A stretch of 64,000 bases of DNA from positions 10,046,001 through 10,110,000 of the forward strand of contig CM097885.1 of assembly GCA_044892525.1 (NCBI GenBank), given 5' to 3'. Below, in pieces: positions 1 to 64,000 of the stretch (positions are counted from its first letter, which is position 1; every line of letters starts with the position of its first letter). The notes beneath the pieces are model-generated. The model did no database searches, had not been told where the DNA came from, and worked only from the letters and a program-made list of their open reading frames with translations. Made by a program: the position numbers and the translations under genes. This stretch comes from Schmidtea polychroa. Taxonomy: Eukaryota.

Positions 1-546
1 ATTATTGGATATTTGATGAGAAAAATTCTTATATATAACAAATGTTGGTCAACTCAAAATAAATTTCTTTTGAAAAGCATTATATTCGAGTTTGATAAGC
101 ATAGTAGCGTTCTGTGAATTAAGAAAATTTGCTGAAAATGAGGAAAATGATTTAAATATTTCGGCGATTTAAGATAAATATTATCTCAACTGCGATAGTA
201 AAATTCGCCAGTTATGGTCAAACGAAAATTGTGTAATTGTTATAATTATTATTATTATTATTTTATATTTTTAAAATTTAAAATTTAATTTCATAGAAAA
301 TCATTTTTATTATTTGTTTAACTATTACTAAAATATAATTATCGAATATTAGTTTTAACCAACAAACCCAATGAAACAAAACCATGGAATTATAATCAAT
401 AAATCTATAAACTTAGTCATGCATGATTTGAAATCAAATTTTAGATTAAATATGGCATTATACGAAATATATACACCAATTACGAATTACGTCGTATTAT
501 TTTATTGAAGCACATAATGATGTATATTTTCATATATAATTATATG

Positions 547-606
<60 letters not shown>

Positions 607-1389
607 TAGATCATATTTATTAAAAAGCTTGACTATGAATCACTAAATATATCGATTTTTGATGTTCACCTGAAAAAGGCAGTGCCAAAAATTCGTGAAT
701 ATCAAAAACATCGAAATATATATATATATATATATATATATACTGATTCAACGTCAAGCTTTTTAATAAATACAATGTCAATGGAATAGAAATCAGTGGT
801 GAAATTTTGAAAAAAGGTTTTTTTAACATTATAGATTATGAAAATAGATTTTATTATATTAAGGAATACATGTCAGAATAATTTTTTACGATTATAAGGA
901 ATAATTTCTATGATAAATAAATTATAATATCTATGTTATGATAATAATATAGAATTTTATAAGAATAATAATAATAATAATTTATAATTGTTAATAGTTT
1001 ACTATAAATACTTAAAGGGCATTTGTTTTCATAATGATAGAAATATAACTGATTGTAAGTAGTTTAAATTTTATAACCAGATTTGTGCTCATAACTGATT
1101 AATTTATATCCTCGATTATGTTCGAGATTGAATGTGAAACTTGAATCTTAGACATTGTTATTCATTATTTATTCTAAGTTTCAAGTTTTATTGATCTCTT
1201 AAAAGCACAGACATACATAAAATCGAATTATGATTATATTTAATTACACAAATTCACTTGAAAGAGGCAGCCCTCAAAATTTGTGAGTATCGAAAACATC
1301 GATATATTACTGATTTAGTCTTCAAGCTCCCTTTTTAATATATTACAATATAAACATTAATAATATAAACATCACAAGCTTTTTGATAC

Positions 1390-1690
1390 CCAGTGCAAAT
1401 CTCAATAGTAGACTAGTTTCGAGCTTTTGACTTTCATTAGTATTATGCAGGAGACGTGAAGATTTATCTTCGCGACAGGTAAGTACACACTATTGCTGAT
1501 TGAGCTTTATTGCATAATTTACTTGAACACTAAAAATCACATTATTTGCTTATTAGCTTGGTCACAGAACATTTGTAAACTTGTAAATAGGGCGTATGAA
1601 AAATCATAATCACCTCTGCTGCCTAAAAGATTAGTCGATACACAGAAGCGGTTTACAAGTGCATCCGATTACTTTTAGCATTTTAACTTA
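1390..1690 (-). mobile_element. Penelope-like retroelement remnant (end of GIY-YIG domain plus pLTR fragment)
   Basis: Minus strand near 1640-1610 reads RLIF*AAEV, resembling the RLxxEAxEI end of Penelope GIY-YIG endonucleases; a minimal hammerhead motif lies downstream on the same strand. Confidence 0.5.
1405..1446 (-). ncRNA. Degenerate minimal hammerhead ribozyme (Penelope type)
   Basis: Minus strand: ATAATA-CTAATGA-AAGTCAAAAGCTC-GAAA-CTAG-TC-TACTAT. Core boxes, palindromic CUAG helix III and a 5/6-paired stem I are present; core reads CUAAUGA instead of CUGAUGA. Confidence 0.5.
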
Positions 1691-1699
1691 TGAAGTAAT

Positions 1700-2580
1700 G
1701 GTGTAAAAATATCTTTTTATAAATAATAATAATAATAATCAAATGGGGAGTAGAAAGTGTGTGTTTAAAATTAAATGAGATTGATTTTATCATTACAAAA
1801 TTCTCATTTATAAATAAGCTAACAGGTCAAATCTATATCTCAACACCATCATCTTTTAAGGTCAAAAAAGCAATTGTGAACATCCAAAACACTGGCCATA
1901 TGTGTTTCATATATAATGTATTTTCAAGTAGTTCGCACACATAGAAATCGCGTTAACTCATACTCAAATTACTTAAGTAAACTAAAGTATGATCCATTTA
2001 TCAATTACCCCATGAAATTATGTAACATCCCTGAATTTGAAAAAAATAATAATATTTAAATATTGCGATAAATGTTTTATTATATAACGATAAACCATCT
2101 AAAAATATCCAAAATGATGACATAAATTATATACCCAATCAACTACAGTTAGATATAAGTCACCGGTCCAAGGTTACTGATGGCAAGTCTATATATCTTC
2201 TTATTTCAGATGACGGTGACAATTTTCACTATACCTCAGTTTTGGATTTGGATAAGTTAATGAACTCGCACCATAGTAGAACATGTAATGTTCAGATTTG
2301 TGTTAATTGGTGTCCACATTGTCTTAACGGCTTTAGACTTAAAAAGAGCATTTGACACACATGTGTGCATTTAAAATCAAATAGGTATATTCATTACCAA
2401 AAAATATTAATTTAAAATTTACAAACTTTCCTAAAACCGTAACACCGCCATTCATAATATATATGGACTTGGAGACAATTTAACCGGGGGATATCATACA
2501 TCACCAAAACCATATGCCGACACCAGCATATCTATTATTAATAAATAATTAAACAATGTTTGTGACCTATATCAAATTCT
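1700..2580 (+). pseudogene. Decayed Polinton protein-primed PolB fragment
   Basis: Frameshifted pieces collinear with the PolB at 35599-37795: LTGQIYISTP, AIVNIQN..CFIY, PMKL, WCPHCLNGFR, TPPFIIYMDLET (Exo I). Confidence 0.85.
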
Positions 2581-4961
2581 GAGTTGACCTAGATATTTTT
2601 TGGGGATGGGTGGTTCAGTGGTAATACTAGCATTCACTAACATGGTGTATTAGAATTTTTTTTGTTTTATTAAGGTTCGACGTTGGCAACCGTGTAGCCT
2701 CAGGTTGTGCTAGTTTGTTATTTTATTAAATATAGCCTAAGCAAACCTTTTTAATTTAATATTCCAACATAATGAATAAATTTCAACTAAATAATAAAAA
2801 TTCAAACTTAAACTTCCTTTTTCTCTATGTCTTACTAAAATTTCGTTTTGAATTTAAAAAATTTATTTTTTTAAATATTTAATTTTAAGTTCTGTTTATA
2901 TTTCCCCAACAGTCAATTTGGCTAACAAACAAATTGCAAAATTTTAATATTATTTTCTAGATAGCACCAATTATTGCTTATAATATTTACAAATTTATTT
3001 CTAAAATATGATTTTATAATAATTTAATATATTTGACAAGAATTAAAATGCTCGCTGTCATGGGATTATCCAAAAATTCTTGATGTGTAAATAAATTAGT
3101 AATAATAATAATTTTATTTCATTTAATTTCTCATTATGATTTAAACAAATTTTATTATTAATAAAATTATTTCATAAAAATAAAATTTAGTGCGTTTTAC
3201 TATATTAAGAATTAATAAGAACAAAATTACTAACCTACTTTCCAGATTTTTTAAATTAATATTTTTTGCAAAATTATTTTAATATTGATAAGTTATATAG
3301 TATGTGCAAAAAATTAGAACTGTTAAATATACTTATCCGCACGTGGAAATTACAGTAACTAGTGGATTAAATTAATTGTAATTTTTTTGTGTTCGGACAT
3401 AATTTATGAATTATTTAACAAAGTGCTGACATCTTTCAAATTAAAAAATAGTTGAATTGCCCATTTTTTAAAAATTTTAACATTTGCTTTTCTGACAATA
3501 AAAATTAAATAATTTAATGAAATCTCATTAATGTTTATTTCTGTTTTTTCATTGAGAATTTTTAAATTTTTTTTTTCAAAAATTACAATTCTTGTATTAA
3601 AATTATTTGTATTTTAAATTGTTTTTAAACATTTTCATTTTATAAAAAAACGCTAAATGCATTTTAAAATAGGAATAATTTTAGAATAATTACAAATTAG
3701 TAATTTTAATATTAACAATAATTCATTTCAATAAAACAAATGTCTATGATACTGTAAATTTATAATAATAAATTATTATTAAAATTATAATTAAAATTTC
3801 TTTATTTAACTGAGTTTCATTCTGAATCACCTCTGAATCAAAATTGAGAAATAAATTATTAACAAATCCCGAAAATCCGTATTTTTATGGAAAATTAACT
3901 TGATTGTTTAAACAAAGTTAGAATGTTAAAATTATATTTATATTGTTTTGTTTTAATTATTATTTTAATAGAAAGGTTTAGTACAGTTTTATTCATCTTT
4001 TTAATTGCAGTAACTCCGCTGAGCAATTAATGGAGAAATCTTAACAAAATAAGATAATTAATCTTGATTAATACAATTACATAATTTCAAAATGTTCATT
4101 GTAATTACTAAAAAAATTTACATGCAATTAGACATTCATTCAATTTCCCTTGCAGAATTTATTTTCATTCAAATTTATAAATTTATTAGTAATAAGTAAA
4201 TTGAAATTCTAATTATTTTGAAAAATTGAACACAAATCAGGGCCTATGATGATTTATTATTGCTTATGAATTTATTTTTGTGAAATAATGTGTGTTTAAT
4301 TGTCATTGTTAATATGGAGTAATTTGTTGAATCCAGCAGAGTCTCCTTTAAAAACTGTAGCGAACAACTGTGATGAGTGTGTATTATATGGTGTGCATGC
4401 GTGTGTGTATTTAATGAACAAAAACAATTCAACTGAAACAAGATTTTTAAATAACAACTTTTATTTATTATACCACAATGTTACTAACCAAAAGTTTTTC
4501 TTACAAGGTTCACTAAAGAAAGGAATAATAATAATATATGAATAATATAGAAATAATGAAATAATAATATACAAAGTAATGGAATCTCTTCTTTTAAGAT
4601 AGGTTTAATTACAATTGTTTAATGAAATTATTTCCATTCTTCATTTACCATAAACTATTTTCTCGTATTAGATTTGTAAAATAATAATTATTATGATAAG
4701 AATAAAAAAATAATAACAATAAAATAATGATAAAAATAAAAATAGCGTAAATCACTGACATGTTTTGAAAGAAAATACATCTATATACATATATAGATGA
4801 TATATTAGATTATATATCCAGTCTGATTTTCTGTAGTTTTTCCTGGACATGTCGTTTCCATTGGTTTTTTCCTGGGATTTTATTTATGATTTTGTAATTA
4901 AAATTTGACATTATTTTAATGATTTAATATTAAATTGAACTACTTTTATGAAATGAAAAAT

Positions 4962-5012
<51 letters not shown>

Positions 5013-5146
5013 AGAACTTCATTTTAATTTTCACCACTGATTACTTTACGATTGACATTGTATTTATTTTATCAAAATAATATCGATATATTTAATGATT
5101 CATAGTCAAGCTTTTTAATAAATACTATTATTATTATTATTATTAC

Positions 5147-5245
<99 letters not shown>

Positions 5246-5934
5246 CATCATTATCATTATTATTTTTATTATTATTAGTTTTGTTTCAAAATGCCAAGAA
5301 TAAAAAAATAAATCTTTTATTTTTTATTTTTTGATATTGAATAATTTGGGTTATTCAATTAACTCAATTATTTGAATATTCAATTTGAAATTAAATTCAA
5401 AATCTACACACAGACACACACAAACATACAAATACAAACACACATACAAAAAACATATATGTATATATATATATATATATATTTACATAGGCACAAACAC
5501 TCGTAGAATTTTATTAATAGAAATAACAAATGAAGTAGACAAGGCAACTCAGCATTAGTGGAAATTTCATCATTTCCTGACTGTTTAATTACATATTAAT
5601 GACTAGCCTCGATCACGACATTCTTCCCATGGGACAAACCTAGATGGCTTGATTAGGTCATGGGAGAATTGAAATAAGAGCTGACGGGAAAGTTTGCCTC
5701 ACTAAAACAGATCTGAAATCAATTAACATAGTAGATCTGTGTCCCCGTAGGGCAAATTGTAAATTATTAATGACTATCTCATATTGCTGGGAGATGGGGA
5801 ATATATGTCTTAAATTTAATATTATATTATCGCGTAACAACAGCGCCCAACCTATGTTGAAAATTTAAATAATCTTGATTGCTTAAAGTAATGATGTTTA
5901 ACAATTTAACAGCATTGGTTAATAAAATAATATC

Positions 5935-6048
<114 letters not shown>

Positions 6049-6830
6049 GAAATAATAATTTAAAGATATCTTTTAACAATTTCTATATATTTTGTTTAAA
6101 TGAATTTACCCAATCAATTTTTTGTTATTTGATGTTTTCTACCGCATCAAATCAATAAATATTTTGAAAGTTTTTTTCAAGTGTTTTTTGACTAATCTTA
6201 ATTTATTTAATTAAATAGTGAAAAGCATTTATATTTTTCAATTTCATTGTCCATTGTAAATCAGTTTTTTTTTATATTTAACTGGAATTTTTGGAGTTGT
6301 ATTTGTTAAATGTTATTTATATCTTAACAATTGAAAAGACAGATAAACAGATAAAATTGATGTTTAATCCAAGATCAATTAAAATTAATTGAAAATATAA
6401 ATTTTATTTTCTTTCATTTCAATTTAATTTATTAATTAAAAGTTAATCAACAAATTACAAAAGGACGAAATTTGTTTTGATAAAAATGAAATATGTTTTA
6501 CAAAATAGCAGTCGAGTTTCAAAACTTTGGAAATTACCGCCTAGTTTTCATACAAGGCTTTACATTCATTATTCCGACAAGACCTTCCTTTAACAGAAAG
6601 ATTTTTAAGATTTTTTTTAGTTAGTCCCAGACAACGACTTTTTGAGGAAGAAACAAAATCAAACAATTTTTGCAAATTTTCCAACCAAGTTCATGAGTGT
6701 GCTGCACAAGGTAAAAAATATGATTGATATTATTTAATAGTACTTTTAGTCCTGAATAAATTCCTGAATAAATTCCTGAATAAATTTTAAAAATATTTTC
6801 TTTCCATATCTTCCACTTTATATCCTACAT

Positions 6831-6854
6831 CAGTGGTTCTCAACCCGTGTTCCG
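6831..6854 (+). mobile_element. Isolated hAT-Charlie-like terminal sequence
   Basis: CAGTGGTTCTCAAC is a typical hAT-Charlie TIR start; no partner end found. Confidence 0.35.
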
Positions 6855-7641
6855 GAAAAAAATGATATTTAATTTTTTTTTCCATAAATATCGGTTGTTC
6901 TACTTTTCGGTTATTAATATAAACATTTCTTCGAATACAATTTATGATAAATATGATGTCCTTCTTTTCTTAGATTTTATATATTATTATTTACAAAAGT
7001 CTAAAGTAATTATAAAGTACATCATAAGATTTTAAATAAATATTTCTAAATTATTTCATTTATTTTAAAAAGCAAATTAATTACTTGATCAAATTTCATA
7101 ATTAATTAAAACAAAATCAAATGACAATTTCATTACTGGATACCAAGAAAATTAGAATTATTATATTCAGTTCTTTGAGAGTTTATAGAAAAAAATTCCT
7201 ACAAAAAATTATAATTTTGTTTATTATATATGTTTATAAAATTTAAATAAATAATAATTATTATTTTATATTATAATATTTTCTTTTGAATAATTTGTTA
7301 CAAATTTTAAAGTAAAAAATTTTAAAACATTTCTATCATCTTAAAATAATCTTTTTGCTTAATACTTTAAAGAATAAAATTATTTATTTCTTAGTTTATT
7401 AATTTATTTAAATTGAGTAAACCTTTGTAAATCAATCTTTTTGACAAACTTATTAGCAAAAATTACCTGTCACCCATGTCAGTTAAACTGCCACAATTTA
7501 TTGATAATTTTTCTTAAATTTCAATCATAAATCTGATTAATCAATTAATTAAAAAGTTTCGATTTTTAATTAATTTCGTCATTTTGAAATAATTCACTTA
7601 TTTAATTAAATGATTATTTCGTTATATTTAAACTAATTTTT

Positions 7642-7795
<154 letters not shown>

Positions 7796-7845
7796 TAAGA
7801 ACTGCTTTTTCCAATGAATTTATTTAAACGAGAGCTTGAAGACTA

Positions 7846-7968
7846 TAAATCAGCAACATATCGATGTTTGTTGATACTCACATATTTTCGGCACTGCCTT
7901 TTTACTTTTTTTACAGTTGAATTTCAAATTCACTTGACAAAGGTAGTGCCGAAAATTCGTGAGTATCA

Positions 7969-7970
<2 letters not shown>
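7846..7970. mobile_element. Palindromic MITE-like element (half copies at ~665-750 and ~1253-1320)
   Basis: TTGATACTCACATATTTTCGGCACTGCCTTT is an imperfect inverted repeat of AAAGGTAGTGCCGAAAATTCGTGAGTATCAA; the same arm recurs twice earlier in the window. Confidence 0.6.
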
Positions 7971-8061
<91 letters not shown>

Positions 8062-8198
8062 GTATAAAGTGATTTCTAAGTAGCAGCATTTATTATTTAA
8101 AACAATAAAATGATAATTTAAACCTTTTGCTACAAATAATGTATTTAATGAAAAAATTTAAAAATTTAAAAAAAGTTTTAAAAAAGTTTTTAAAATTT

Positions 8199-8272
<74 letters not shown>

Positions 8273-9122
8273 TTGAATGACTTTACCAATAAAGGCTTCT
8301 TCCGAGCAAATACTAAAATATCTAATATATATGAAAAATAAATATACAAAAGTCATAGAAGTAAACAAAAACAAAAATCAGTATTAATTAAACCTGACCG
8401 AAGTGTTGACTGCGTTTCATGCGTGAAGCAATCAATATTCATAAGAAATTTAATCTTATCAATTCCGATAATCAATTTTCTCTAAACTTAAAATTGATTG
8501 ATGTTTTTTCAACCGTCGAATTATTTTTTATCCCAAATATTATTCCGGGAGAAAAAATTTAAATATTTCTTTAAAAAACTGTCAGAAAAATGAATTACAA
8601 TAATATTTACCATAGAAATATATTTTTGTTGAATTTTTTTTTGTTTGTTTATTTATGGATAAATCAATTTCCTTTTCCAGTAAAATATCCCAGACAGAAA
8701 AATCGGGATAAAAAGTGACAAATTCCCCATTCTGTCACTGAGAAACGAATTCGAATGGAGGGACGATAAATTATTTATGGTTCCATTAATGACTTTTAAA
8801 AAGTGAAATGGCCTTGAAATGAAAATAATCAATATGAAAATTAATGTGCAATTGATCCAGTAGAGGTTTCTTTTTTTTTTTAATTTTTCCATAGGCCGAT
8901 AATTCAATTAGTTCTTCAACTGATATGCTGCCAATAAGTCGCGGTTGGGCTTTGATAATGGATTTATGGTAAAATATTATTTTTATTATTTTCATTTTTT
9001 GCTGAAAGAGAAGATTTATTTGATGGATTATTGAAAGTTTCGACAACCCAATCAATAAATATTGTTTAAATGAAGTGAAAAATTTAATTTCCATATGCAG
9101 TATTGCAATGACATTCAAATAT

Positions 9123-9213
<91 letters not shown>

Positions 9214-9475
9214 TTATTTATTTATTTATAAATAATTAATTCTGCAATTAATATTTGGATAAGTAGTTACAGAAATAAATGTTTTGGTTACTCATCTTCT
9301 TGAAATTGCAAAAATAATTAAATGTTTCAACGTAAAGTTTTCCTATCAGATTATGTCCAAAGCATTTAAAAAGTTGACAAATGACTTGCATGCCAATTCA
9401 ACTTCCAGAAATTTTCATTTCAATATGATGCTATTCTTTATACTAATTTGGTAGGGAATTAAATACTACAATCAA

Positions 9476-9866
<391 letters not shown>

Positions 9867-10975
9867 TAATTCTTAATAATAAAGAAAAAGTCAATTTTTA
9901 TATCAATTGTGTCCACTCTCAATAATAATTGTCGTAAAAATAACAAAATTAAAAAATTAAAATCTTAAATAATATTACAATATAAAAAGTCTAAAATATT
10001 ATTTACACAACTAAAAATTGATAAACATTACACAAAATCAACAATTAAAATTATGTAATAATTTTTTTTTCAATCAGTCTTGAATTATAATAGCAACTTC
10101 ATCCAATATGACCATAGCCATAAACATTTTTTATCTACTGAATCTATCTACTGAATTTTTATCTACCCAATAGCTTTTGTTATTATTATTTCTCAGTGCT
10201 TAATTAATATTTTAAACAATTAATAATTGATGATTTTATCTTGATGTTTAACCTGGCAAACAGCCATTTTATATTACATTCCACAATTTTTTTTTGGAAT
10301 TTTTCGACATGGAAATTTTACAATTTGACAACAACTTTAAATTGTAATTGAAGATTTATCATTTTTATCTAAATTTCATTAACATTGACTTGTCATTATC
10401 AAATGATGCATAATTTGTACAACTCCACCAAGTATTTCTTTTACAACTGTTACACTTCGTGGAATTTTCTAAGCTTTGGTTAAAAACATTTAATTAATTA
10501 ATTACAATTTTTATTTAATATTTACGATAACCAACTCTCGGTTCTATGTAGTTGCAAACAGTCAATGTTAAAATGCCAATTTTTATAAATATTATTTTAC
10601 TCATATTTTTATTAATATTATTTGGTTTTACAGCCGTCTCAGAGTGGTTACTAATTTTAGGATTTATGTAAAATCTCGAGGAAAATAATCCTCTATGTAA
10701 AAATAATTAATTAAAACTCTGTCTTGGGCGAGTATTTCTGATCGTATAGAAGAGGGATGAGTTACGAAAACAATTTTTTAAAAGGTTATGTTTTTTTAAT
10801 CCAACTTCTGAATTTGTCATTTATTTAAATGTTCATTGTCTCTATTTAATCACTGATTGTCAAAAGTTTCAATTTCCAAGTTCTGACTGGTCATTCATTG
10901 AAACCTTAGAAAAAAAATGTGCAAATCCAAAGTAAAGTATTCTCATTTCCTACGCAATTGCAGCCATCGCAATGT

Positions 10976-11250
10976 CACGGATTGTGAGGATTGACAGATT
11001 AATAGCTCTTTCTTGATTCGGTTGGGTGGTGGTGCATGACCGTTCTTAGTTGGTGTAGCGATTTGTCTGGTTAATTCCGTTAACGAACGAGACCCTAACC
11101 TGCTAAATAGTATATTTGTGTTATAACTCAAATGCTGACTTCTAAGAGGAATAAATAGCGTTTACCTAAATGAAATTGAGCAATAACAGGCCTGTAATTC
11201 CTTTAGTTGTCCGGGCCGCACGCGCTCTACAATGCCAGTAACAGCGAATT
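10976..11250 (+). pseudogene. 18S rRNA gene fragment (3' half), part 1
   Basis: Contains GGATTGACAGATTAATAGCTCTTTCTTGATTC, GGTGGTGCATG, GTTAATTCCGTTAACGAACGAGACC, GCAATAACAGG and GGGCCGCACGCG; substitutions in normally invariant positions; no flanking rDNA. Confidence 0.92.
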
Positions 11251-11474
11251 TAAAAAAAAACAAATTTTATTTAAATAAATTCGTACGCGCCACATGGCCG
11301 AAGGGGAGAACTTCTCACCCTTAATAATTCTGCAGCTTTTAATTTCTTTAAACTTCTATTGCTGGAGTTAAAAACTCCCGCAATTGTACGTGATTAACAT
11401 CCATCTGATTATTTGTTTGGAATGATTTGAGATTGAGCTGATTGTTTGATTGATGATCGGTATTGGATGTGAGC

Positions 11475-11640
11475 GGAGATAGTAGAGGATGATGGAAGGT
11501 AAAGTAGAGTATAATGGTAGTGGTAGAGTATAATGGTAGTGGTAGAGTATGATGGTAGTGGTAGAGTAGAGTATGATGGAAGGTAGTGGTAGAGTAGAGT
11601 ACAATGGAAGGTAGTGGTAGAGTAGAGTAGTAAGGTTGTA
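11475..11640 (+). repeat. Purine-rich minisatellite (GGTAGTGGTAGAGTA-type) inside the insertion splitting the 18S fragment
   Basis: Repeated ATGGTAGTGGTAGAGTAT / GATGGAAGGTAG units. Confidence 0.85.
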
Positions 11641-11714
11641 AACTATTGTAGTTATGGAGTTACTGAAAATTACTATAAGATATATACAAATAAGGCAACA
11701 CAAACGAAAAAGAT

Positions 11715-11846
11715 AGGTGACTGTCGTTTCAGGAATAGTGACTTAAATTTATTCCACTTGAACGAGGAATTCCTTGTAAACGTAAGTCATTAGCTTGCGC
11801 TGATCACGTCCATGCCCTTTGTACACACCGCCCATCGTTACTACCA
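11715..11846 (+). pseudogene. 18S rRNA gene fragment, part 2
   Basis: TGAACGAGGAATTCC...GCCCTTTGTACACACCGCCC, collinear with part 1 and ending abruptly. Confidence 0.92.
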
Positions 11847-12326
11847 TGGCTACCTTTCCCACATTTTTAGTCGAGCAAAAAGACGAAATTTGAATTTGAT
11901 GTTTTTTTTTGTTATTGAATTATAATATATTTTTGTTTAATTTTGCAACAAACTGAACTTCACTTGCTTTTAAAAGTTTTAAATTTGCTAGAAAGATTTC
12001 TTATTGGAAATGATTTTAACAAAAATTTTCGAAGAATATATTAATTAATTTTTAGATTTTTCTGAAACAATAAGAGTTTGAAAAATCTTCAGAAAATCTT
12101 GATATGAATTGTTAACAATGAGCTTAATTTATATATTTATATATATTTATATATTTATATATTTGGAAACATGAAAATATCAACATTTTATAAAGTTTGA
12201 AATTTTCTAGACAAAATGAAAAATTTCCAAGTTTTTTTAAAAGCAAACTTTAAAAGAATATTTCCTATTAAAATATTTTCAATTATTAAAACTTAAATTA
12301 TTCAGAAAAAGTTTTGTTTTATTATT

Positions 12327-12566
<240 letters not shown>

Positions 12567-12911
12567 GAAGCTCCTAACACATATTCCAAATTATTTTTTA
12601 AATCCGGTTCAAAAGTTAACGTCATAATTCCAAGTATTTTTTAATCAAATATAGTATAATTTTCAAACAAATTTTGAATAAAATATTTTCAAAACCATTT
12701 ATTAAAATTTCGATATTTAAAATATATTTATTTAAAAATGATTTACTAATAAAAAGCTTGTTTAATTTTTCAATTTAAAAATTTAAAAATTTCAATTTAA
12801 AAAATTCAATTTAAAGTTTATTTTAAAAGTTATTTTAATAGTCAATTATTTATCATTTAAAATTATCTTAATAAATTGAAATATTTTTTTCTCAGCTGAA
12901 AACACCTCACA

Positions 12912-12982
<71 letters not shown>

Positions 12983-13010
12983 GGTAAAATTGATAGCAAT
13001 AAGTAATGAA

Positions 13011-14040
<1,030 letters not shown>

Positions 14041-14043
14041 TTT

Positions 14044-14061
14044 TTGTGAGCCCGACGTGAT
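14044..14061 (+). promoter_or_regulatory. Primer-binding site, tRNA-Trp
   Basis: TTGTGAGCCCGACGTGAT matches 16/18 to TGGTGACCCCGACGTGAT, the complement of the metazoan tRNA-Trp 3' end; 3 nt after the LTR. Confidence 0.8.
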
Positions 14062-14175
14062 ATAATTTACGGGGGGAATAAGAATTTTATTTATAAACGA
14101 CAAATATCTTTTTAAATCATTGAGTTAAGAAATAGAGTCATAAATTTTCGACCAGGTAATAGAAACCAACAGATA

Positions 14176-16317
14176 ATGGCAGAACTAAATAATTTGCAAA
14201 ATCTAAATGAGAATAATTTACAAAATAATGTGCCAGTAGCTCAACCACCAGCGGTAGATTTTATGAGATACCCAACAATTCCGATTAAACCATTTAGTGG
14301 AAACCCAGGGGAGTTTCCAGAATTTATGTCCGAATATTTTCAGTTAGCCAGAGCATTAGGACTTCCGGAACCGGTAATGATTTTGAGATTACCTTTATAT
14401 TTAAAAGGGATGGCGCGGGAAATATATAACGATTTTATAATAGCCGAGCATCCAGTTGAATGGAATGTATTACGATTAGCGTTACAAAACAGAATATTAC
14501 CGGGGGATGCAACTAGAGTGTTGAGACAACAGTTTTATAACAGGCGACAAAATTCGGGTGAGCATGTTGGGGAATTTTCATATCAAATAATGATGTTGGC
14601 AGAGAGAGCATTTGGCAATAGGGCAGCCTGGAATGATGCAAATGGAGCATTAGTAAAAGATCAGTTTTGGTCAGGGTTATCGTCAGCAATGAGAAATGCA
14701 CTCAGTTTACACATAGGAGATAATTTAGAGGAATTAACGCGCAAAGCGTGTTTAATTGAAAGTAGCATTGAGAAGTCAAATAATTTTGCAATTAGTAGCA
14801 ATAAGTCAGACATTGAGTGTTTTAATTGTCATAAAAAGGGACACATGTCAAAAGATTGTAAAAGTAGGAATAATTCTCCAGGGGACAAATTGTGTACCAA
14901 GTGTGGGAGAAATAATCATGTGGCATCAAACTGTAGAATTTCGGACCTAAATTGTGAGAAATGCAAGCGCAAGGGACATGTAGCGTCAGTTTGTAAAGCT
15001 AGTTTTGGGGGGAATAATTCAAATAATAGCAATAATAGAAATAGAAGCCCCGATAGGAATTTTCGTGGTAATAATAATAATAATAATTTTCAGAGTAGAA
15101 ATAATAATTTTAATAATAATATTAAAAGGGATGAAGTAAATTCGGGGGGTAAAATTAAATGTCATAAGTGTGGAAAATTTGGTCATATTATGCGTTCATG
15201 TCCACAGAATCAGTTATCTAATAACAATGATAGTGGCAACAATGGTAATAATCGATCGAAGCAGACAACGTTTGCAGTGAATTCAGACCACAAATTAACG
15301 TATTTGCAGCAGCTTGAATTAGAAATTCAAGAAGAGAGAAACAGGTTAGCAAGGCTAACAACAAATGAAACTGATGAGTACGATGAAAGTGAAGGTGTTT
15401 ATATGACGTCAGCCAGAAAAAGTCGAAATAAAAATAATTATGTAGAACTTGAAGTGTTGATGCTTCAAGAGAGTCCAAGGGAGGACAAAGAGGAAAAGAC
15501 TATGGTCATGGAACCAGAGGTCTGTGAAGGTTTACAGGTTTCAACCAGGAAAAATCTAGTGGCTGTGGCCATGGAGCCAGAAGCCAACAGAGAAATAGAA
15601 GGTTTACTGGTTTTACCAGTTAAAAATCGTAATGCTATGGACATGGATCCAGTAGCTAATGAAATAGTTCCAACAGAAGATTTGGAAAAAAGATGGGCTT
15701 CGGTCATTGAGCCGGAAGTTCTTATAGCCACATCATCCATGCGAGGTGAGTGTGGTAGTGAACCAACAAAGGTTAGAGAAGCATCGAAAGAGGAAAGAAA
15801 TCCCATCGATGATTGTAGAAAAGTATTATTACGCAAGAGCGTATGGCAAAGAGAAATGAGACAGAAATTAGAAAATATTCGTTTAAACCCCGTTAATGAG
15901 AATGAGGTTGACAAAGTAATGGATATCATATTAGAGTTAGACAGAAATGAGAAATATTATCCAGAATTGAGAGAAATTCTGAGAAATATTGGCCTAAATT
16001 GGAAACAAAGAGAGAATCTGGAAGATTCTACAATTTTTGTATCTTTCCCAAAGGGTTGTTTTCGTAGATATACAATTAACCCAAGTGAAAGGGTAGAAGC
16101 ATTGGCAAAGAGAGTTTCTGTGGTAAAACCTCAATTGAGATGCAAACTATATTTATTGGGAGAAAGGTTATTAGAGGGAGAAACCCTGTTAGATAGTGGT
16201 ATACTACCAGGGAAAAATATGGTGATAAAAGCAAAGTTTCACAAGGAAACTGTTACAGTAGTGGACTTGGATAATGTCCTTACAATAAGCGAGATTGAAA
16301 TTGATCAATTAAATTAA
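14176..16317 (+). CDS. gag: Gag (capsid, four CCHC knuckles) with C-terminal ubiquitin-like domain; first part of the polyprotein
   Basis: IKPFSG, YLKGMA and RRQNSGEHVGEF capsid motifs; CFNCHKKGHMSKDC, CTKCGRNNHVASNC, CEKCKRKGHVASVC, CHKCGKFGHIMRSC; TIFVSFPKG...LYLLGERLLEGETLLDSGI aligns with ubiquitin. Confidence 0.92.
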   Translation: MAELNNLQNLNENNLQNNVPVAQPPAVDFMRYPTIPIKPFSGNPGEFPEFMSEYFQLARALGLPEPVMILRLPLYLKGMAREIYNDFIIAEHPVEWNVLRLALQNRILPGDATRVLRQQFYNRRQNSGEHVGEFSYQIMMLAERAFGNRAAWNDANGALVKDQFWSGLSSAMRNALSLHIGDNLEELTRKACLIESSIEKSNNFAISSNKSDIECFNCHKKGHMSKDCKSRNNSPGDKLCTKCGRNNHVASNCRISDLNCEKCKRKGHVASVCKASFGGNNSNNSNNRNRSPDRNFRGNNNNNNFQSRNNNFNNNIKRDEVNSGGKIKCHKCGKFGHIMRSCPQNQLSNNNDSGNNGNNRSKQTTFAVNSDHKLTYLQQLELEIQEERNRLARLTTNETDEYDESEGVYMTSARKSRNKNNYVELEVLMLQESPREDKEEKTMVMEPEVCEGLQVSTRKNLVAVAMEPEANREIEGLLVLPVKNRNAMDMDPVANEIVPTEDLEKRWASVIEPEVLIATSSMRGECGSEPTKVREASKEERNPIDDCRKVLLRKSVWQREMRQKLENIRLNPVNENEVDKVMDIILELDRNEKYYPELREILRNIGLNWKQRENLEDSTIFVSFPKGCFRRYTINPSERVEALAKRVSVVKPQLRCKLYLLGERLLEGETLLDSGILPGKNMVIKAKFHKETVTVVDLDNVLTISEIEIDQLN

Positions 16318-16902
16318 ATATCAGCCGTACCACATAGATTGGGAATCGAGCTGATGAAAAACCCAAGAGATGGGGAGGCCATTAAGATGATAATGGATTG
16401 GATACTGGAGTTGCGAATCCCAGTAGATACTCTTAGAGAGATAATGCCATTGGTGGTGCCTTTAGTAAAAGAGACATCACAATTTCAGACACAAGCGAAG
16501 ATGCTGTTGATTAAAAATGGACATGCTATCAGACAATCGGAAGGTAGACAAGGTCCAGTGATGTTAGATATCAGGATACCCAGGAGAGGACACCTGATAC
16601 AACAATTCTCATGTTATCATAGAGTAAAGAAACTGAGAAAAAGGATATCAGAAATAGTAAAAGAATCATTCCTAATAATGATACATGGTTGTCAGGTGGA
16701 TGACGACGAATTTCTAGTAGATGTGGGATGTTTTCCCCAAGAGGAAACAATAGTAATGATATTGTTTATAGAGTTTCCAAAGGATCAGTGGGCAACTTTG
16801 AGATTGCCGGATAATGCAGAAATTGAGGAGGAGACAGTTCCTCTCGAGCAGAAACAAGTAGATGATGATACTCATCTAGAGCCAGCAAAGACAAATAGAT
16901 AA
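16318..16902 (+). pseudogene. Polyprotein continuation with second, weaker ubiquitin-like domain
   Basis: Same frame as gag after one TAA; RVKKLRKRISE...LIMIHGCQVDDDEFLVDVGC has beta-grasp spacing. Confidence 0.55.
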
Positions 16903-16940
16903 ATAGATATTTAAAGGAACTCGACAACACAGAGGATGAG

Positions 16941-17720
16941 TTGATCGAGATATTTCCACCAGAAGAAGATAAACTCATACAACTAAACCAGAATGAGACA
17001 AACATTGGAGCAAGAACCTCGCAATTATTGGAGCCACCAAGGGATAGGGTGAGCCCGAAGTTGGTCGAAAATAGGAGAAAGAAGGAGAGGAGAGGGAGAC
17101 CGAGAAAGAGTCAAATGAACCCGCCTCTAAGAGAACTCCTAAGGCCAGTAACTATGCAAAATGTTACTAGACAGGCATTAGCAGGAATAGCTAGCCAAAT
17201 AGATAAAAGCGTGGGAGACGCCAGTAGTAAAACAGAAACATGGAGGAAATTAAATCAGATATTACGATTGATTAAGCCTGAATGGCAAATCAAGAAAGAT
17301 AAAGATATAAACGTTGAGAAAATCACTGAAAAGATAAAGAAAACAATGGGAAAGATCCCAGGAAATACCACGGAACAAGAAATGTTCGAAGTGGCAGAAC
17401 AATTCCTAAATGAAGGAATGACGAAAGGGAAAATGATAACGATTTTAGCCTTAATGTTTAAAAATGCCTTAATGATACTTAAGGATGATCAGTCAGGAAT
17501 TCAAGCAGCCTTAGATAGGTTGACTAATATTATAGAAGTGAATTTCGGAACATGGATGACCGAACACAAGTTTTGGGAGATAAAAGAGACAAAAGGAAAA
17601 TACGAGTTAAATGAGGAAATACTAACGGAAAACATTTCGAGTATTCCACGGGGAACAGGTGGATTTACCAGTTGGATGATGATGTTGTTAGTAATGATGG
17701 GAATATTGAGACAGACAAAT
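16941..17720 (+). CDS. Bcl-2-like domain plus hydrophobic signal/anchor segment
   Basis: FEVAEQFLNEGMTKGKMITILAL (BH1-like), FGTWMTEHKFWE (BH2-like), then WMMMLLVMMGIL. Confidence 0.65.
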
Positions 17721-19783
17721 TCTTTAACGGCATATGATTGTAGTGAACCAATACTATCACGAATATACTCATTAGTAGACACAGTGGAATGCAAGGAAGC
17801 ATATCCCGACAAAGTGGCTAAAATGGAAGATGTAGAATTTTACGTTTATCAACAAACAGAATTTTACCGAACAAGGATAAGGGAATGTCGAATACAGAGA
17901 GCGACATTTGAATACTATTGTGGATCAAATAGTTATTCAGCATTTTTAGGAGCCAAACTTATTCCTGTACCTCTGATAATCCCACCAGAGGATTGTATAA
18001 ATGCTTTTCGATCAAAGACGGTCAAAATAGATGATGAAGTGACAATTACTTCTGAAGAGGGAAAGAAATTGGGTATAACTATTACCCGGGGAGGACCAAT
18101 AGCAGATGATGGTTCTTGTCAGGGTAGAAAGAAACTACGAGGTTCTAATGTAGTAAGGTATGTGGTAACAGTTGAGGATTACACAGTAGAGCTGATTGAG
18201 TACGAAGGAACTTTTGAAGTTTCTACGGGAAAAATGATGTCGCATCCAGAATGTAATGCGAAGTTTGGTTATTGTAAAACCAGTTTAGCAGTATTGACTT
18301 ATCAATCAATGAGAGATTTTTGTGATTTGGGATACTTGAAAAAGGTAGTCTTTTCAAGGCTTGATGGGAAAAGTTTTACGTCTCAAGACACGAAACAGAG
18401 TGGTTGGGGAGACAAGATGGCTCACAAAACGAAAAAAGAGGAAGTACCAGAGAAAATCACTGCGGTAGTGTTAGTCTCAAAGGATCCAACAGATGCAATA
18501 CGATTAGTCAGAAAGAAACAGACCACAAAGTGTGGAGTATTAACATTTGAAAAAATTATAAAGGAATATATTTAGCACACAAATATGTTCCAGCAGCTGA
18601 ATCGTTACATTTATCAGATATCAAGATAACCAAGTATATCAATAACAAGATTGACTTTCTGTATCATGACTTACAGAAGCAACTGTTAGATGTATACCAG
18701 GAAGTGATCCTGAATGATTGTCGTTTGAACAGAGAAATAATACGTAACAGGTTAGCAATATCGATAGCTAATCCAGATTTAGTAATGCCAATGTTAACAG
18801 AGGAAGGAACATTTGGTAGAATATTGGGAGAAGCAATCTACAGTTATCAATGTAAAGCAGTAGAGGTAGAAGTCACCAGATATGATCAATGTACTGTAGA
18901 GCTTCCGGTAAGATATAAAGGCAAACTGAGATTTATGATGCCGGTATCGCATCAGTTATTAAAGGAGGATACATCACCGTTAAAAACAGTTTGCAATCCA
19001 GCAATGTCACCATTGTACAAGATTAACAATATATGGATTTCATTACCAGATAGAAAACCACCTTCGAAACCAGTAGAAGTACTCCAAGCTACAAAACTGG
19101 AAACTAAAATGGAGTTTAGACCATTGAATGAAATGTCAAAAGGTGGAGTATACACTCCAGAGGAGATTGAAGAAGCTCGGAGAGCAATTGTATTTCCCCA
19201 AATCAGAGATAGAGGAGTAACAGAGATAATAACTAGAATCTATCAGTCATATGATGGTAAACCAGATTACAATTTATTATTTGGGCCTGAACACTACAAA
19301 CAAGCTGCATCAAATGTGATACGGAAAATCTGGGGTAGATTTACAAGTTTTGGAATATTTGTAGCAGGATGTTCAGGGATATACGCAATAATAATGATAC
19401 TGAAAATAATCATATCACAATTATTTTCCACGTATAGTATCTTCAAGATCGGAGGGTGGTCTTGGAAGTTGCTATTAGGAATGTGTCCAGTTTGTGCAGA
19501 CTTTGCAGTATTTCATCATCATAATAAAGAAATTAAACGAATGAAGAGGCAAAATCTAACAAAACATCAATTGATAAAGTATGAATATAGTCATCGAGAC
19601 GATGACAATTCTGACGAGGGAGGTAACCTAGAGGGCTACGAGACCTCAGATAACACATCAACAAATCCAGACAACAAAAAACCGAAATTTAAAAATTTTG
19701 AAAATAGAACTTATCAACAGCACCCTGTTAAAGATAAAAATCGGAAAGGACTAAAATGGCCGGTGAAATATTTATCACCTTAA
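17721..19783 (+). pseudogene. env: Envelope glycoprotein, chuvirus G-like (class III/gB-like), frameshifted at ~18550
   Basis: LTAYDC after the signal peptide, YYCG, conserved cysteines, YINNKIDFLY, CRLNRE, GEAIYSYQC, CTVELPV and a C-terminal TM; adding one base in the A-run at ~18550 joins ORFs 16941 and 18704. Confidence 0.85.
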
Positions 19784-20578
19784 ACAACCAGGAAAAAGAT
19801 AATATCGGAACAAGTAGAGGAGGAAATGATAAAGCGGCTTGATTTTAGAACAAGTATAGATATAGCAACACCCTTGCCATATCCGAAATATAATATGAAA
19901 TTTGAAACAATGCCAGCAATTGGCACATCAGCCATAGAAATGATACCAAGATACCCATTTAGTACGCTGGAGCGTCTAAAGGAAAATTATCAAGAAGAGA
20001 TAAAATCGGAAGATGATAAAGACAGCGAGAATCAACAGAAATTTAGAGATAATATCCGAGGAATTTCAACAATATTTATGGTGAATATTGGGAAAAAGAC
20101 TAATAAGCCTACAATTAAATTAAAGGTAAACAGGCATACAGTACATGCCAACATGGACTCAGGATCAGATTTAACACTGATCGAAGCGAATCTATTAAAT
20201 GAAAAAGAACTACAAGCAATAGTACCAACATTAACGGGAGCAACTGGAGCAAACGGACAGCCGATCAATGTTATCGGAACATTAGAGTGTGAATTACGGC
20301 TGTGCGACCAGAAATTTAGACACGATATCAAAGTCACAAGAAAATGTATGGCTGAATGTATCGTGGGAATGGATATATTGAAAAAATTAAAAGATATTGT
20401 CTTCGATTGTGCAACAGGTGAATTAGTAAAAATGACGGGTAGAAAACTAAAAACCTACAGTGTGGATGTAGTGTTTCTAGATAGAACGCTAACCATACCA
20501 CCGAGGACCGAGACAGTTTGTTTTGTAGCCACACACCAAGAGGTGGAGGGGGATGTTATTTTCGAACCTAGTGAGTAG
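19784..20578 (+). CDS. Retropepsin aspartic protease region
   Basis: ANMDSGSDLTLI, GANG flap, CIVGMDIL; in frame with env across one TAA. Confidence 0.92.
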   Translation, partial: TTRKKIISEQVEEEMIKRLDFRTSIDIATPLPYPKYNMKFETMPAIGTSAIEMIPRYPFSTLERLKENYQEEIKSEDDKDSENQQKFRDNIRGISTIFMVNIGKKTNKPTIKLKVNRHTVHANMDSGSDLTLIEANLLNEKELQAIVPTLTGATGANGQPINVIGTLECELRLCDQKFRHDIKVTRKCMAECIVGMDILKKLKDIVFDCATGELVKMTGRKLKTYSVDVVFLDRTLTIPPRTETVCFVATHQEVEGDVIFEPSE

Positions 20579-20581
20579 TTC

Positions 20582-23101
20582 GTGAATAGATATAAAACGC
20601 CCATGGTGCAAAACTTGGCAACAGTACGGGGAGGAAGAATTCCCATTCGATTAACAAATCTAGCGAACAAGTCTTTGAAACTGTACCCAGAAACGAGAGT
20701 GGGTAAAATAATGCAACTTGCAAATGTACCCAAAGAAAGTGAGACGATACTATCAGTGCAAGAGGATGAACGAGATCCAGATATTGAATATTATGACGCA
20801 CCGAGCTGCGATAGTAAAGCATTAACTAGAAAAGAGAACATCAGAGTTAATCAGTTGTTACGTAAATATGACCAAGTTTTTGCAAAACACGAATATGATT
20901 TAGGGCAAGTTAATATCTTAGAGCATGAAATTAAATTAACAGAAAATAAACCGATAAAAATACGCCCGTATAGAATACCTCAAAGTATACAAGGGTCCGT
21001 GGATAAACAAATTAAATTAATGCAAAAATATAATATAATCAGACCCAGTAAATCTCCATATTCCTCACCTTTGGTGGTTGTAGCTAAAAGAGATGGCTCA
21101 GTTAGATTATGTAATGACTATAGGAAATTAAATGAACAGACAGTAAGTGACAATCACCCGCTACCTTTGCTAGATTACATTTATGATAAAATGAAAAATT
21201 CAAAGTTGTTTACTGTGATGGATGCACAGAAAGGTTTTTATCAAATAAAGATGAGCGAAGACTCAATTCCTATGACAGGATTTTCTACAAGTAGTGATCA
21301 TTTCGAATACTTAGTAATGCCGTTTGGATTAAAAGGAGCCCCTCCAACTTTTCAGAGGGCAATGAATATCATGTTGATGGATGCACATCACGCAATGGTA
21401 TATATAGACGATATTATCATCTTCTCGGAAGATTTAGATAAACATTTGGAACATCTTGAAGACATTTTCAAACGATTAATCATGGCAAACTTAAAAGTTA
21501 AACCAAGCAAATGTAAATGGGCAGAATCGGAAGTGATTTACGTGGGGCATGTAATATCACACGATTGCGTAAGACCAGATCCGGCTAACACGGATAAAGT
21601 AAAGAATTTCCCACAACCAGTGAATGTGAAACAAATCAAAGGATTTTTAGGGTTGACGGGATACTATCGGAAATTTATACGAAATTTTTCAGCAATTGCT
21701 TTTCCTCTAACTACCTTAGAAAAGAAAGGTATAACATTTTTATGGGGAGAAGACCAGCAACAGGCATTTGATAAGTTAAAAGATGCACTATGCAAACCAC
21801 CAATTCTACGATTTCCAGATTTTAAAAGACAATTCATGGTGATGACCGATGCATGCACAAGAGGAATAGGTGCAGTTTTGGGACAGAAAGACGAAATTGG
21901 CGATGAATACGCAGTAGCATATGCAAGTCGTGGATTGAAGCCACACGAAAAAAGTTATGCTGTAATAGAATTGGAAGCATTAGCATTAGTATTTGCAGTG
22001 GAAAATTTTAGTCATTACCTATGGGGCAGAAAGGTAATTTTCTTTACGGATCATAGACCACTACAATGGTTATTGAAACACAGAGATGAAGCGTCAAAAT
22101 TAGTAAGATGGGCATTGAGATTGCAGCCCTATAATATTGAAATAGTATACCGAAAAGGTAAAGCCAATGGTAACGCTGAATTGTTTGATCCAGAAGCTAG
22201 TCAACACCCGGATATAGAATACCGGAGAACGGATAGATCATTCAGATTTTATTTGACAAATCCGCAATGGCACAGATATGATTTATATCTGACAACTCCA
22301 GAAAGAGGAGTATCTTTCCATCTAAATCTATGGGATCGAGTGAAGATAATAGATGGATTATTACCAAATACCAGTTATCTCCTAGAAATTAAAACATATA
22401 TGGCAGATCCAAACGTGTTCGCAAATGGAGGAGATTGTGATGACAAAGCAGCATGGATCGTGAGAACAGCGGTATTTAAGGAAAAAGTGGAAATTACGTA
22501 TCAGAACCAGACAGTTAAATTCCATCATTTATATTGGAGGAAAAGTAACACATTTTCTGAACATGATTGGAGAATAAATAATCGAATAGCGCTCCTATAC
22601 ATATTAGAAAATAATAAAACAGTAAAGAAGTTAGTACTCAACCAAGCTTATCAACGGAGGAGCTGGACAGTTAAACAAAATATCGAAACGATAGCCAATA
22701 TAACGTATATGGAATTCACAGAGGAAACAGGCTGGTATACGGTGTATCATGAGATGATAAAATTAACACCTCCAGCAATAAAGGAACTAGCTAACCGACG
22801 ATGGGAGGCTAGATTAGTAAATATCTCGGGTTGTAGAGGAATAAATAAAATGGATTGGACGAATTTTCAAAGGGTAGCGAGTGAAAAACGTTCACGTGAA
22901 AATAAAATAATTAAAAATTGTTCATGTCAGACTGAACTTAAGGGAAATTCAGGAGCTAAAATGCCAAATTGGCTAATCATAACTATTGTAGGGGGAGTAA
23001 TAATTATGATATTGAGTTTAATAATAGCTACCTTGTGGGTGTTTAAAATAATAATGAGGGACATAAGGTATTGGGAAAATATTTACGAGACCGAGGTTTA
23101 G
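20582..23101 (+). CDS. pol: Reverse transcriptase and RNase H fused to an FN3-like ectodomain, TM and cytoplasmic tail; no integrase
   Basis: RPYRIP, RLCNDYRKLN, MPFGLKGAP, YIDDII; RNase H TDAC, ELEALA, TDHRPL. After KGKANGNA the sequence switches to IDGLLPNTSYLLEI, TM WLIITIVGGVIIMILSLIIATLWVF and tail ENIYETEV. Confidence 0.93.
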   Translation: MNRYKTPMVQNLATVRGGRIPIRLTNLANKSLKLYPETRVGKIMQLANVPKESETILSVQEDERDPDIEYYDAPSCDSKALTRKENIRVNQLLRKYDQVFAKHEYDLGQVNILEHEIKLTENKPIKIRPYRIPQSIQGSVDKQIKLMQKYNIIRPSKSPYSSPLVVVAKRDGSVRLCNDYRKLNEQTVSDNHPLPLLDYIYDKMKNSKLFTVMDAQKGFYQIKMSEDSIPMTGFSTSSDHFEYLVMPFGLKGAPPTFQRAMNIMLMDAHHAMVYIDDIIIFSEDLDKHLEHLEDIFKRLIMANLKVKPSKCKWAESEVIYVGHVISHDCVRPDPANTDKVKNFPQPVNVKQIKGFLGLTGYYRKFIRNFSAIAFPLTTLEKKGITFLWGEDQQQAFDKLKDALCKPPILRFPDFKRQFMVMTDACTRGIGAVLGQKDEIGDEYAVAYASRGLKPHEKSYAVIELEALALVFAVENFSHYLWGRKVIFFTDHRPLQWLLKHRDEASKLVRWALRLQPYNIEIVYRKGKANGNAELFDPEASQHPDIEYRRTDRSFRFYLTNPQWHRYDLYLTTPERGVSFHLNLWDRVKIIDGLLPNTSYLLEIKTYMADPNVFANGGDCDDKAAWIVRTAVFKEKVEITYQNQTVKFHHLYWRKSNTFSEHDWRINNRIALLYILENNKTVKKLVLNQAYQRRSWTVKQNIETIANITYMEFTEETGWYTVYHEMIKLTPPAIKELANRRWEARLVNISGCRGINKMDWTNFQRVASEKRSRENKIIKNCSCQTELKGNSGAKMPNWLIITIVGGVIIMILSLIIATLWVFKIIMRDIRYWENIYETEV

Positions 23102-23302
23102 GGGGAAAAAGTCTCACCAACAAACTAGGCAATGTAAATATATAGTTATCTATTTAATAAACCTTATTTATAGTAATGTATTAAAAGTGTGGGCTCAACT
23201 GAGCAAAGGTAAAATCAGACATCAGCGTATGTCGACCTTGTGCACCCTGGGAGGGTCTATCACGAAAGTGATAAAAGCTATTAATTAATTTTATTTTCAG
23301 CA

Positions 23303-25378
23303 ATGGATCAGAACAGAATGACAAAAGCCCCAATCAAAGCAAACAGACGACTTCAAATGGCAAAATACAATTCCCAATGTCCAACAGATATGGAGGTATA
23401 CAGTACCTTCAAGGAGGAATACGTATACCGGTTCATAGGAACCACGGTAGAAACGAAGATGAATCATTTCACTTCGAATTACTGGTATTATCCCAGGAGA
23501 GTGGATATCCCAAACGATTATAAATTCCCAGGTGGACCTCACCGACAAATGATGATAACGGTTGTAAGCAACCAAGGGAGAATAAAGTTAGGAGATTTAT
23601 GCAGAGAATATGGATCATGTCCAAGGAGAGAGAACATTTGAATCCACGCTATAAATAGGCCAATCACGGTGTTCATGGCAGGTATGGACCTACCCGTGGA
23701 ATTGGATAAATATAGTACGTTGGAAATGTACCATTCAGATGGACGAGAAAAGAACATTCAAGTTCAAGCAGCAGCAATAAATTCAATAATAGCGGTGGAA
23801 ATATCGGAGTTTAAAAAACAACACCCTATTGTGAGTCGAAATGAGCCGACATGGATTAATAATGTCAACGAAGCCGACATACAACAGTGCAAGTCGTTCG
23901 TAAGAAAATACTTAACAAAAATCGAGGAGGATGAGGCCACAGTTTTTGTATCCGCAGGATTTGCAAAATCCAGGATGGAGTTGAAAGAAACACTAATCCA
24001 AATTGCGATAGTGGATATGAGAGGCAATAATTTATTGAGTGCGGTAGTGACTCCCAAGGACCCAGTTAAACACTACCAGACGCACCAATATAAACTGAAG
24101 GAACCAGAAATCAGAGGAAATTTGGATGAAGACGATTGTCACCACCTTATTAGGAAAATTTGTGATAAGAAAATTATAGTTGGAATTTTAATAAAAGATT
24201 TAGTTTCGGTAGCCAATCTACCAGTGCAACGATTGTTAGGAATCAGAGACTTATCAGCAAATAAGTTGTTAGAATCCAGAGGAGTCCCCAAGATTCATGG
24301 GCATTATAAATTGGGATTCCTAACAAAGACGTTTTTGCGTGCGGTTCCCGGAGAACCAAGGAATTTAGTTGTAACAAACGAGGCACTTGCGATCCGAGCG
24401 GTTTACCTACAAATCCGAAATGAATGGGTAGACCATATCAGTATGCCTCAGGAGGATTACATGTCAGCAACCCAGGCGGTAGCGGTTGACTTAGAAATAT
24501 TGCAGAAACGAAGACTACCCGAACAACCTTCTACATCAGAACAGCCCCAGGCAAAGAAAAGGGGTAGGTCACCAGCAGATTTACCACCACCTCCAACAGT
24601 GTCGATAGGAGAAGAAGAGTATGAAACATGCGTAAGTGAAGCTGAATTAACAAGTCCACTCAAATTATCTACTAGTGTCGCAAAGAAATCACAGAAAAGG
24701 TCAGAAGTTAAAAGTGCAAAGGAAACCCCAGAGGTAGGCACAGTCAAAAAGATATTAAAAAAAATGATACCTGGCAAACGCGATAAATCGAAATTGAAAT
24801 TGAAAAAGGTTGCCAAACAACCAGGGGAGAAGATAGAAATACCATCCAGCAAGGATGAAGTAAACAAAGCAGAGCCCAGGAAATTATTTACGGAACCCGA
24901 TGATGACTTAATGGAAATTGAATTCCAACCTCCAATCAAGGAATTGCAAGAGAAAATTAAAATCAAATCAGAACCCGAAGTACGAAAGAAAATGTTAAAG
25001 CTAACAAAAGAAAATGTCATAAAAAAGCCAGTATCAGTAGACGTAGATGGATTTGATCCTATGTGGTATAAACGTCCTGACAGGAATTGGAAGCCTAGAG
25101 CCAAAGAATATAATGGCCAACCTATCACGAGGATGGCGATAAATAACAATCAACAATATGATGAGTATGACGTAGATGCGATACCTTATGTGATATCTAC
25201 AGTCATACTAACATGCGCCCTGGATGATAAAGCCCTGGCCGTGAGTTTCGAGCCAGAGGTATTGAAGAAACAGAAAGCGAAAATGATTCGCCAATATGCA
25301 ATCGCAAATAGTTACAGTACCACGGAGGTACATCTATACAAAGTTCCCGAACCAGATCCCGACGATCTGGATGTCTGA
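23303..25378 (+). pseudogene. 3' accessory ORF: REX4/ISG20-like DEDDh exonuclease fold with degenerate catalytic residues, plus charged tail; one in-frame TGA at 23639
   Basis: LIQIAIVDMRG...VVTPKDPVKHYQT...KKIIVG...IRDLS...NEALAIRAVY follows the REX4 pattern; ORFs 23303 and 23669 share a frame; splice acceptor TTTTATTTTCAG just before the ATG. Confidence 0.65.
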
Positions 25379-25602
25379 CGAAGGAAATTGCCAGAAGTCG
25401 TTCAATTGAGTGTAAATATGAGCTTATCTATATGTGTTTCATGTGACATTTCTTGGACATTACTTGGTGATTCTGTCATTTATTATTTTGGGAATATGTG
25501 TTTATATTTTGTTTTATGATTTATGGTAATTTTTATGTAATACTGTTGTCTGCAGTTCTTGAAAAATAATTTTATATCTTGTTTTCGGGACGAAAATCTT
25601 TT

Positions 25603-25614
25603 AGGGGGTAAGAC
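25603..25614 (+). promoter_or_regulatory. Polypurine tract
   Basis: AGGGGGTAAGAC immediately before the 3' LTR. Confidence 0.75.
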
Positions 25615-25615
25615 T

Positions 25616-26531
25616 TGTTAGGGATAGGCCCTGGCCTTAAATTATTTTTCTAAAAATAGAAGTAGGAGAAGTGAAAATAATTGTATAGCACAAAGTACTG
25701 TAGTGGGAAAATTTGTTTTTTTGGAAACAGCTGTCGTGGAATCGGGGATTTGATCGAGACCTGACTAAGCTTTGGAGGTAGTTTTGTGTAGAAAAATAAA
25801 GAGAAATAACTACACAGCTGTAGTTGAAGAAGAGATTAGAATTTTATTAAGGAGAGCAGCTGTTATAATTACAGGAAAAGATTTTATTGTGGAGGTAAAT
25901 TTAATCGTTTTTTTTCATTTGGGAAGAATTACTTGAATACAGCTGTGCTCAAAAAACATATATATAGAAAGAATAGTGAAAGAAAGGAGCAGAAGAAATT
26001 AGACAGATTTGAAAAATCTAGAGAAGAATTATTTATGAACAGAAACGAGAATATTTAAAAGTAAAATTTAATTTAATTTAATTTAATTAAATATAAGGGT
26101 GGTTGAGGATAAATTCGTATCCTGTGAACTAGTAAAATTTAGCGAACACAAAGTATAGATCTTCTACTTTAGTGTTCCCTGGGAGCCCCAAAATCATTCC
26201 CTCTTGCTTGCCCAACTCTTTTAGTCATATTGCGATTGTTGTGCTACATAGGAGCCAATAATTTCTTGCAGACTGTTGACAACAGTAGGGATCAAAGAAT
26301 CCGTTTTCTTGTACTCTTTGTACATATATTATAAAGTTCATTTGTAAATTATAAAATACATTTTTATAAAAAGAGAAAGGAGTTTTGTTTTTTCTTATTC
26401 AGTGATTTAAACTTAAACGCGCAACCACATTAAATATAACTTATTTATATTTATTTTTATTTATTTATCTTAATTGAATTATTGGAGTCATTTGTGTTAA
26501 GATCTGTAGTCCCCGTTTTTCGATCTTAACA
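25616..26531 (+). repeat. 3' LTR (916 bp)
   Basis: Direct repeat of 13124-14040. Confidence 0.98.
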
Positions 26532-26789
26532 ATAATAATAATATTCAGTATATAGATAATTATGTTTTTGATATATTACATCTATAAAATGCTAAAACTA
26601 CTAAATTAAAAAATAAATGGAAGTACAGAAATAAATTTCATTTAATAACTTTATTCAATTTAGTGAGAAAGTTTGTTTAAATGAATGATGAAATTGATTT
26701 AATTTCTGACTAAAGTAAAGCCCGATCTGTCAAGTATGTAGACATTATAATTAAGAGAAAGAATAAAAGTTTTAAAACGAAAACAATTC

Positions 26790-28496
26790 GTTGATTTCTT
26801 TGGGCTTCTTCTGGGAATTTTGAATAATATAATTATCTTTACTCCAACAGAAAATAAAGTCAATGAACTCAAATCCACTTTTACTACTTCATTGATGCTT
26901 CAATGGAGCAAAAGATTGACTGTCTATCAGAAACTCGGAGAAAGAAAACAATGCCCAATTTAAAATTATCCATCCAATTATCCTATCTAATCAAACCTGT
27001 TCAGTCAGTTTCGTGACCAAATATACCGGGGGAAAATTCTGGCTTTCCTGGCACAGAAATAATTCATGTATTAGTTTGTCTAATTGTACGCGTCATTCTG
27101 GACTTGGTAGCGCAATGCATAAATACCGCAACACAAAATAATAATTGTCCTCTTTTATCGTTTTCTTCTGCTTGCCTGTGAGTTTTCAATGGAAATTTTT
27201 ATTCAATTTCATTACGAGGGGCAGGGAGAATGATATCCCCATTTCGATAAATTTATCTCAACAAATTGTGATAATATTCAATTTAGGATCTCTCTGAAAT
27301 TCCTGGACTAATAAATCTTTTTATATTAGAATTCAGTTTGCACTGCCCATTTTGAAAAATAAATATTTCATATCGTATGCAATATCACAATACCAACAAT
27401 ACTTGATGATTAATCAATCCTATGGCGATTTTGGCATTCCAGATTATAATTTAGCATATTATAAATTAAAATTTTTATATTTACTATTTAAACAATTATG
27501 TTCTTGATACTACTGCGTTCACAATAATTTTTAATTATACATTAGGTAAATTTCCAACTAGTTCCACTTCGTCTAAGACCAACCAGAAATCTGACAGTTG
27601 GTTATTGGCTTTAACTTTACTCTTCTCATTAATACGCGATCTTGTTGTTCTGATCAATAATGTTTTAAGCAAAAAAAATACAGGAAAAAAATGTATTTTT
27701 TCATATGTCTAATGTACATATTTTTATCATTTTTATTTAATGCTATATTTTTTCAATATTAACATTTTGTACTATAGAATTCCCTATTACTTCTGTATAA
27801 AAAAATGCCCCTCCTTCCTCAAACTGAGAAAGTTTTCTCATAAAAAATGTTTGACCATGCCAACTGGCTCACTTTTTGGTCCATGCTCTCGTAGCTGGGT
27901 AAAATGCAATTTACACAGAAAGTCAACTGTAGAAATATTTAAACAAAAATGAACAAAAAACCAAAATAATAAAAATTAATAAACTATTGATAAATTCTAA
28001 AAACCATTTAAACATGCGATGATCTCTCCAATAATCCTTCATGGATTTGCCTCGGTGTCCTCCTAAAAAATTCATAATCGAAAATAAATAAACAAAATTT
28101 AACATTAACCGTAAATAACAAAAAATCGATAAACTGAAAATAAGCACAAAAATCAACGAGAAAATTGACAGACCAATTGATAATTTAATTAATTTAATTA
28201 GCTAAGAAAAAAAAATATAATTAAAAACGGAACTTAATTAAAATGGAGTATACATTCAGGTTTGATTGATCTTTCGTTTCTGAATTTACCACTTCGGTGT
28301 CAATTGCCGTCGATGTCGAAGATGACTTTCGTTTGGTGTTTCGACTGACAGACTTCGGACAATTGACCTCTGATGTTTTATTAATGTGATGAATGCAGGC
28401 TTCGGTTTTGCAGTCTTGACGATACGGATTATAATTTAGTAATTTTTTAGAAAATTGCTCATAGTTCAAATTATTAAGTTTAAACAAATCTGTCAT
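26790..28496 (-). pseudogene. Possible decayed multi-exon host gene, unidentified
   Basis: GC-richer blocks bounded by polypyrimidine-AG acceptors (~28062, ~27926, ~27651) and a 91-aa ATG ORF; several stops; no family recognised. Confidence 0.3.
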
Positions 28497-30365
28497 TTAA
28501 ATGACTCAATTTCACAATAAATTTATAAATAGAATTTTACAATAAAATTGAATAAATTGTATTTCACATTTACATATAGAAATGACAAGGCTAAAATTGA
28601 CCATTGACTTTTAAATGAAATAATATATTTCAATATATTTCAACGACTCAACTGTCATCATCAGGCACTAAACAAATTCAATAAAAATGACTAAACTGAG
28701 AAATTCATTTGTAAATTAATTAATCACTCCAAAAATTCATAATGAATTTTGTATGTTTATTTTACAAGTAATAAATAATTTTTTGAGATAAAACTTTAAA
28801 ATCTTTCAATTTGTATATCTTCTTATGCTCAATAATGTTACTGTTTTCAACCAATCGGGCAAGACCTCAATATTGTGTGCAGAGATGACGAGCTGTTTCT
28901 CCAATGTATGTGGCATTACACTTATTACAAGACAAACATCATACGATAATTATTGATAAACATTTTAAGACTATAATAATAACTTTAAAACAATTTTAAC
29001 ATTAACAATTACAATACCAAATAAATTTTCTAAATTTGTTTGAAACAATTAAAGGAACTGCGTGACACTGGTAAGGTTGTGAACAGCTAAAAGGCGCCGA
29101 TTATATGAGATCAAATACAACATATTAAATTTAAAAGTTAAATTAATTTTTTTAATTTTCCGGTCTAAAATATCTATAATTCCTCAGATTTTACGATACG
29201 TATGGCATTTACTTCATATTTATATTCTTATTCTAAATACACCAGAAAAGAATTATATTAACTTATTATATATTTTATTTTATATTGTATTTTTCTACTT
29301 ATTATAAGTTAGTCACCTTATTTTAATAATTTTTGACGGGGCGCAAAAATATAAGGTTTACATTGGCGCCTCTTACCCACATGGAAGCACTGAAAATATT
29401 TTATGCATAACGAAAGATTTGTACAAAAAAACTTACATTCTATTAATTTTATTATCGTTCCGTTTAATAAGCAATCAAAACAATTTTGAAAGGGTTTGCA
29501 AAATCTAGCACATTTCCTGCCATAGTGATTTTTTGCACATTTTACACTGAACTTCAGTTCGACATAGACATTCCTAATAAAATTCTAGTCAATTTATACA
29601 CAAATATTGAAGGGTTTAAATATTTAAGTATGATTATTTAGAAGTCCCATAGCAAAGAATATTAATATTCAACGAGATTGATGAAGGATTTCTTTGGCTA
29701 AACTTGTTTCTATTGAAGTTATCCAATGGCTTATACTAGTAATTATCCCTTAGGATGAAGGACCTCATGAAATCAGTTAGGATCAAAGAACTTAATGAAT
29801 AATGCATATAAATAATAATGTGAATAATCCATGTTTTCAGTTCTGGTAACATTGTATTTATTAAATATCGCTTCAATGTTGACTGTTAAAATATCAAGTT
29901 AATATATGGCTAACTTTTCTTGTGGTCCAATATAGATCCTCACTACCCCTCCCTCTTAGTTAAGTTTCTGTGATAAATTTATTAATGGAAAATATGGTAA
30001 TAATAAATTGCAATAATAAACTTACTTTTCATCTCTCATGAAATAATTATCCGAAATGTTGACATAAAATACATTTTTCATATTGTCTTTGAAAATGAAA
30101 TAATCTGTAAGATTGTAGTCAAATTTTATTATTTTTGTCTCCTCTATAATCGCATCACTGCCACTCGTTTTGTTATGGCTATAAGTGATATTTTTATTTC
30201 TTAATTATCAAATTATATTAATTGCTAAATATATACAAAGTAATAAATCATCTTACTTTTGGGGAAATATAATTTGAAATTGATATAACTCGAAATTTTC
30301 AGTATAACATTTTAACTTGATCTCAATTTCTGAGTTTTCTAACTAGATTATTAACGATTAATACG

Positions 30366-30553
<188 letters not shown>

Positions 30554-32023
30554 TTATAGAGACAATAATAAAATAAATTATACTTGCAACGAATTTTTAC
30601 ACATCATCCATATCAACATTAAAACACTAAAAAAATCCATTTCATAATTTTAAGCTTGCATATGTTTAAATATAAAAAAAATGATATGAATAGAAATTGA
30701 GTAATATAATAAAAGTAAAATTTATTTATATAATAATGACTCATAATTATTATATAATATACAACTATTGAGACACATATTCGCAAAAAAAAGCTATATT
30801 ATATTTTATTAACAATAAATCCGGTTGAAATTTGTGTTGATGGCGTAAAAGAAATTTAAATACAGAGAATTGAGTGAAACATTGATAAATAGGTAAATTT
30901 TTTTAAATTCAAAATTAATAAACTAATTAAAATTGATTAAATTAAAAATTGACAATTTCGGGGGAAGCAGTTCTGTGGCCAAAAAAGGTTTGTAATAACT
31001 GCAAGTTTGTTTAAATTTACGAAAATGTCTTTTCAAAACAGAAACAAAAATGTAAAACCCAAAAGAACCTTAATTGTATTACATTTATTCAACATCATTT
31101 ATTACACAAAAACTGCTTAATTCGGTCTCCAAAAGTTGCTACAAAATTTTCAAAATTTCATTCACTAAAATGCACTTGCTTATATACATTGATTTTGGTG
31201 TGCGAGTATGTGTGCGTGCTTTGATGAAGTAAAATAAATTCGAAAATTTTTAATTCCATTTATTTTTTTGATTTAATTTTTATTCTTTTCGGTGCCATGA
31301 TGGATATGACCATTTTGTCAAATATTCTATATTCTTTTATTAGTTTTCATATAATTTTTCATTTCTTTTAATTCATAAGTTATTTTTTAATATTATTTTT
31401 TTGGTTTTCAATTATTTTTTCATGCATTTTATTCACAAATCTTTATTTACTTTAAGTCAAAATCAGTTTTTTCTCAAAAATATATATTTTCCCAAATATT
31501 AATAGTAATTGCAAGATTTGTTTATGATGCATTTATTAAGTCAAATGTGAAATTTCCTATGCAATGATCCTTTAGTGAAAGTAGTTTGCAAAGAAGTTTT
31601 TCGATAAATAAAAACACAAGTAAAAAGAAAATAACAGTCATTGTGAAAGAGATCTAATTTTTTTCTGACTTTTTCTTAAAAACTTCTTTTAATAAATAAT
31701 ATCATAAAATATTTATAGAAAAATGTTTCCAATAACTATTTACATACGCAATTTAAAAACTTTTTAAAAAGGTTTATATTTTGATTTTTATTCCTAATGA
31801 TCTCTAAAACTTTACTTCCTCAATATTTGATCTAGTCCTTTATTATATTATTTATTAATTATTATTTTTTATTTTTAAAAAATAAAATATTCTGAAGGTC
31901 AATAACAACTAATCAGAATGATGTTTTCATTGACCTCTTCTTTAGTGTTGATTGCTAACCGTCTGTTTATGATGAGAATCGCCTATTTAAATCTGAACTT
32001 TTTCTTATTATCATTATTTTTAA

Positions 32024-32090
<67 letters not shown>

Positions 32091-34109
32091 ATTATTATTT
32101 TTTTTTCGAAACAAAAATGACACACAAAACATTTATTTAAACTACTAATTAAACTACTAATTAAACTGCTAATTCAAATGTAATTCAAGATCAACAATAG
32201 GATTCAAAAATTCGTTTCATTTTTGTTTGGAGTTTTTTACATTCTTTGAAAGATTATTTGATAGTTTGAATATAATGCATTCAAATATTGAATATATTCA
32301 TCAATTTTTATTTTCATATTTAGCAATGTTACAAATATGAACAATTATTACCTTGATAATTGATCTTTGTACATAGTTTATGATAATGAGTAAAATCAAT
32401 GACTTCATATTGAATATAGGCAGCCTTCATATAACGTGGTACCCTATTTTCGGTTTTGTTGTTAATACTTAAGTCAGTGATTCCCATAATATTTTCAACA
32501 AGTGCCAAAAAGGATTTTCTTAAATAAATAGTGTCAATTTAAAAAATTCAAATTTTTTATTAAAATCCTTCATTAATATTATTGGCTAATTTTTTCAAAA
32601 TCAATTGGATCATTATTTATCGCTATTTTAAGTTGAATATTTAAATTTGAATTTAGTAATAGATTCCTGTGTTTCTCTTTAATTATTTTCAAAGATGAAA
32701 ATAATTGCTCGCAAGAATAATTACTGCCAAATAAATGAATATAGATAAAAAAATGAAATCAATAAGATAAATTCCTACCTATATTGAAAATTTGCTTGTC
32801 TTTTATATTTTTTTTAAATGGATGAAACAAAACAAAACGAAACGAAACATAGCAAAACATAATAAAACAAAACAGTACTAAAAACAGTAATGGTTACAAC
32901 ATCAATAGTAATTAAATATACATTATATAACATTTTAGTATTAAAGAAAAAATTCCATTTTGATTTTTTACACATATTTAATTTTTTTTGTTTTTTAATC
33001 TCTTTCGATTGTAGTAAAAAATAATTATTGATTTCAAGGTTAGGGTAATTCTTTCGAAAACTTTAACAAATATGGAAGTTTAAAGAGTGTCAATAAAAGG
33101 CTAACGCTTGCCACAACAAGGGCACCACTGAGTTAAATAATAAGGAGTATAATTTTTAAAAATTTCATTTTTACAAAAATTCAAATTCTTGTATACAATT
33201 GCAATTGTTAATGCAATTTTTAATAGCAAAAAACTAATTAACGGCGTAATTCGAGGATTGCCTATATTTTTATTTTTATTTTTATTATATTTCCATGTCT
33301 TTGTTAATCATATATATATATGTACTGCATTATCTTGGTATTCTTTTCCGTATCATGGATAAGTATTGCAAAGTTTTTATTAGTCATCGACGTAAGTAAA
33401 AAGTCATATTTTGACAAATGTTTATTTTCAAACAAATATGCTAAATTGTCGTTTTCTCAATTTTAATGATAATGTTCATATTATAAGGTTTTTCCTATTA
33501 TCTTTAGAATAATTATAATTGGGTATAGAAAAATATATTGAAATTAAGGAATCTCTCGATTGTCTGTCACATCTATTATGCTGTTTAATGATATGATTCA
33601 AATCAAAACCTGTGTAATGGTATAATGTCCAAGGGGCCATGCCTGGAGTACATCACAGATCCTTTAGGATTTCGGGATATATTTCTAATATCTGAACCCA
33701 AAATATATCTTTCATTACTTCTAACAATAGAAAAAATAATCGAATCATATCAAATTTGCCACTTGCAAATCCAAAAACATATCATGGAAGTCTCAAAGCT
33801 GGAAACAATTTTGGTTAAAAAATGCATTTTGATTTTGGTGACATTTTGTATAAATTTATAAACCTTCCTATATCAATGGTAACAGATTACATTTGTACAC
33901 ATTTGATATCATATTGTCAATCATTTACATTAAGGGGTTCTCAACATCTTATAAGTTGACATTTCCTAATTTAAAGAATATAATCCTATATTTTCCGATT
34001 CTATATATAAATTGTTGAGTCGGGCAAGGGAATATCACTTTAGAAACTTCAAAATTCCCACTTTAATTGATATTAGGGAACATTATTATGAGGGAATTTA
34101 GTAAAAATA

Positions 34110-34191
<82 letters not shown>

Positions 34192-34545
34192 AATATTGCT
34201 TATTAACCTTAACCTAGTGCTTACAATACCGGGATCCCGGGATACCGAACAAATTTATGATACCGAAATACCGGGATTACGATTTAATTTTGGTTAGACA
34301 ATAATTAACACACCAAGTACTTCCTCTGATAATGGCGTATCTAAAGAGCTCTCTTATGGTGCGCCTTACCCAAAATAGGCTTTCGGATTGGGAGGGGGAT
34401 TGAGTTATATAATTTTATTTTCATGTAATTGTTTTTGGTTGTCAGTAGAGGTTTATAGGTTAGGAAAGTAGTCAGTAGTAGCTAGTTGCGTATAACTTTT
34501 CTTGTGTAAGAGAGTGTCAATGCTTGAATGTTTCATATGCGGGTT

Positions 34546-35367
34546 AGTAGAGAGAAGTGTGCTCCATGACTCATCGTTTTTTGTCATTTTTTTGCACTAC
34601 CCCCCCCCGATGACTCAGCGCAAAACAAAGACATATGACTCATCGATGACTCATCCATAGCAACAGCGGTAACTGGGTCAAGGTCATTCTATTTTTAGTA
34701 ACTAGGTCAAGGTCATTCTATTTTTAGTAACTAGGTCAAGGTCATTCTATTTTTAGTAACAATGTCACGTGACGTCATCGATGACTCATCAAGGTCATTC
34801 TATTTTTAGTAACTAGGTCAAGGTCATTCTATTTTTAGTAACTAGGTCAAGGTCATTCTATTTTTAGTAACAAGGTCATATGACTCATCATTTTTGGAAC
34901 AAAGCCAACTGACTCATTATTAAAGTATGTATGACTCATCATTTTTTAAACAAAGACATATTTAATATTTAAATAAATACATTTAAACAAATATTTAAAT
35001 AAATACATTTAAACAAATATTTAAATAAATACATTTAAACAAAAATTTAAATAAATACATTTAAACAAATATTTAAATAAATACATTTAAACAAATATTT
35101 AAACAAAGACATTTAATCAAATATTTAAGTACATTTAAACAAAGACATATAGACAAAGACTCATCGATGACTCATAGTTTAGATAGGGGGTTTCTTTTTT
35201 TTTGCATACCCCCCCCTTGTATGACTCATCGATGACTTTTTTGAACAAAGACCAATCATTTATTTTTAAAAGAAAGACTCATCACACGACTCTAATTTTT
35301 AGAAGACTTCTTTTTTGGTAAACCAAAATTTATTGTATGTCGCTACAGAATAATAATAATAATAACA

Positions 35368-35412
<45 letters not shown>

Positions 35413-35598
35413 TTAATAATAATAATAATAAAAACATACCCATTTCTTCATAAAAAAGTTTGTTTTCATAAAATTTATTTCATAAATCATATAATTTGTT
35501 TTCATAAAAACTGGTTTCATAAAAAAAAAAAATAAAAATTAATCATAAAAAAATTTCATTATAAAAAAATTTAAATCATAAAAAAATAATAATTACCT
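34546..35598 (+). repeat. Polinton left TIR with internal 29-bp and 26-bp tandem repeats
   Basis: Reverse complement of 47973-49016; 29-bp unit AGGTCATTCTATTTTTAGTAACTAGGTCA and 26-bp unit ATTTAAACAAATATTTAAATAAATAC. Confidence 0.96.
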
Positions 35599-37795
35599 AA
35601 AGACGAATTTACAAACTGACAAGAATCTATAAATTTCACAGTCAGGGAATCAATATGCACAAAAAGAGATAAAAAATTTTCACTTGTCACCGGTATACAA
35701 GAAATATGCCAGGACTTATATTTAGCCAAGCCAAATTTGAGGATATGATGGAGATCATATCCTCTCAAATTATGAAAGACTACAGGTAGTGTGTGGTATA
35801 TTTTCCTGGAAAGATTACAAGTGTTGCAAGCAGCACCAAGGAATTGACCGGTAAAGTGATCATGATCCCTGACTGGTTTAACTAATAATTTTTTACACAA
35901 ATGACAGTTTGTGCTGTTATTAAAATTAATTTGGTCATTTTCTGTGAATATCATTTTCTTATTTTTATTTTTATAATAATAGGGAGTTACAATCTTTTTA
36001 GCGATATCATTAATTTCTTTTAAAAATTCGTCTATACAAGAAAGGCCTATGAATGATTTATAAAATTTTGCGCCTGTATTATTATTTATACATAAAAGTC
36101 CAGCCGAAATGGGTAAATGTTTCTGATAATATTTAGAATCTTTAGGAAGGATTGCCTCAAAATCGGCATAAATAACAAAAGGAGGAGTAATCATTTTACT
36201 ATAGTCTGTGAATTCTAATAATGGATCTTTTGGTAGTGTGTACATTGTGGTTCCTAATTGGTTTCGTTCACAAAGACCTTGATGTTTAATAAAACTATCT
36301 TCAAATCTGAATCCATTCAGACATCTAGGACACCACTTACAGTAAATACGAACAGAACTTATTGATGAATTTCGGCAATTAAGAAAGATGTTTAAATCAG
36401 ATATAGCGACGTAATGGTAGGTTTTCCGATTCTGTAATAATAACAAATTTAGACAAGTACCTCCTACTATTTTACTGCGATAAATTATATCTATAAAAGG
36501 ATGTTTCATGATGGGACCCGAAATTAACCCAGTTTCGTCATAACTTAAAACATTAATTGAATAACCTGGGTTTTGTCGTTCAAATTTTGAGATATTTGAT
36601 AATTTCATTGGCATATCTGCCGGGTTATATATCAGATCTGAAAGGTTATAAGAACTAGGCAGATGACGCAATTCATCAGGAGTACTATCATATTTTATAA
36701 GAGCCAAAACCGAGTAAAGGAAACAAAATTCGTCATCATTATTTACATTTATTATACATTTTTTCCTGATTAATGTTTTCGGGGTTTCAATATATTTACG
36801 ACCACTCAACCTACTAATCTTTGAATATTTTGTCACAATAAAACTAATGTATTCTATTTTGTTGATGGTCCAATTACTTCCCTTTTCATTTATTTTACTA
36901 ATTTTTTCATTTAAAAGAGAGATACCATCATCAATAAATGTGTCGCTCCATACACGAGCAGAGTTTGAGATTATGAAAGACTGAAATTCATCATTTTTCT
37001 CAAACTCTACTTTAATACAAAATTGAATTTTTACTGATTTCATTTTATTTACAATTTCTAACAATTTTTCTATGAGAACGTCAGGAACAGAAAGAATTTT
37101 ACAATTCAAGGAAGATATATCCAACTTAACTATTACATGGGAACTATTCAGGTCGGAAACTACGTCGACTATACCACTACCTACTTGGGGTACAACATCA
37201 CTATTTTCAAATTCACTATTTTCAAATTCACTATTTTCAAATTCACTATTTATAACTTCACTATTTATAACTTCACTATTTACAACTTCACTATTTACAA
37301 CTTCATTACTTACAACATCATCGTCGTCTTCACTAATGACTATTATTTCTTTCATCTTTTTTGTGGGAATTTCTGTGGGAATTTCTAAATGTCTTTTATT
37401 ACCTATTATTCCTATTAATCTATTGACTGTTTCCATTAATTGTCGATTTTGTATCAACATGGCATTAATCATACTTTTGTTGGTGGTCCTATTATTGATT
37501 TTTGTTGATGTTTCCATTAATTGTCGATTTTGTAAGTTTTCGGTGTTCCTATTATTAGTTGATGATATATATTTTTGATACGCAATTTTGAAAACTGATT
37601 TTTTAGAAGGCATATATTGGGTTAAATGATTACGATGTTTATCATAAAATTCGGTATATGTCGATGTTTCAAGAGTTTGGCATGTAGGACATAACAAGTA
37701 TGTTACACTTTTATATTCATGACCATAATATTTTTCCATAATATCGTCACAGTCATGATGTGTAGCACTGTTACAAAAGGTTGGATATTTATAAC
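35599..37795 (-). pseudogene. Protein-primed family B DNA polymerase, N-terminal and exonuclease part only; extra short upstream exons likely from ATG ~38413
   Basis: GSNW, CFLYSV, YADFE (Exo I), endonuclease VII-like CHLC...DHDHFTG...CNTCN insert, FHNLRGYD (Exo II), KFIDS; ends at AG|GTAATT at the TIR edge with no SLYP, NSxYG or YxDTDS motif. Confidence 0.92.
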
Positions 37796-38647
37796 CTATA
37801 AAATAAGTAAAATAGTATTATTATCAAAATTATTATTATTATTATTATCAAAATTATTATTATTTATTATTACTATATAATCTGAGTTTATACGACAAAA
37901 TATTCTGTCCCTCCCTTGCTCATAAGTGTATTATATTTAAATTTATTTTAATTAAATAAAAACATATTCATTTTCTTTATAAAAAATAATTTCATTATTT
38001 GTTTCATAACAAAATTGACTTCATACATTTTCTTTATAACAAAATTGACTTCATATTAATTTAAAAAATCATAATAATTTAAAGTAAATTAATTTAAAAA
38101 TCATAATAATTTAAAGCATATTAATTTTAAAATTTTAAAAAACCTACATTTAGGTTTCTTGCACGCGAGATTGTGTACAGCATTATTTACTAAAAAATCA
38201 TAATAATAATAATAATTTAAAAATTAAATTTACCATAATTTCCGGAAACATTATTTTCAATTCCATTACTTGCTGAAAAATTATAAGTTCCCGAAACATT
38301 ATTTTCATTAATGTAGACTAAAATATAAATAAAAATAAAAACATATTAAAAAAAAAATTACCCATACGATTTCTTCGAATCATTTCCTTGATTTCATTTG
38401 AAATATTTTGCATTTTGAATAAATGAAAAAGAATTACAAAAACATAGATTATATATGTAACGTTTATCCAATCAAAATGCAGATAGGATAGAAAAAATTA
38501 ACGCACACATATTCATGTCTTTGTTTAAAAAAGAATGAGTCATCGATGACTCACATAGTAACAAATAATGTCTTTGTTACTCACATAAAGACATGCAATA
38601 CAAGTGCATGAAATTTGTTGATATGAATAATAAAATTAATTAATAAT

Positions 38648-38743
<96 letters not shown>

Positions 38744-38765
38744 CTTGTGACATTTAATACATTTA

Positions 38766-39150
38766 TTAAACAAAATTATACATTGATAACAACCATGCAA
38801 GGCAATGTTGGCCACAAGTAATTGAAAATGGATTTTGATACCGAGTTCGATTATATACAATAGGTTTACCAATAGTTTACAATTTACTAATTAATAAATT
38901 TGGGTAATAATATCCAAAGGGATCGAATGCATATACTCGGTTTGGTTTCACATATACAGCAATCCAATGTTCACCTCCTAAACTAGATGTATGAGTATTG
39001 ACGATTATGGCTTGATTATTTCTCAAATATGGAATTTTATCCAGTGGATAAACTCCAAGAAATTCGTTTCCCAATAATTGAGTACCAATTCGAGACACCT
39101 GAATAGAACTAATCAATAAGTTAAATTATAAAATAAAAATCTTACTCCAT
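38766..39150 (-). pseudogene. Adenain-like cysteine protease with premature TAA (38877-38879); probable 37-nt intron 39109-39145
   Basis: FLGVYP, IVNT..GEHW (His), FDPFG (Asp); after the stop, in frame, YQNPFSITCGQHC (Gln/Cys). Confidence 0.9.
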
Positions 39151-39180
39151 AAAAAACTTTAATCTTTTAAATTTCTTCAT

Positions 39181-40407
39181 TTATACTAGTACAGTTCGAT
39201 TTGCAGTAATTTGGATTTCATTTTCAAAAACCCCATAGATTATTACATGGACTGGTTCAGTAGTTGCTTTACCGAACTTAATATCCAATCTCAAATTGCC
39301 ACTTTGAGGTAATTGACTTTGATTTAAATCAAAATCTGGAGCCAGAACAAATGTGAAAAATGGATAGAATGTTTTGAATTCTTCCAGACTTATACCACAA
39401 TTAAGATTTTTATCCAAATATCCTAAATTTCTGACAAGACTTTGCATATATGAAGTACAATAATTATCATTATCAAAATCTTGAGTATAAGTTTCTCGAT
39501 AATCAGTATTTTTCGATAATGAAAGAGAAGTTACACTAAAGTGTTTGAATTTTGATGAAGATGTATCATAAGATCCGTTATATTGAGCTTCACTTTGAAA
39601 AGTTACAAGGATAAAATTAGGCATTCTTCGATCTCCAAATATTTGCTCCTTGTAAAAAGATGATGCTCCTTTAGCAATTGCAAATGATACAATTTCTTTT
39701 GTTTTTATCGGATAAATTGCATGTTTGGTATTTAATCCAATTTGATGTCCCGCTAATACAGACGATTCACATCGAACTCTTCGAACCATTAATTTGGCAT
39801 CGAGTAATATTAATTTAGGTGCTGCACCTGCAACTCCAGTTGATAATGACAATGCAGAATCAGATCTTTTCAATCTCATATGTACATTAACACCTGGTAG
39901 TAAATATTTGGGTTGATCCATAAAATCCAATTGTAGAGATGAACACATGTTGAAAGTTTTTGAGCCTTTAATCCACTTTTTTCGATCATCAGATACACCA
40001 TATCCCATTGGAGTTAGACAAGTATCTTTAGTATCATTATTATAATTTAAAATAGTTTCGATAATTGCCTTGTGAGCATATGTATTGTTTCCACCCTCAA
40101 TTTTAATGTTATTAAATCCAAGAATAACATCTTTAAAGAGAGTATGAAACAAGAAATTATTAGGTTCAGTTGTATCATCTGCAGCTAATGCTTTATTGTC
40201 TTTATCTACAACTTTTATTTGAACATACAACAAAGTATCGTTCAAATCTAAATATTCTGTTTGAGAACCATTAATGTAAAATTCCACATCATTTCTACTA
40301 TCGGTAATAGAATTCATTGGAAATACATCTTCAAATGCTCCATATTCGATAACCGCCTGAGGCGATGGTCGATCAAATAGACATAATTCAGATTTACCGC
40401 AAATCAT
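39181..40407 (-). CDS. Polinton major capsid protein (double jelly-roll)
   Basis: KSELCLFDRPSPQ...VEFYI..YLDLNDTLLYV N-terminus and GNLRLDIKF C-terminus typical of Maverick MCP; 408 aa, intact. Confidence 0.9.
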   Translation of the reverse strand: MICGKSELCLFDRPSPQAVIEYGAFEDVFPMNSITDSRNDVEFYINGSQTEYLDLNDTLLYVQIKVVDKDNKALAADDTTEPNNFLFHTLFKDVILGFNNIKIEGGNNTYAHKAIIETILNYNNDTKDTCLTPMGYGVSDDRKKWIKGSKTFNMCSSLQLDFMDQPKYLLPGVNVHMRLKRSDSALSLSTGVAGAAPKLILLDAKLMVRRVRCESSVLAGHQIGLNTKHAIYPIKTKEIVSFAIAKGASSFYKEQIFGDRRMPNFILVTFQSEAQYNGSYDTSSSKFKHFSVTSLSLSKNTDYRETYTQDFDNDNYCTSYMQSLVRNLGYLDKNLNCGISLEEFKTFYPFFTFVLAPDFDLNQSQLPQSGNLRLDIKFGKATTEPVHVIIYGVFENEIQITANRTVLV

Positions 40408-40793
40408 TCTTCAAATATGGTTCCGTGTCCTTTCATTCGTTTGTTTATATGCCTTCTCCCTCTCTTGCGTTTAGTTCCCATACTTGTTTTAATTTCACTT
40501 TCAAATTTACGTTTTACTGGTACCAGTGCTGGTTCAGTTTTAAACATACCAGGTATTACTTTACTTATTTCAGCAATTGCATTTGATTTCAACGATGGTA
40601 ATATTTTCTTGTCATTCATAATTACATCTTTTGCAGTTTTCATACCGAAATTACCAATACGTTTAAGAATTGGTAACGCAAATCTACCAATTGTTCTCAA
40701 CCACCCACTTCCGTACTGTTTACCAACAAAATATGGTAATTCGCCACCACTTTGGCTACCACTATACATACTAATAATATCAGAATTAGCCAT
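40404..40793 (-). CDS. Small virion core/membrane-active protein (QxGxG type)
   Basis: QSGG and QYGSG motifs followed by amphipathic WLRTIGRFALPILKRIG and a basic tail; lies between the capsid genes. Confidence 0.7.
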   Translation of the reverse strand: MANSDIISMYSGSQSGGELPYFVGKQYGSGWLRTIGRFALPILKRIGNFGMKTAKDVIMNDKKILPSLKSNAIAEISKVIPGMFKTEPALVPVKRKFESEIKTSMGTKRKRGRRHINKRMKGHGTIFEE

Positions 40794-41805
40794 CTACTTT
40801 ACGAAAATGTAGTGTCAAATGAGTTTTTGAATCTTTTGCAAATTCGATTAATTGACCAGAATCATCTCTTATATTTATTTCTATATTGTTTATACAGGAT
40901 GTTGAAACAGGCAAATACATGGGATTTTCTACATTGATTTGTACAACATCATCTTGTTCATGTTTCTCAACCCAAATAGATTTCAATAGAAGAACCAAAG
41001 AATCACCAACAATTATGGGTTCAATAATATTAGTATAGAGAAACATTTGATGATGAAGTTTAATTATTTTCGGTTTATTCATACCTACATTTAATTTTTC
41101 ATCTTGAATATATGTTCCTTTTGATAATCCTAATGTTTTTATTAGATTTTTATCAAAAGTAATTTCAGTAATATCAGTATTCAAACTGAATTTGAACAAA
41201 GTATTGTCTACTAATTCCAATGATTTAAATATTGATCCACAATTCTGAATTAAATATGATTGTAATTCCTCCAATTTAGAAATGTATAAATTCTCATTAA
41301 ACGTATATGTATTTTCAGTTTCACCCTCAAACTCAACTTTCATTGAAATTGTCTCATATCGCGCTGCTACTTTGGTAAATCTCGGCCGTAGTACTTGGAA
41401 TATATTAGTATGATTTCTATTACTCTGACTTGTTAATTCCAATCGTTTTGCCATTGCTAAACTATCAAATTTTATAGTAAAGGGATGATATTTACATTCA
41501 ACTATTAAATATTGACGATCAATATACATTTTGACAATTGAATCGGAAGGACCAATATCAATTCGATCTTCTACATTATCAATGACAAAAGAGATATTTC
41601 TTTGCGTCTCTTTCTTTTTATATTCAATTTTAGCTTTACTATAAATTGGAAAGAGATTGTACACAAATGTAAAGTCAAGGAGAGCAACTTCCCAATTACC
41701 ATTTAAATAAATCGGATTTTGGAGATTGACCATAAATTTACTGGCAGTGTTTTCTGGATGTATATTCGGACAACTATTACTTGGCAAAATAATGTAAAAA
41801 TTCAT
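40786..41805 (-). CDS. Polinton minor capsid protein (penton)
   Basis: MNFYIILPSNS...NT.SKF...LNGNWEVAL and C-terminal LTLHFRK. Confidence 0.88.
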   Translation of the reverse strand: MNFYIILPSNSCPNIHPENTASKFMVNLQNPIYLNGNWEVALLDFTFVYNLFPIYSKAKIEYKKKETQRNISFVIDNVEDRIDIGPSDSIVKMYIDRQYLIVECKYHPFTIKFDSLAMAKRLELTSQSNRNHTNIFQVLRPRFTKVAARYETISMKVEFEGETENTYTFNENLYISKLEELQSYLIQNCGSIFKSLELVDNTLFKFSLNTDITEITFDKNLIKTLGLSKGTYIQDEKLNVGMNKPKIIKLHHQMFLYTNIIEPIIVGDSLVLLLKSIWVEKHEQDDVVQINVENPMYLPVSTSCINNIEINIRDDSGQLIEFAKDSKTHLTLHFRKVDG

Positions 41806-42445
41806 TTTACGAGGTCTCGAGACGATATCCATGATGGGTTTTTATATCCATGCCATTTGACATAGTATTGTTTATCCTTACCCACCATTTTAGTTTTCAA
41901 TATTTTTTGAATTCTAAATACTTTTGGGGGAGGAATGACTTGTAATTCTTGCTCATAAAATTTCCCTTGTACAATGTTATTTTCAGAATCTCTGATGACA
42001 TACATCACAGGGTTCTGGCTAGTATTTATTTTCGAAATTACAAAGACTTCATCACTCCAATTTGTATCGAAATTTTTAATAAATGGTGATGCACTAATTT
42101 TACTAATTCTAACATGGTCACCAACTTTATATTTCGGTTTTGTAATTTTTTCAGATTTTTTAGAATAGAATGTTTTTGATGTGATATCAACCGGTCTCAA
42201 TCCATTAAGTCCTCGATGTGATGAATTATTATAACTGGTTATAATTTTTGGTAAAACCAATACCCATTTTTTATTACCTTGATACACGAACAATTTCTTT
42301 AATCTATCTCTCAAGGTTCTGTTAAATCTTTCAACATGAGCAGCTTTGTATTGAGAATGTACCGAGTAGTGATTTATTTTCAGTTTATCGAGGATTTGCT
42401 TAACTTTACTGTTGTAGAATTCTTTACCTAAAATAATAATAATAT

Positions 42446-42540
<95 letters not shown>

Positions 42541-42928
42541 CTAAATCCGTTTGTAAATTATTAGGATGTCCATTTTTAAATAAAATATTAATAGCTTTGG
42601 ACATTTCATCTGCAGATTTTGACTTGACTGGTATTGCTCGTGCAAACCTGCTGTATACATTAATACACGTTAAAATATATTTATACCCCTTGTTAATTTT
42701 TGAATAGGGTATCATCTCCATCAAATCCATTTGCCACAAATCATTTATTCCATATGTTTTATACGCTCTTGTTGGAAATCTTTTCTGCATTGGTTTGTTC
42801 AAACTGTACGCTAGTTGATTTGATAACCACTTCTGGGTTTCTTTTTTCGAATTCGGAACTCTTTTCTTTAATTTTGCCACTCCACCGAAACCGGCTTCGT
42901 CTTCTGGGTTCGTCCAAATCTTCTCCAT
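41802..42928 (-). CDS. Retroviral-like DDE integrase with chromodomain; two exons (42928-42541, 42427-41802)
   Basis: WQMDL; QTDLG|KEFYN restored by removing GT-AG intron 42540-42428; HVERFNRTL; YYVKWHGY..SWI chromodomain. Confidence 0.95.
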
Positions 42929-42983
42929 TACAACAGGAAGATTTAAAATTCAAATTAAGATTTGGTAATGATTGACCCATTGT

Positions 42984-43475
42984 TTATGATGATGATTTTA
43001 ATAAACCTGCCCCTCCCAATAAAGATAATGCTATTGGTATCAAGGCTGCAATGAAGCCTCCTTGTTGTTTATATATGATTTTACGCATACGTTTTTTATT
43101 TTTAGTATTTACTAATGATAATAGTGGTTTCTTGTGTCTGTTCAAAATCTTTTTATTTGATGTACTTATACGGAATTTACCTTTAACAACTTTAATTAAA
43201 ATAGCAAGTAAATCATCAATAACATAATTTGGAAAAGACTGTAAAATATTCATTCTTCTCATACTGGGAGCCTTAAGTAATGCAATGAAAAACGGAAAAC
43301 TACGATGAGAATTACTCGGCGGAATATGATTACTCGGTGGAATACGATTACTCGGCGGAATATTATCAATAAGCAATTTTTTCGATGGTGTGAAACTAGT
43401 TTTTGGTGGAATCTTAACCATTTTTGCAGGTTTCCTTCTTGTAGGTTTTGTCTTTACACGAGTTTTTAGTAACAT
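42984..43475 (-). CDS. Basic virion core-type protein
   Basis: K/R-rich, IPPSN repeats, C-terminal QQGGFIAALIPIALSLLGG (cleavage-like motif plus hydrophobic helix). Confidence 0.7.
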   Translation of the reverse strand: MLLKTRVKTKPTRRKPAKMVKIPPKTSFTPSKKLLIDNIPPSNRIPPSNHIPPSNSHRSFPFFIALLKAPSMRRMNILQSFPNYVIDDLLAILIKVVKGKFRISTSNKKILNRHKKPLLSLVNTKNKKRMRKIIYKQQGGFIAALIPIALSLLGGAGLLKSSS

Positions 43476-43498
43476 GATTGATAATTTATTTTTTCGTT

Positions 43499-44122
43499 TT
43501 ATCTTTGTTTATATACTATAGCTCCTTCCTTGTTAAATATATCTGTTCTTACTCGTAATTCATCAGGACACTGTTGTGTAAAATCTAGAAAAATATATCC
43601 ATGTGGGGATTTTGTTGCATCGACAAATGCATTCATTAAGAAATTTCGATTATTTGGATATGCTTGCCTTGCAAGAAAGTCAATCACTGTAGCATCTCTC
43701 GGATTTTTGAAAACAACTAAATATTGAACATTCAAATTACGAGTTCGGTGAGATCCACCTTGATGAAAAAGATTTTGAGTGATAAAAATTACAGTGACAC
43801 CTTTATGTCTACTAATTTTTGTAAACAAATTATTAAAATCCTTTTCTTTATTTGCTTCTTGATATAAATCATCAATAATAATCACATCACCCTGTCGTAA
43901 TCTAGATGACCAGTTTTTATCGAACCCTTTTATGATTGTCATTTTGATTTTACAAAACTGATCTTGTGTCATTCCGCTTTCATCATCAGCTCCCCTATGC
44001 CAATAAATTTTATTAAATTTTGACTTGAATAATTTTGATTGTAATAATTTACAAACAAACAATGTTTTCCCGCTACCACTCGGGCCAACGATTTGGTATA
44101 CTGCATCATTTCTTAATTGCAT
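43499..44122 (-). CDS. FtsK/A32-like DNA packaging ATPase
   Basis: Walker A GPSGSGKT, Walker B IIIDDL, SRH, ITQNLF, FKNPRD. Confidence 0.95.
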   Translation of the reverse strand: MQLRNDAVYQIVGPSGSGKTLFVCKLLQSKLFKSKFNKIYWHRGADDESGMTQDQFCKIKMTIIKGFDKNWSSRLRQGDVIIIDDLYQEANKEKDFNNLFTKISRHKGVTVIFITQNLFHQGGSHRTRNLNVQYLVVFKNPRDATVIDFLARQAYPNNRNFLMNAFVDATKSPHGYIFLDFTQQCPDELRVRTDIFNKEGAIVYKQR

Positions 44123-44230
44123 TTTTTATTTTTAATTTTAAAATATCTAGTTATTGTTTATATTAGATGATTTTAATGAACTCTTGCTAAAGTTGTATAT
44201 AAAGAGTAAAATTTCATAAATGATTTAATT

Positions 44231-44668
44231 ATGCTTGCAAATATAAATTATCGAGGAAATTTTGATGTTTCAAAAATGAGGTTCCCACCAGGAAAACCAC
44301 AGCAAATTGTCGATAGAAGCGGGAAATATCCGATAATATTTTTCAAGACTGGCAAATGCAGAATTATGGGATGTAAGGAACCATTGGATATTAATAAATT
44401 ACAATATCGAATCAATAATATTAAAATTCAATCAATTACCGTTACTATGGATATGAGACATACTATCAATTTATACAAAATATCGAGAAAATGTGATTGT
44501 ATGTTTGAACCGGAATTGTTTCCGGCACTAAGACGATTAAAATATAACCCTATATGTATCAATGTGTTTTCAAGTGGAAAGGTTGTCATGCTTGGGTTGA
44601 GAAATTTAGACTATAGGGAATTTGTTAACAATGTTCGGAATGAGTTAAATTCATTGGTCGATTTCTAA
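44231..44668 (+). CDS. TATA-binding protein homologue
   Basis: IIFFKTGKCRIMG (repeat 1); IKIQSITVTMD, FEPELFPAL and VFSSGKVVMLG (repeat 2). Confidence 0.88.
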   Translation: MLANINYRGNFDVSKMRFPPGKPQQIVDRSGKYPIIFFKTGKCRIMGCKEPLDINKLQYRINNIKIQSITVTMDMRHTINLYKISRKCDCMFEPELFPALRRLKYNPICINVFSSGKVVMLGLRNLDYREFVNNVRNELNSLVDF

Positions 44669-44721
44669 TTGGTTAATTTCTAATTGGTTAATAATAATAA
44701 TATTAACTGTTTATTGTTTAG

Positions 44722-45131
44722 ATGTCATTAATAATGTATACTAGCGCGGCAAAATCAATGTCTGAGATCGATAATTACGGTAAATTTTTAATTTATATAT
44801 ATTTTTTATATATTTTATAGATGAATATTCCAAAGTGATGTTAAATTGCCTCAAGTATTTCTATCCTCAATTGAATGAAATTCTGAAGGACAGGGATCCA
44901 GAGATTATACCAGATTTGGTATACAATGCAACAAGAATCTGGATGTTCGATATATTAAATCAATTCCAATGGGATATCAAGATCGACAGAATGCAGAAAG
45001 AAATGGAACCAGAATATCCATGTATCATTGGATGCAGTTGTTGTGCTGATCGTTATCAGCGATATGTAGAATGGAATTTAGTAAAAACACTTAGAAGATA
45101 TTACTATTCTAGGATTGTTGATTTAAATTAA
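44722..45131 (+). CDS. Unknown Polinton accessory protein, two exons (44722-44779, 44821-45131)
   Basis: GT-AG intron 44780-44820 joins the ATG in frame to the 98-aa ORF; C-x3-CSCC cluster; AATAAA follows. Confidence 0.6.
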
Positions 45132-45183
45132 TAAATATTTTTTATGTATTTTGTTTTTTTTTTTTTATATATTGATGACCAAA

Positions 45184-45227
<44 letters not shown>

Positions 45228-45454
45228 TAATAATAATAATAATAATCATACATGTGCAACATTAATGCAATTTAAACAAAGACACATTAATGCAAACCAT
45301 GTGCAACATTGATGCAATTTAAACAAAGACATGTGCAATACAAATGCAAAGCATGTGCAACATTGATGTAATTTAAACTTTAATCTGATTGGTTGTTCCA
45401 TTTATTTTGAAGGTATAAAAACCCTGTACCATTTCATTTTAATCATAATTCACG

Positions 45455-45862
45455 ATGGTCAAGAAAAGCACTGAAAAACCGAAAGATGAACTTGTTCAGC
45501 CTGTTCAAATGTTCCACAACTACAAAATGTATTTTTTAAAAGAAGAAATCAATATGAAATTGGTTGCACCGGTCAAGTTAATTCCAACTCAATTTCAATT
45601 CTTATCCGGCACGCTTTCAATGGTAGATGTTAAAACCATAGATGATGTTTTCAAACGGTTGAATTCAAATCTATCATGTAATCAAAATGCATGGTTCAAC
45701 AACCGATATGCAAAATTTTATGATGCCTTTGATGAAATCAGTTTCAAAGAAAACGAAAATTGGTATATAACAATTGCAATCCAAGGATATAAAGTCGATA
45801 ATAATGATGTGTATTCTCCAATTTGGAAAATTATGTCTGCTAGGCTTTCACAACTATTTTAA
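45455..45862 (+). CDS. Putative OB-fold single-stranded DNA-binding protein
   Basis: Inverted CCAAT and TATAAA upstream, AATAAA downstream; C-terminal WYITIAIQGYK...YSPIWKIMSAR resembles viral SSB strands. Function is an inference. Confidence 0.5.
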   Translation: MVKKSTEKPKDELVQPVQMFHNYKMYFLKEEINMKLVAPVKLIPTQFQFLSGTLSMVDVKTIDDVFKRLNSNLSCNQNAWFNNRYAKFYDAFDEISFKENENWYITIAIQGYKVDNNDVYSPIWKIMSARLSQLF

Positions 45863-46014
45863 TGTATTTAATAAATGTATATAATGTATTTTAATAAATG
45901 TATTTAATGTATTTAATCTTATTTATTTTATTAATATTAATGCAACAGTAATGCAAATTTAACAAAGACATTCTATAAACAAACTTACATTATAGTTTAA
46001 AAGTGTTAATAAAA

Positions 46015-46443
46015 ATGACTACAGAAAAAGGTTAATTTTGATTAATAACTTACCGAATTATTTATTATTTAGAAATTGTAATCAACTTTTTGTTGGAAAA
46101 ATTGGCAGAAATAGCTGGTGTAAATGTTGAGGATATATTATCTGTTGCAAATGCATTAAATATAGGCTGGATAGTTGAAAGTCAAGATTCAGGATTTGAT
46201 GAAAGTGAAGTGAGTCAAGAAACTGATGTAGAAATTGATGGAGAAAATGATGGAGAAAACACCCAAGAAATTAGTGAAAACACCCAAGAAATTAGTGAAA
46301 ACATCCAAGAAATTGATGGAGAAAACATCCAAGAAATTGATGGAGAAAACAATCAAGAACAACCTAACGATTGTATAGATCATGTAGTTGATAATATTAT
46401 GAAATGTGGAGATGACTATTGTGAATGTGTTAATAAATGTTAA
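46015..46443 (+). CDS. Acidic repeat protein, two exons (46015-46030, 46073-46443)
   Basis: ATG exon, GT-AG intron, EN(T/I)QEI(S/D) 21/24-nt repeats, C-terminal cysteine cluster. Confidence 0.6.
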
Positions 46444-46485
46444 ATTTTAAATTTTGTTTTTTATACATAAGAAAAATAACAAAAA

Positions 46486-46676
46486 TTAATATTTATTTAA
46501 ATATTTAAATAAAATATACAATAAAACAACTCCTGTTGTGAGTTTAATATAGTTTTTCATTTTTCTTTTGATTTCATCAGTTTCTTTAGCATTGCGGGCG
46601 AGTTGATTGAGTATATCCCATCCGCCATTATCTTCTATCCATGGACTAAACTTGGATTTGATTATCTAAAAAAAAA

Positions 46677-46716
<40 letters not shown>

Positions 46717-47017
46717 TTACTTCTAAAGACCACTGATAATAATGTTCTGAGTCATGTTGGCATTTCGCAATGATTATCTTCATGTAGGTGAACCCTACAA
46801 TAATTCTTGTCCATTTCATGTCTTCATCGCAGAGACATTGAAATATATTGTTAAAATAATTCTTCTTTGATTCAAGACAATCCATATCAAGCATTCTCTG
46901 GTAGTCGATATGGTTGCCTTCAATAATTTGTTCGGTCCGATTGACCAGGAAATTGAGGCTGTCGACTATATTCGCTGTAACTAGTCCATTTAGAACGTTT
47001 TCAATAAATTTAGACAT
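46486..47017 (-). CDS. Bcl-2 family protein, 158 aa, two exons (47017-46721, 46665-46486)
   Basis: BH1-like DEDMKWTRIIVGF; after a phase-0 GT-AG intron, BH2 SPWIEDNGGWD and tail anchor YIKLTTGVVLLYILFKYLNKY*. Confidence 0.9.
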
Positions 47018-47126
47018 TTTTTACAATAATTTTTAATATACTGTCTTATTTATACTACTGTGTGTGTAATATGATTCTGATTGGTTGATAGACTATAAAT
47101 GTAAAACATAATAGATTTGATACAAC

Positions 47127-47627
47127 ATGAAAACTATATTTCTATTGCTAATTATTATAAGGAGTGTGTGCTCACACAATACGACAATAACGGTGGAGTC
47201 TTTTAATAAATCAATATGTATTTGTCCAAATACCGCCAAGTTGATGGATATTTTATATATTCTTGACAAACCAAAATGGGCAAAGCATCCAGGAAAAAGA
47301 ATATCCCAAAGATTGGAGAATTTAGAAAACAGCTATGACCTATCTTTTGAATATATACAAAATATAAAATTTAAATTGATTGATCATATTGAGGTTTTCA
47401 ATAACTCAATTGTTGAAAATAAAAAGAATATGAAAATTATTGATAAGAAACATGAACATTTGTTAAGAAAGATTGATTTAATAATATTCGAAATTCGAAC
47501 AATGAAAGAATCGATAGAAAATTTGAAAACCAATTCAACGTTACCAATTTCAAACAAGATGGCAGCAAATATGAGTACATCAATATTTAAATGGCCATTG
47601 TTAATTTTAAATTATTTCATTGTTTAA
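47127..47627 (+). CDS. Secreted or surface coiled-coil glycoprotein, unknown function
   Basis: Signal peptide MKTIFLLLIIIRSVCS, several NxS/T sites, heptad region, hydrophobic C-terminus; CCAAT/TATA upstream, AATAAA downstream. Confidence 0.7.
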   Translation: MKTIFLLLIIIRSVCSHNTTITVESFNKSICICPNTAKLMDILYILDKPKWAKHPGKRISQRLENLENSYDLSFEYIQNIKFKLIDHIEVFNNSIVENKKNMKIIDKKHEHLLRKIDLIIFEIRTMKESIENLKTNSTLPISNKMAANMSTSIFKWPLLILNYFIV

Positions 47628-47728
47628 TAAATGTATTGATTTAAATTATCTTTTGTCTGATATATTATTATTATTATTGGCATAAATATTATTAATTTAA
47701 TTATTATTATTACTAGTATTGTCATAAA

Positions 47729-47803
<75 letters not shown>

Positions 47804-47972
47804 TTACATAAAGACATTTCATGCACTTGTATTGCATGTCTTTATGTGAGTAGAAATTACTCAGTTAGTAACAATGACTCATCGATGAGTCATATTCAGA
47901 GAACAAAGCATCGATAATATCCAATTCTGATTGGTTAGATGTTATCGATACTTTGTACATCTTTTTCAAATG

Positions 47973-48137
47973 AGGTAATTATTATTTTTTTATGATTTAA
48001 ATTTTTTTTATAATGAAATTTTTTTATGATTAATTTTTATTTATTTTTTTTATGAAACCAGTTTTTATGAAAACAAATTATATGATTTATGAAATAAATT
48101 TTATGAAAACAAACTTTTTTATGACGAAATGGGTATG

Positions 48138-48213
<76 letters not shown>

Positions 48214-49016
48214 TGTTATTATTATTATTATTCTATAGCGACATACAATAAATTTTGGTTTACCAAAAAAGAAGTCTTCTAAAAATTAGAGTCGTGTGAT
48301 GAGTCTTTCTTTTAAAAATAAATGATTGGTCTTTGTTCAAAAAAGTCATCGATGAGTCATACAAGGGGGGAGGGTATGCAAAAAAAAGAAACCCCCTATC
48401 TAAACTATGAGTCATCGATGAGTCTTTGTCTATATGTCTTTGTTTAAATGTACTTAAATATTTGATTAAATGTCTTTGTTTAAATATTTGTTTAAATGTA
48501 TTTATTTAAATATTTGTTTAAATGTATTTATTTAAATTTTTGTTTAAATGTATTTATTTAAATATTTGTTTAAATGTATTTATTTAAATATTTGTTTAAA
48601 TGTATTTATTTAAATATTAAATATGTCTTTGTTTAAAAAATGATGAGTCATACATACTTTAATAATGAGTCAGTTGGCTTTGTTCCAAAAATGATGAGTC
48701 ATATGACCTTGTTACTAAAAATAGAATGACCTTGACCTAGTTACTAAAAATAGAATGACCTTGATGAGTCATCGATGACGTCACGTGACATTGTTACTAA
48801 AAATAGAATGACCTTGACCTAGTTACTAAAAATAGAATGACCTTGACCTAGTTACCGTGGTTACCACGGTTGCTATGGATGAGTCATATAACCTTGACCC
48901 AGTTACCGCTGTTGCTATGGATGAGTCATATGTCTTTGTTTTGCGCTGAGTCATCGGGGGGGGGTAGTGCAAAAAAATGACAAAAAACGATGAGTCATGG
49001 AGCACACTTCTCTACT
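47973..49016 (-). repeat. Polinton right TIR
   Basis: Inverted copy of 34546-35598 with a different number of 29-bp units and an extra segment at ~48850-48900. Confidence 0.96.
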
Positions 49017-49429
49017 CGGGTTGCATGTTTTCCATAGTCTTTACGTTTTCATATTATATGTTATGTGAACCTAATTGGTTTAAATACCTCTACACTAGCT
49101 TACGCTGCACATTAACTTCAAATTCAATTCAAATTCAAGTACTTCCATATTTGCTTTAACAATTACTCAAAATTCGTATAAATTTTGAGGGGAATGACAT
49201 TTTCCAAATAAAAATTGTACAAATACTCGAAATGGCAGGTCAAACAGAAAATTTCCCTTTAAAATGTGAAGCTGCAATGTCATTGCAAGATATTATTTAA
49301 ATATATAAATTTAATTAGTCTAATCGATAAATAATATTTATTAAATATTAAATAAAAATTATTTCGGTAAGATAATAAACTCTTTTCTATTGTAAAATAT
49401 ATCATAAAATTATATTTAAATTAATTTCA

Positions 49430-50230
49430 GAAAAAGTGGTAAAAGTGCACAATGTAACATATGTAAGAAGGAGCTCAAAAGATTAGGTGGATCAACAAGT
49501 GGACTCCACACACACCTTAAATCAGTACACAAAATTGTACTTAAAGAATTTTCTCCAGCTCCCTCTTCAGACTCTGTGTCGCAGTTGCAGCCAATTCCAC
49601 GAAAAAGAAGAATATTTGATTACTTTGTCAATTCTAAACTAGATTCGGAATCGATTCAAGCAGTCATATCAAAATTAACAGCAGTGGATAGAATTTTATT
49701 TAGATGTCTAGCTAAATCTGAGAAATTAAGAAAATCACTTAATTAATGTCCTATCATGTCCTCAAATTAAAAGACAGATTGTAATGGAATATTCAGAAAT
49801 GATTAAAATCAAATTAAATTAGAGCTTTTATATTTTACTAAGAAAGGAGTTAGATTTTCATTGTCTTTTGAGGAATGAACGTCATCTGGAAACAGAAGAT
49901 TTATTGTGGTTATTATACAATATAGAAATCATGTCTGGCATTTGGAACTTGTTAGAGTTAAAGGCACTCTGTCAGCCCCAAATTATATAATATTTTTAAG
50001 AAAAAGATTATATATCTATGGATTAGATTTAGAGAAAGATACAATATCCAGAACAACAGACGGATGTAGTGTTATGAAAAAAGTGCATAAAGAAATTGGA
50101 GGAATTTCGCAATTGTGTCAATCTCATGGATTTCATTTGACAGTTGTAGATGTTCTTTACAGGAAACTAAAGATGATGAAGATGATTTGGAAGCACAACT
50201 GTACACTTTTAATCCACAAAATCTCTCACT
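49430..50230 (+). pseudogene. hAT transposase remnant (BED finger and DDE region)
   Basis: AQCNICKKEL..GGSTSGLHTHLKSVH, FSLSFEE*TS, TTDGCSVMKK, CQSHGFHL; C-terminal KPTSVE at ~52030. Confidence 0.85.
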
Positions 50231-50249
50231 AAAAAACAAATTAAATTTA

Positions 50250-51874
50250 CTGTAAAATCCCGAGTATAAGCTGCAGCTAATACGTACATTCAGGCAACAT
50301 TTCTGAATTGCAGCTAATATGATGTGCAGCTTATACAACTAAAATACAATTCAAATCGAAGATAAGATTATTTATTTCAATTTTCAACATCACACTCCTC
50401 AAAACCATCAAACTTTTCATTGTCAATAAAAGTGAAATTTTCTAGTAATTCTACAATGTTTGGATCAGACTCGTTCACATTCATTTCATTTTCTTCAATT
50501 TCAAGAACATCGTCGTCTTCACTGAATGCAACACAAAAACCATTCAAAATGGTGGAAAGGTTAACATCTTTCCGAGAGGAAACAATTCATTCGAAAATAG
50601 TATTCCAGTCAGCTGCTTTCATATTTCCGGACTTAGTATGTTTGATGTTTTCATAATCTTTAATGATCCAATCTTCCCACTTCTTGCGCAATTTTGACTT
50701 GAACGAACGGTTAACAGTAAGATCTAATGGCTGCAATTTTGATGTCAATCCGGCAGGTATGAAAGCTACTTTGGATTCCTTCTTAATTTTATCAAGTGTA
50801 GTACTGACAAGATGTGAGTGATGCATATCAAATAAAAGCAATGATGGTACTTTTGGATCCTGGTTCCATGGTGTCTTTGGAGGCAATGTAATTCGACTCT
50901 TCCATACTTTCTTGAGCCATATCTCAAGAGTTTCATGATTCATCCACCCAGATCCATTAACTGCAATAACAAGCTTTGATTCAGGAATGCAAGTCTTTGG
51001 ATGTTTCTTTGTGCCCAAAATAACAAAAGGCGGAAGTTTAGTACCATCCTTGAGAACACATAGATTGACGGTAAATCGTTTTTTCTTATGTCCTGTAGTT
51101 TTAATTCGGACCTCTTTGGCACCTTTAGTCTCAATTGTGTACCCTAAAGGCATGTCACATTGAATGGAAACTTCATCAAAATTACCGATTTGATTATCGG
51201 GCAAATCCTTCTTTAAATCTGCGATGGTGCTTCTAAACTTGGCCATCTGAAATTCCCAATCTTTCGGTAATTGTTGCTTTGTGGTAGGCCGTCGAACACA
51301 AATATTCTTGCGTTTCATGAAATTATCAGTCCATTGAGAGCTCGCGACAAATCCTTCAATTTTCATCTCTTTGGCAATTACTTGTGCCTGTAAACGAATT
51401 CGAACAACCGACACTTGAAGTTCTCGTTCACGTTGAATTAGGATCCATTCGTGTAATTTCGTTTCCAATTCCGGATATCTAGCGTTACCACCACGCAAAG
51501 ATCTTCGATTTGGATTCATTGCTTTGATAACAGACTCTTGGGCGATCCATCGTCGAATAACAGTTTCATTAATATCATATCGTCTTGCAACCTCTCGTAT
51601 GTTTCCTAACTGACGAGCTAATTTAATAACTTCTTTTTTCTTTGTTGAACTAAAAGATCTTCGTTGTTTCTTTTGTTTTTGTTCAGAATCATTATCCATT
51701 TTAATCAAGGATTCAAAACAGTGCAATAAACAATGTAAACGATTAAAACAAAATGGTTATTGTCACGGTGAAATTTGTTTTTTTAATGATAGGTTGCTGA
51801 TTTTAAAATCATGTGTTTTCAACGCAAATGGTGCAGCTAATACGCGCTGTAGCTTATACGACTAAATTTTACAG
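50250..51874 (-). mobile_element. pogo-family DNA transposon
   Basis: TA TSDs; imperfect TIRs CTGTAAAAT...GTATAAGCT(G/A)CAGC. Confidence 0.93.
50587..51699 (-). CDS. pogo transposase (HTH, CENP-B HTH, DDD), premature TGA near the C-terminus
   Basis: RRSFSSTKK HTH, YPELE..L.EW, ASSQW..FMKR, NFDE, LLFD, QPLD; frame continues past the TGA (IVSSRKDV). Confidence 0.9.
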   Translation of the reverse strand: MDNDSEQKQKKQRRSFSSTKKKEVIKLARQLGNIREVARRYDINETVIRRWIAQESVIKAMNPNRRSLRGGNARYPELETKLHEWILIQRERELQVSVVRIRLQAQVIAKEMKIEGFVASSQWTDNFMKRKNICVRRPTTKQQLPKDWEFQMAKFRSTIADLKKDLPDNQIGNFDEVSIQCDMPLGYTIETKGAKEVRIKTTGHKKKRFTVNLCVLKDGTKLPPFVILGTKKHPKTCIPESKLVIAVNGSGWMNHETLEIWLKKVWKSRITLPPKTPWNQDPKVPSLLLFDMHHSHLVSTTLDKIKKESKVAFIPAGLTSKLQPLDLTVNRSFKSKLRKKWEDWIIKDYENIKHTKSGNMKAADWNTIFE

Positions 51875-54800
51875 TAGCTATCAATAGTCAAAATGAGTTA
51901 AAAGTTAAGCAAAACCCTACACAATCAAATAAGTTATCTTCAATTTTGAAAAGAGAAATGGATCTATTTGAAGTCAATGGAGGTATCGGCATCAACCTCA
52001 AACAAAGACACGATTGGTTATTAAACGTTAAACCCACCAGTGTCGAACCCTGTGTATTTTACGATCATATTTAATGAGAAAATCTCAAATTGATATAATT
52101 TCTTAAATTTAAGTCTACTCATAGTAAATACATTATGAATAAATAATTATAACAAAATCAGTTAATAAATTTTTATAAACTTCAAAAAATTAAAGTTTTA
52201 AATGGTACTTTTGATTTTTGTATTTATAAATATTTCGGTATTATTTTGGTATTAATACCGGTATCCCGGTTTTAAATTTTCAATACCGAAATATCGGTAT
52301 TGAGAAAATGGTGAAATCCCGACATGTACTATTAATAATACGTAGCATACACACCATAAACGTCCCAAAACCATTTCACTCGAGATTCTGTTGTGCTCAA
52401 CAAATTTCTTACGTCATCACATATTATTAAAACATAAAATACAAAAAATAGCATTTTAGAACCGCTACAGTTTGTTTAAAAGTTCAAAATGGAATTAAGA
52501 AATGATGCATTATGTCAAACTGTTGGTTTTAGTTTTAATGAGAAAACTTTACTGTTTAAAAATTACATCAATCAAACATTCTATAATTAAAAACATGAAA
52601 ACTGATATCCAATTTGTATTATAGTCATAAAAGGCAATATTTTGAAAAACAAATTCATTTCAAATTTCCAATGCTAATTAACCCTACAGGCACGTATGAT
52701 GTGCACAGCACACGAATCAAAACCACTGACAGGGACGTTACGATATTATTTTTTTTATTTATGAAACCCAATAAAATGGCATCTTCTTCAAAGCGTAATC
52801 TAATACAATATATTATTATGAATTTCACCATTATCTCTATAAAAATGTACCCGTCCCTGGACTGAAAGTCTGTTCCAAGAATAATACCCAATTTACATGA
52901 TATCAGTAAATGTAATTCTCAATAGAGGGAATTGTAAGTTTTAGAATTGGTAACCAAACTTATCTTGGAGATAACAATGTAAACCTTTCTCAGCTTTCAA
53001 AAAAATAAAATTTAACGAAGACTTCCTTTGGTATACAGACATCATTATTCAAGGATATAAAGTTTATGTAAATAATTATCATATCCTTTTTTTAAAAATT
53101 AAAGACTTTAAAATGTGCCGAGAGCAAAATATTGGTGAAAAGTAGAAAGATTTTGACTTACTCAATGCTTTCGTGTTAGAATAAATCTGCCTGCTTTTTA
53201 TTGGAATTAAGCTTAAAACTTTGGTTGATTTCCGGTAAAGTGATAAAAAAGAACATTTTCTTTTTTTACTGATTTATCTGTCGTATACTTTTTTAGTATC
53301 CTACACTCTATGCCATAAACTCAAAGTTTGCAAAATAATAATTTTGAAAATTTTATCCGTTTTAAAAATCACTTCTTCAACAAATGTAATAGAGGAAATC
53401 AAAGTTCTTATTAATAACCCCATTGACTGGTCTAAGGAAACAATTCTCGTTTTTATTGAAACATCTTGATATGTTAAAATATTAATGGAAAAGAAATTGT
53501 GGGAGATTGGGATTTAATCGCCAATGCCACACATAAAATTCTACTTTCACATATTAATAAAGTTTTTATAAAATATTTTAAAATCTACATCAGTTGAGTC
53601 ATTGCACATTTTTCTATGCTCTATATTCACACCTTAACATATTTAATGATTTGAAAGATCTTGACAATATTTTAAATATATTGGAATTGCCTAATTATTT
53701 CATGATAAAAAACTTAAAACTTTTAAAACATTCTGAAAACTGAATAAACTAAAACATGTAATTTTAAAGATTCACTTTCATTAAATGAACTAAAATTTTA
53801 ACATTTTTCATCAGACATGATCAAAAGGCGATCAATGATTTCATTATTCAATCTTTCTACAACACCATTTGAATAGTTATTTATTTATTTTTATTATAGG
53901 TGCGTCATTATTTGTGAGTGAATTTTTTGGAATGTGGTTAGACATAATTATGTGTTTACTTATTTAGCTATTTTAACTATTTGTATTTAGCCATTGTAGA
54001 AATGGCTTTCAAGTAATTTATTTTTATTTAAAATAAACTTTAAGGTTTGAATTTTGATCTGTATAAATATGAGATCAATATTCAAGCTCTTAAATGATAC
54101 TTTTTATCAACATTTTTTATTATAAATTATTTTTAATTAATTTTTCAGGATTTCTTTTAGGATTTTTATGAAATTTTAGTAAGTTATTTGGAATTATTTC
54201 GATATAATGTAAGTGAGATATATTTTTAAATTTAAATAAACATTTTTAAAGGGATTAATTAGTCGAATTTTGTCATGTTTTATTAAAAAAACTAATATTA
54301 AATTTATTAAAATTTGAAGATATATCTTACGAAATAATGTCTTTATTGTCTATACAACTCAAAGTTGAGTTTTTGGAATTTTCGTCAAAATTTTATTGGT
54401 CATTTTTTCTAAATATTTCTAAAAATGTCTATAAATTATTTATTACAGTGCGTTTATTCATTACAACGATTTTACATATCAAAAATTTGCATGCATTTTT
54501 ACTATAAGTTTTGTTTGTGTGTGTCAGTTTATTTTTTCTACCACTTTCTCACTTTCTATACTAAATGCGTTTATTCATTGCAATGTTAAAATCAACACAC
54601 AGATAAGTTTGTATGTTTATATAATATACACATATTGATTTTTTGTTTTATATTATAGGTGTGTTTATTCATTGCAAACAGGTGTAGTCTATATGTCATC
54701 TGTATGTGTGAGGTATGTACACGCAGACACAACAACTACAACCGCCTTTCGATGGGCTTTGTATATAATAATTAGTTATATGTAGCAATTAGAACGATTA

Positions 54801-56152
54801 CTAAAAGTAATATATCTAACTAATATTATTTTACACAGTATTAAAATACAAAAAAATACAAATTACAATAAATAAGTAATATTATATAACTGAAACCCTT
54901 ATCCTTGAATAATTTATAGCCTACTTTTACAATGACCTCGACTGTAACTGACTGTCACTTTTTATAATTTATAACATGATTTTCAATTAATTGTTAAAAT
55001 ATTTGTGTTTAATTTACCTTAATTTATTTTATTATAAAACAAAATACTGACCTACAGTCTGTAAAGAAATTAAGACAATTAAAATTGAAAATGAAAACAA
55101 GTCAATGATGATAAAGAGAAAATAAATTAATATTAACTTGAAATTAAAAATTCTAAAAATTGTGTTTTTTATTTCTGGCATTTTCTACAACCTGGGAAAG
55201 ATTTTTCTGTGTTGGGATATTGGATTACATTTCGTCTGGTTTTGGTAGTTTTAATGTCATTTATCAGATGCCATAATAAATAAGCAAAATGGCAACAACT
55301 AACAAAACATATTTGTTGTTTAGGAAGATAAATTCAATCGTATAGAAAGGTTAAAGGTTAACGAATTAAATTTATTATTGAAAATATTGTTGTATATAAA
55401 TGGGAAAATTTTATATATGGGAATATATATATGGGAAAAACTAATAAAAATTATGAAAATTAATTATTAAAACAAATATTCATAAAAATTTACTACTTAC
55501 ATATTAAAATAGAATAGTAGTGTTTTAATTTAGAAATATTTCCCATTCACAATTGGTTTTATTTTATTGATATTTTGTTTTATCTTGTCAATTTTAAAAG
55601 TTGTTTTTAATTTTTAATAGCACATGCATTATCAATGAATTTATAATGTTCATCAATCATTTGCAAGAGCCTCTCAAGGTTCGATGGGGCCCGAAAGTTT
55701 GGTTCACTTTTCCTTATTTCTTTTTTAAATTTGTTTTATCTCTCAAACAGTTTATATTGATTTCTTTTACTCCATTTGTGTACGATTAATATTTTTGTCA
55801 ATTTTTATGTGTTCTATATAAAGATTTCGGTGAAACCAGAACAACCTTGATAGCTCAAAGCTAATTTCAAATAAGGTTTAGAAATACGAAAGCAAAATGA
55901 GTTATCTCTTTAATCGGTTTCCCTTCTGTAGTTTCACAGTCTTCTTTAAATGATGCATTGAAGCATACGAATTCGTGGTGACCATGTTAGGCTCAATTAA
56001 ATTAAGTTTTATTAAATTATAATTTAATTTACTCAATAACAAATTTCAAATTCTTTTCAATTTTTTATAATATTCAAACAACTGAGACAATTATGACTTT
56101 GACATTAATGCAAATTTCGACCGCAAATACTTCTAATTGATTTTATTATTAA

Positions 56153-57987
56153 TCCTTTAGATACCGGAGTGACCTATGGGTCTAGAGCGATTTTCTCCGA
56201 AAGTATAAGACACAAATCAAAAGATTTTACATCATAATCTAGAACATATTTTTTTGAACATTTTGAGATATAAATCAAATTTTTATCATGTTCTGATCGT
56301 CAGATAATTGAGTTACTATTTTAAAAATAGGCCTTTTTCAAAATGGAATAGAACATTGAATTTGAATGAAAAAATTCATGAAACGTAAATTGTTTTATAG
56401 AACAACTATCGATCATTTATGAGTAGTAAATCTTCATAGAAAAAATAGTAAAACCTTTTGAAAATCTTTGAATTTTTTTCTTATAAATTTGAATAATTTA
56501 GAAATCTCTGAAAAAATTTGAAAAAGTCTACGGTATTTCATCTTTGCAAGATGAAAAATACAAAATTTACCTTTTAGAACTTTTCTAGAATATTTTAGAA
56601 TGTTCTAGAAGAAATATTTTGATATAAATAGCCATCAATAAATCATTTGTCAACAAATAAATTTAAATTATCATCAATAAATAAAAGTTCTCTGAATTTA
56701 TAATAAGTGAATTTTGATTCAGTGCTTTCTTCAATATTCTATAAGTAATTCTTGTCAAACTATCATATTCCAATTATTTTAGTTCATAATATATTTTTGG
56801 TGCAAAAATGGAGGATTTCTATATTTGGATTCAAAGATATAGATGATTGGACAGGTGAGGATCTGGGTCCGACAATCCATAAATTTTCTGAACAATCTCG
56901 TGTGTGCACTCAAATTGAACTGAACCCAATTGATATATTTGAACTTTTTTCGATGAAGAAATGATGAATCACATCGTGCATGAAACACATTTATATCAAA
57001 ACCAAAACAAAATAGGCATCAATCGAGAAAGCATGAAAAACTGGGAAAAAATCACAAACGAGGAATTGCATTCTTTCTTTGCACTGATATTTCTTACCGT
57101 AATGATATTTGTAGTGTTATGTTATTTTTTTATGTAATTTTGTGAATGCAACTACGAATGATAATCAATATTTTCATTCGAAGCATACTCGTCCCAAACC
57201 CCCACGAAAAAAAACTGTGTAGTAATTTTCTATATTAATAATTTTCTATAGTAATAATTTACTCTAGAGAAATTACAAAATAACAAAATCAAATAACAAA
57301 TCAATGCAAAAATTGAAAGCAAGGAAACGAAGAGAAATCGGAAAATTAAAAAAACTAAAGGGAGGAAAAAATGAAGGAGAAAAAGAAATTGCTCACAACG
57401 CAATAAATTAAAAGGAAAATACAACCTAACGAAAAAGTCTACTAACTAAAAGCAAGAAAATAAAATTGTGATCGAGATATTGTTGGATTAACATTATAAC
57501 TGATTCAAACAAACTACAGGTCCTTTTTTCTATCTAGTTAATAAACGTTTATTCGGTTAAATTAATTTTGCTATTTAAAGTATTATTTGAAATATTTATT
57601 TTTATTGTACTAAACCCCCCACAGGCACTTTACATACAAACACTCCAGCTCTACCAAAACAAGTTTTAAAGGTGACTCTGCTGAGTTCTCACAAATTTCT
57701 TATAACACACACGAAGCACTTTGACAAATAAAGATTATAATAAACATAACACTAAACAATCATAATAATATATAAAAGCAAAATGGATCCATTACTTCTA
57801 ACTCCAGTATTCAATCGACATATGTCAAGAAATAGATTTTATGATATTCTGAGATGCCCTCACTTCAGAGTACAGGAAAGTTGAGAAAATTTTTTTCTCA
57901 AATTTTTTAAATGTGTAAAATGATTATTATGAAGTAATCTTCCAAACAAATTTAGTTCGGTTGAAAAGAAAATCGGGACTCAAAAGG
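56153..57987 (+). mobile_element. Decayed piggyBac element
   Basis: TTAA-flanked (T/C)CCTTT...AAAAGG ends; remnants NPIDIFELF, IVHETHLY, ITNEELHSFFALI, PVFNRHMSRNRFYDILRC. Confidence 0.75.
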
Positions 57988-59205
57988 TTAAATATAGAAA
58001 ATTTAAATGTTATTTTAATAAATAAAATTTAATTGAAATACGTTTAATTTTAAAGAAATTTTATAATTTTTTCTCTTTTTTGACATGTCTTTTGAATATT
58101 ACAGAAAACATTCACTTCATTTCACTTATATAATTCCAGATTTGAATGACAAGTAACTGATAAGATAATTGAAAAGGATTATTTTATGATCGAAAATTTC
58201 CATTTATCAATTATGTTACAGCAAAACGCTTGCCTTGTAATTCATTTGTTTGACATTTAATTTATCGTGCTCTCAAAAAACCATAATTTTAGAAAATCTC
58301 TAATTTTTGCTAAAATGAAATCATTAAAATTATATATAAAAGAGAAAGGTATCACGCGTTTAATTAAGTAAAATCACCAGAAATACATAAAAAAACTACT
58401 CAAATAAAATAGTAAAATGATATTATATCACCAATATTTGGAAGTGTTCATTATTGAAGCATATTTACATATTTGCTCACTAATATGCTTAGTATCACAT
58501 TGATACTGCAATAAATATATAAAATAATTGTACTTGACCAATATGGTACAAATTGATGAATTTTCGATAGCCTATACCCTCCGACAGTTATGTTCGCTAG
58601 AATAAAATATATAAATCCAACTTTGTCGATCCTTTCCGTATAATGGTACTTTCCTTTAAATATTTTTATTATTATTTATAAATATTACTATTTATTATTA
58701 TTAAAAGTTACTACAAACATCTTACCTTCAAAGTTAGATTCAAAATAAAGCATCATTATGCGAGTAAAAAATAAACCGAAAAGAAATAATGAAATCTGAA
58801 AAATATGAAGTTAAAAAAATACTTTAAAAATATTATCATTATTTCTAAAAAATTTTAAAATTTTGCTATCACTTTAACACCTCGCTACCTCGCTACTCGT
58901 TTTGCACGTTTTCGATCTTAGACGGTTTTAAAATCAAAATTAAAAAAAAATTATTTGGAAAATGATTAATAAAACCATAATAAAATTGATAATAGCGTTC
59001 AAAGAAAAATTTTGTGTCTATGAATTAATTGATTTTAAACAACAAAACGAATATGATCATTATTTGCATACACATTTTAAACTTTTTATTTTTCATAATT
59101 TCGTTTTAGTTTTCACAATTAATTATATTGTAAATTATTTTAAGTAACTAAATGAGAATTGTTTTAAAACATCCTTTTATTTAATTTATAACTTTAGTTT
59201 TACCA

Positions 59206-59360
59206 TGGCAAAAGCAAAAATTAACAAAACAGAGATTAAGAGAAAAATTATATCTTTAAAAACAAAAATTGAAATTTTGGAACGTCTAAGAAATAAAGAA
59301 AGAATATTAGATGTTGCTAAATTTTATTTTATGAATGAAGCAACAATAAGAACAAGAAGT
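59206..59360 (+). pseudogene. Tigger/CENP-B N-terminal HTH fragment
   Basis: KRKIISLKTKIEILERL...VAKFY.MNEATIRT. Confidence 0.7.
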
Positions 59361-59464
59361 CTTCAAAGATATGACTAAAAATAAAACGCCTTAAAGTTCA
59401 AGGGTTAATAAAGATTATTGAATAATAATTTTACATTATATATAATTAATAATCACACAAAAAT

Positions 59465-60520
59465 TGACTGCAACAACACCATTCTTTTTTCCAGTGTTAA
59501 CACTGGTGGTATCTGCAACAATCATCTGTATTGAATTCCATAGGTGAAATTCATCGAGGACTTTAGAAATTCATTCAGCAATAGTTAAAGCCCTGGCATC
59601 TACAAAGTCAAGGACATTCAATTTGATTTCTCTTCTTTCATTTTTAAGGACGACCACTTGATAATCCATTCTGTCGATGTGCTTGCCATCAAAGTGTAAA
59701 GACCAACTTTCCATGTGCAACTTTTCAATCGTTTCTTCCTTCGGTTTGATTGACTCTTTGATTGTTGACTTGTAAATAGCTAATTGACATGGAGTTGAGA
59801 TGTCAATGCCTTCACGAGCCAATTGCTTGCATATGTTAGCAGCTTTGTTTGTTGATACTCTTGAGGAGGTCATCATGTTGACTGCAATTTTGCTTTTATT
59901 ATGTTTTATGCTTGGTGTAGGAGTTGTCTCATCTTCTTCATCATTGTTTTTATATTCACTGTCGTCAGCCTCAGAGTCAAAATCACTAAAACCAGGATAG
60001 TAAAATGATGAGTTGGATGACTCATTAGAAAGTTTTTGTTTCTTTACTGGCTGCTTGGCCTGTAGAGTATCCCACTGTTCCTTTGCTTTCCACTTGGAGA
60101 TGGTACAATCGCTTGTCCTCGGAAGATAACCATGTTCCATCCACTTTAGTAATATCAAAAATTTCATCAAGGGGTTCGTAGCTTCCCCGCTTGACACATT
60201 CATCATAACATTCATCAGTATTTTATCAAGCTTTGCTCCTATAACTTGATCAGATACATGAGAAAAATTCAGTTTATTCTTCCACAATTTGATGACTTCT
60301 TTGTAAATATCCGCTATTTGCTCCTTTCTTCCTTTGATTTTTGGTCCAAGGAAATGGTAGCGTCTGATAATTTGCTTTTAAAGAGGCATTCTGCAATTTT
60401 CTTCCAGTGAATATTCTTCCAAAGGGACCATTCTTCTTCTTTTATGAGAGTCTTCAAATTTTACCAGATTATTGATCCAGAAATCCTTCTGAATCCTTCT
60501 GAATGCTACGACGCCATGTG
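59465..60520 (-). pseudogene. hATm-like transposase remnant
   Basis: WSLHFDGK and, past an in-frame TGA at 59571, IVADTTSVNTGKKNGV. Confidence 0.7.
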
Positions 60521-61750
60521 TTGCTTCTGTAATAACTATAAAATTAGATGGGTAGCTATATATTGATTATATATATTGAGATATATATTGAGTTATAAAT
60601 TGTTCTAGAATGTTCTAAAGTCTTCTAAAATATTCTGTTATTTTCCAAAATGTTCTAAAGTTCTAAACATTTCTAATCTATACAAGATTTAAATGATTTG
60701 CAGGAAAGCCACACGTATTAGTAGTAGCAGTAACAAGATTAAATAAATGACGAAACGTAGTCTAAATTGCGAGGTGACCTTTTTTTACAACCGAGAAGAC
60801 TTGAACATGTTTTCAATGTTTTCTAATAAAAGTTCATCGATTTATGACACAGGAAATTAATTTTTATTACAAAGTCATAACCCTATATATAATCCATTGG
60901 ATATATGTGTAATTGATGGCCCCGTGCATCCAATGCAATGTTAAAATAATTGAATTTGTCTTGTATCTGTATATATGCATCTTTCGTCGCTAGTTTTTAC
61001 ACAGATGTTGTATTTTTAAAAAGTATTATATAAGTTTATTTTAAGTATGCAACTTTACAATTCATACCGGAACCAAACGAACTGAAATCATGCCACTTCA
61101 TAAAAACCAATGCTACCACATAAGAAAAACATTTTTGAATCGTTAAAGAAATTTAGAAACATTTACTGAAAAACAATTGCTAAATTTTATACTAATATAA
61201 TTTGAAAAGATTTCTCATTAAATCTTACCATCCATAAGACATAGGAAAAATTGCACATCCTCCTTGATTCTTCTTCTACGATATTCTCGTAAATTAGAAA
61301 ATCTTTTACGAGAAATATGACCACTGAAGTTATCAACATATTGGCGCCTGATTTCAGTCTACTAATGCTTGGCGTCCTGGAAATAAAAAGTTATTAATAC
61401 AAAACGCGATTTTATAAAATATATATTTGTGATATTATTATCAGTAAAATCATTTATCTTTCTGTTCACCTTTGTATTTATTTTCATTAAACCTTCATAT
61501 ACATATCAATCAACGTTCCCTCTAATTTTTTTTTAGCTGAGCAGAAAAAAAAATATTGCGCCACGATTAAAAAATTAAATAAAAATTAAGCAATTAGGAA
61601 TTCTTTTTATTTGAAAAATCATATTTTATTTTTATATAAGTACATGATTATTTTTTTTCTCGCCTATCTTTATTGTGCTTCCAGTAATGGTATACTTTAT
61701 CCAGATCAATAATATTTTCCGAAACTGGTCATGTTAGTCGAGAATGCCAA

Positions 61751-62670
61751 ATGAAAAAGAAAATGACGTGTTTTGCATGCGGAGTTGAAGGCCACGTACG
61801 GCGAGAATGTTCAACGATTCAATCCCAGAGATGTCACTTACGTGGACACAAGGAGATTGACTGCTATACAAATTTGGAAAGAAGGAAGTTTCAAACTAAT
61901 TCAAACATGAGAAACAATAATTATTATGCCCATCGAACCACAAGCTATCAACAAAAGATCAAAAATCCAGGAAGAACAATTGCAGCAATTGAAGCTAATG
62001 ACGAGACGATGCCACTTGAGTATTCAGATGATGCAGAAGACAAATATGAGGATATTCAGCACCCAAAAGTACATGTTTCGACACGGGAGGCAATGATCGG
62101 AGCAATATACTAGGTAATTTTGATATTGATGTAAATATTGGTCATAATAATTTTAATAATGTAAATAATCCTTATATATATATATATATATATAATAATG
62201 TAGAACCTTTATGTAATAATATTTGTAATTTTAAAAAGTTTTCTTTAAATAATTTTAAATGTTATAGTTATTTTAATGCTGATCGATCTTTTATAAATAA
62301 TAATAATAATCCTAAGAATCAAGAAGAGTATAATGAAATTAAAGAAGCAGAATATAATAATAAAATAGTAAATGAAAAAGTTTATAAATTTATTAAAAAG
62401 GCAGAAGATAAATTAGAGAGAAATGAAATTGGGTGGATTAATGAAATATGGAGCAAAATATTTTCACTAAAGATGAATGGAAACGATCGAAATTGAGTTA
62501 TGACAAAATGCAAGGTAGACCGAGCAACTCTTGAAATTCAGGGCTATAGAATGGAATGCTTACTAGATACAGGAGCAAGAGTAAATGTAATGGCATAAGC
62601 AGTTGTGGACAAATTAGTGAATGTGAAAATCATAAAAACAGATGAGATGTTAAGATGTGCAAATGAAGGG
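61751..62670 (+). pseudogene. Gypsy gag-protease remnant
   Basis: CFACGVEGHVRREC, a second degenerate knuckle, and ECLLDTGARVNVM at ~62555. Confidence 0.82.
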
Positions 62671-64000
62671 GGTTAGTAAGGAGTTAGTAAATCTCTATAT
62701 AAAATTATTATGATTAAATGTAGAAGTGAGATCAGTTAGTAGAAATAATTATTTCTGTTAAATATTTATATTTAAATTATATATTAAATTATATTAAATT
62801 AAATCAATTAAATGTATGACAAGTAATTACATTAATATTAATAATTATCACGCCTCGGTGTTTAAATATACTAGTAAACGGCACAATTTTGAAGTTGTTA
62901 TAAAAATAAATGCTTAAAGGAGACTTGAATTTAATTGCGTCTAACAATTCTTATTAAGTTACTCAAACGATTAACTAAATTTTATTTTAATCAAATTCAT
63001 CATGCTAAAACCTTTTGTTTTTTTAAGAAGAAATTTGTTAATGGGAACTTAAAAAATTCATGTGCGCACCTTAGAGGGAACGTTGACAATGATATTATCA
63101 ACGTTTATTCTAATTAACACAAATTTTATTCAATGTCTTTTTCAGTGTTATTTGCAATATATTTAGGTAGGCCATTCGGCACTATACAAATTCATTATTA
63201 AATAATTATATTTTCTTCAATCAGCGAATTATTAAATTGCTACTTCATTTTTCTCTGATAATTTATTCTTTCTGAAAGAGTACCAAAAAAGTTAAACCAT
63301 CTGATAAGGTCTTTCATACAATATTATATCCTCTAACTCTCCGTTCCAAGTTTCACTTGTAAATAAATTAGCAGTTTTTACGAAAATAAATTCCACAATT
63401 AAAAGTTTAGAATAGATTTTCTCAAATTTTAAAACATTCAAAATATAAGAAAGAAATAAGAAAACCAATGCCAAGAAACGAATCAACTTTATTTACAACA
63501 AACATCACTGAGATACATTTCCTATAATATAAGAAAAAAAGCAATAATCCTACATATTAGAAAAATACATACTTAATTTGACTTCACGCTGATGTTCCCA
63601 TCGTAAGAATTTTTGAGTTAAAAATAAGTTAAATATTAGAATTTCTGATATTTGTTTTAGAAATATTTTAGAAAAATATATTTTTGGCGATTGATTTTAT
63701 TATAAAATAAATTTCATAAAATTCCTAAAAGATAATTTATAAAAAATTAATTTATAACACAAATTTACATAAAATTAAACACCTTACCGGAAAGCCATTT
63801 CAAAAATAAAATAAAAGCTAAAATAAATTTCTAGAAAAATTAAATTTATTAAATTGATGAATCACCAATTGTAGACCAATTGATGTCCACACTAACCACC
63901 ACTATACATCTGTTTGCAGTGAACAAACGCATCTATAATATAGATTGGTGTGTACAACCAAATACAGATGAGTCACCATTTCTAATGAAATAGATAATTT

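What the first reader, a model, noticed from the sequence alone, without database searches (positions are those of the whole stretch)
14176..23101. Enveloped Gypsy element with env between gag and protease in a single polyprotein
Seen: the six ORF pieces are separated only by three single in-frame stops (16315, 19781, 20576), an 8-bp tandem duplication AAATAGAT (~16893-16908) and a 1-bp loss in an A-run (~18550). Repairing these gives one ~2,970-codon frame: Gag-Ubl-Ubl-Bcl2-Env-PR-RT-RH-FN3-TM. Known: retroviruses and errantiviruses place env 3' of pol on a spliced mRNA. Inference: the internal signal peptide and TM would thread Env through the ER and return Pol to the cytosol, an RNA-virus-style polyprotein strategy. 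Giant multi-domain planarian Gypsy elements (Burro) exist, so family-level novelty needs checking.
Basis: partly seen in the sequence, partly recalled or inferred. Interest (0 to 1): 0.9.

Follow-up and report, generated by a model that had tools for sequence, protein, structure and literature searches.

The report
Dead copy of env-bearing planarian Gypsy
This is a decayed, integrase-less copy of a planarian retrovirus-like element whose intact relatives encode capsid, envelope and replication enzymes as one giant protein, an arrangement already published for planarian Burro elements.

Summary
Window 13124-26531 is an LTR element whose first ORF is cut into six pieces by three stops and two frame changes. 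All five breaks are private: 10 of 10 other genomic copies are open at each.

The predicted single frame exists in nature. One close copy has a 3,513-codon frame. Ten copies of a sister family have 3,516 codons and four of a third family have 3,366-3,369. A 3,181-aa protein about 40% identical has the same order. The order is Gag, Ubl, Bcl-2-like, class III Env, PR, RT, RH, IN, then a glycosylated membrane module. Every segment is under purifying selection.

The headline is not new. Arkhipova and Yushenova 2019 (PMC6431247) reported env in frame between BCL2 and PR in planarian Burro elements. Chary and Hayashi 2026 (PMC13524379) catalogued GAG-ENV-POL elements in Schmidtea.

Possibly undescribed are the membrane module after integrase, the Bcl-2 anchor preceding Env, and ORF2. 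FN3 is unverified.

The parts
13124..14040 (+). 5' LTR (917 bp, TG...CA)
   Evidence: aligns to 25616-26531 with 910 matches, 6 mismatches and 1 gap. The flanks are (AAT)n, and ATAA on both sides fits the family's 4-bp target duplication (7 of 7 other copies).
14041..14175 (+). Leader between the LTR and the first ATG (primer-binding region not tested)
   Evidence: sequence only.
14176..16314 (+). ORF1 piece 1: Gag-like N-terminus, four CCHC knuckles (14818-15201), an acidic linker and a first Ubl-like stretch (16027-16239)
   Evidence: zf-CCHC 1.3e-13. PF00240 ubiquitin only below threshold (E 0.002-0.005). Coordinates.
16315..16317 (+). Private in-frame stop 1
   Evidence: 10 of 10 other copies have a sense codon here.
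16552..16776 (+). Second Ubl domain (beta-grasp)
   Evidence: pLDDT 72-98 for model residues about 170-335; ubiquitin/NEDD8/ISG15/SUMO, TM(target) 0.73-0.84. Z 11-12, rmsd 1.5-1.9 A over about 72 residues.
16893..16908 (+). Private frame-changing lesion (two adjacent AAATAGAT)
   Evidence: 10 of 10 other copies hold a different stretch here, 13 bases longer; contigs of 2 of the 4 runs laid (X1, X5) show the extra letters; the other two had no or almost no depth there.
17232..17585 (+). Bcl-2-like region (BH1 to BH2)
   Evidence: a profile of 6 family sequences against PDB sequences. The first 54 of the 60 rows shown are Bcl-xL, E 0.0013-0.025, aligned over BH1-BH2. The AF2 model of this part has low confidence.
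17664..17708 (+). Hydrophobic segment, placed like a Bcl-2 tail anchor and like the Env signal
   Evidence: It is followed by a conserved L/I/M-T-A/V-Y/F-D-C motif in 6 of 6 relatives.
17724..19348 (+). Env ectodomain, class III / mononegavirus-type fusion glycoprotein, cut by the frame change at about 18549-18554
   Evidence: PF24664 2e-19 and 1e-57; 9.6e-76 in the intact copy; 10 of 10 copies have one more base at the A-run.
19349..19432 (+). Env transmembrane anchor (a further short hydrophobic stretch lies at 19469-19513)
19781..19783 (+). Private in-frame stop 2
   Evidence: 10 of 10 other copies are open.
20102..20392 (+). Aspartic protease
   Evidence: RVP 5.4e-08.
20576..20578 (+). Private in-frame stop 3
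   Evidence: 10 of 10 other copies are open.
21083..22132 (+). Reverse transcriptase and RNase H
   Evidence: RVT_1 2.5e-31, RT_RNaseH 3.2e-34.
22177..22179 (+). Junction of the in-frame loss of integrase plus the following hydrophobic segment (about 1.54 kb present in copies A-I)
   Evidence: Integrase_H2C2 8.7e-19 and rve 2e-07 in the intact copy; only the window spans the junction among 40 scored matches.
22178..23101 (+). Post-integrase membrane module: ectodomain 22178-22969, TM 22970-23053, 15-residue tail ending ETEV, then the stop
   Evidence: Conserved in three families, dN/dS 0.20, sequon-rich. The fold is unknown.
23303..25378 (+). ORF2 (about 690 codons) with a premature stop at 23639-23641
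   Evidence: Conserved in three families. No Pfam or PDB match. The Atlas RNase_T lead of 0.90 is unconfirmed.
25599..25615 (+). Polypurine-like tract before the 3' LTR
   Evidence: The same tract is seen in the sister copy.
25616..26531 (+). 3' LTR

Best explanation
SHOWN: window 13124-26531 is a dead copy of a Ty3/Gypsy-type endogenous retrovirus family of about 15 kb in a planarian genome. It carries three nonsense codons, two frame changes, an in-frame loss of integrase and a stop in ORF2. In the family's intact state one reading frame of about 3,500 codons encodes the following, in order:
- Gag with four CCHC knuckles
- two ubiquitin-like domains
- a Bcl-2-like domain ending in a hydrophobic segment
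- a class III (mononegavirus-type) fusion glycoprotein with its anchor
- protease, RT, RNase H and integrase
- a second hydrophobic segment, a sequon-rich ectodomain of about 260 residues, a transmembrane anchor and a 15-residue tail
A separate ORF2 of about 680 codons follows.

INFERRED mechanism: the full-length RNA is translated as one polyprotein that crosses the ER membrane four times. Gag to Bcl-2 stays in the cytosol. The Bcl-2-type anchor acts as an internal signal, so Env enters the lumen, and signal peptidase probably cuts before the conserved LTAYDC motif. The Env anchor returns the chain to the cytosol for PR-RT-RH-IN. The hydrophobic segment after integrase sends the last ectodomain into the lumen, and the final anchor ends the chain in the cytosol. 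The element's protease would release the cytosolic parts.

This is the architecture already published for planarian Burro elements, here in a compact form.
For: - Structure of the copy.
- Private breaks: 10 of 10 other copies are open at each of the five sites.
- Integrase loss: copies A-I carry about 1.54 kb more at 22177-22179. The junction is spanned only by the window, 1 of 40 scored matches from 124 candidates.
- Natural single frames: copy E has 3,513 codons. In one search, 16 of 79 scored Env matches lie in open frames of 3,000 codons or more with no stop in the match (3,513 once, 3,516 ten times, 3,366, 3,368, 3,369 twice, 3,090). The third family copy has 3,366 codons and is 52% identical over its whole length.
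- Outside this genome: P0011, 3,181 aa, has CCHC, PF24664, RVP, RVT_1, RNase H, H2C2 and rve in one protein and is 42% identical over 2,154 columns. P0024, 2,296 aa, has CCHC, PF24664 and proteases.
- Selection: dN/dS between two families is 0.02-0.47 in all 13 segments. Values are Env 0.04, Bcl-2-like 0.11, Ubl 0.20 and post-IN ectodomain 0.20.
- Domains: Ubl fold, Bcl-xL profile hits, Pfam.
- Topology: the four main hydrophobic segments that the model uses recur in E, S, T and P0011. LT(A/V)(Y/F)DC follows the first segment in 6 of 6 sequences. The Env ectodomain has 13-14 Cys and the last ectodomain has 3-8 sequons.
- Transposition hallmarks: matching 4-bp target duplications in 7 of 7 other copies, and LTR identities of 96.5-100%.
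- Literature: PMC6431247 section 7 (read whole); PMC13524379 (outline, section 14, passages, supplement rows).
Against: - No RNA or protein evidence was obtained, so translation as one chain, signal cleavage and processing are all inferred.
- No signal-peptide or topology predictor was available. The segments come from a Kyte-Doolittle scan only.
- A fifth hydrophobic stretch 12 residues after the Env anchor (E 1790-1804, conserved in S and T) would upset the four-pass parity if it spans the membrane.
- The Env ectodomain has 0, 0, 1 and 0 N-glycosylation sequons in four lineages of about 540 aa each, which is odd for a lumenal viral glycoprotein.
- The Bcl-2 assignment rests on E values near 1e-3, and that part of the fold has low confidence.
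- ORF2 shows that not everything is made from the one frame, so some subgenomic or reinitiation route probably exists.
- Equimolar Gag, Env and Pol is unusual for retroviruses.
Confidence: 0.8

Rival explanations
1. The frame is continuous, but Env (and perhaps Gag alone, or ORF2) is mainly expressed from spliced or subgenomic RNAs, as in retroviruses and Drosophila gypsy. On this view the giant polyprotein is a minor or non-productive product.
For: ORF2 lies downstream of the ORF1 stop, and its relation to ORF1 differs between families. It is separated by many stops in the E type, overlaps in another frame in the sister family, and follows directly in frame in the third family. So some second expression route is needed. 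Equimolar Gag and Pol is uncommon among retroviruses (established knowledge).
Against: The frame is kept open across the Gag/Env and Env/PR borders in three families and in a relative about 40% identical. The linkers are under purifying selection: dN/dS is 0.09-0.47 in the three stretches between Gag and Env and 0.11 in the Env tail and linker. Env has no start codon context of its own, because the hydrophobic signal is the end of the Bcl-2-like domain. No GT..AG joint was seen, but only contigs could be laid, which cannot decide.
Confidence: 0.2
2. The env-like and post-IN membrane modules no longer serve cell-to-cell infection. They act inside the cell, for example by tethering assembly to ER membranes or interfering with apoptosis and host defence. 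The family would then spread only as an intracellular retrotransposon.
For: The Env ectodomain has almost no sequons. The Ubl and Bcl-2-like host-interaction domains sit in the same protein. There is no evidence of particles or infection from any call.
Against: Env has among the lowest dN/dS of the structural parts (0.04). It keeps 13-14 cysteines, the signal and the anchor in lineages down to about 40% identity. PF24664 matches at 1e-75 over positions 246-627 of 653.
Confidence: 0.2
3. The stops and frame changes are programmed (readthrough or -1 frameshifting), so the pieces are separate regulated products.
For: Both frame changes are of -1 type by position arithmetic.
Against: 10 of 10 other copies lack every one of the five breaks. 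The A-run is not a slippery heptamer in the incoming frame. Natural copies read straight through.
Confidence: 0.01
4. The env block is a secondary insertion, or an assembly chimera, within an ordinary Gypsy element.
For: None found.
Against: The same order and frame occur in all 10 fetched copies, two further families and two proteins from other sources. No internal repeats or insertion ends flank env. dS is heterogeneous along the element (0.07-1.46). That speaks for recombination between families, not for a foreign insert in this copy.
Confidence: 0.01

Closest known systems
Burro elements (Burro1 = GYPSM1) of Schmidtea mediterranea, as annotated by Arkhipova and Yushenova 2019 (PMC6431247, section 7 read whole)
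   Same: A planarian Gypsy-like LTR element with a typical Gag and CCHC knuckles. A Ubi2/SUMO-like motif and then a BCL2-like motif lie upstream of an env region that hits mononegavirus fusion glycoproteins. The env is in frame between gag and PR-RT-RH-IN in one polyprotein, and there are accessory ORFs.
   Different: Burro has an internal region of up to 25 kb and a 4,873-aa ORF1 with MATH_TRAF_C, BIR, ankyrin, Smc, AIR1 and dUTPase motifs. Here ORF1 is about 3,500 codons and Pfam finds none of those. That section does not mention a membrane module after integrase or discuss topology. No Burro sequence was compared here.
Smed_errantivirus_1 to 6, GAG-ENV-POL errantiviruses with HSV/gB-type env (Chary and Hayashi 2026, PMC13524379; passages, section 14 and supplement rows seen)
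   Same: Same host genus, a gag-env-pol order, and a class III env flanked by a signal or TM and a TM. The element length is about 15 kb and there are multiple near-identical copies. The env ectodomain printed for Smed_errantivirus_4 looks closest, at roughly two thirds identity by eye (not computed). That matches the third family found here at 63-64%.
   Different: The paper treats GAG, ENV and POL as three ORFs. 'Polyprotein', 'fused' and 'frameshift' have 0 occurrences in its main text, so it does not discuss a single frame, the Ubl and Bcl-2 domains, a post-IN module or ORF2. The window's own family matches none of the six printed ectodomains exactly.
Non-canonical nematode ERVs with an RNA-virus glycoprotein between gag and pol (Sacco et al. 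2022, known here only as cited in PMC13524379; not held, not read)
   Same: A metavirus backbone with a captured glycoprotein placed upstream of pol.
   Different: A different phylum. Whether the frames are fused there was not seen.
Drosophila gypsy and other insect errantiviruses
   Same: A Ty3/Gypsy backbone plus a viral fusogen, thought to allow infection of germline from somatic cells (PMC13524379 abstract and discussion passages).
   Different: In those elements env lies 3' of pol and is made from a spliced mRNA (established knowledge). Their env is F-type in Drosophila (stated in the paper), and they have no Ubl or Bcl-2 domains.
Membrane-threaded polyproteins of enveloped positive-strand RNA viruses such as flaviviruses (recalled knowledge, no call)
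   Same: Works alike: internal signals and stop-transfer anchors alternate lumenal glycoproteins with cytosolic enzymes in one chain. The chain is cut by signal peptidase and a viral protease.
   Different: There is no homology, and the resemblance is inferred only from hydrophobic segments.

Membership tests
Ty3/Gypsy (Metaviridae) LTR retroelement | Paired LTRs with TG...CA ends and a short target-site duplication | tested here: met
   917/916-bp LTRs, 910 matches, 6 mismatches and 1 gap. ATAA lies on both flanks, though these sit in (AAT)n and so are weak on their own. Matching 4-bp duplications occur in 7 of 7 other copies.
Ty3/Gypsy (Metaviridae) LTR retroelement | Pol order PR-RT-RH-IN | tested here: met
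   Met for the family in intact copy E (RVP, RVT_1, RT_RNaseH, Integrase_H2C2, rve, in that order). The window copy itself lacks IN.
Ty3/Gypsy (Metaviridae) LTR retroelement | RT phylogeny placing it within Gypsy clades | not tested
   No named reference RT set was at hand. PMC13524379 places Smed errantiviruses in Ty3/gypsy (section 14).
Ty3/Gypsy (Metaviridae) LTR retroelement | tRNA primer-binding site next to the 5' LTR | not tested
   The sequence after the LTR was read but not compared with tRNAs. The supplement of PMC13524379 lists tRNA type 'none' for Smed_errantivirus_1-6.
Burro-like / GAG-ENV-POL planarian errantivirus | Env in frame between gag and protease | tested here: met
   natural frames of 3,366-3,516 codons contain CCHC, PF24664 and RVP in that order.
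Burro-like / GAG-ENV-POL planarian errantivirus | Ubiquitin/SUMO-like and BCL2-like motifs upstream of env | tested here: met
   Ubl fold with Z 11-12. Bcl-xL fills the first 54 of 60 rows shown at E 0.0013-0.025, which is moderate strength.
Burro sensu stricto | Giant size (internal region up to 25 kb) with MATH_TRAF_C, BIR, ankyrin and dUTPase motifs | tested here: not met
   The element is about 15 kb. None of these Pfam families appears at E up to 1 in copy E.
Class III viral fusion glycoprotein (mononegavirus G / gB type) | Sequence membership in PF24664 over most of the model | tested here: met
   9.6e-76, best stretch on model positions 246-627 of 653, with a second stretch on the N-terminal part (model positions 6-208).
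Class III viral fusion glycoprotein (mononegavirus G / gB type) | Trimeric five-domain fold with fusion loops | not tested
Bcl-2 family | Helical bundle with BH1 and BH2 motifs and a C-terminal hydrophobic anchor | tested here: inconclusive
   The profile aligns BH1 to BH2 of Bcl-xL at E about 1e-3, and a hydrophobic segment lies about 30 residues after it. The AF2 model of this part has pLDDT 34-59. Pfam and HMMER over 1.84 billion proteins gave no cellular Bcl-2 hit.
   Atlas feature scores of 0.85-0.89 point to FN3 single-pass proteins (lead only). There is no Pfam hit, the AF2 pLDDT is 34.7, and the profile against PDB hits nothing but a TM helix.
Programmed recoding site | Break shared by functional copies, with a slippery heptamer or readthrough context | tested here: not met
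   0 of 10 other copies share any break. The A-run is out of register for X XXY YYZ.

The most novel reading that the evidence does not exclude
The lineage may encode two lumenal proteins in one chain. One is a nearly sequon-free class III fusogen whose signal is the tail anchor of a Bcl-2-like domain. The other is a fast-evolving, sequon-rich type I membrane glycoprotein placed after integrase. This second protein could be an undescribed envelope component, for example a receptor-binding or shielding partner. Signal-peptidase cleavage would at the same time create a genuine tail-anchored Gag-Ubl-Bcl-2 protein. This four-pass, RNA-virus-like polyprotein logic in a retroelement was not mentioned in the parts of the two papers that I read.
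Probability: 0.3. Interest if true: 0.6.

Novelty: new member of a known kind. Interest (0 to 1): 0.3.

Why it matters
The window copy itself is junk DNA. The family shows that a retrovirus-like element can carry its fusogen inside the gag-pol frame. It keeps that frame open and under selection in several lineages with very young copies. That makes planarians a place to test how one chain yields cytosolic capsid and enzymes together with lumenal envelope proteins.

Planarians propagate through neoblasts, which PIWI proteins guard (PMC8532177 passages). An env-bearing element expressed in differentiated cells and entering stem cells would parallel Drosophila gypsy. That link is inference.

The post-integrase membrane module and ORF2 are the parts most likely to be new.

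Tried and rejected
- RNA evidence: the look-up of sequencing runs listed no RNA holder. Read laying could use only contigs of 4 runs. All 4 runs show the extra base at the A-run, and 2 of 4 (X1, X5) show the extra letters at 16892-16896. There were no GT..AG joints, and contigs cannot settle splicing or expression.
- AF2 of the post-IN module with a 4-row alignment failed (pLDDT 34.7), so no fold search was run on it.
- A profile of the post-IN module (E, S, T) against PDB sequences matched only a TM helix at E 1.4.
- The search for homologous proteins on the module among proteins of 794-2,529 aa found none. BLASTP of the module against the tail of P0011 found no similarity.
- ORF2 had no Pfam hit at E 0.1, and only HHH_3 at 0.007. 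It had no PDB hit by phmmer or profile. The Atlas RNase_T lead of 0.90 therefore stays unconfirmed.
- Env against PDB sequences gave nothing. Env against the phage collection gave no match, and that was an uninformative choice of collection.
- HMMER of the Ubl-Bcl-2 part over 1.84 billion representatives gave 17 hits. Those scanned looked mostly like retroelement pieces (two were chimeric gene models), and none was a cellular Bcl-2.
- The first Ubl stretch was not modelled with confidence (pLDDT 28-43).
- Grohme et al. 2018 (PMC5797480) is not held, and Sacco 2022 is not held.
- Earlier findings of the scan: three look-ups, nothing.
- No tRNA gene lies in the window.
- Alignment A2 contained a stray one-codon row and was discarded for A3.
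- Identity to Smed_errantivirus_4 was judged by eye, because typing a sequence from a paper was left out.
Full report
**What is in the window**

Two direct repeats at 13124-14040 and 25616-26531 align with 910 matches, 6 mismatches and 1 gap. They begin TG and end CA. A purine-rich tract lies just before the 3' repeat. The flanks are (AAT)n, with ATAA on both sides.

Between the repeats the G+C content rises from about 0.2-0.3 to 0.36-0.38. The + strand carries seven long stop-to-stop frames. The stops at 16315, 19781 and 20576, the two adjacent AAATAGAT at 16893-16908 and the A-run near 18550 are all there. The first ATG is at 14176.

Pfam gives the following:
- four CCHC knuckles in piece 1
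- PF24664 (Monjiviricetes fusion glycoprotein) split over pieces 3 and 4
- RVP in piece 5
- RVT_1 and RT_RNaseH in piece 6
- no integrase anywhere

**Other copies**

The genome that holds the window is 781 Mb with four very large contigs. It holds many copies. I fetched ten, A to J, and compared them without building any consensus.

Copies A to I carry about 1.54 kb more between window 22177 and 22179. In copy E the extra stretch is 1,542 bases, or 514 codons. In the intact copy it encodes Integrase_H2C2 and rve, followed by a hydrophobic segment. So the window copy has an in-frame loss of integrase. Among 40 scored matches to the junction, from 124 candidates, only the window itself spans it.

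At the 16893 site they hold a different stretch that is 13 bases longer, so the lesion is more than a duplication. Contigs of four public runs all show the extra base at the A-run, and two of them (X1, X5) show the extra letters at 16892-16896. The second ORF (23303-25378) has a premature stop at 23639-23641 that copy D lacks.

The copy is therefore dead several times over, and its lesions are private. With LTRs 0.7% apart, decay after insertion is a sufficient explanation. That dating is relative only.

**The single frame is real**

Copy E has one natural open frame of 3,513 codons, or 3,492 from the first ATG. Copy E itself has only 323 bases of its 5' LTR, and its ORF2 is in two pieces.

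A search with the Env ectodomain scored 79 of 2,832 candidates. Of these, 16 lie in open frames of at least 3,000 codons with no stop in the match: 3,513 once, 3,516 ten times, 3,366, 3,368, 3,369 twice, and 3,090.

- The 3,516-codon sister family (example L029+L030) is 89.6% identical in protein to E. That example has 1,077-bp LTRs that are 100% identical.
- A third family (example L036+L037) is 52% identical over the whole length, with a 3,366-codon frame.
- Outside this genome, P0011 (3,181 aa, from a 12.1-kb contig) has CCHC, PF24664, RVP, RVT_1, RNase H, H2C2 and rve in one protein. It is 42% identical to E over 2,154 columns.
- P0024 (2,296 aa) has CCHC, PF24664 and proteases.

Between E and the sister family, dN/dS is below 0.5 in all 13 segments:

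| Segment | dN/dS |
|---|---|
| gag | 0.06 |
| linker | 0.47 |
| Ubl | 0.20 |
| Bcl-2-like | 0.11 |
| Env | 0.04 |
| PR | 0.03 |
| RT | 0.06 |
| IN | 0.02 |
| post-IN ectodomain | 0.20 |

dS ranges from 0.07 to 1.46 along the element, a sign of recombination between families. Matching 4-bp target duplications, all A/T, occur in 7 of 7 other copies with both ends captured.

**Domains**

- **Second Ubl.** It is well supported. AF2 gives pLDDT 72-98 for model residues about 170-335. Foldseek matches ubiquitin, NEDD8, ISG15 and SUMO. VIA-align gives Z 11-12 at 1.5-1.9 A over about 72 residues.
- **First Ubl.** It has only sub-threshold Pfam ubiquitin hits (E 0.002-0.005).
- **Bcl-2-like part.** It is moderately supported. 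A profile of six family sequences finds Bcl-xL in the first 54 of 60 rows shown, at E 0.0013-0.025, aligned from BH1 to BH2. The model there has low confidence, and no cellular Bcl-2 came up in Pfam or HMMER.
- **Env.** It is a clear PF24664 member (9.6e-76).
- **Module after integrase.** It is conserved in three families, with 27% identity between E and T. P0011 has an equivalent in layout but not in sequence. Its fold is unknown.

**Topology (inference)**

A Kyte-Doolittle scan finds the same alternating hydrophobic segments in E, S, T and P0011:
- one after the Bcl-2-like part
- the Env anchor
- one directly after integrase
- a strong C-terminal anchor

The first segment sits where a Bcl-2 tail anchor would. 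In 6 of 6 sequences it is followed by L/I/M-T-A/V-Y/F-D-C. That fits a signal cleaved just before the mature Env. Cleavage there would leave Gag-Ubl-Bcl-2 tail-anchored.

The Env ectodomain has 13-14 cysteines but 0, 0, 1 and 0 sequons in four lineages. The last ectodomain has 5, 4, 3 and 8 sequons in about 250 residues. I cannot explain the sequon-poor Env. A short fifth hydrophobic stretch after the Env anchor is a risk for the four-pass model.

**Comparison with print**

Arkhipova and Yushenova 2019 (PMC6431247, section 7 read whole) describe Burro elements of Schmidtea mediterranea. These have Gag with CCHC knuckles, a Ubi2/SUMO-like motif, BCL-2, and then an env region with hits to mononegavirus fusion glycoproteins between BCL2 and PR. 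[quoted passage not shown]

Chary and Hayashi 2026 (PMC13524379; outline, section 14, passages and supplement rows) report GAG-ENV-POL errantiviruses with gB-type env in Nematoda, Bryozoa and Platyhelminthes. They list six Smed_errantivirus elements of about 15 kb. The printed ectodomain of number 4 looks roughly two thirds identical to the window's, by eye only.

The family here is a compact relative, without the MATH, BIR, ankyrin or dUTPase motifs of Burro.

Neither paper, in the parts I read, mentions a membrane module after integrase, the use of the Bcl-2 anchor as the Env signal, or the membrane topology. 'Polyprotein', 'fused' and 'frameshift' have 0 occurrences in the main text of PMC13524379. 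Searches found nothing further. Grohme 2018 and Sacco 2022 were not available, and figures are not held, so this is not proof of absence.

**Verdict**

This is a new member of a known kind. Interest is modest, and lies mainly in the post-integrase module, ORF2 and the testable topology.

Noticed in passing
window 23303-25378 (+): ORF2 of the element is conserved in three families (34% identity to the third family). It has no Pfam or PDB match, and an Atlas feature score of 0.90 points to RNase_T-type exonucleases. Its position relative to ORF1 differs between families. In the third family it follows the ORF1 stop directly in the same frame (L036+L037), which might allow readthrough.
   Followed up: partly
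Env ectodomain and post-IN ectodomain of E (L017/L018), S (L029/L030), T (L036/L037) and P0011: The Env ectodomain has 0, 0, 1 and 0 N-glycosylation sequons in about 540 residues. The post-IN ectodomain has 5, 4, 3 and 8 in about 250, and the rest of the polyprotein has about 6 per 1,000. Unexplained.
   Followed up: partly
window 35574-44125 (-): A run of long ORFs on the minus strand. One has Pox_A32 / RNA_helicase-type ATPase hits (43502-44125, E about 1e-6). Another has a weak Endonuclease_7 hit (35574-37817, E 4e-4). This may be another virus-like or Maverick-like element.
   Followed up: partly
window 50590-51756 (-): A pogo/Tc5-type transposase ORF: DDE_1 1e-22 and HTH_Tnp_Tc5 5e-12.
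   Followed up: partly
G000:C3:106.49-107.20 Mb: Dozens of matches, spaced mostly about 2,881 bp apart, to the last 213 residues of the post-IN module (48% identity, each with two stops). This looks like a tandem array built from a piece of a related element.
   Followed up: no
G000:C2:100873351, 100887569, 100901787: Three sister-family copies with 3,516-codon frames lie exactly 14,218 bp apart. That is about one element minus one LTR, as in a head-to-tail array sharing LTRs.
   Followed up: no
copy J, L027+L028 (G000:C4:8022000-8035000): A copy 89% identical in DNA has a 2,818-codon open frame, although an internal deletion joins the RT region to the ORF2 region. Its LTRs are 99.9% identical.
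   Followed up: no
window 13050-13123 and 26532-26545; L029 flanks: Both the window copy and the sister copy examined sit inside (AAT)n tracts. All eight target duplications seen are made of A and T only. This may be a target preference or just the AT-rich genome.
   Followed up: no
window 13124-13466: The first 340-370 bases of the window's LTR do not align to the LTRs of copies A-I. They do match a few other loci at 93-98%, so the family has LTR (U3) variants.
   Followed up: no

What the first reader, a model, noticed from the sequence alone, without database searches (positions are those of the whole stretch)
17670..19520. Chuvirus-type class III fusion glycoprotein captured by a Ty3/Gypsy element
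Seen: signal peptide-AYDC start, YYCG, YINNKIDF, CRLNRE, GEAIYSYQC, CTVELPV and a TM. Known: this motif series marks chuvirus G (gB-like fold), and such captures are best known from BEL/Pao elements. Inference: an independent capture by a Gypsy lineage, possibly an infectious endogenous retrovirus.
Basis: partly seen in the sequence, partly recalled or inferred. Interest (0 to 1): 0.8.

Follow-up and report, generated by a model that had tools for sequence, protein, structure and literature searches.

The report
Broken copy of planarian enveloped retrotransposon
This is a broken copy of a retrovirus-like jumping gene, likely from a planarian flatworm, that carries a gene for a predicted herpes/chuvirus-type membrane-fusion protein between its capsid and enzyme genes; the layout is real but already published for this kind of element.

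Summary
Observation confirmed. All six motifs lie at 17730-18910, split over two frames by a break at about 18551-18575. Both halves match Pfam Monjiviricetes_fusion (E 7e-20, 1e-57). The predicted fold of the N-half matches class III fusogens: herpes gB leads among solved structures, chu-like G among viral models. The gene sits in a 13.4-kb LTR element (13124-26531, LTRs 99.2% alike) in the order gag, ubiquitin-like, Bcl-2-like, env, protease, RT-RNase H. The RT is Ty3/Gypsy-type. This is the published Burro / 'GAG-ENV-POL HSV/gB-type errantivirus' layout of planarians (PMC6431247; PMC13524379). By hand count the env is about 62% identical to the printed Smed_errantivirus_4 domains I-II. PMC13524379 already states that the chuvirus-like glycoprotein of mosquito BEL/Pao also sits next to Gypsy pol. 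'Chuvirus' is too narrow as a donor: the env nests in an old clade of Gypsy-polyprotein envelopes, and xinmo- and qin-like G match almost as well. This copy cannot make an infectious particle on its own (env frameshift, three in-frame stops, no integrase); its family is multi-copy. Less-described extras: a second FN3-like membrane protein and a DEDD-like ORF. Low interest.

The parts
13124..14040 (+). 5' LTR, 917 bp, TG...CA, inserted in a (TAA)n microsatellite (target-site duplication not readable)
14041..14060 (+). putative primer-binding site (resemblance to the 3' end of tRNA-Trp is recalled, not tested)
   Evidence: sequence
14176..15201 (+). gag with four CCHC zinc knuckles (14818, 14893, 14953, 15160)
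16030..16245 (+). likely ubiquitin-like domain 1 (weak: 4 of 5 PDB hits are ubiquitins, best E 0.21)
16318..16899 (+). second, diverged repeat of the same helical + ubiquitin-like unit, after an in-frame stop at 16315-16317; frame break near 16890-16900
   Evidence: 20% identity, E 0.006 pairwise; homologous to P0152, P0006
17310..17576 (+). likely Bcl-2-like domain (below Pfam cut-off)
   Evidence: PF00452 E 0.0017; top PDB hit BOK E 0.86; homolog P0007 PF00452 E 0.00096
17676..17729 (+). internal signal-peptide-like hydrophobic stretch in front of the envelope
17730..18575 (+). env N-half: class III domains I-II, predicted
18551..19783 (+). env C-half, TM at about 19355-19444 and tail; other frame (break at about 18551-18575); in-frame stop 19781-19783
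20102..20392 (+). aspartic protease (DSGS at 20156); in-frame stop further on at 20576-20578
21083..22179 (+). reverse transcriptase (YIDD at 21401) and RNase H, Ty3/Gypsy type
22177..22179 (.). junction of an internal deletion in this copy; no integrase is left in the element
   Evidence: (family contigs leave or join the window here)
22181..23101 (+). remnant of a second membrane protein: FN3-like by language-model features (lead only), 6 sequons, C-terminal TM at 22973-23029
23642..25378 (+). downstream ORF with a DEDD/RNase T-like N-terminal part; catalytic acids look degenerate by eye (motif recalled)
   Evidence: score 0.94, 28 of 30 hits in the RNase_T set; no Pfam or PDB sequence hit
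25600..25615 (+). purine-rich tract before the 3' LTR
   Evidence: sequence
25616..26531 (+). 3' LTR, 916 bp; 6 substitutions and 1 gap against the 5' LTR

Best explanation
The stretch is the frameshifted env gene of a Ty3/Gypsy LTR element with the order gag-env-pol, predicted to fold as a class III (gB/chuvirus-type) fusion protein, and is likely a decayed copy of the published planarian Burro / HSV-gB-type errantivirus group. Shown: LTR pair, gene order, Gypsy-type RT-RNase H, env family and breaks. Inferred mechanism for intact relatives: one long polyprotein is made. The hydrophobic stretch after the Bcl-2-like domain would act as an internal signal, sending the env ectodomain into the ER lumen until the TM stops transfer and returns protease-RT-integrase to the cytosol. 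Signal peptidase and the element's protease would cut the parts free. Trimeric env would coat budding particles and fuse them with other cells, likely stem or germ cells, while the Bcl-2-like and ubiquitin-like cargo likely dampens death of the producer cell. The env was likely acquired long ago from the Monjiviricetes G family and then inherited with pol. This copy is a dead-end insertion that could move only if complemented in trans.
For: Pfam PF24664 on both halves. AlphaFold N-half pLDDT 87.5; its best PDB matches are herpes gB, E 2.5e-5; VIA top 10 rows are all class III fusogens (gB, Bourbon/Thogoto GP, rabies and Chandipura G; Z 7.6-4.6); best viral-model match is a chu-like G, E 2.4e-13, TMq 0.66. 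The intact natural homolog P0007 (38% identical) models to gB, E 9.8e-14. The family profile hits gB in 35 of 39 PDB sequences at E<=10, best E 0.0011. RT-RNase H: best PDB match Ty3 RT E 5.2e-86, then CaMV 4e-51, MLV 1e-30; Gypsy-type PF17917/PF17919 at E about 1e-34 and no BEL/Pao-type Pfam family listed. Closest relatives are single chains with G followed by protease, RT, RNase H and integrase: 4 of 17 proteins, 2 of 3. The env nests in their clade, 100/99. Hand count against the printed Smed_errantivirus_4 row (PMC13524379 supplement file 3): about 150 of 243 residues, 8 of 8 cysteines. Burro layout Ubl-BCL2-env-PR in PMC6431247.
Against: No experiment shows fusion or particles for any member; PMC13524379 says the entry mechanism is unknown. 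TM-scores to gB are low (0.24-0.36) and no VIA Z reaches 8. The second hairpin tip, which I take as fusion loop 2, is basic rather than hydrophobic, and the ectodomain lacks sequons. The host is inferred from likeness only. I built no RT tree with BEL/Pao or named Gypsy references. That the three stops are private to this copy was not shown (one search lists only 40 of 739 differences). At 13.4 kb the element is far shorter than Burro-1 and lacks its BIR, MATH and ankyrin hits.
Confidence: 0.9

Rival explanations
1. One reading: a recent, independent capture of a chuvirus G by this Gypsy lineage.
For: Named chuvirus G are among the 150 best hits (P0024, P0036, P0120); chu-like G lead the viral fold matches; the Gypsy clade falls on the same side of the tree as two of the three named chuvirus G, 97/97, and apart from the BEL-fused P0055.
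Against: Only 21-29% identity to those G against 31-42% to Gypsy polyproteins; 12 Gypsy rows form one deep clade; qin-related and xinmovirus G match nearly as well, E 2e-12 to 2e-10; PMC13524379 argues for ancient acquisition and reports the same env type across phyla.
Confidence: 0.12
2. The env is kept as an intracellular passenger (membrane anchor or scaffold for particle assembly) and the family spreads without cell-to-cell infection.
For: No sequons in the ectodomain; basic second hairpin tip; env is made in equal amounts with gag and pol if the single frame holds; no infectivity data in the papers read.
Against: Cysteines and the full class III fold are kept across relatives only 25-45% alike, with signal-like stretch and TM in place; other members do carry sequons.
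Confidence: 0.2
3. The breaks are assembly errors and the locus is an intact element.
For: Contigs of 4 of 4 runs laid differ in length from the window at the env break (table 4).
Against: Those contigs are the family's majority form, 10-20 times deeper than the unique flank. The LTR divergence predicts about 38 substitutions and 6 indels inside since insertion, enough for the stops and frameshifts seen. The flank matches contigs without a difference over 2167 bases, so the assembly is accurate nearby. A missing integrase is not a base-call error.
Confidence: 0.05
4. A stand-alone chuvirus EVE that landed inside an unrelated Gypsy element.
For: Stand-alone G genes of about 650 aa are the bulk of the 150 hits.
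Against: The nearest relatives carry G and pol in one chain; base composition and strand skew are uniform over the element; family contigs cover env as deeply as gag and pol.
Confidence: 0.01

Closest known systems
Smed_errantivirus_4 and the other GAG-ENV-POL HSV/gB-type errantiviruses of Schmidtea mediterranea (Chary and Hayashi, eLife 2026, PMC13524379; read: abstract, section 4 parts 1-4 of 5, section 9 part 1 of 2, section 14, search hits in supplements 2 and 3)
   Same: Gypsy pol, gB-type env, gag-env-pol order, LTRs, multi-copy; env domains I-II about 62% identical by hand count with 8 of 8 cysteines.
   Different: A different family member (38% of residues differ); this copy is broken and has no integrase. 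In the parts I read, the paper does not describe Bcl-2, ubiquitin-like, FN3-like or DEDD-like cargo.
Burro / GYPSM1 giant gypsy-like elements of planarians (Arkhipova and Yushenova 2019, PMC6431247, section 7 read; Grohme 2018 and Jurka 2007 known only as cited there)
   Same: gag with several CCHC knuckles, ubiquitin-like and BCL2-like domains, then env with hits to mononegavirus fusion glycoproteins, in frame before protease.
   Different: 13.4 kb with 0.9-kb LTRs against over 30 kb; no MATH, BIR, ankyrin hit; dUTPase-like domain not detected (weak test).
Anakin-type BEL/Pao elements with chuvirus-like G in mosquitoes (Dezordi 2020, PMC7642597; seen as search listing and as cited in PMC13524379)
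   Same: Same Pfam family of fusion protein on an LTR retrotransposon.
   Different: BEL/Pao pol; the one BEL-fused G in my set (P0055, DUF5641 + G) is 27% identical over the C-half and lies elsewhere in the tree.
Chuviridae G (Wufeng shrew chuvirus 2, Tacheng tick virus 4, Wenzhou crab virus 2)
   Same: Pfam PF24664, cysteine pattern, predicted fold.
   Different: 21-29% identity; stand-alone gene of an RNA virus; here part of a retroelement polyprotein.
Rotifer LTR elements with DEDDy exonuclease ORF3 (Rodriguez 2017, PMC5408684; abstract read)
   Same: LTR element with a DEDD-like ORF after pol.
   Different: Other host and lineage; their env is paramyxovirus-like; kinship of the exonucleases not tested.

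Membership tests
Class III viral fusion protein (gB-like) | Domains I-II: long beta hairpins inserted in a PH-like domain | tested here: met
   Model pLDDT 87.5; top PDB and VIA matches all class III; Z under 8
Class III viral fusion protein (gB-like) | Long central helix, beta crown, C-terminal arm, TM | tested here: met
   Shown on homolog P0007 (helix 444-491; gB E 9.8e-14); the window's C-half was not folded, it is 39% identical to P0007
Class III viral fusion protein (gB-like) | Hydrophobic fusion loops | tested here: inconclusive
   First tip has Tyr/Phe, second tip is basic; loop assignment is my inference from the model
Class III viral fusion protein (gB-like) | Trimer and membrane-fusion activity | not testable with these tools
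   No trimer job run; no assay
Monjiviricetes fusion protein family (Pfam PF24664) | Score above curated cut-off | tested here: met
   71 and 195.5 bits against 27
Chuviridae G in the strict sense | Nests among chuvirus G to the exclusion of other Monjiviricetes G | tested here: inconclusive
   Only 3 named chuvirus rows of 41, not one clade; no named xinmo-, nyami- or qinvirus rows in the tree; fold scores near-tied
Ty3/Gypsy (Metaviridae) | LTRs with TG...CA; gag; protease-RT-RNase H order | tested here: met
Ty3/Gypsy (Metaviridae) | RT/RNase H closest to Ty3/Gypsy | tested here: met
   Ty3 RT E 5e-86 best of 204 PDB sequences; PF17917/PF17919. No BEL RT was available to compare and no RT tree was built
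Ty3/Gypsy (Metaviridae) | Integrase after RNase H | tested here: not met
   Absent from this copy; family contigs diverge at 22177-22179; relatives have it there. Read as a deletion; that the lost piece held the integrase is inferred
BEL/Pao (Belpaoviridae) | BEL-type Pfam domains such as DUF5641 or Peptidase_A17 (diagnostic value recalled) | tested here: not met
   None among hits at E<=0.1 for 9 frames; the region where DUF5641 would lie is deleted, so RNase H type carries the test
GAG-ENV-POL HSV/gB-type errantivirus (PMC13524379) | Gypsy pol plus gB-type env between gag and pol | tested here: met
GAG-ENV-POL HSV/gB-type errantivirus (PMC13524379) | Intact ORFs with full RT and integrase (the paper's inclusion rule) | tested here: not met
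   Two frameshifts and three stops in the gag-to-RNase H path, integrase missing: a defective copy of the kind
Burro / GYPSM1 | Ubiquitin-like and BCL2-like domains before an in-frame env | tested here: inconclusive
   Both seen in the right order but below thresholds; single frame shown in relatives, not in this copy
Burro / GYPSM1 | Giant size (over 30 kb) with MATH, BIR, ankyrin cargo | tested here: not met
   13.4 kb after a deletion of unknown size; no such Pfam hits. A compact relative, not Burro-1 itself

The most novel reading that the evidence does not exclude
Intact members of this family are true infectious retroviruses of planarians with a two-protein surface: the class III fusogen in the middle of the polyprotein and an FN3-like, heavily glycosylated membrane protein at its far end that serves as the attachment partner (as gB needs partners in herpesviruses), plus a likely inactive DEDD-fold protein that binds or shields RNA. 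My two searches for this and the passages read found no description of the second membrane protein; five relatives also carry hydrophobic segments after integrase, though not alignable with this one.
Probability: 0.15. Interest if true: 0.6.

Novelty: new member of a known kind. Interest (0 to 1): 0.12.

Why it matters
As found, little: it adds one defective copy to a published group. The group matters because enveloped Gypsy elements in planarians could move between cells of an animal that is rebuilt from stem cells, and because nobody has shown how a gB-type envelope without herpes partner proteins enters cells. The second membrane protein is a candidate answer and seems less described.

Tried and rejected
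No whole genome is held, so copies could not be counted directly. All 3 word-index protein searches were nearly blank: 0 hits for the C-half among longer proteins, 2 hits each for a chuvirus G and a 32-row profile; the exhaustive search (782 proteins at E<=0.001, best 150 listed) replaced them. Names were looked up for 30 of 150 hits; most have none; P0005 is filed under a bacterial MAG and is most likely mis-binned animal DNA. First tree (111 rows): I had labelled P0066 as Gypsy polyprotein and it fell among the stand-alone G, giving 2 changes; it is G plus an RNase H fragment. The careful tree used 41 of 111 rows and left P0066 out; 3 of its 12 'Gypsy' rows (P0007, P0008, P0017) show no pol domain and were labelled from upstream likeness. 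No RNA holder listed; run X7 is only guessed to be RNA, so nothing is concluded on expression. No PDB sequence hit for the DEDD-like part. The FN3-like tail does not align with the tails of 6 relatives. Rfam: 0 matches in the window. Grohme 2018 is not held. BEL/Pao origin, stray EVE and assembly artefact were considered and rejected as above. Figures of PMC13524379 were not seen and its supplements only as search hits; they may describe the cargo or this very family.

Full report
Observation. The six motifs are present at 17730-18910 and a TM peak at 19355-19444. They lie in two frames, 16899-18575 and 18551-19783, so the gene is broken near 18551-18575. Each half passes the Pfam cut-off for PF24664 Monjiviricetes_fusion, E 6.9e-20 and 1.4e-57.

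Surroundings. The gene lies in an LTR element at 13124-26531. Its LTRs (917 and 916 bp, TG...CA) differ by 6 substitutions and 1 gap and sit in a (TAA)n tract. Order on the + strand: gag with four CCHC knuckles; two copies of a unit ending in a likely ubiquitin-like domain (weak); a likely Bcl-2-like domain (Pfam E 0.0017, top PDB hit BOK); a hydrophobic stretch, env and TM; protease; RT and RNase H. In-frame stops stand at 16315, 19781 and 20576, and frame breaks near 16895 and 18560. After RNase H the frame runs straight into a membrane-protein remnant; integrases of three relatives find nothing in the element, and contigs from public runs leave or join the window exactly at 22177-22179, so this copy has an internal deletion. 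A last ORF has a DEDD/RNase T-like part.

Gypsy or BEL. The RT-RNase H matches Ty3 RT best (E 5.2e-86; 204 PDB sequences matched) and carries PF17917/PF17919; no BEL-type family was listed. It is 41-54% identical to the RT-RNase H of eight stored proteins, seven of them with G in the same chain. I had no BEL RT to compare and built no RT tree.

Fold. The N-half, folded with 90 sequences, reached pLDDT 87.5. Foldseek on PDB gave 53 matches at E<=0.001; the printed rows are herpes gB but for one baculovirus GP64, with low TM-scores of 0.24-0.36. VIA's top 10 of 48,161 chains are all class III fusogens, Z 7.6-4.6. Among viral models, chu-like G lead (E 2.4e-13), with qin-related and xinmovirus G close behind (E 2e-12 to 2e-10). 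The natural homolog P0007 models as a whole gB-like ectodomain (E 9.8e-14). Against a working fusogen: no sequon in the ectodomain, and a basic second hairpin tip.

Relatives. An exhaustive search with the C-half gave 782 proteins at E<=0.001. The best are long chains with G followed by protease, and where complete by RT, RNase H and integrase. In a 41-row IQ-TREE the window's env nests in a 12-row clade of such polyproteins (100/99). Three named chuvirus G are not one clade; two fall on the same side as the Gypsy clade (97/97), and the BEL-fused P0055 on the other. Identity to named chuvirus G is 21-29%, to the nearest Gypsy relatives 31-42%. So the env is of the chuvirus-like family and separate from the BEL-borne one sampled, but old, and a chuvirus donor is not shown.

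State of the copy. Family contigs are about 10-20 times deeper than the unique flank (X1 859-1188 against 48-55; X5 422-483 against 41-46); the tool warns this is no copy number, so I read it only as multi-copy. At the env break, contigs of 4 of 4 runs differ in length from the window, so the break is likely private to this copy. LTR divergence predicts about 38 substitutions and 6 indels inside since insertion, which fits neutral decay.

What is known. PMC6431247 (section 7 read) describes planarian Burro elements with gag, ubiquitin-like, BCL2-like, then env in frame before protease, the env hitting mononegavirus fusion glycoproteins. [quoted passage not shown] The printed domain I-II row of Smed_errantivirus_4 aligns to the window's N-half without gaps; my hand count is about 150 of 243 identical, 8 of 8 cysteines. 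The planarian host is inferred from this and from the AT-rich, (TAA)n-rich sequence. Earlier AI notes on other windows of this genome reach the same reading; they are not independent support.

Mechanism. Shown: anatomy, family, predicted fold, breaks. Inferred: a single polyprotein threaded through the ER membrane, cut by signal peptidase and the element's protease; env trimers on budding particles fusing with other cells; anti-death cargo in the producer cell. Fusion is untested for the whole group. This copy lacks an intact env and an integrase and could move only with help in trans.

Verdict. Real, correctly recognised as a class III env on a Gypsy element, but a defective new member of a published kind. 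Interest 0.12. The open thread is the FN3-like second membrane protein (lead only), which searches did not find described.

Noticed in passing
window 34650-48880: Polinton/Maverick-like element: long terminal inverted repeats, integrase pieces split by a (TAA)n tract, A32-like ATPase, and ORFs that look like major and minor capsid by eye (39181-41841; no Pfam hit).
   Followed up: partly
window 44210-44668 (+): A TBP (TATA-binding protein)-like ORF, Pfam PF00352 E 3.6e-16, lies inside the Polinton-like element's inverted repeats; viral-type TBP cargo may be worth a look.
   Followed up: no
window 46646-47020 (-): Short ORF in the Polinton-like element with a BH1-like stretch by eye; possible second Bcl-2-like cargo, untested.
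   Followed up: no
window 22181-23101 (+): FN3-like membrane protein remnant with 6 sequons and a C-terminal TM at the end of the polyprotein; relatives P0004, P0005, P0018, P0152, P0154 also have hydrophobic segments after integrase.
   Followed up: partly
window 23642-25378 (+): DEDD/RNase T-like ORF whose catalytic acids look replaced (by eye, motif recalled); family contigs are about 98% identical here, so the state is probably family-wide.
   Followed up: partly
window about 10940-11280 and 11720-11850: Two degenerate stretches that look like small-subunit rRNA by eye, flanking a short purine-rich repeat; no Rfam match at gathering score.
   Followed up: partly
window 50587-51756 (-): Tc5/pogo-type DDE transposase ORF (PF03184 E 1e-22, PF03221).
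   Followed up: no
window about 28880-28930: Very high-copy short repeat (depth up to about 20,000), probably a small mobile element.
   Followed up: no
P0005 (HBK71150.1): A G-protease-RT-integrase polyprotein filed as hypothetical protein of a Flavobacteriaceae MAG: likely mis-binned animal DNA.
   Followed up: no
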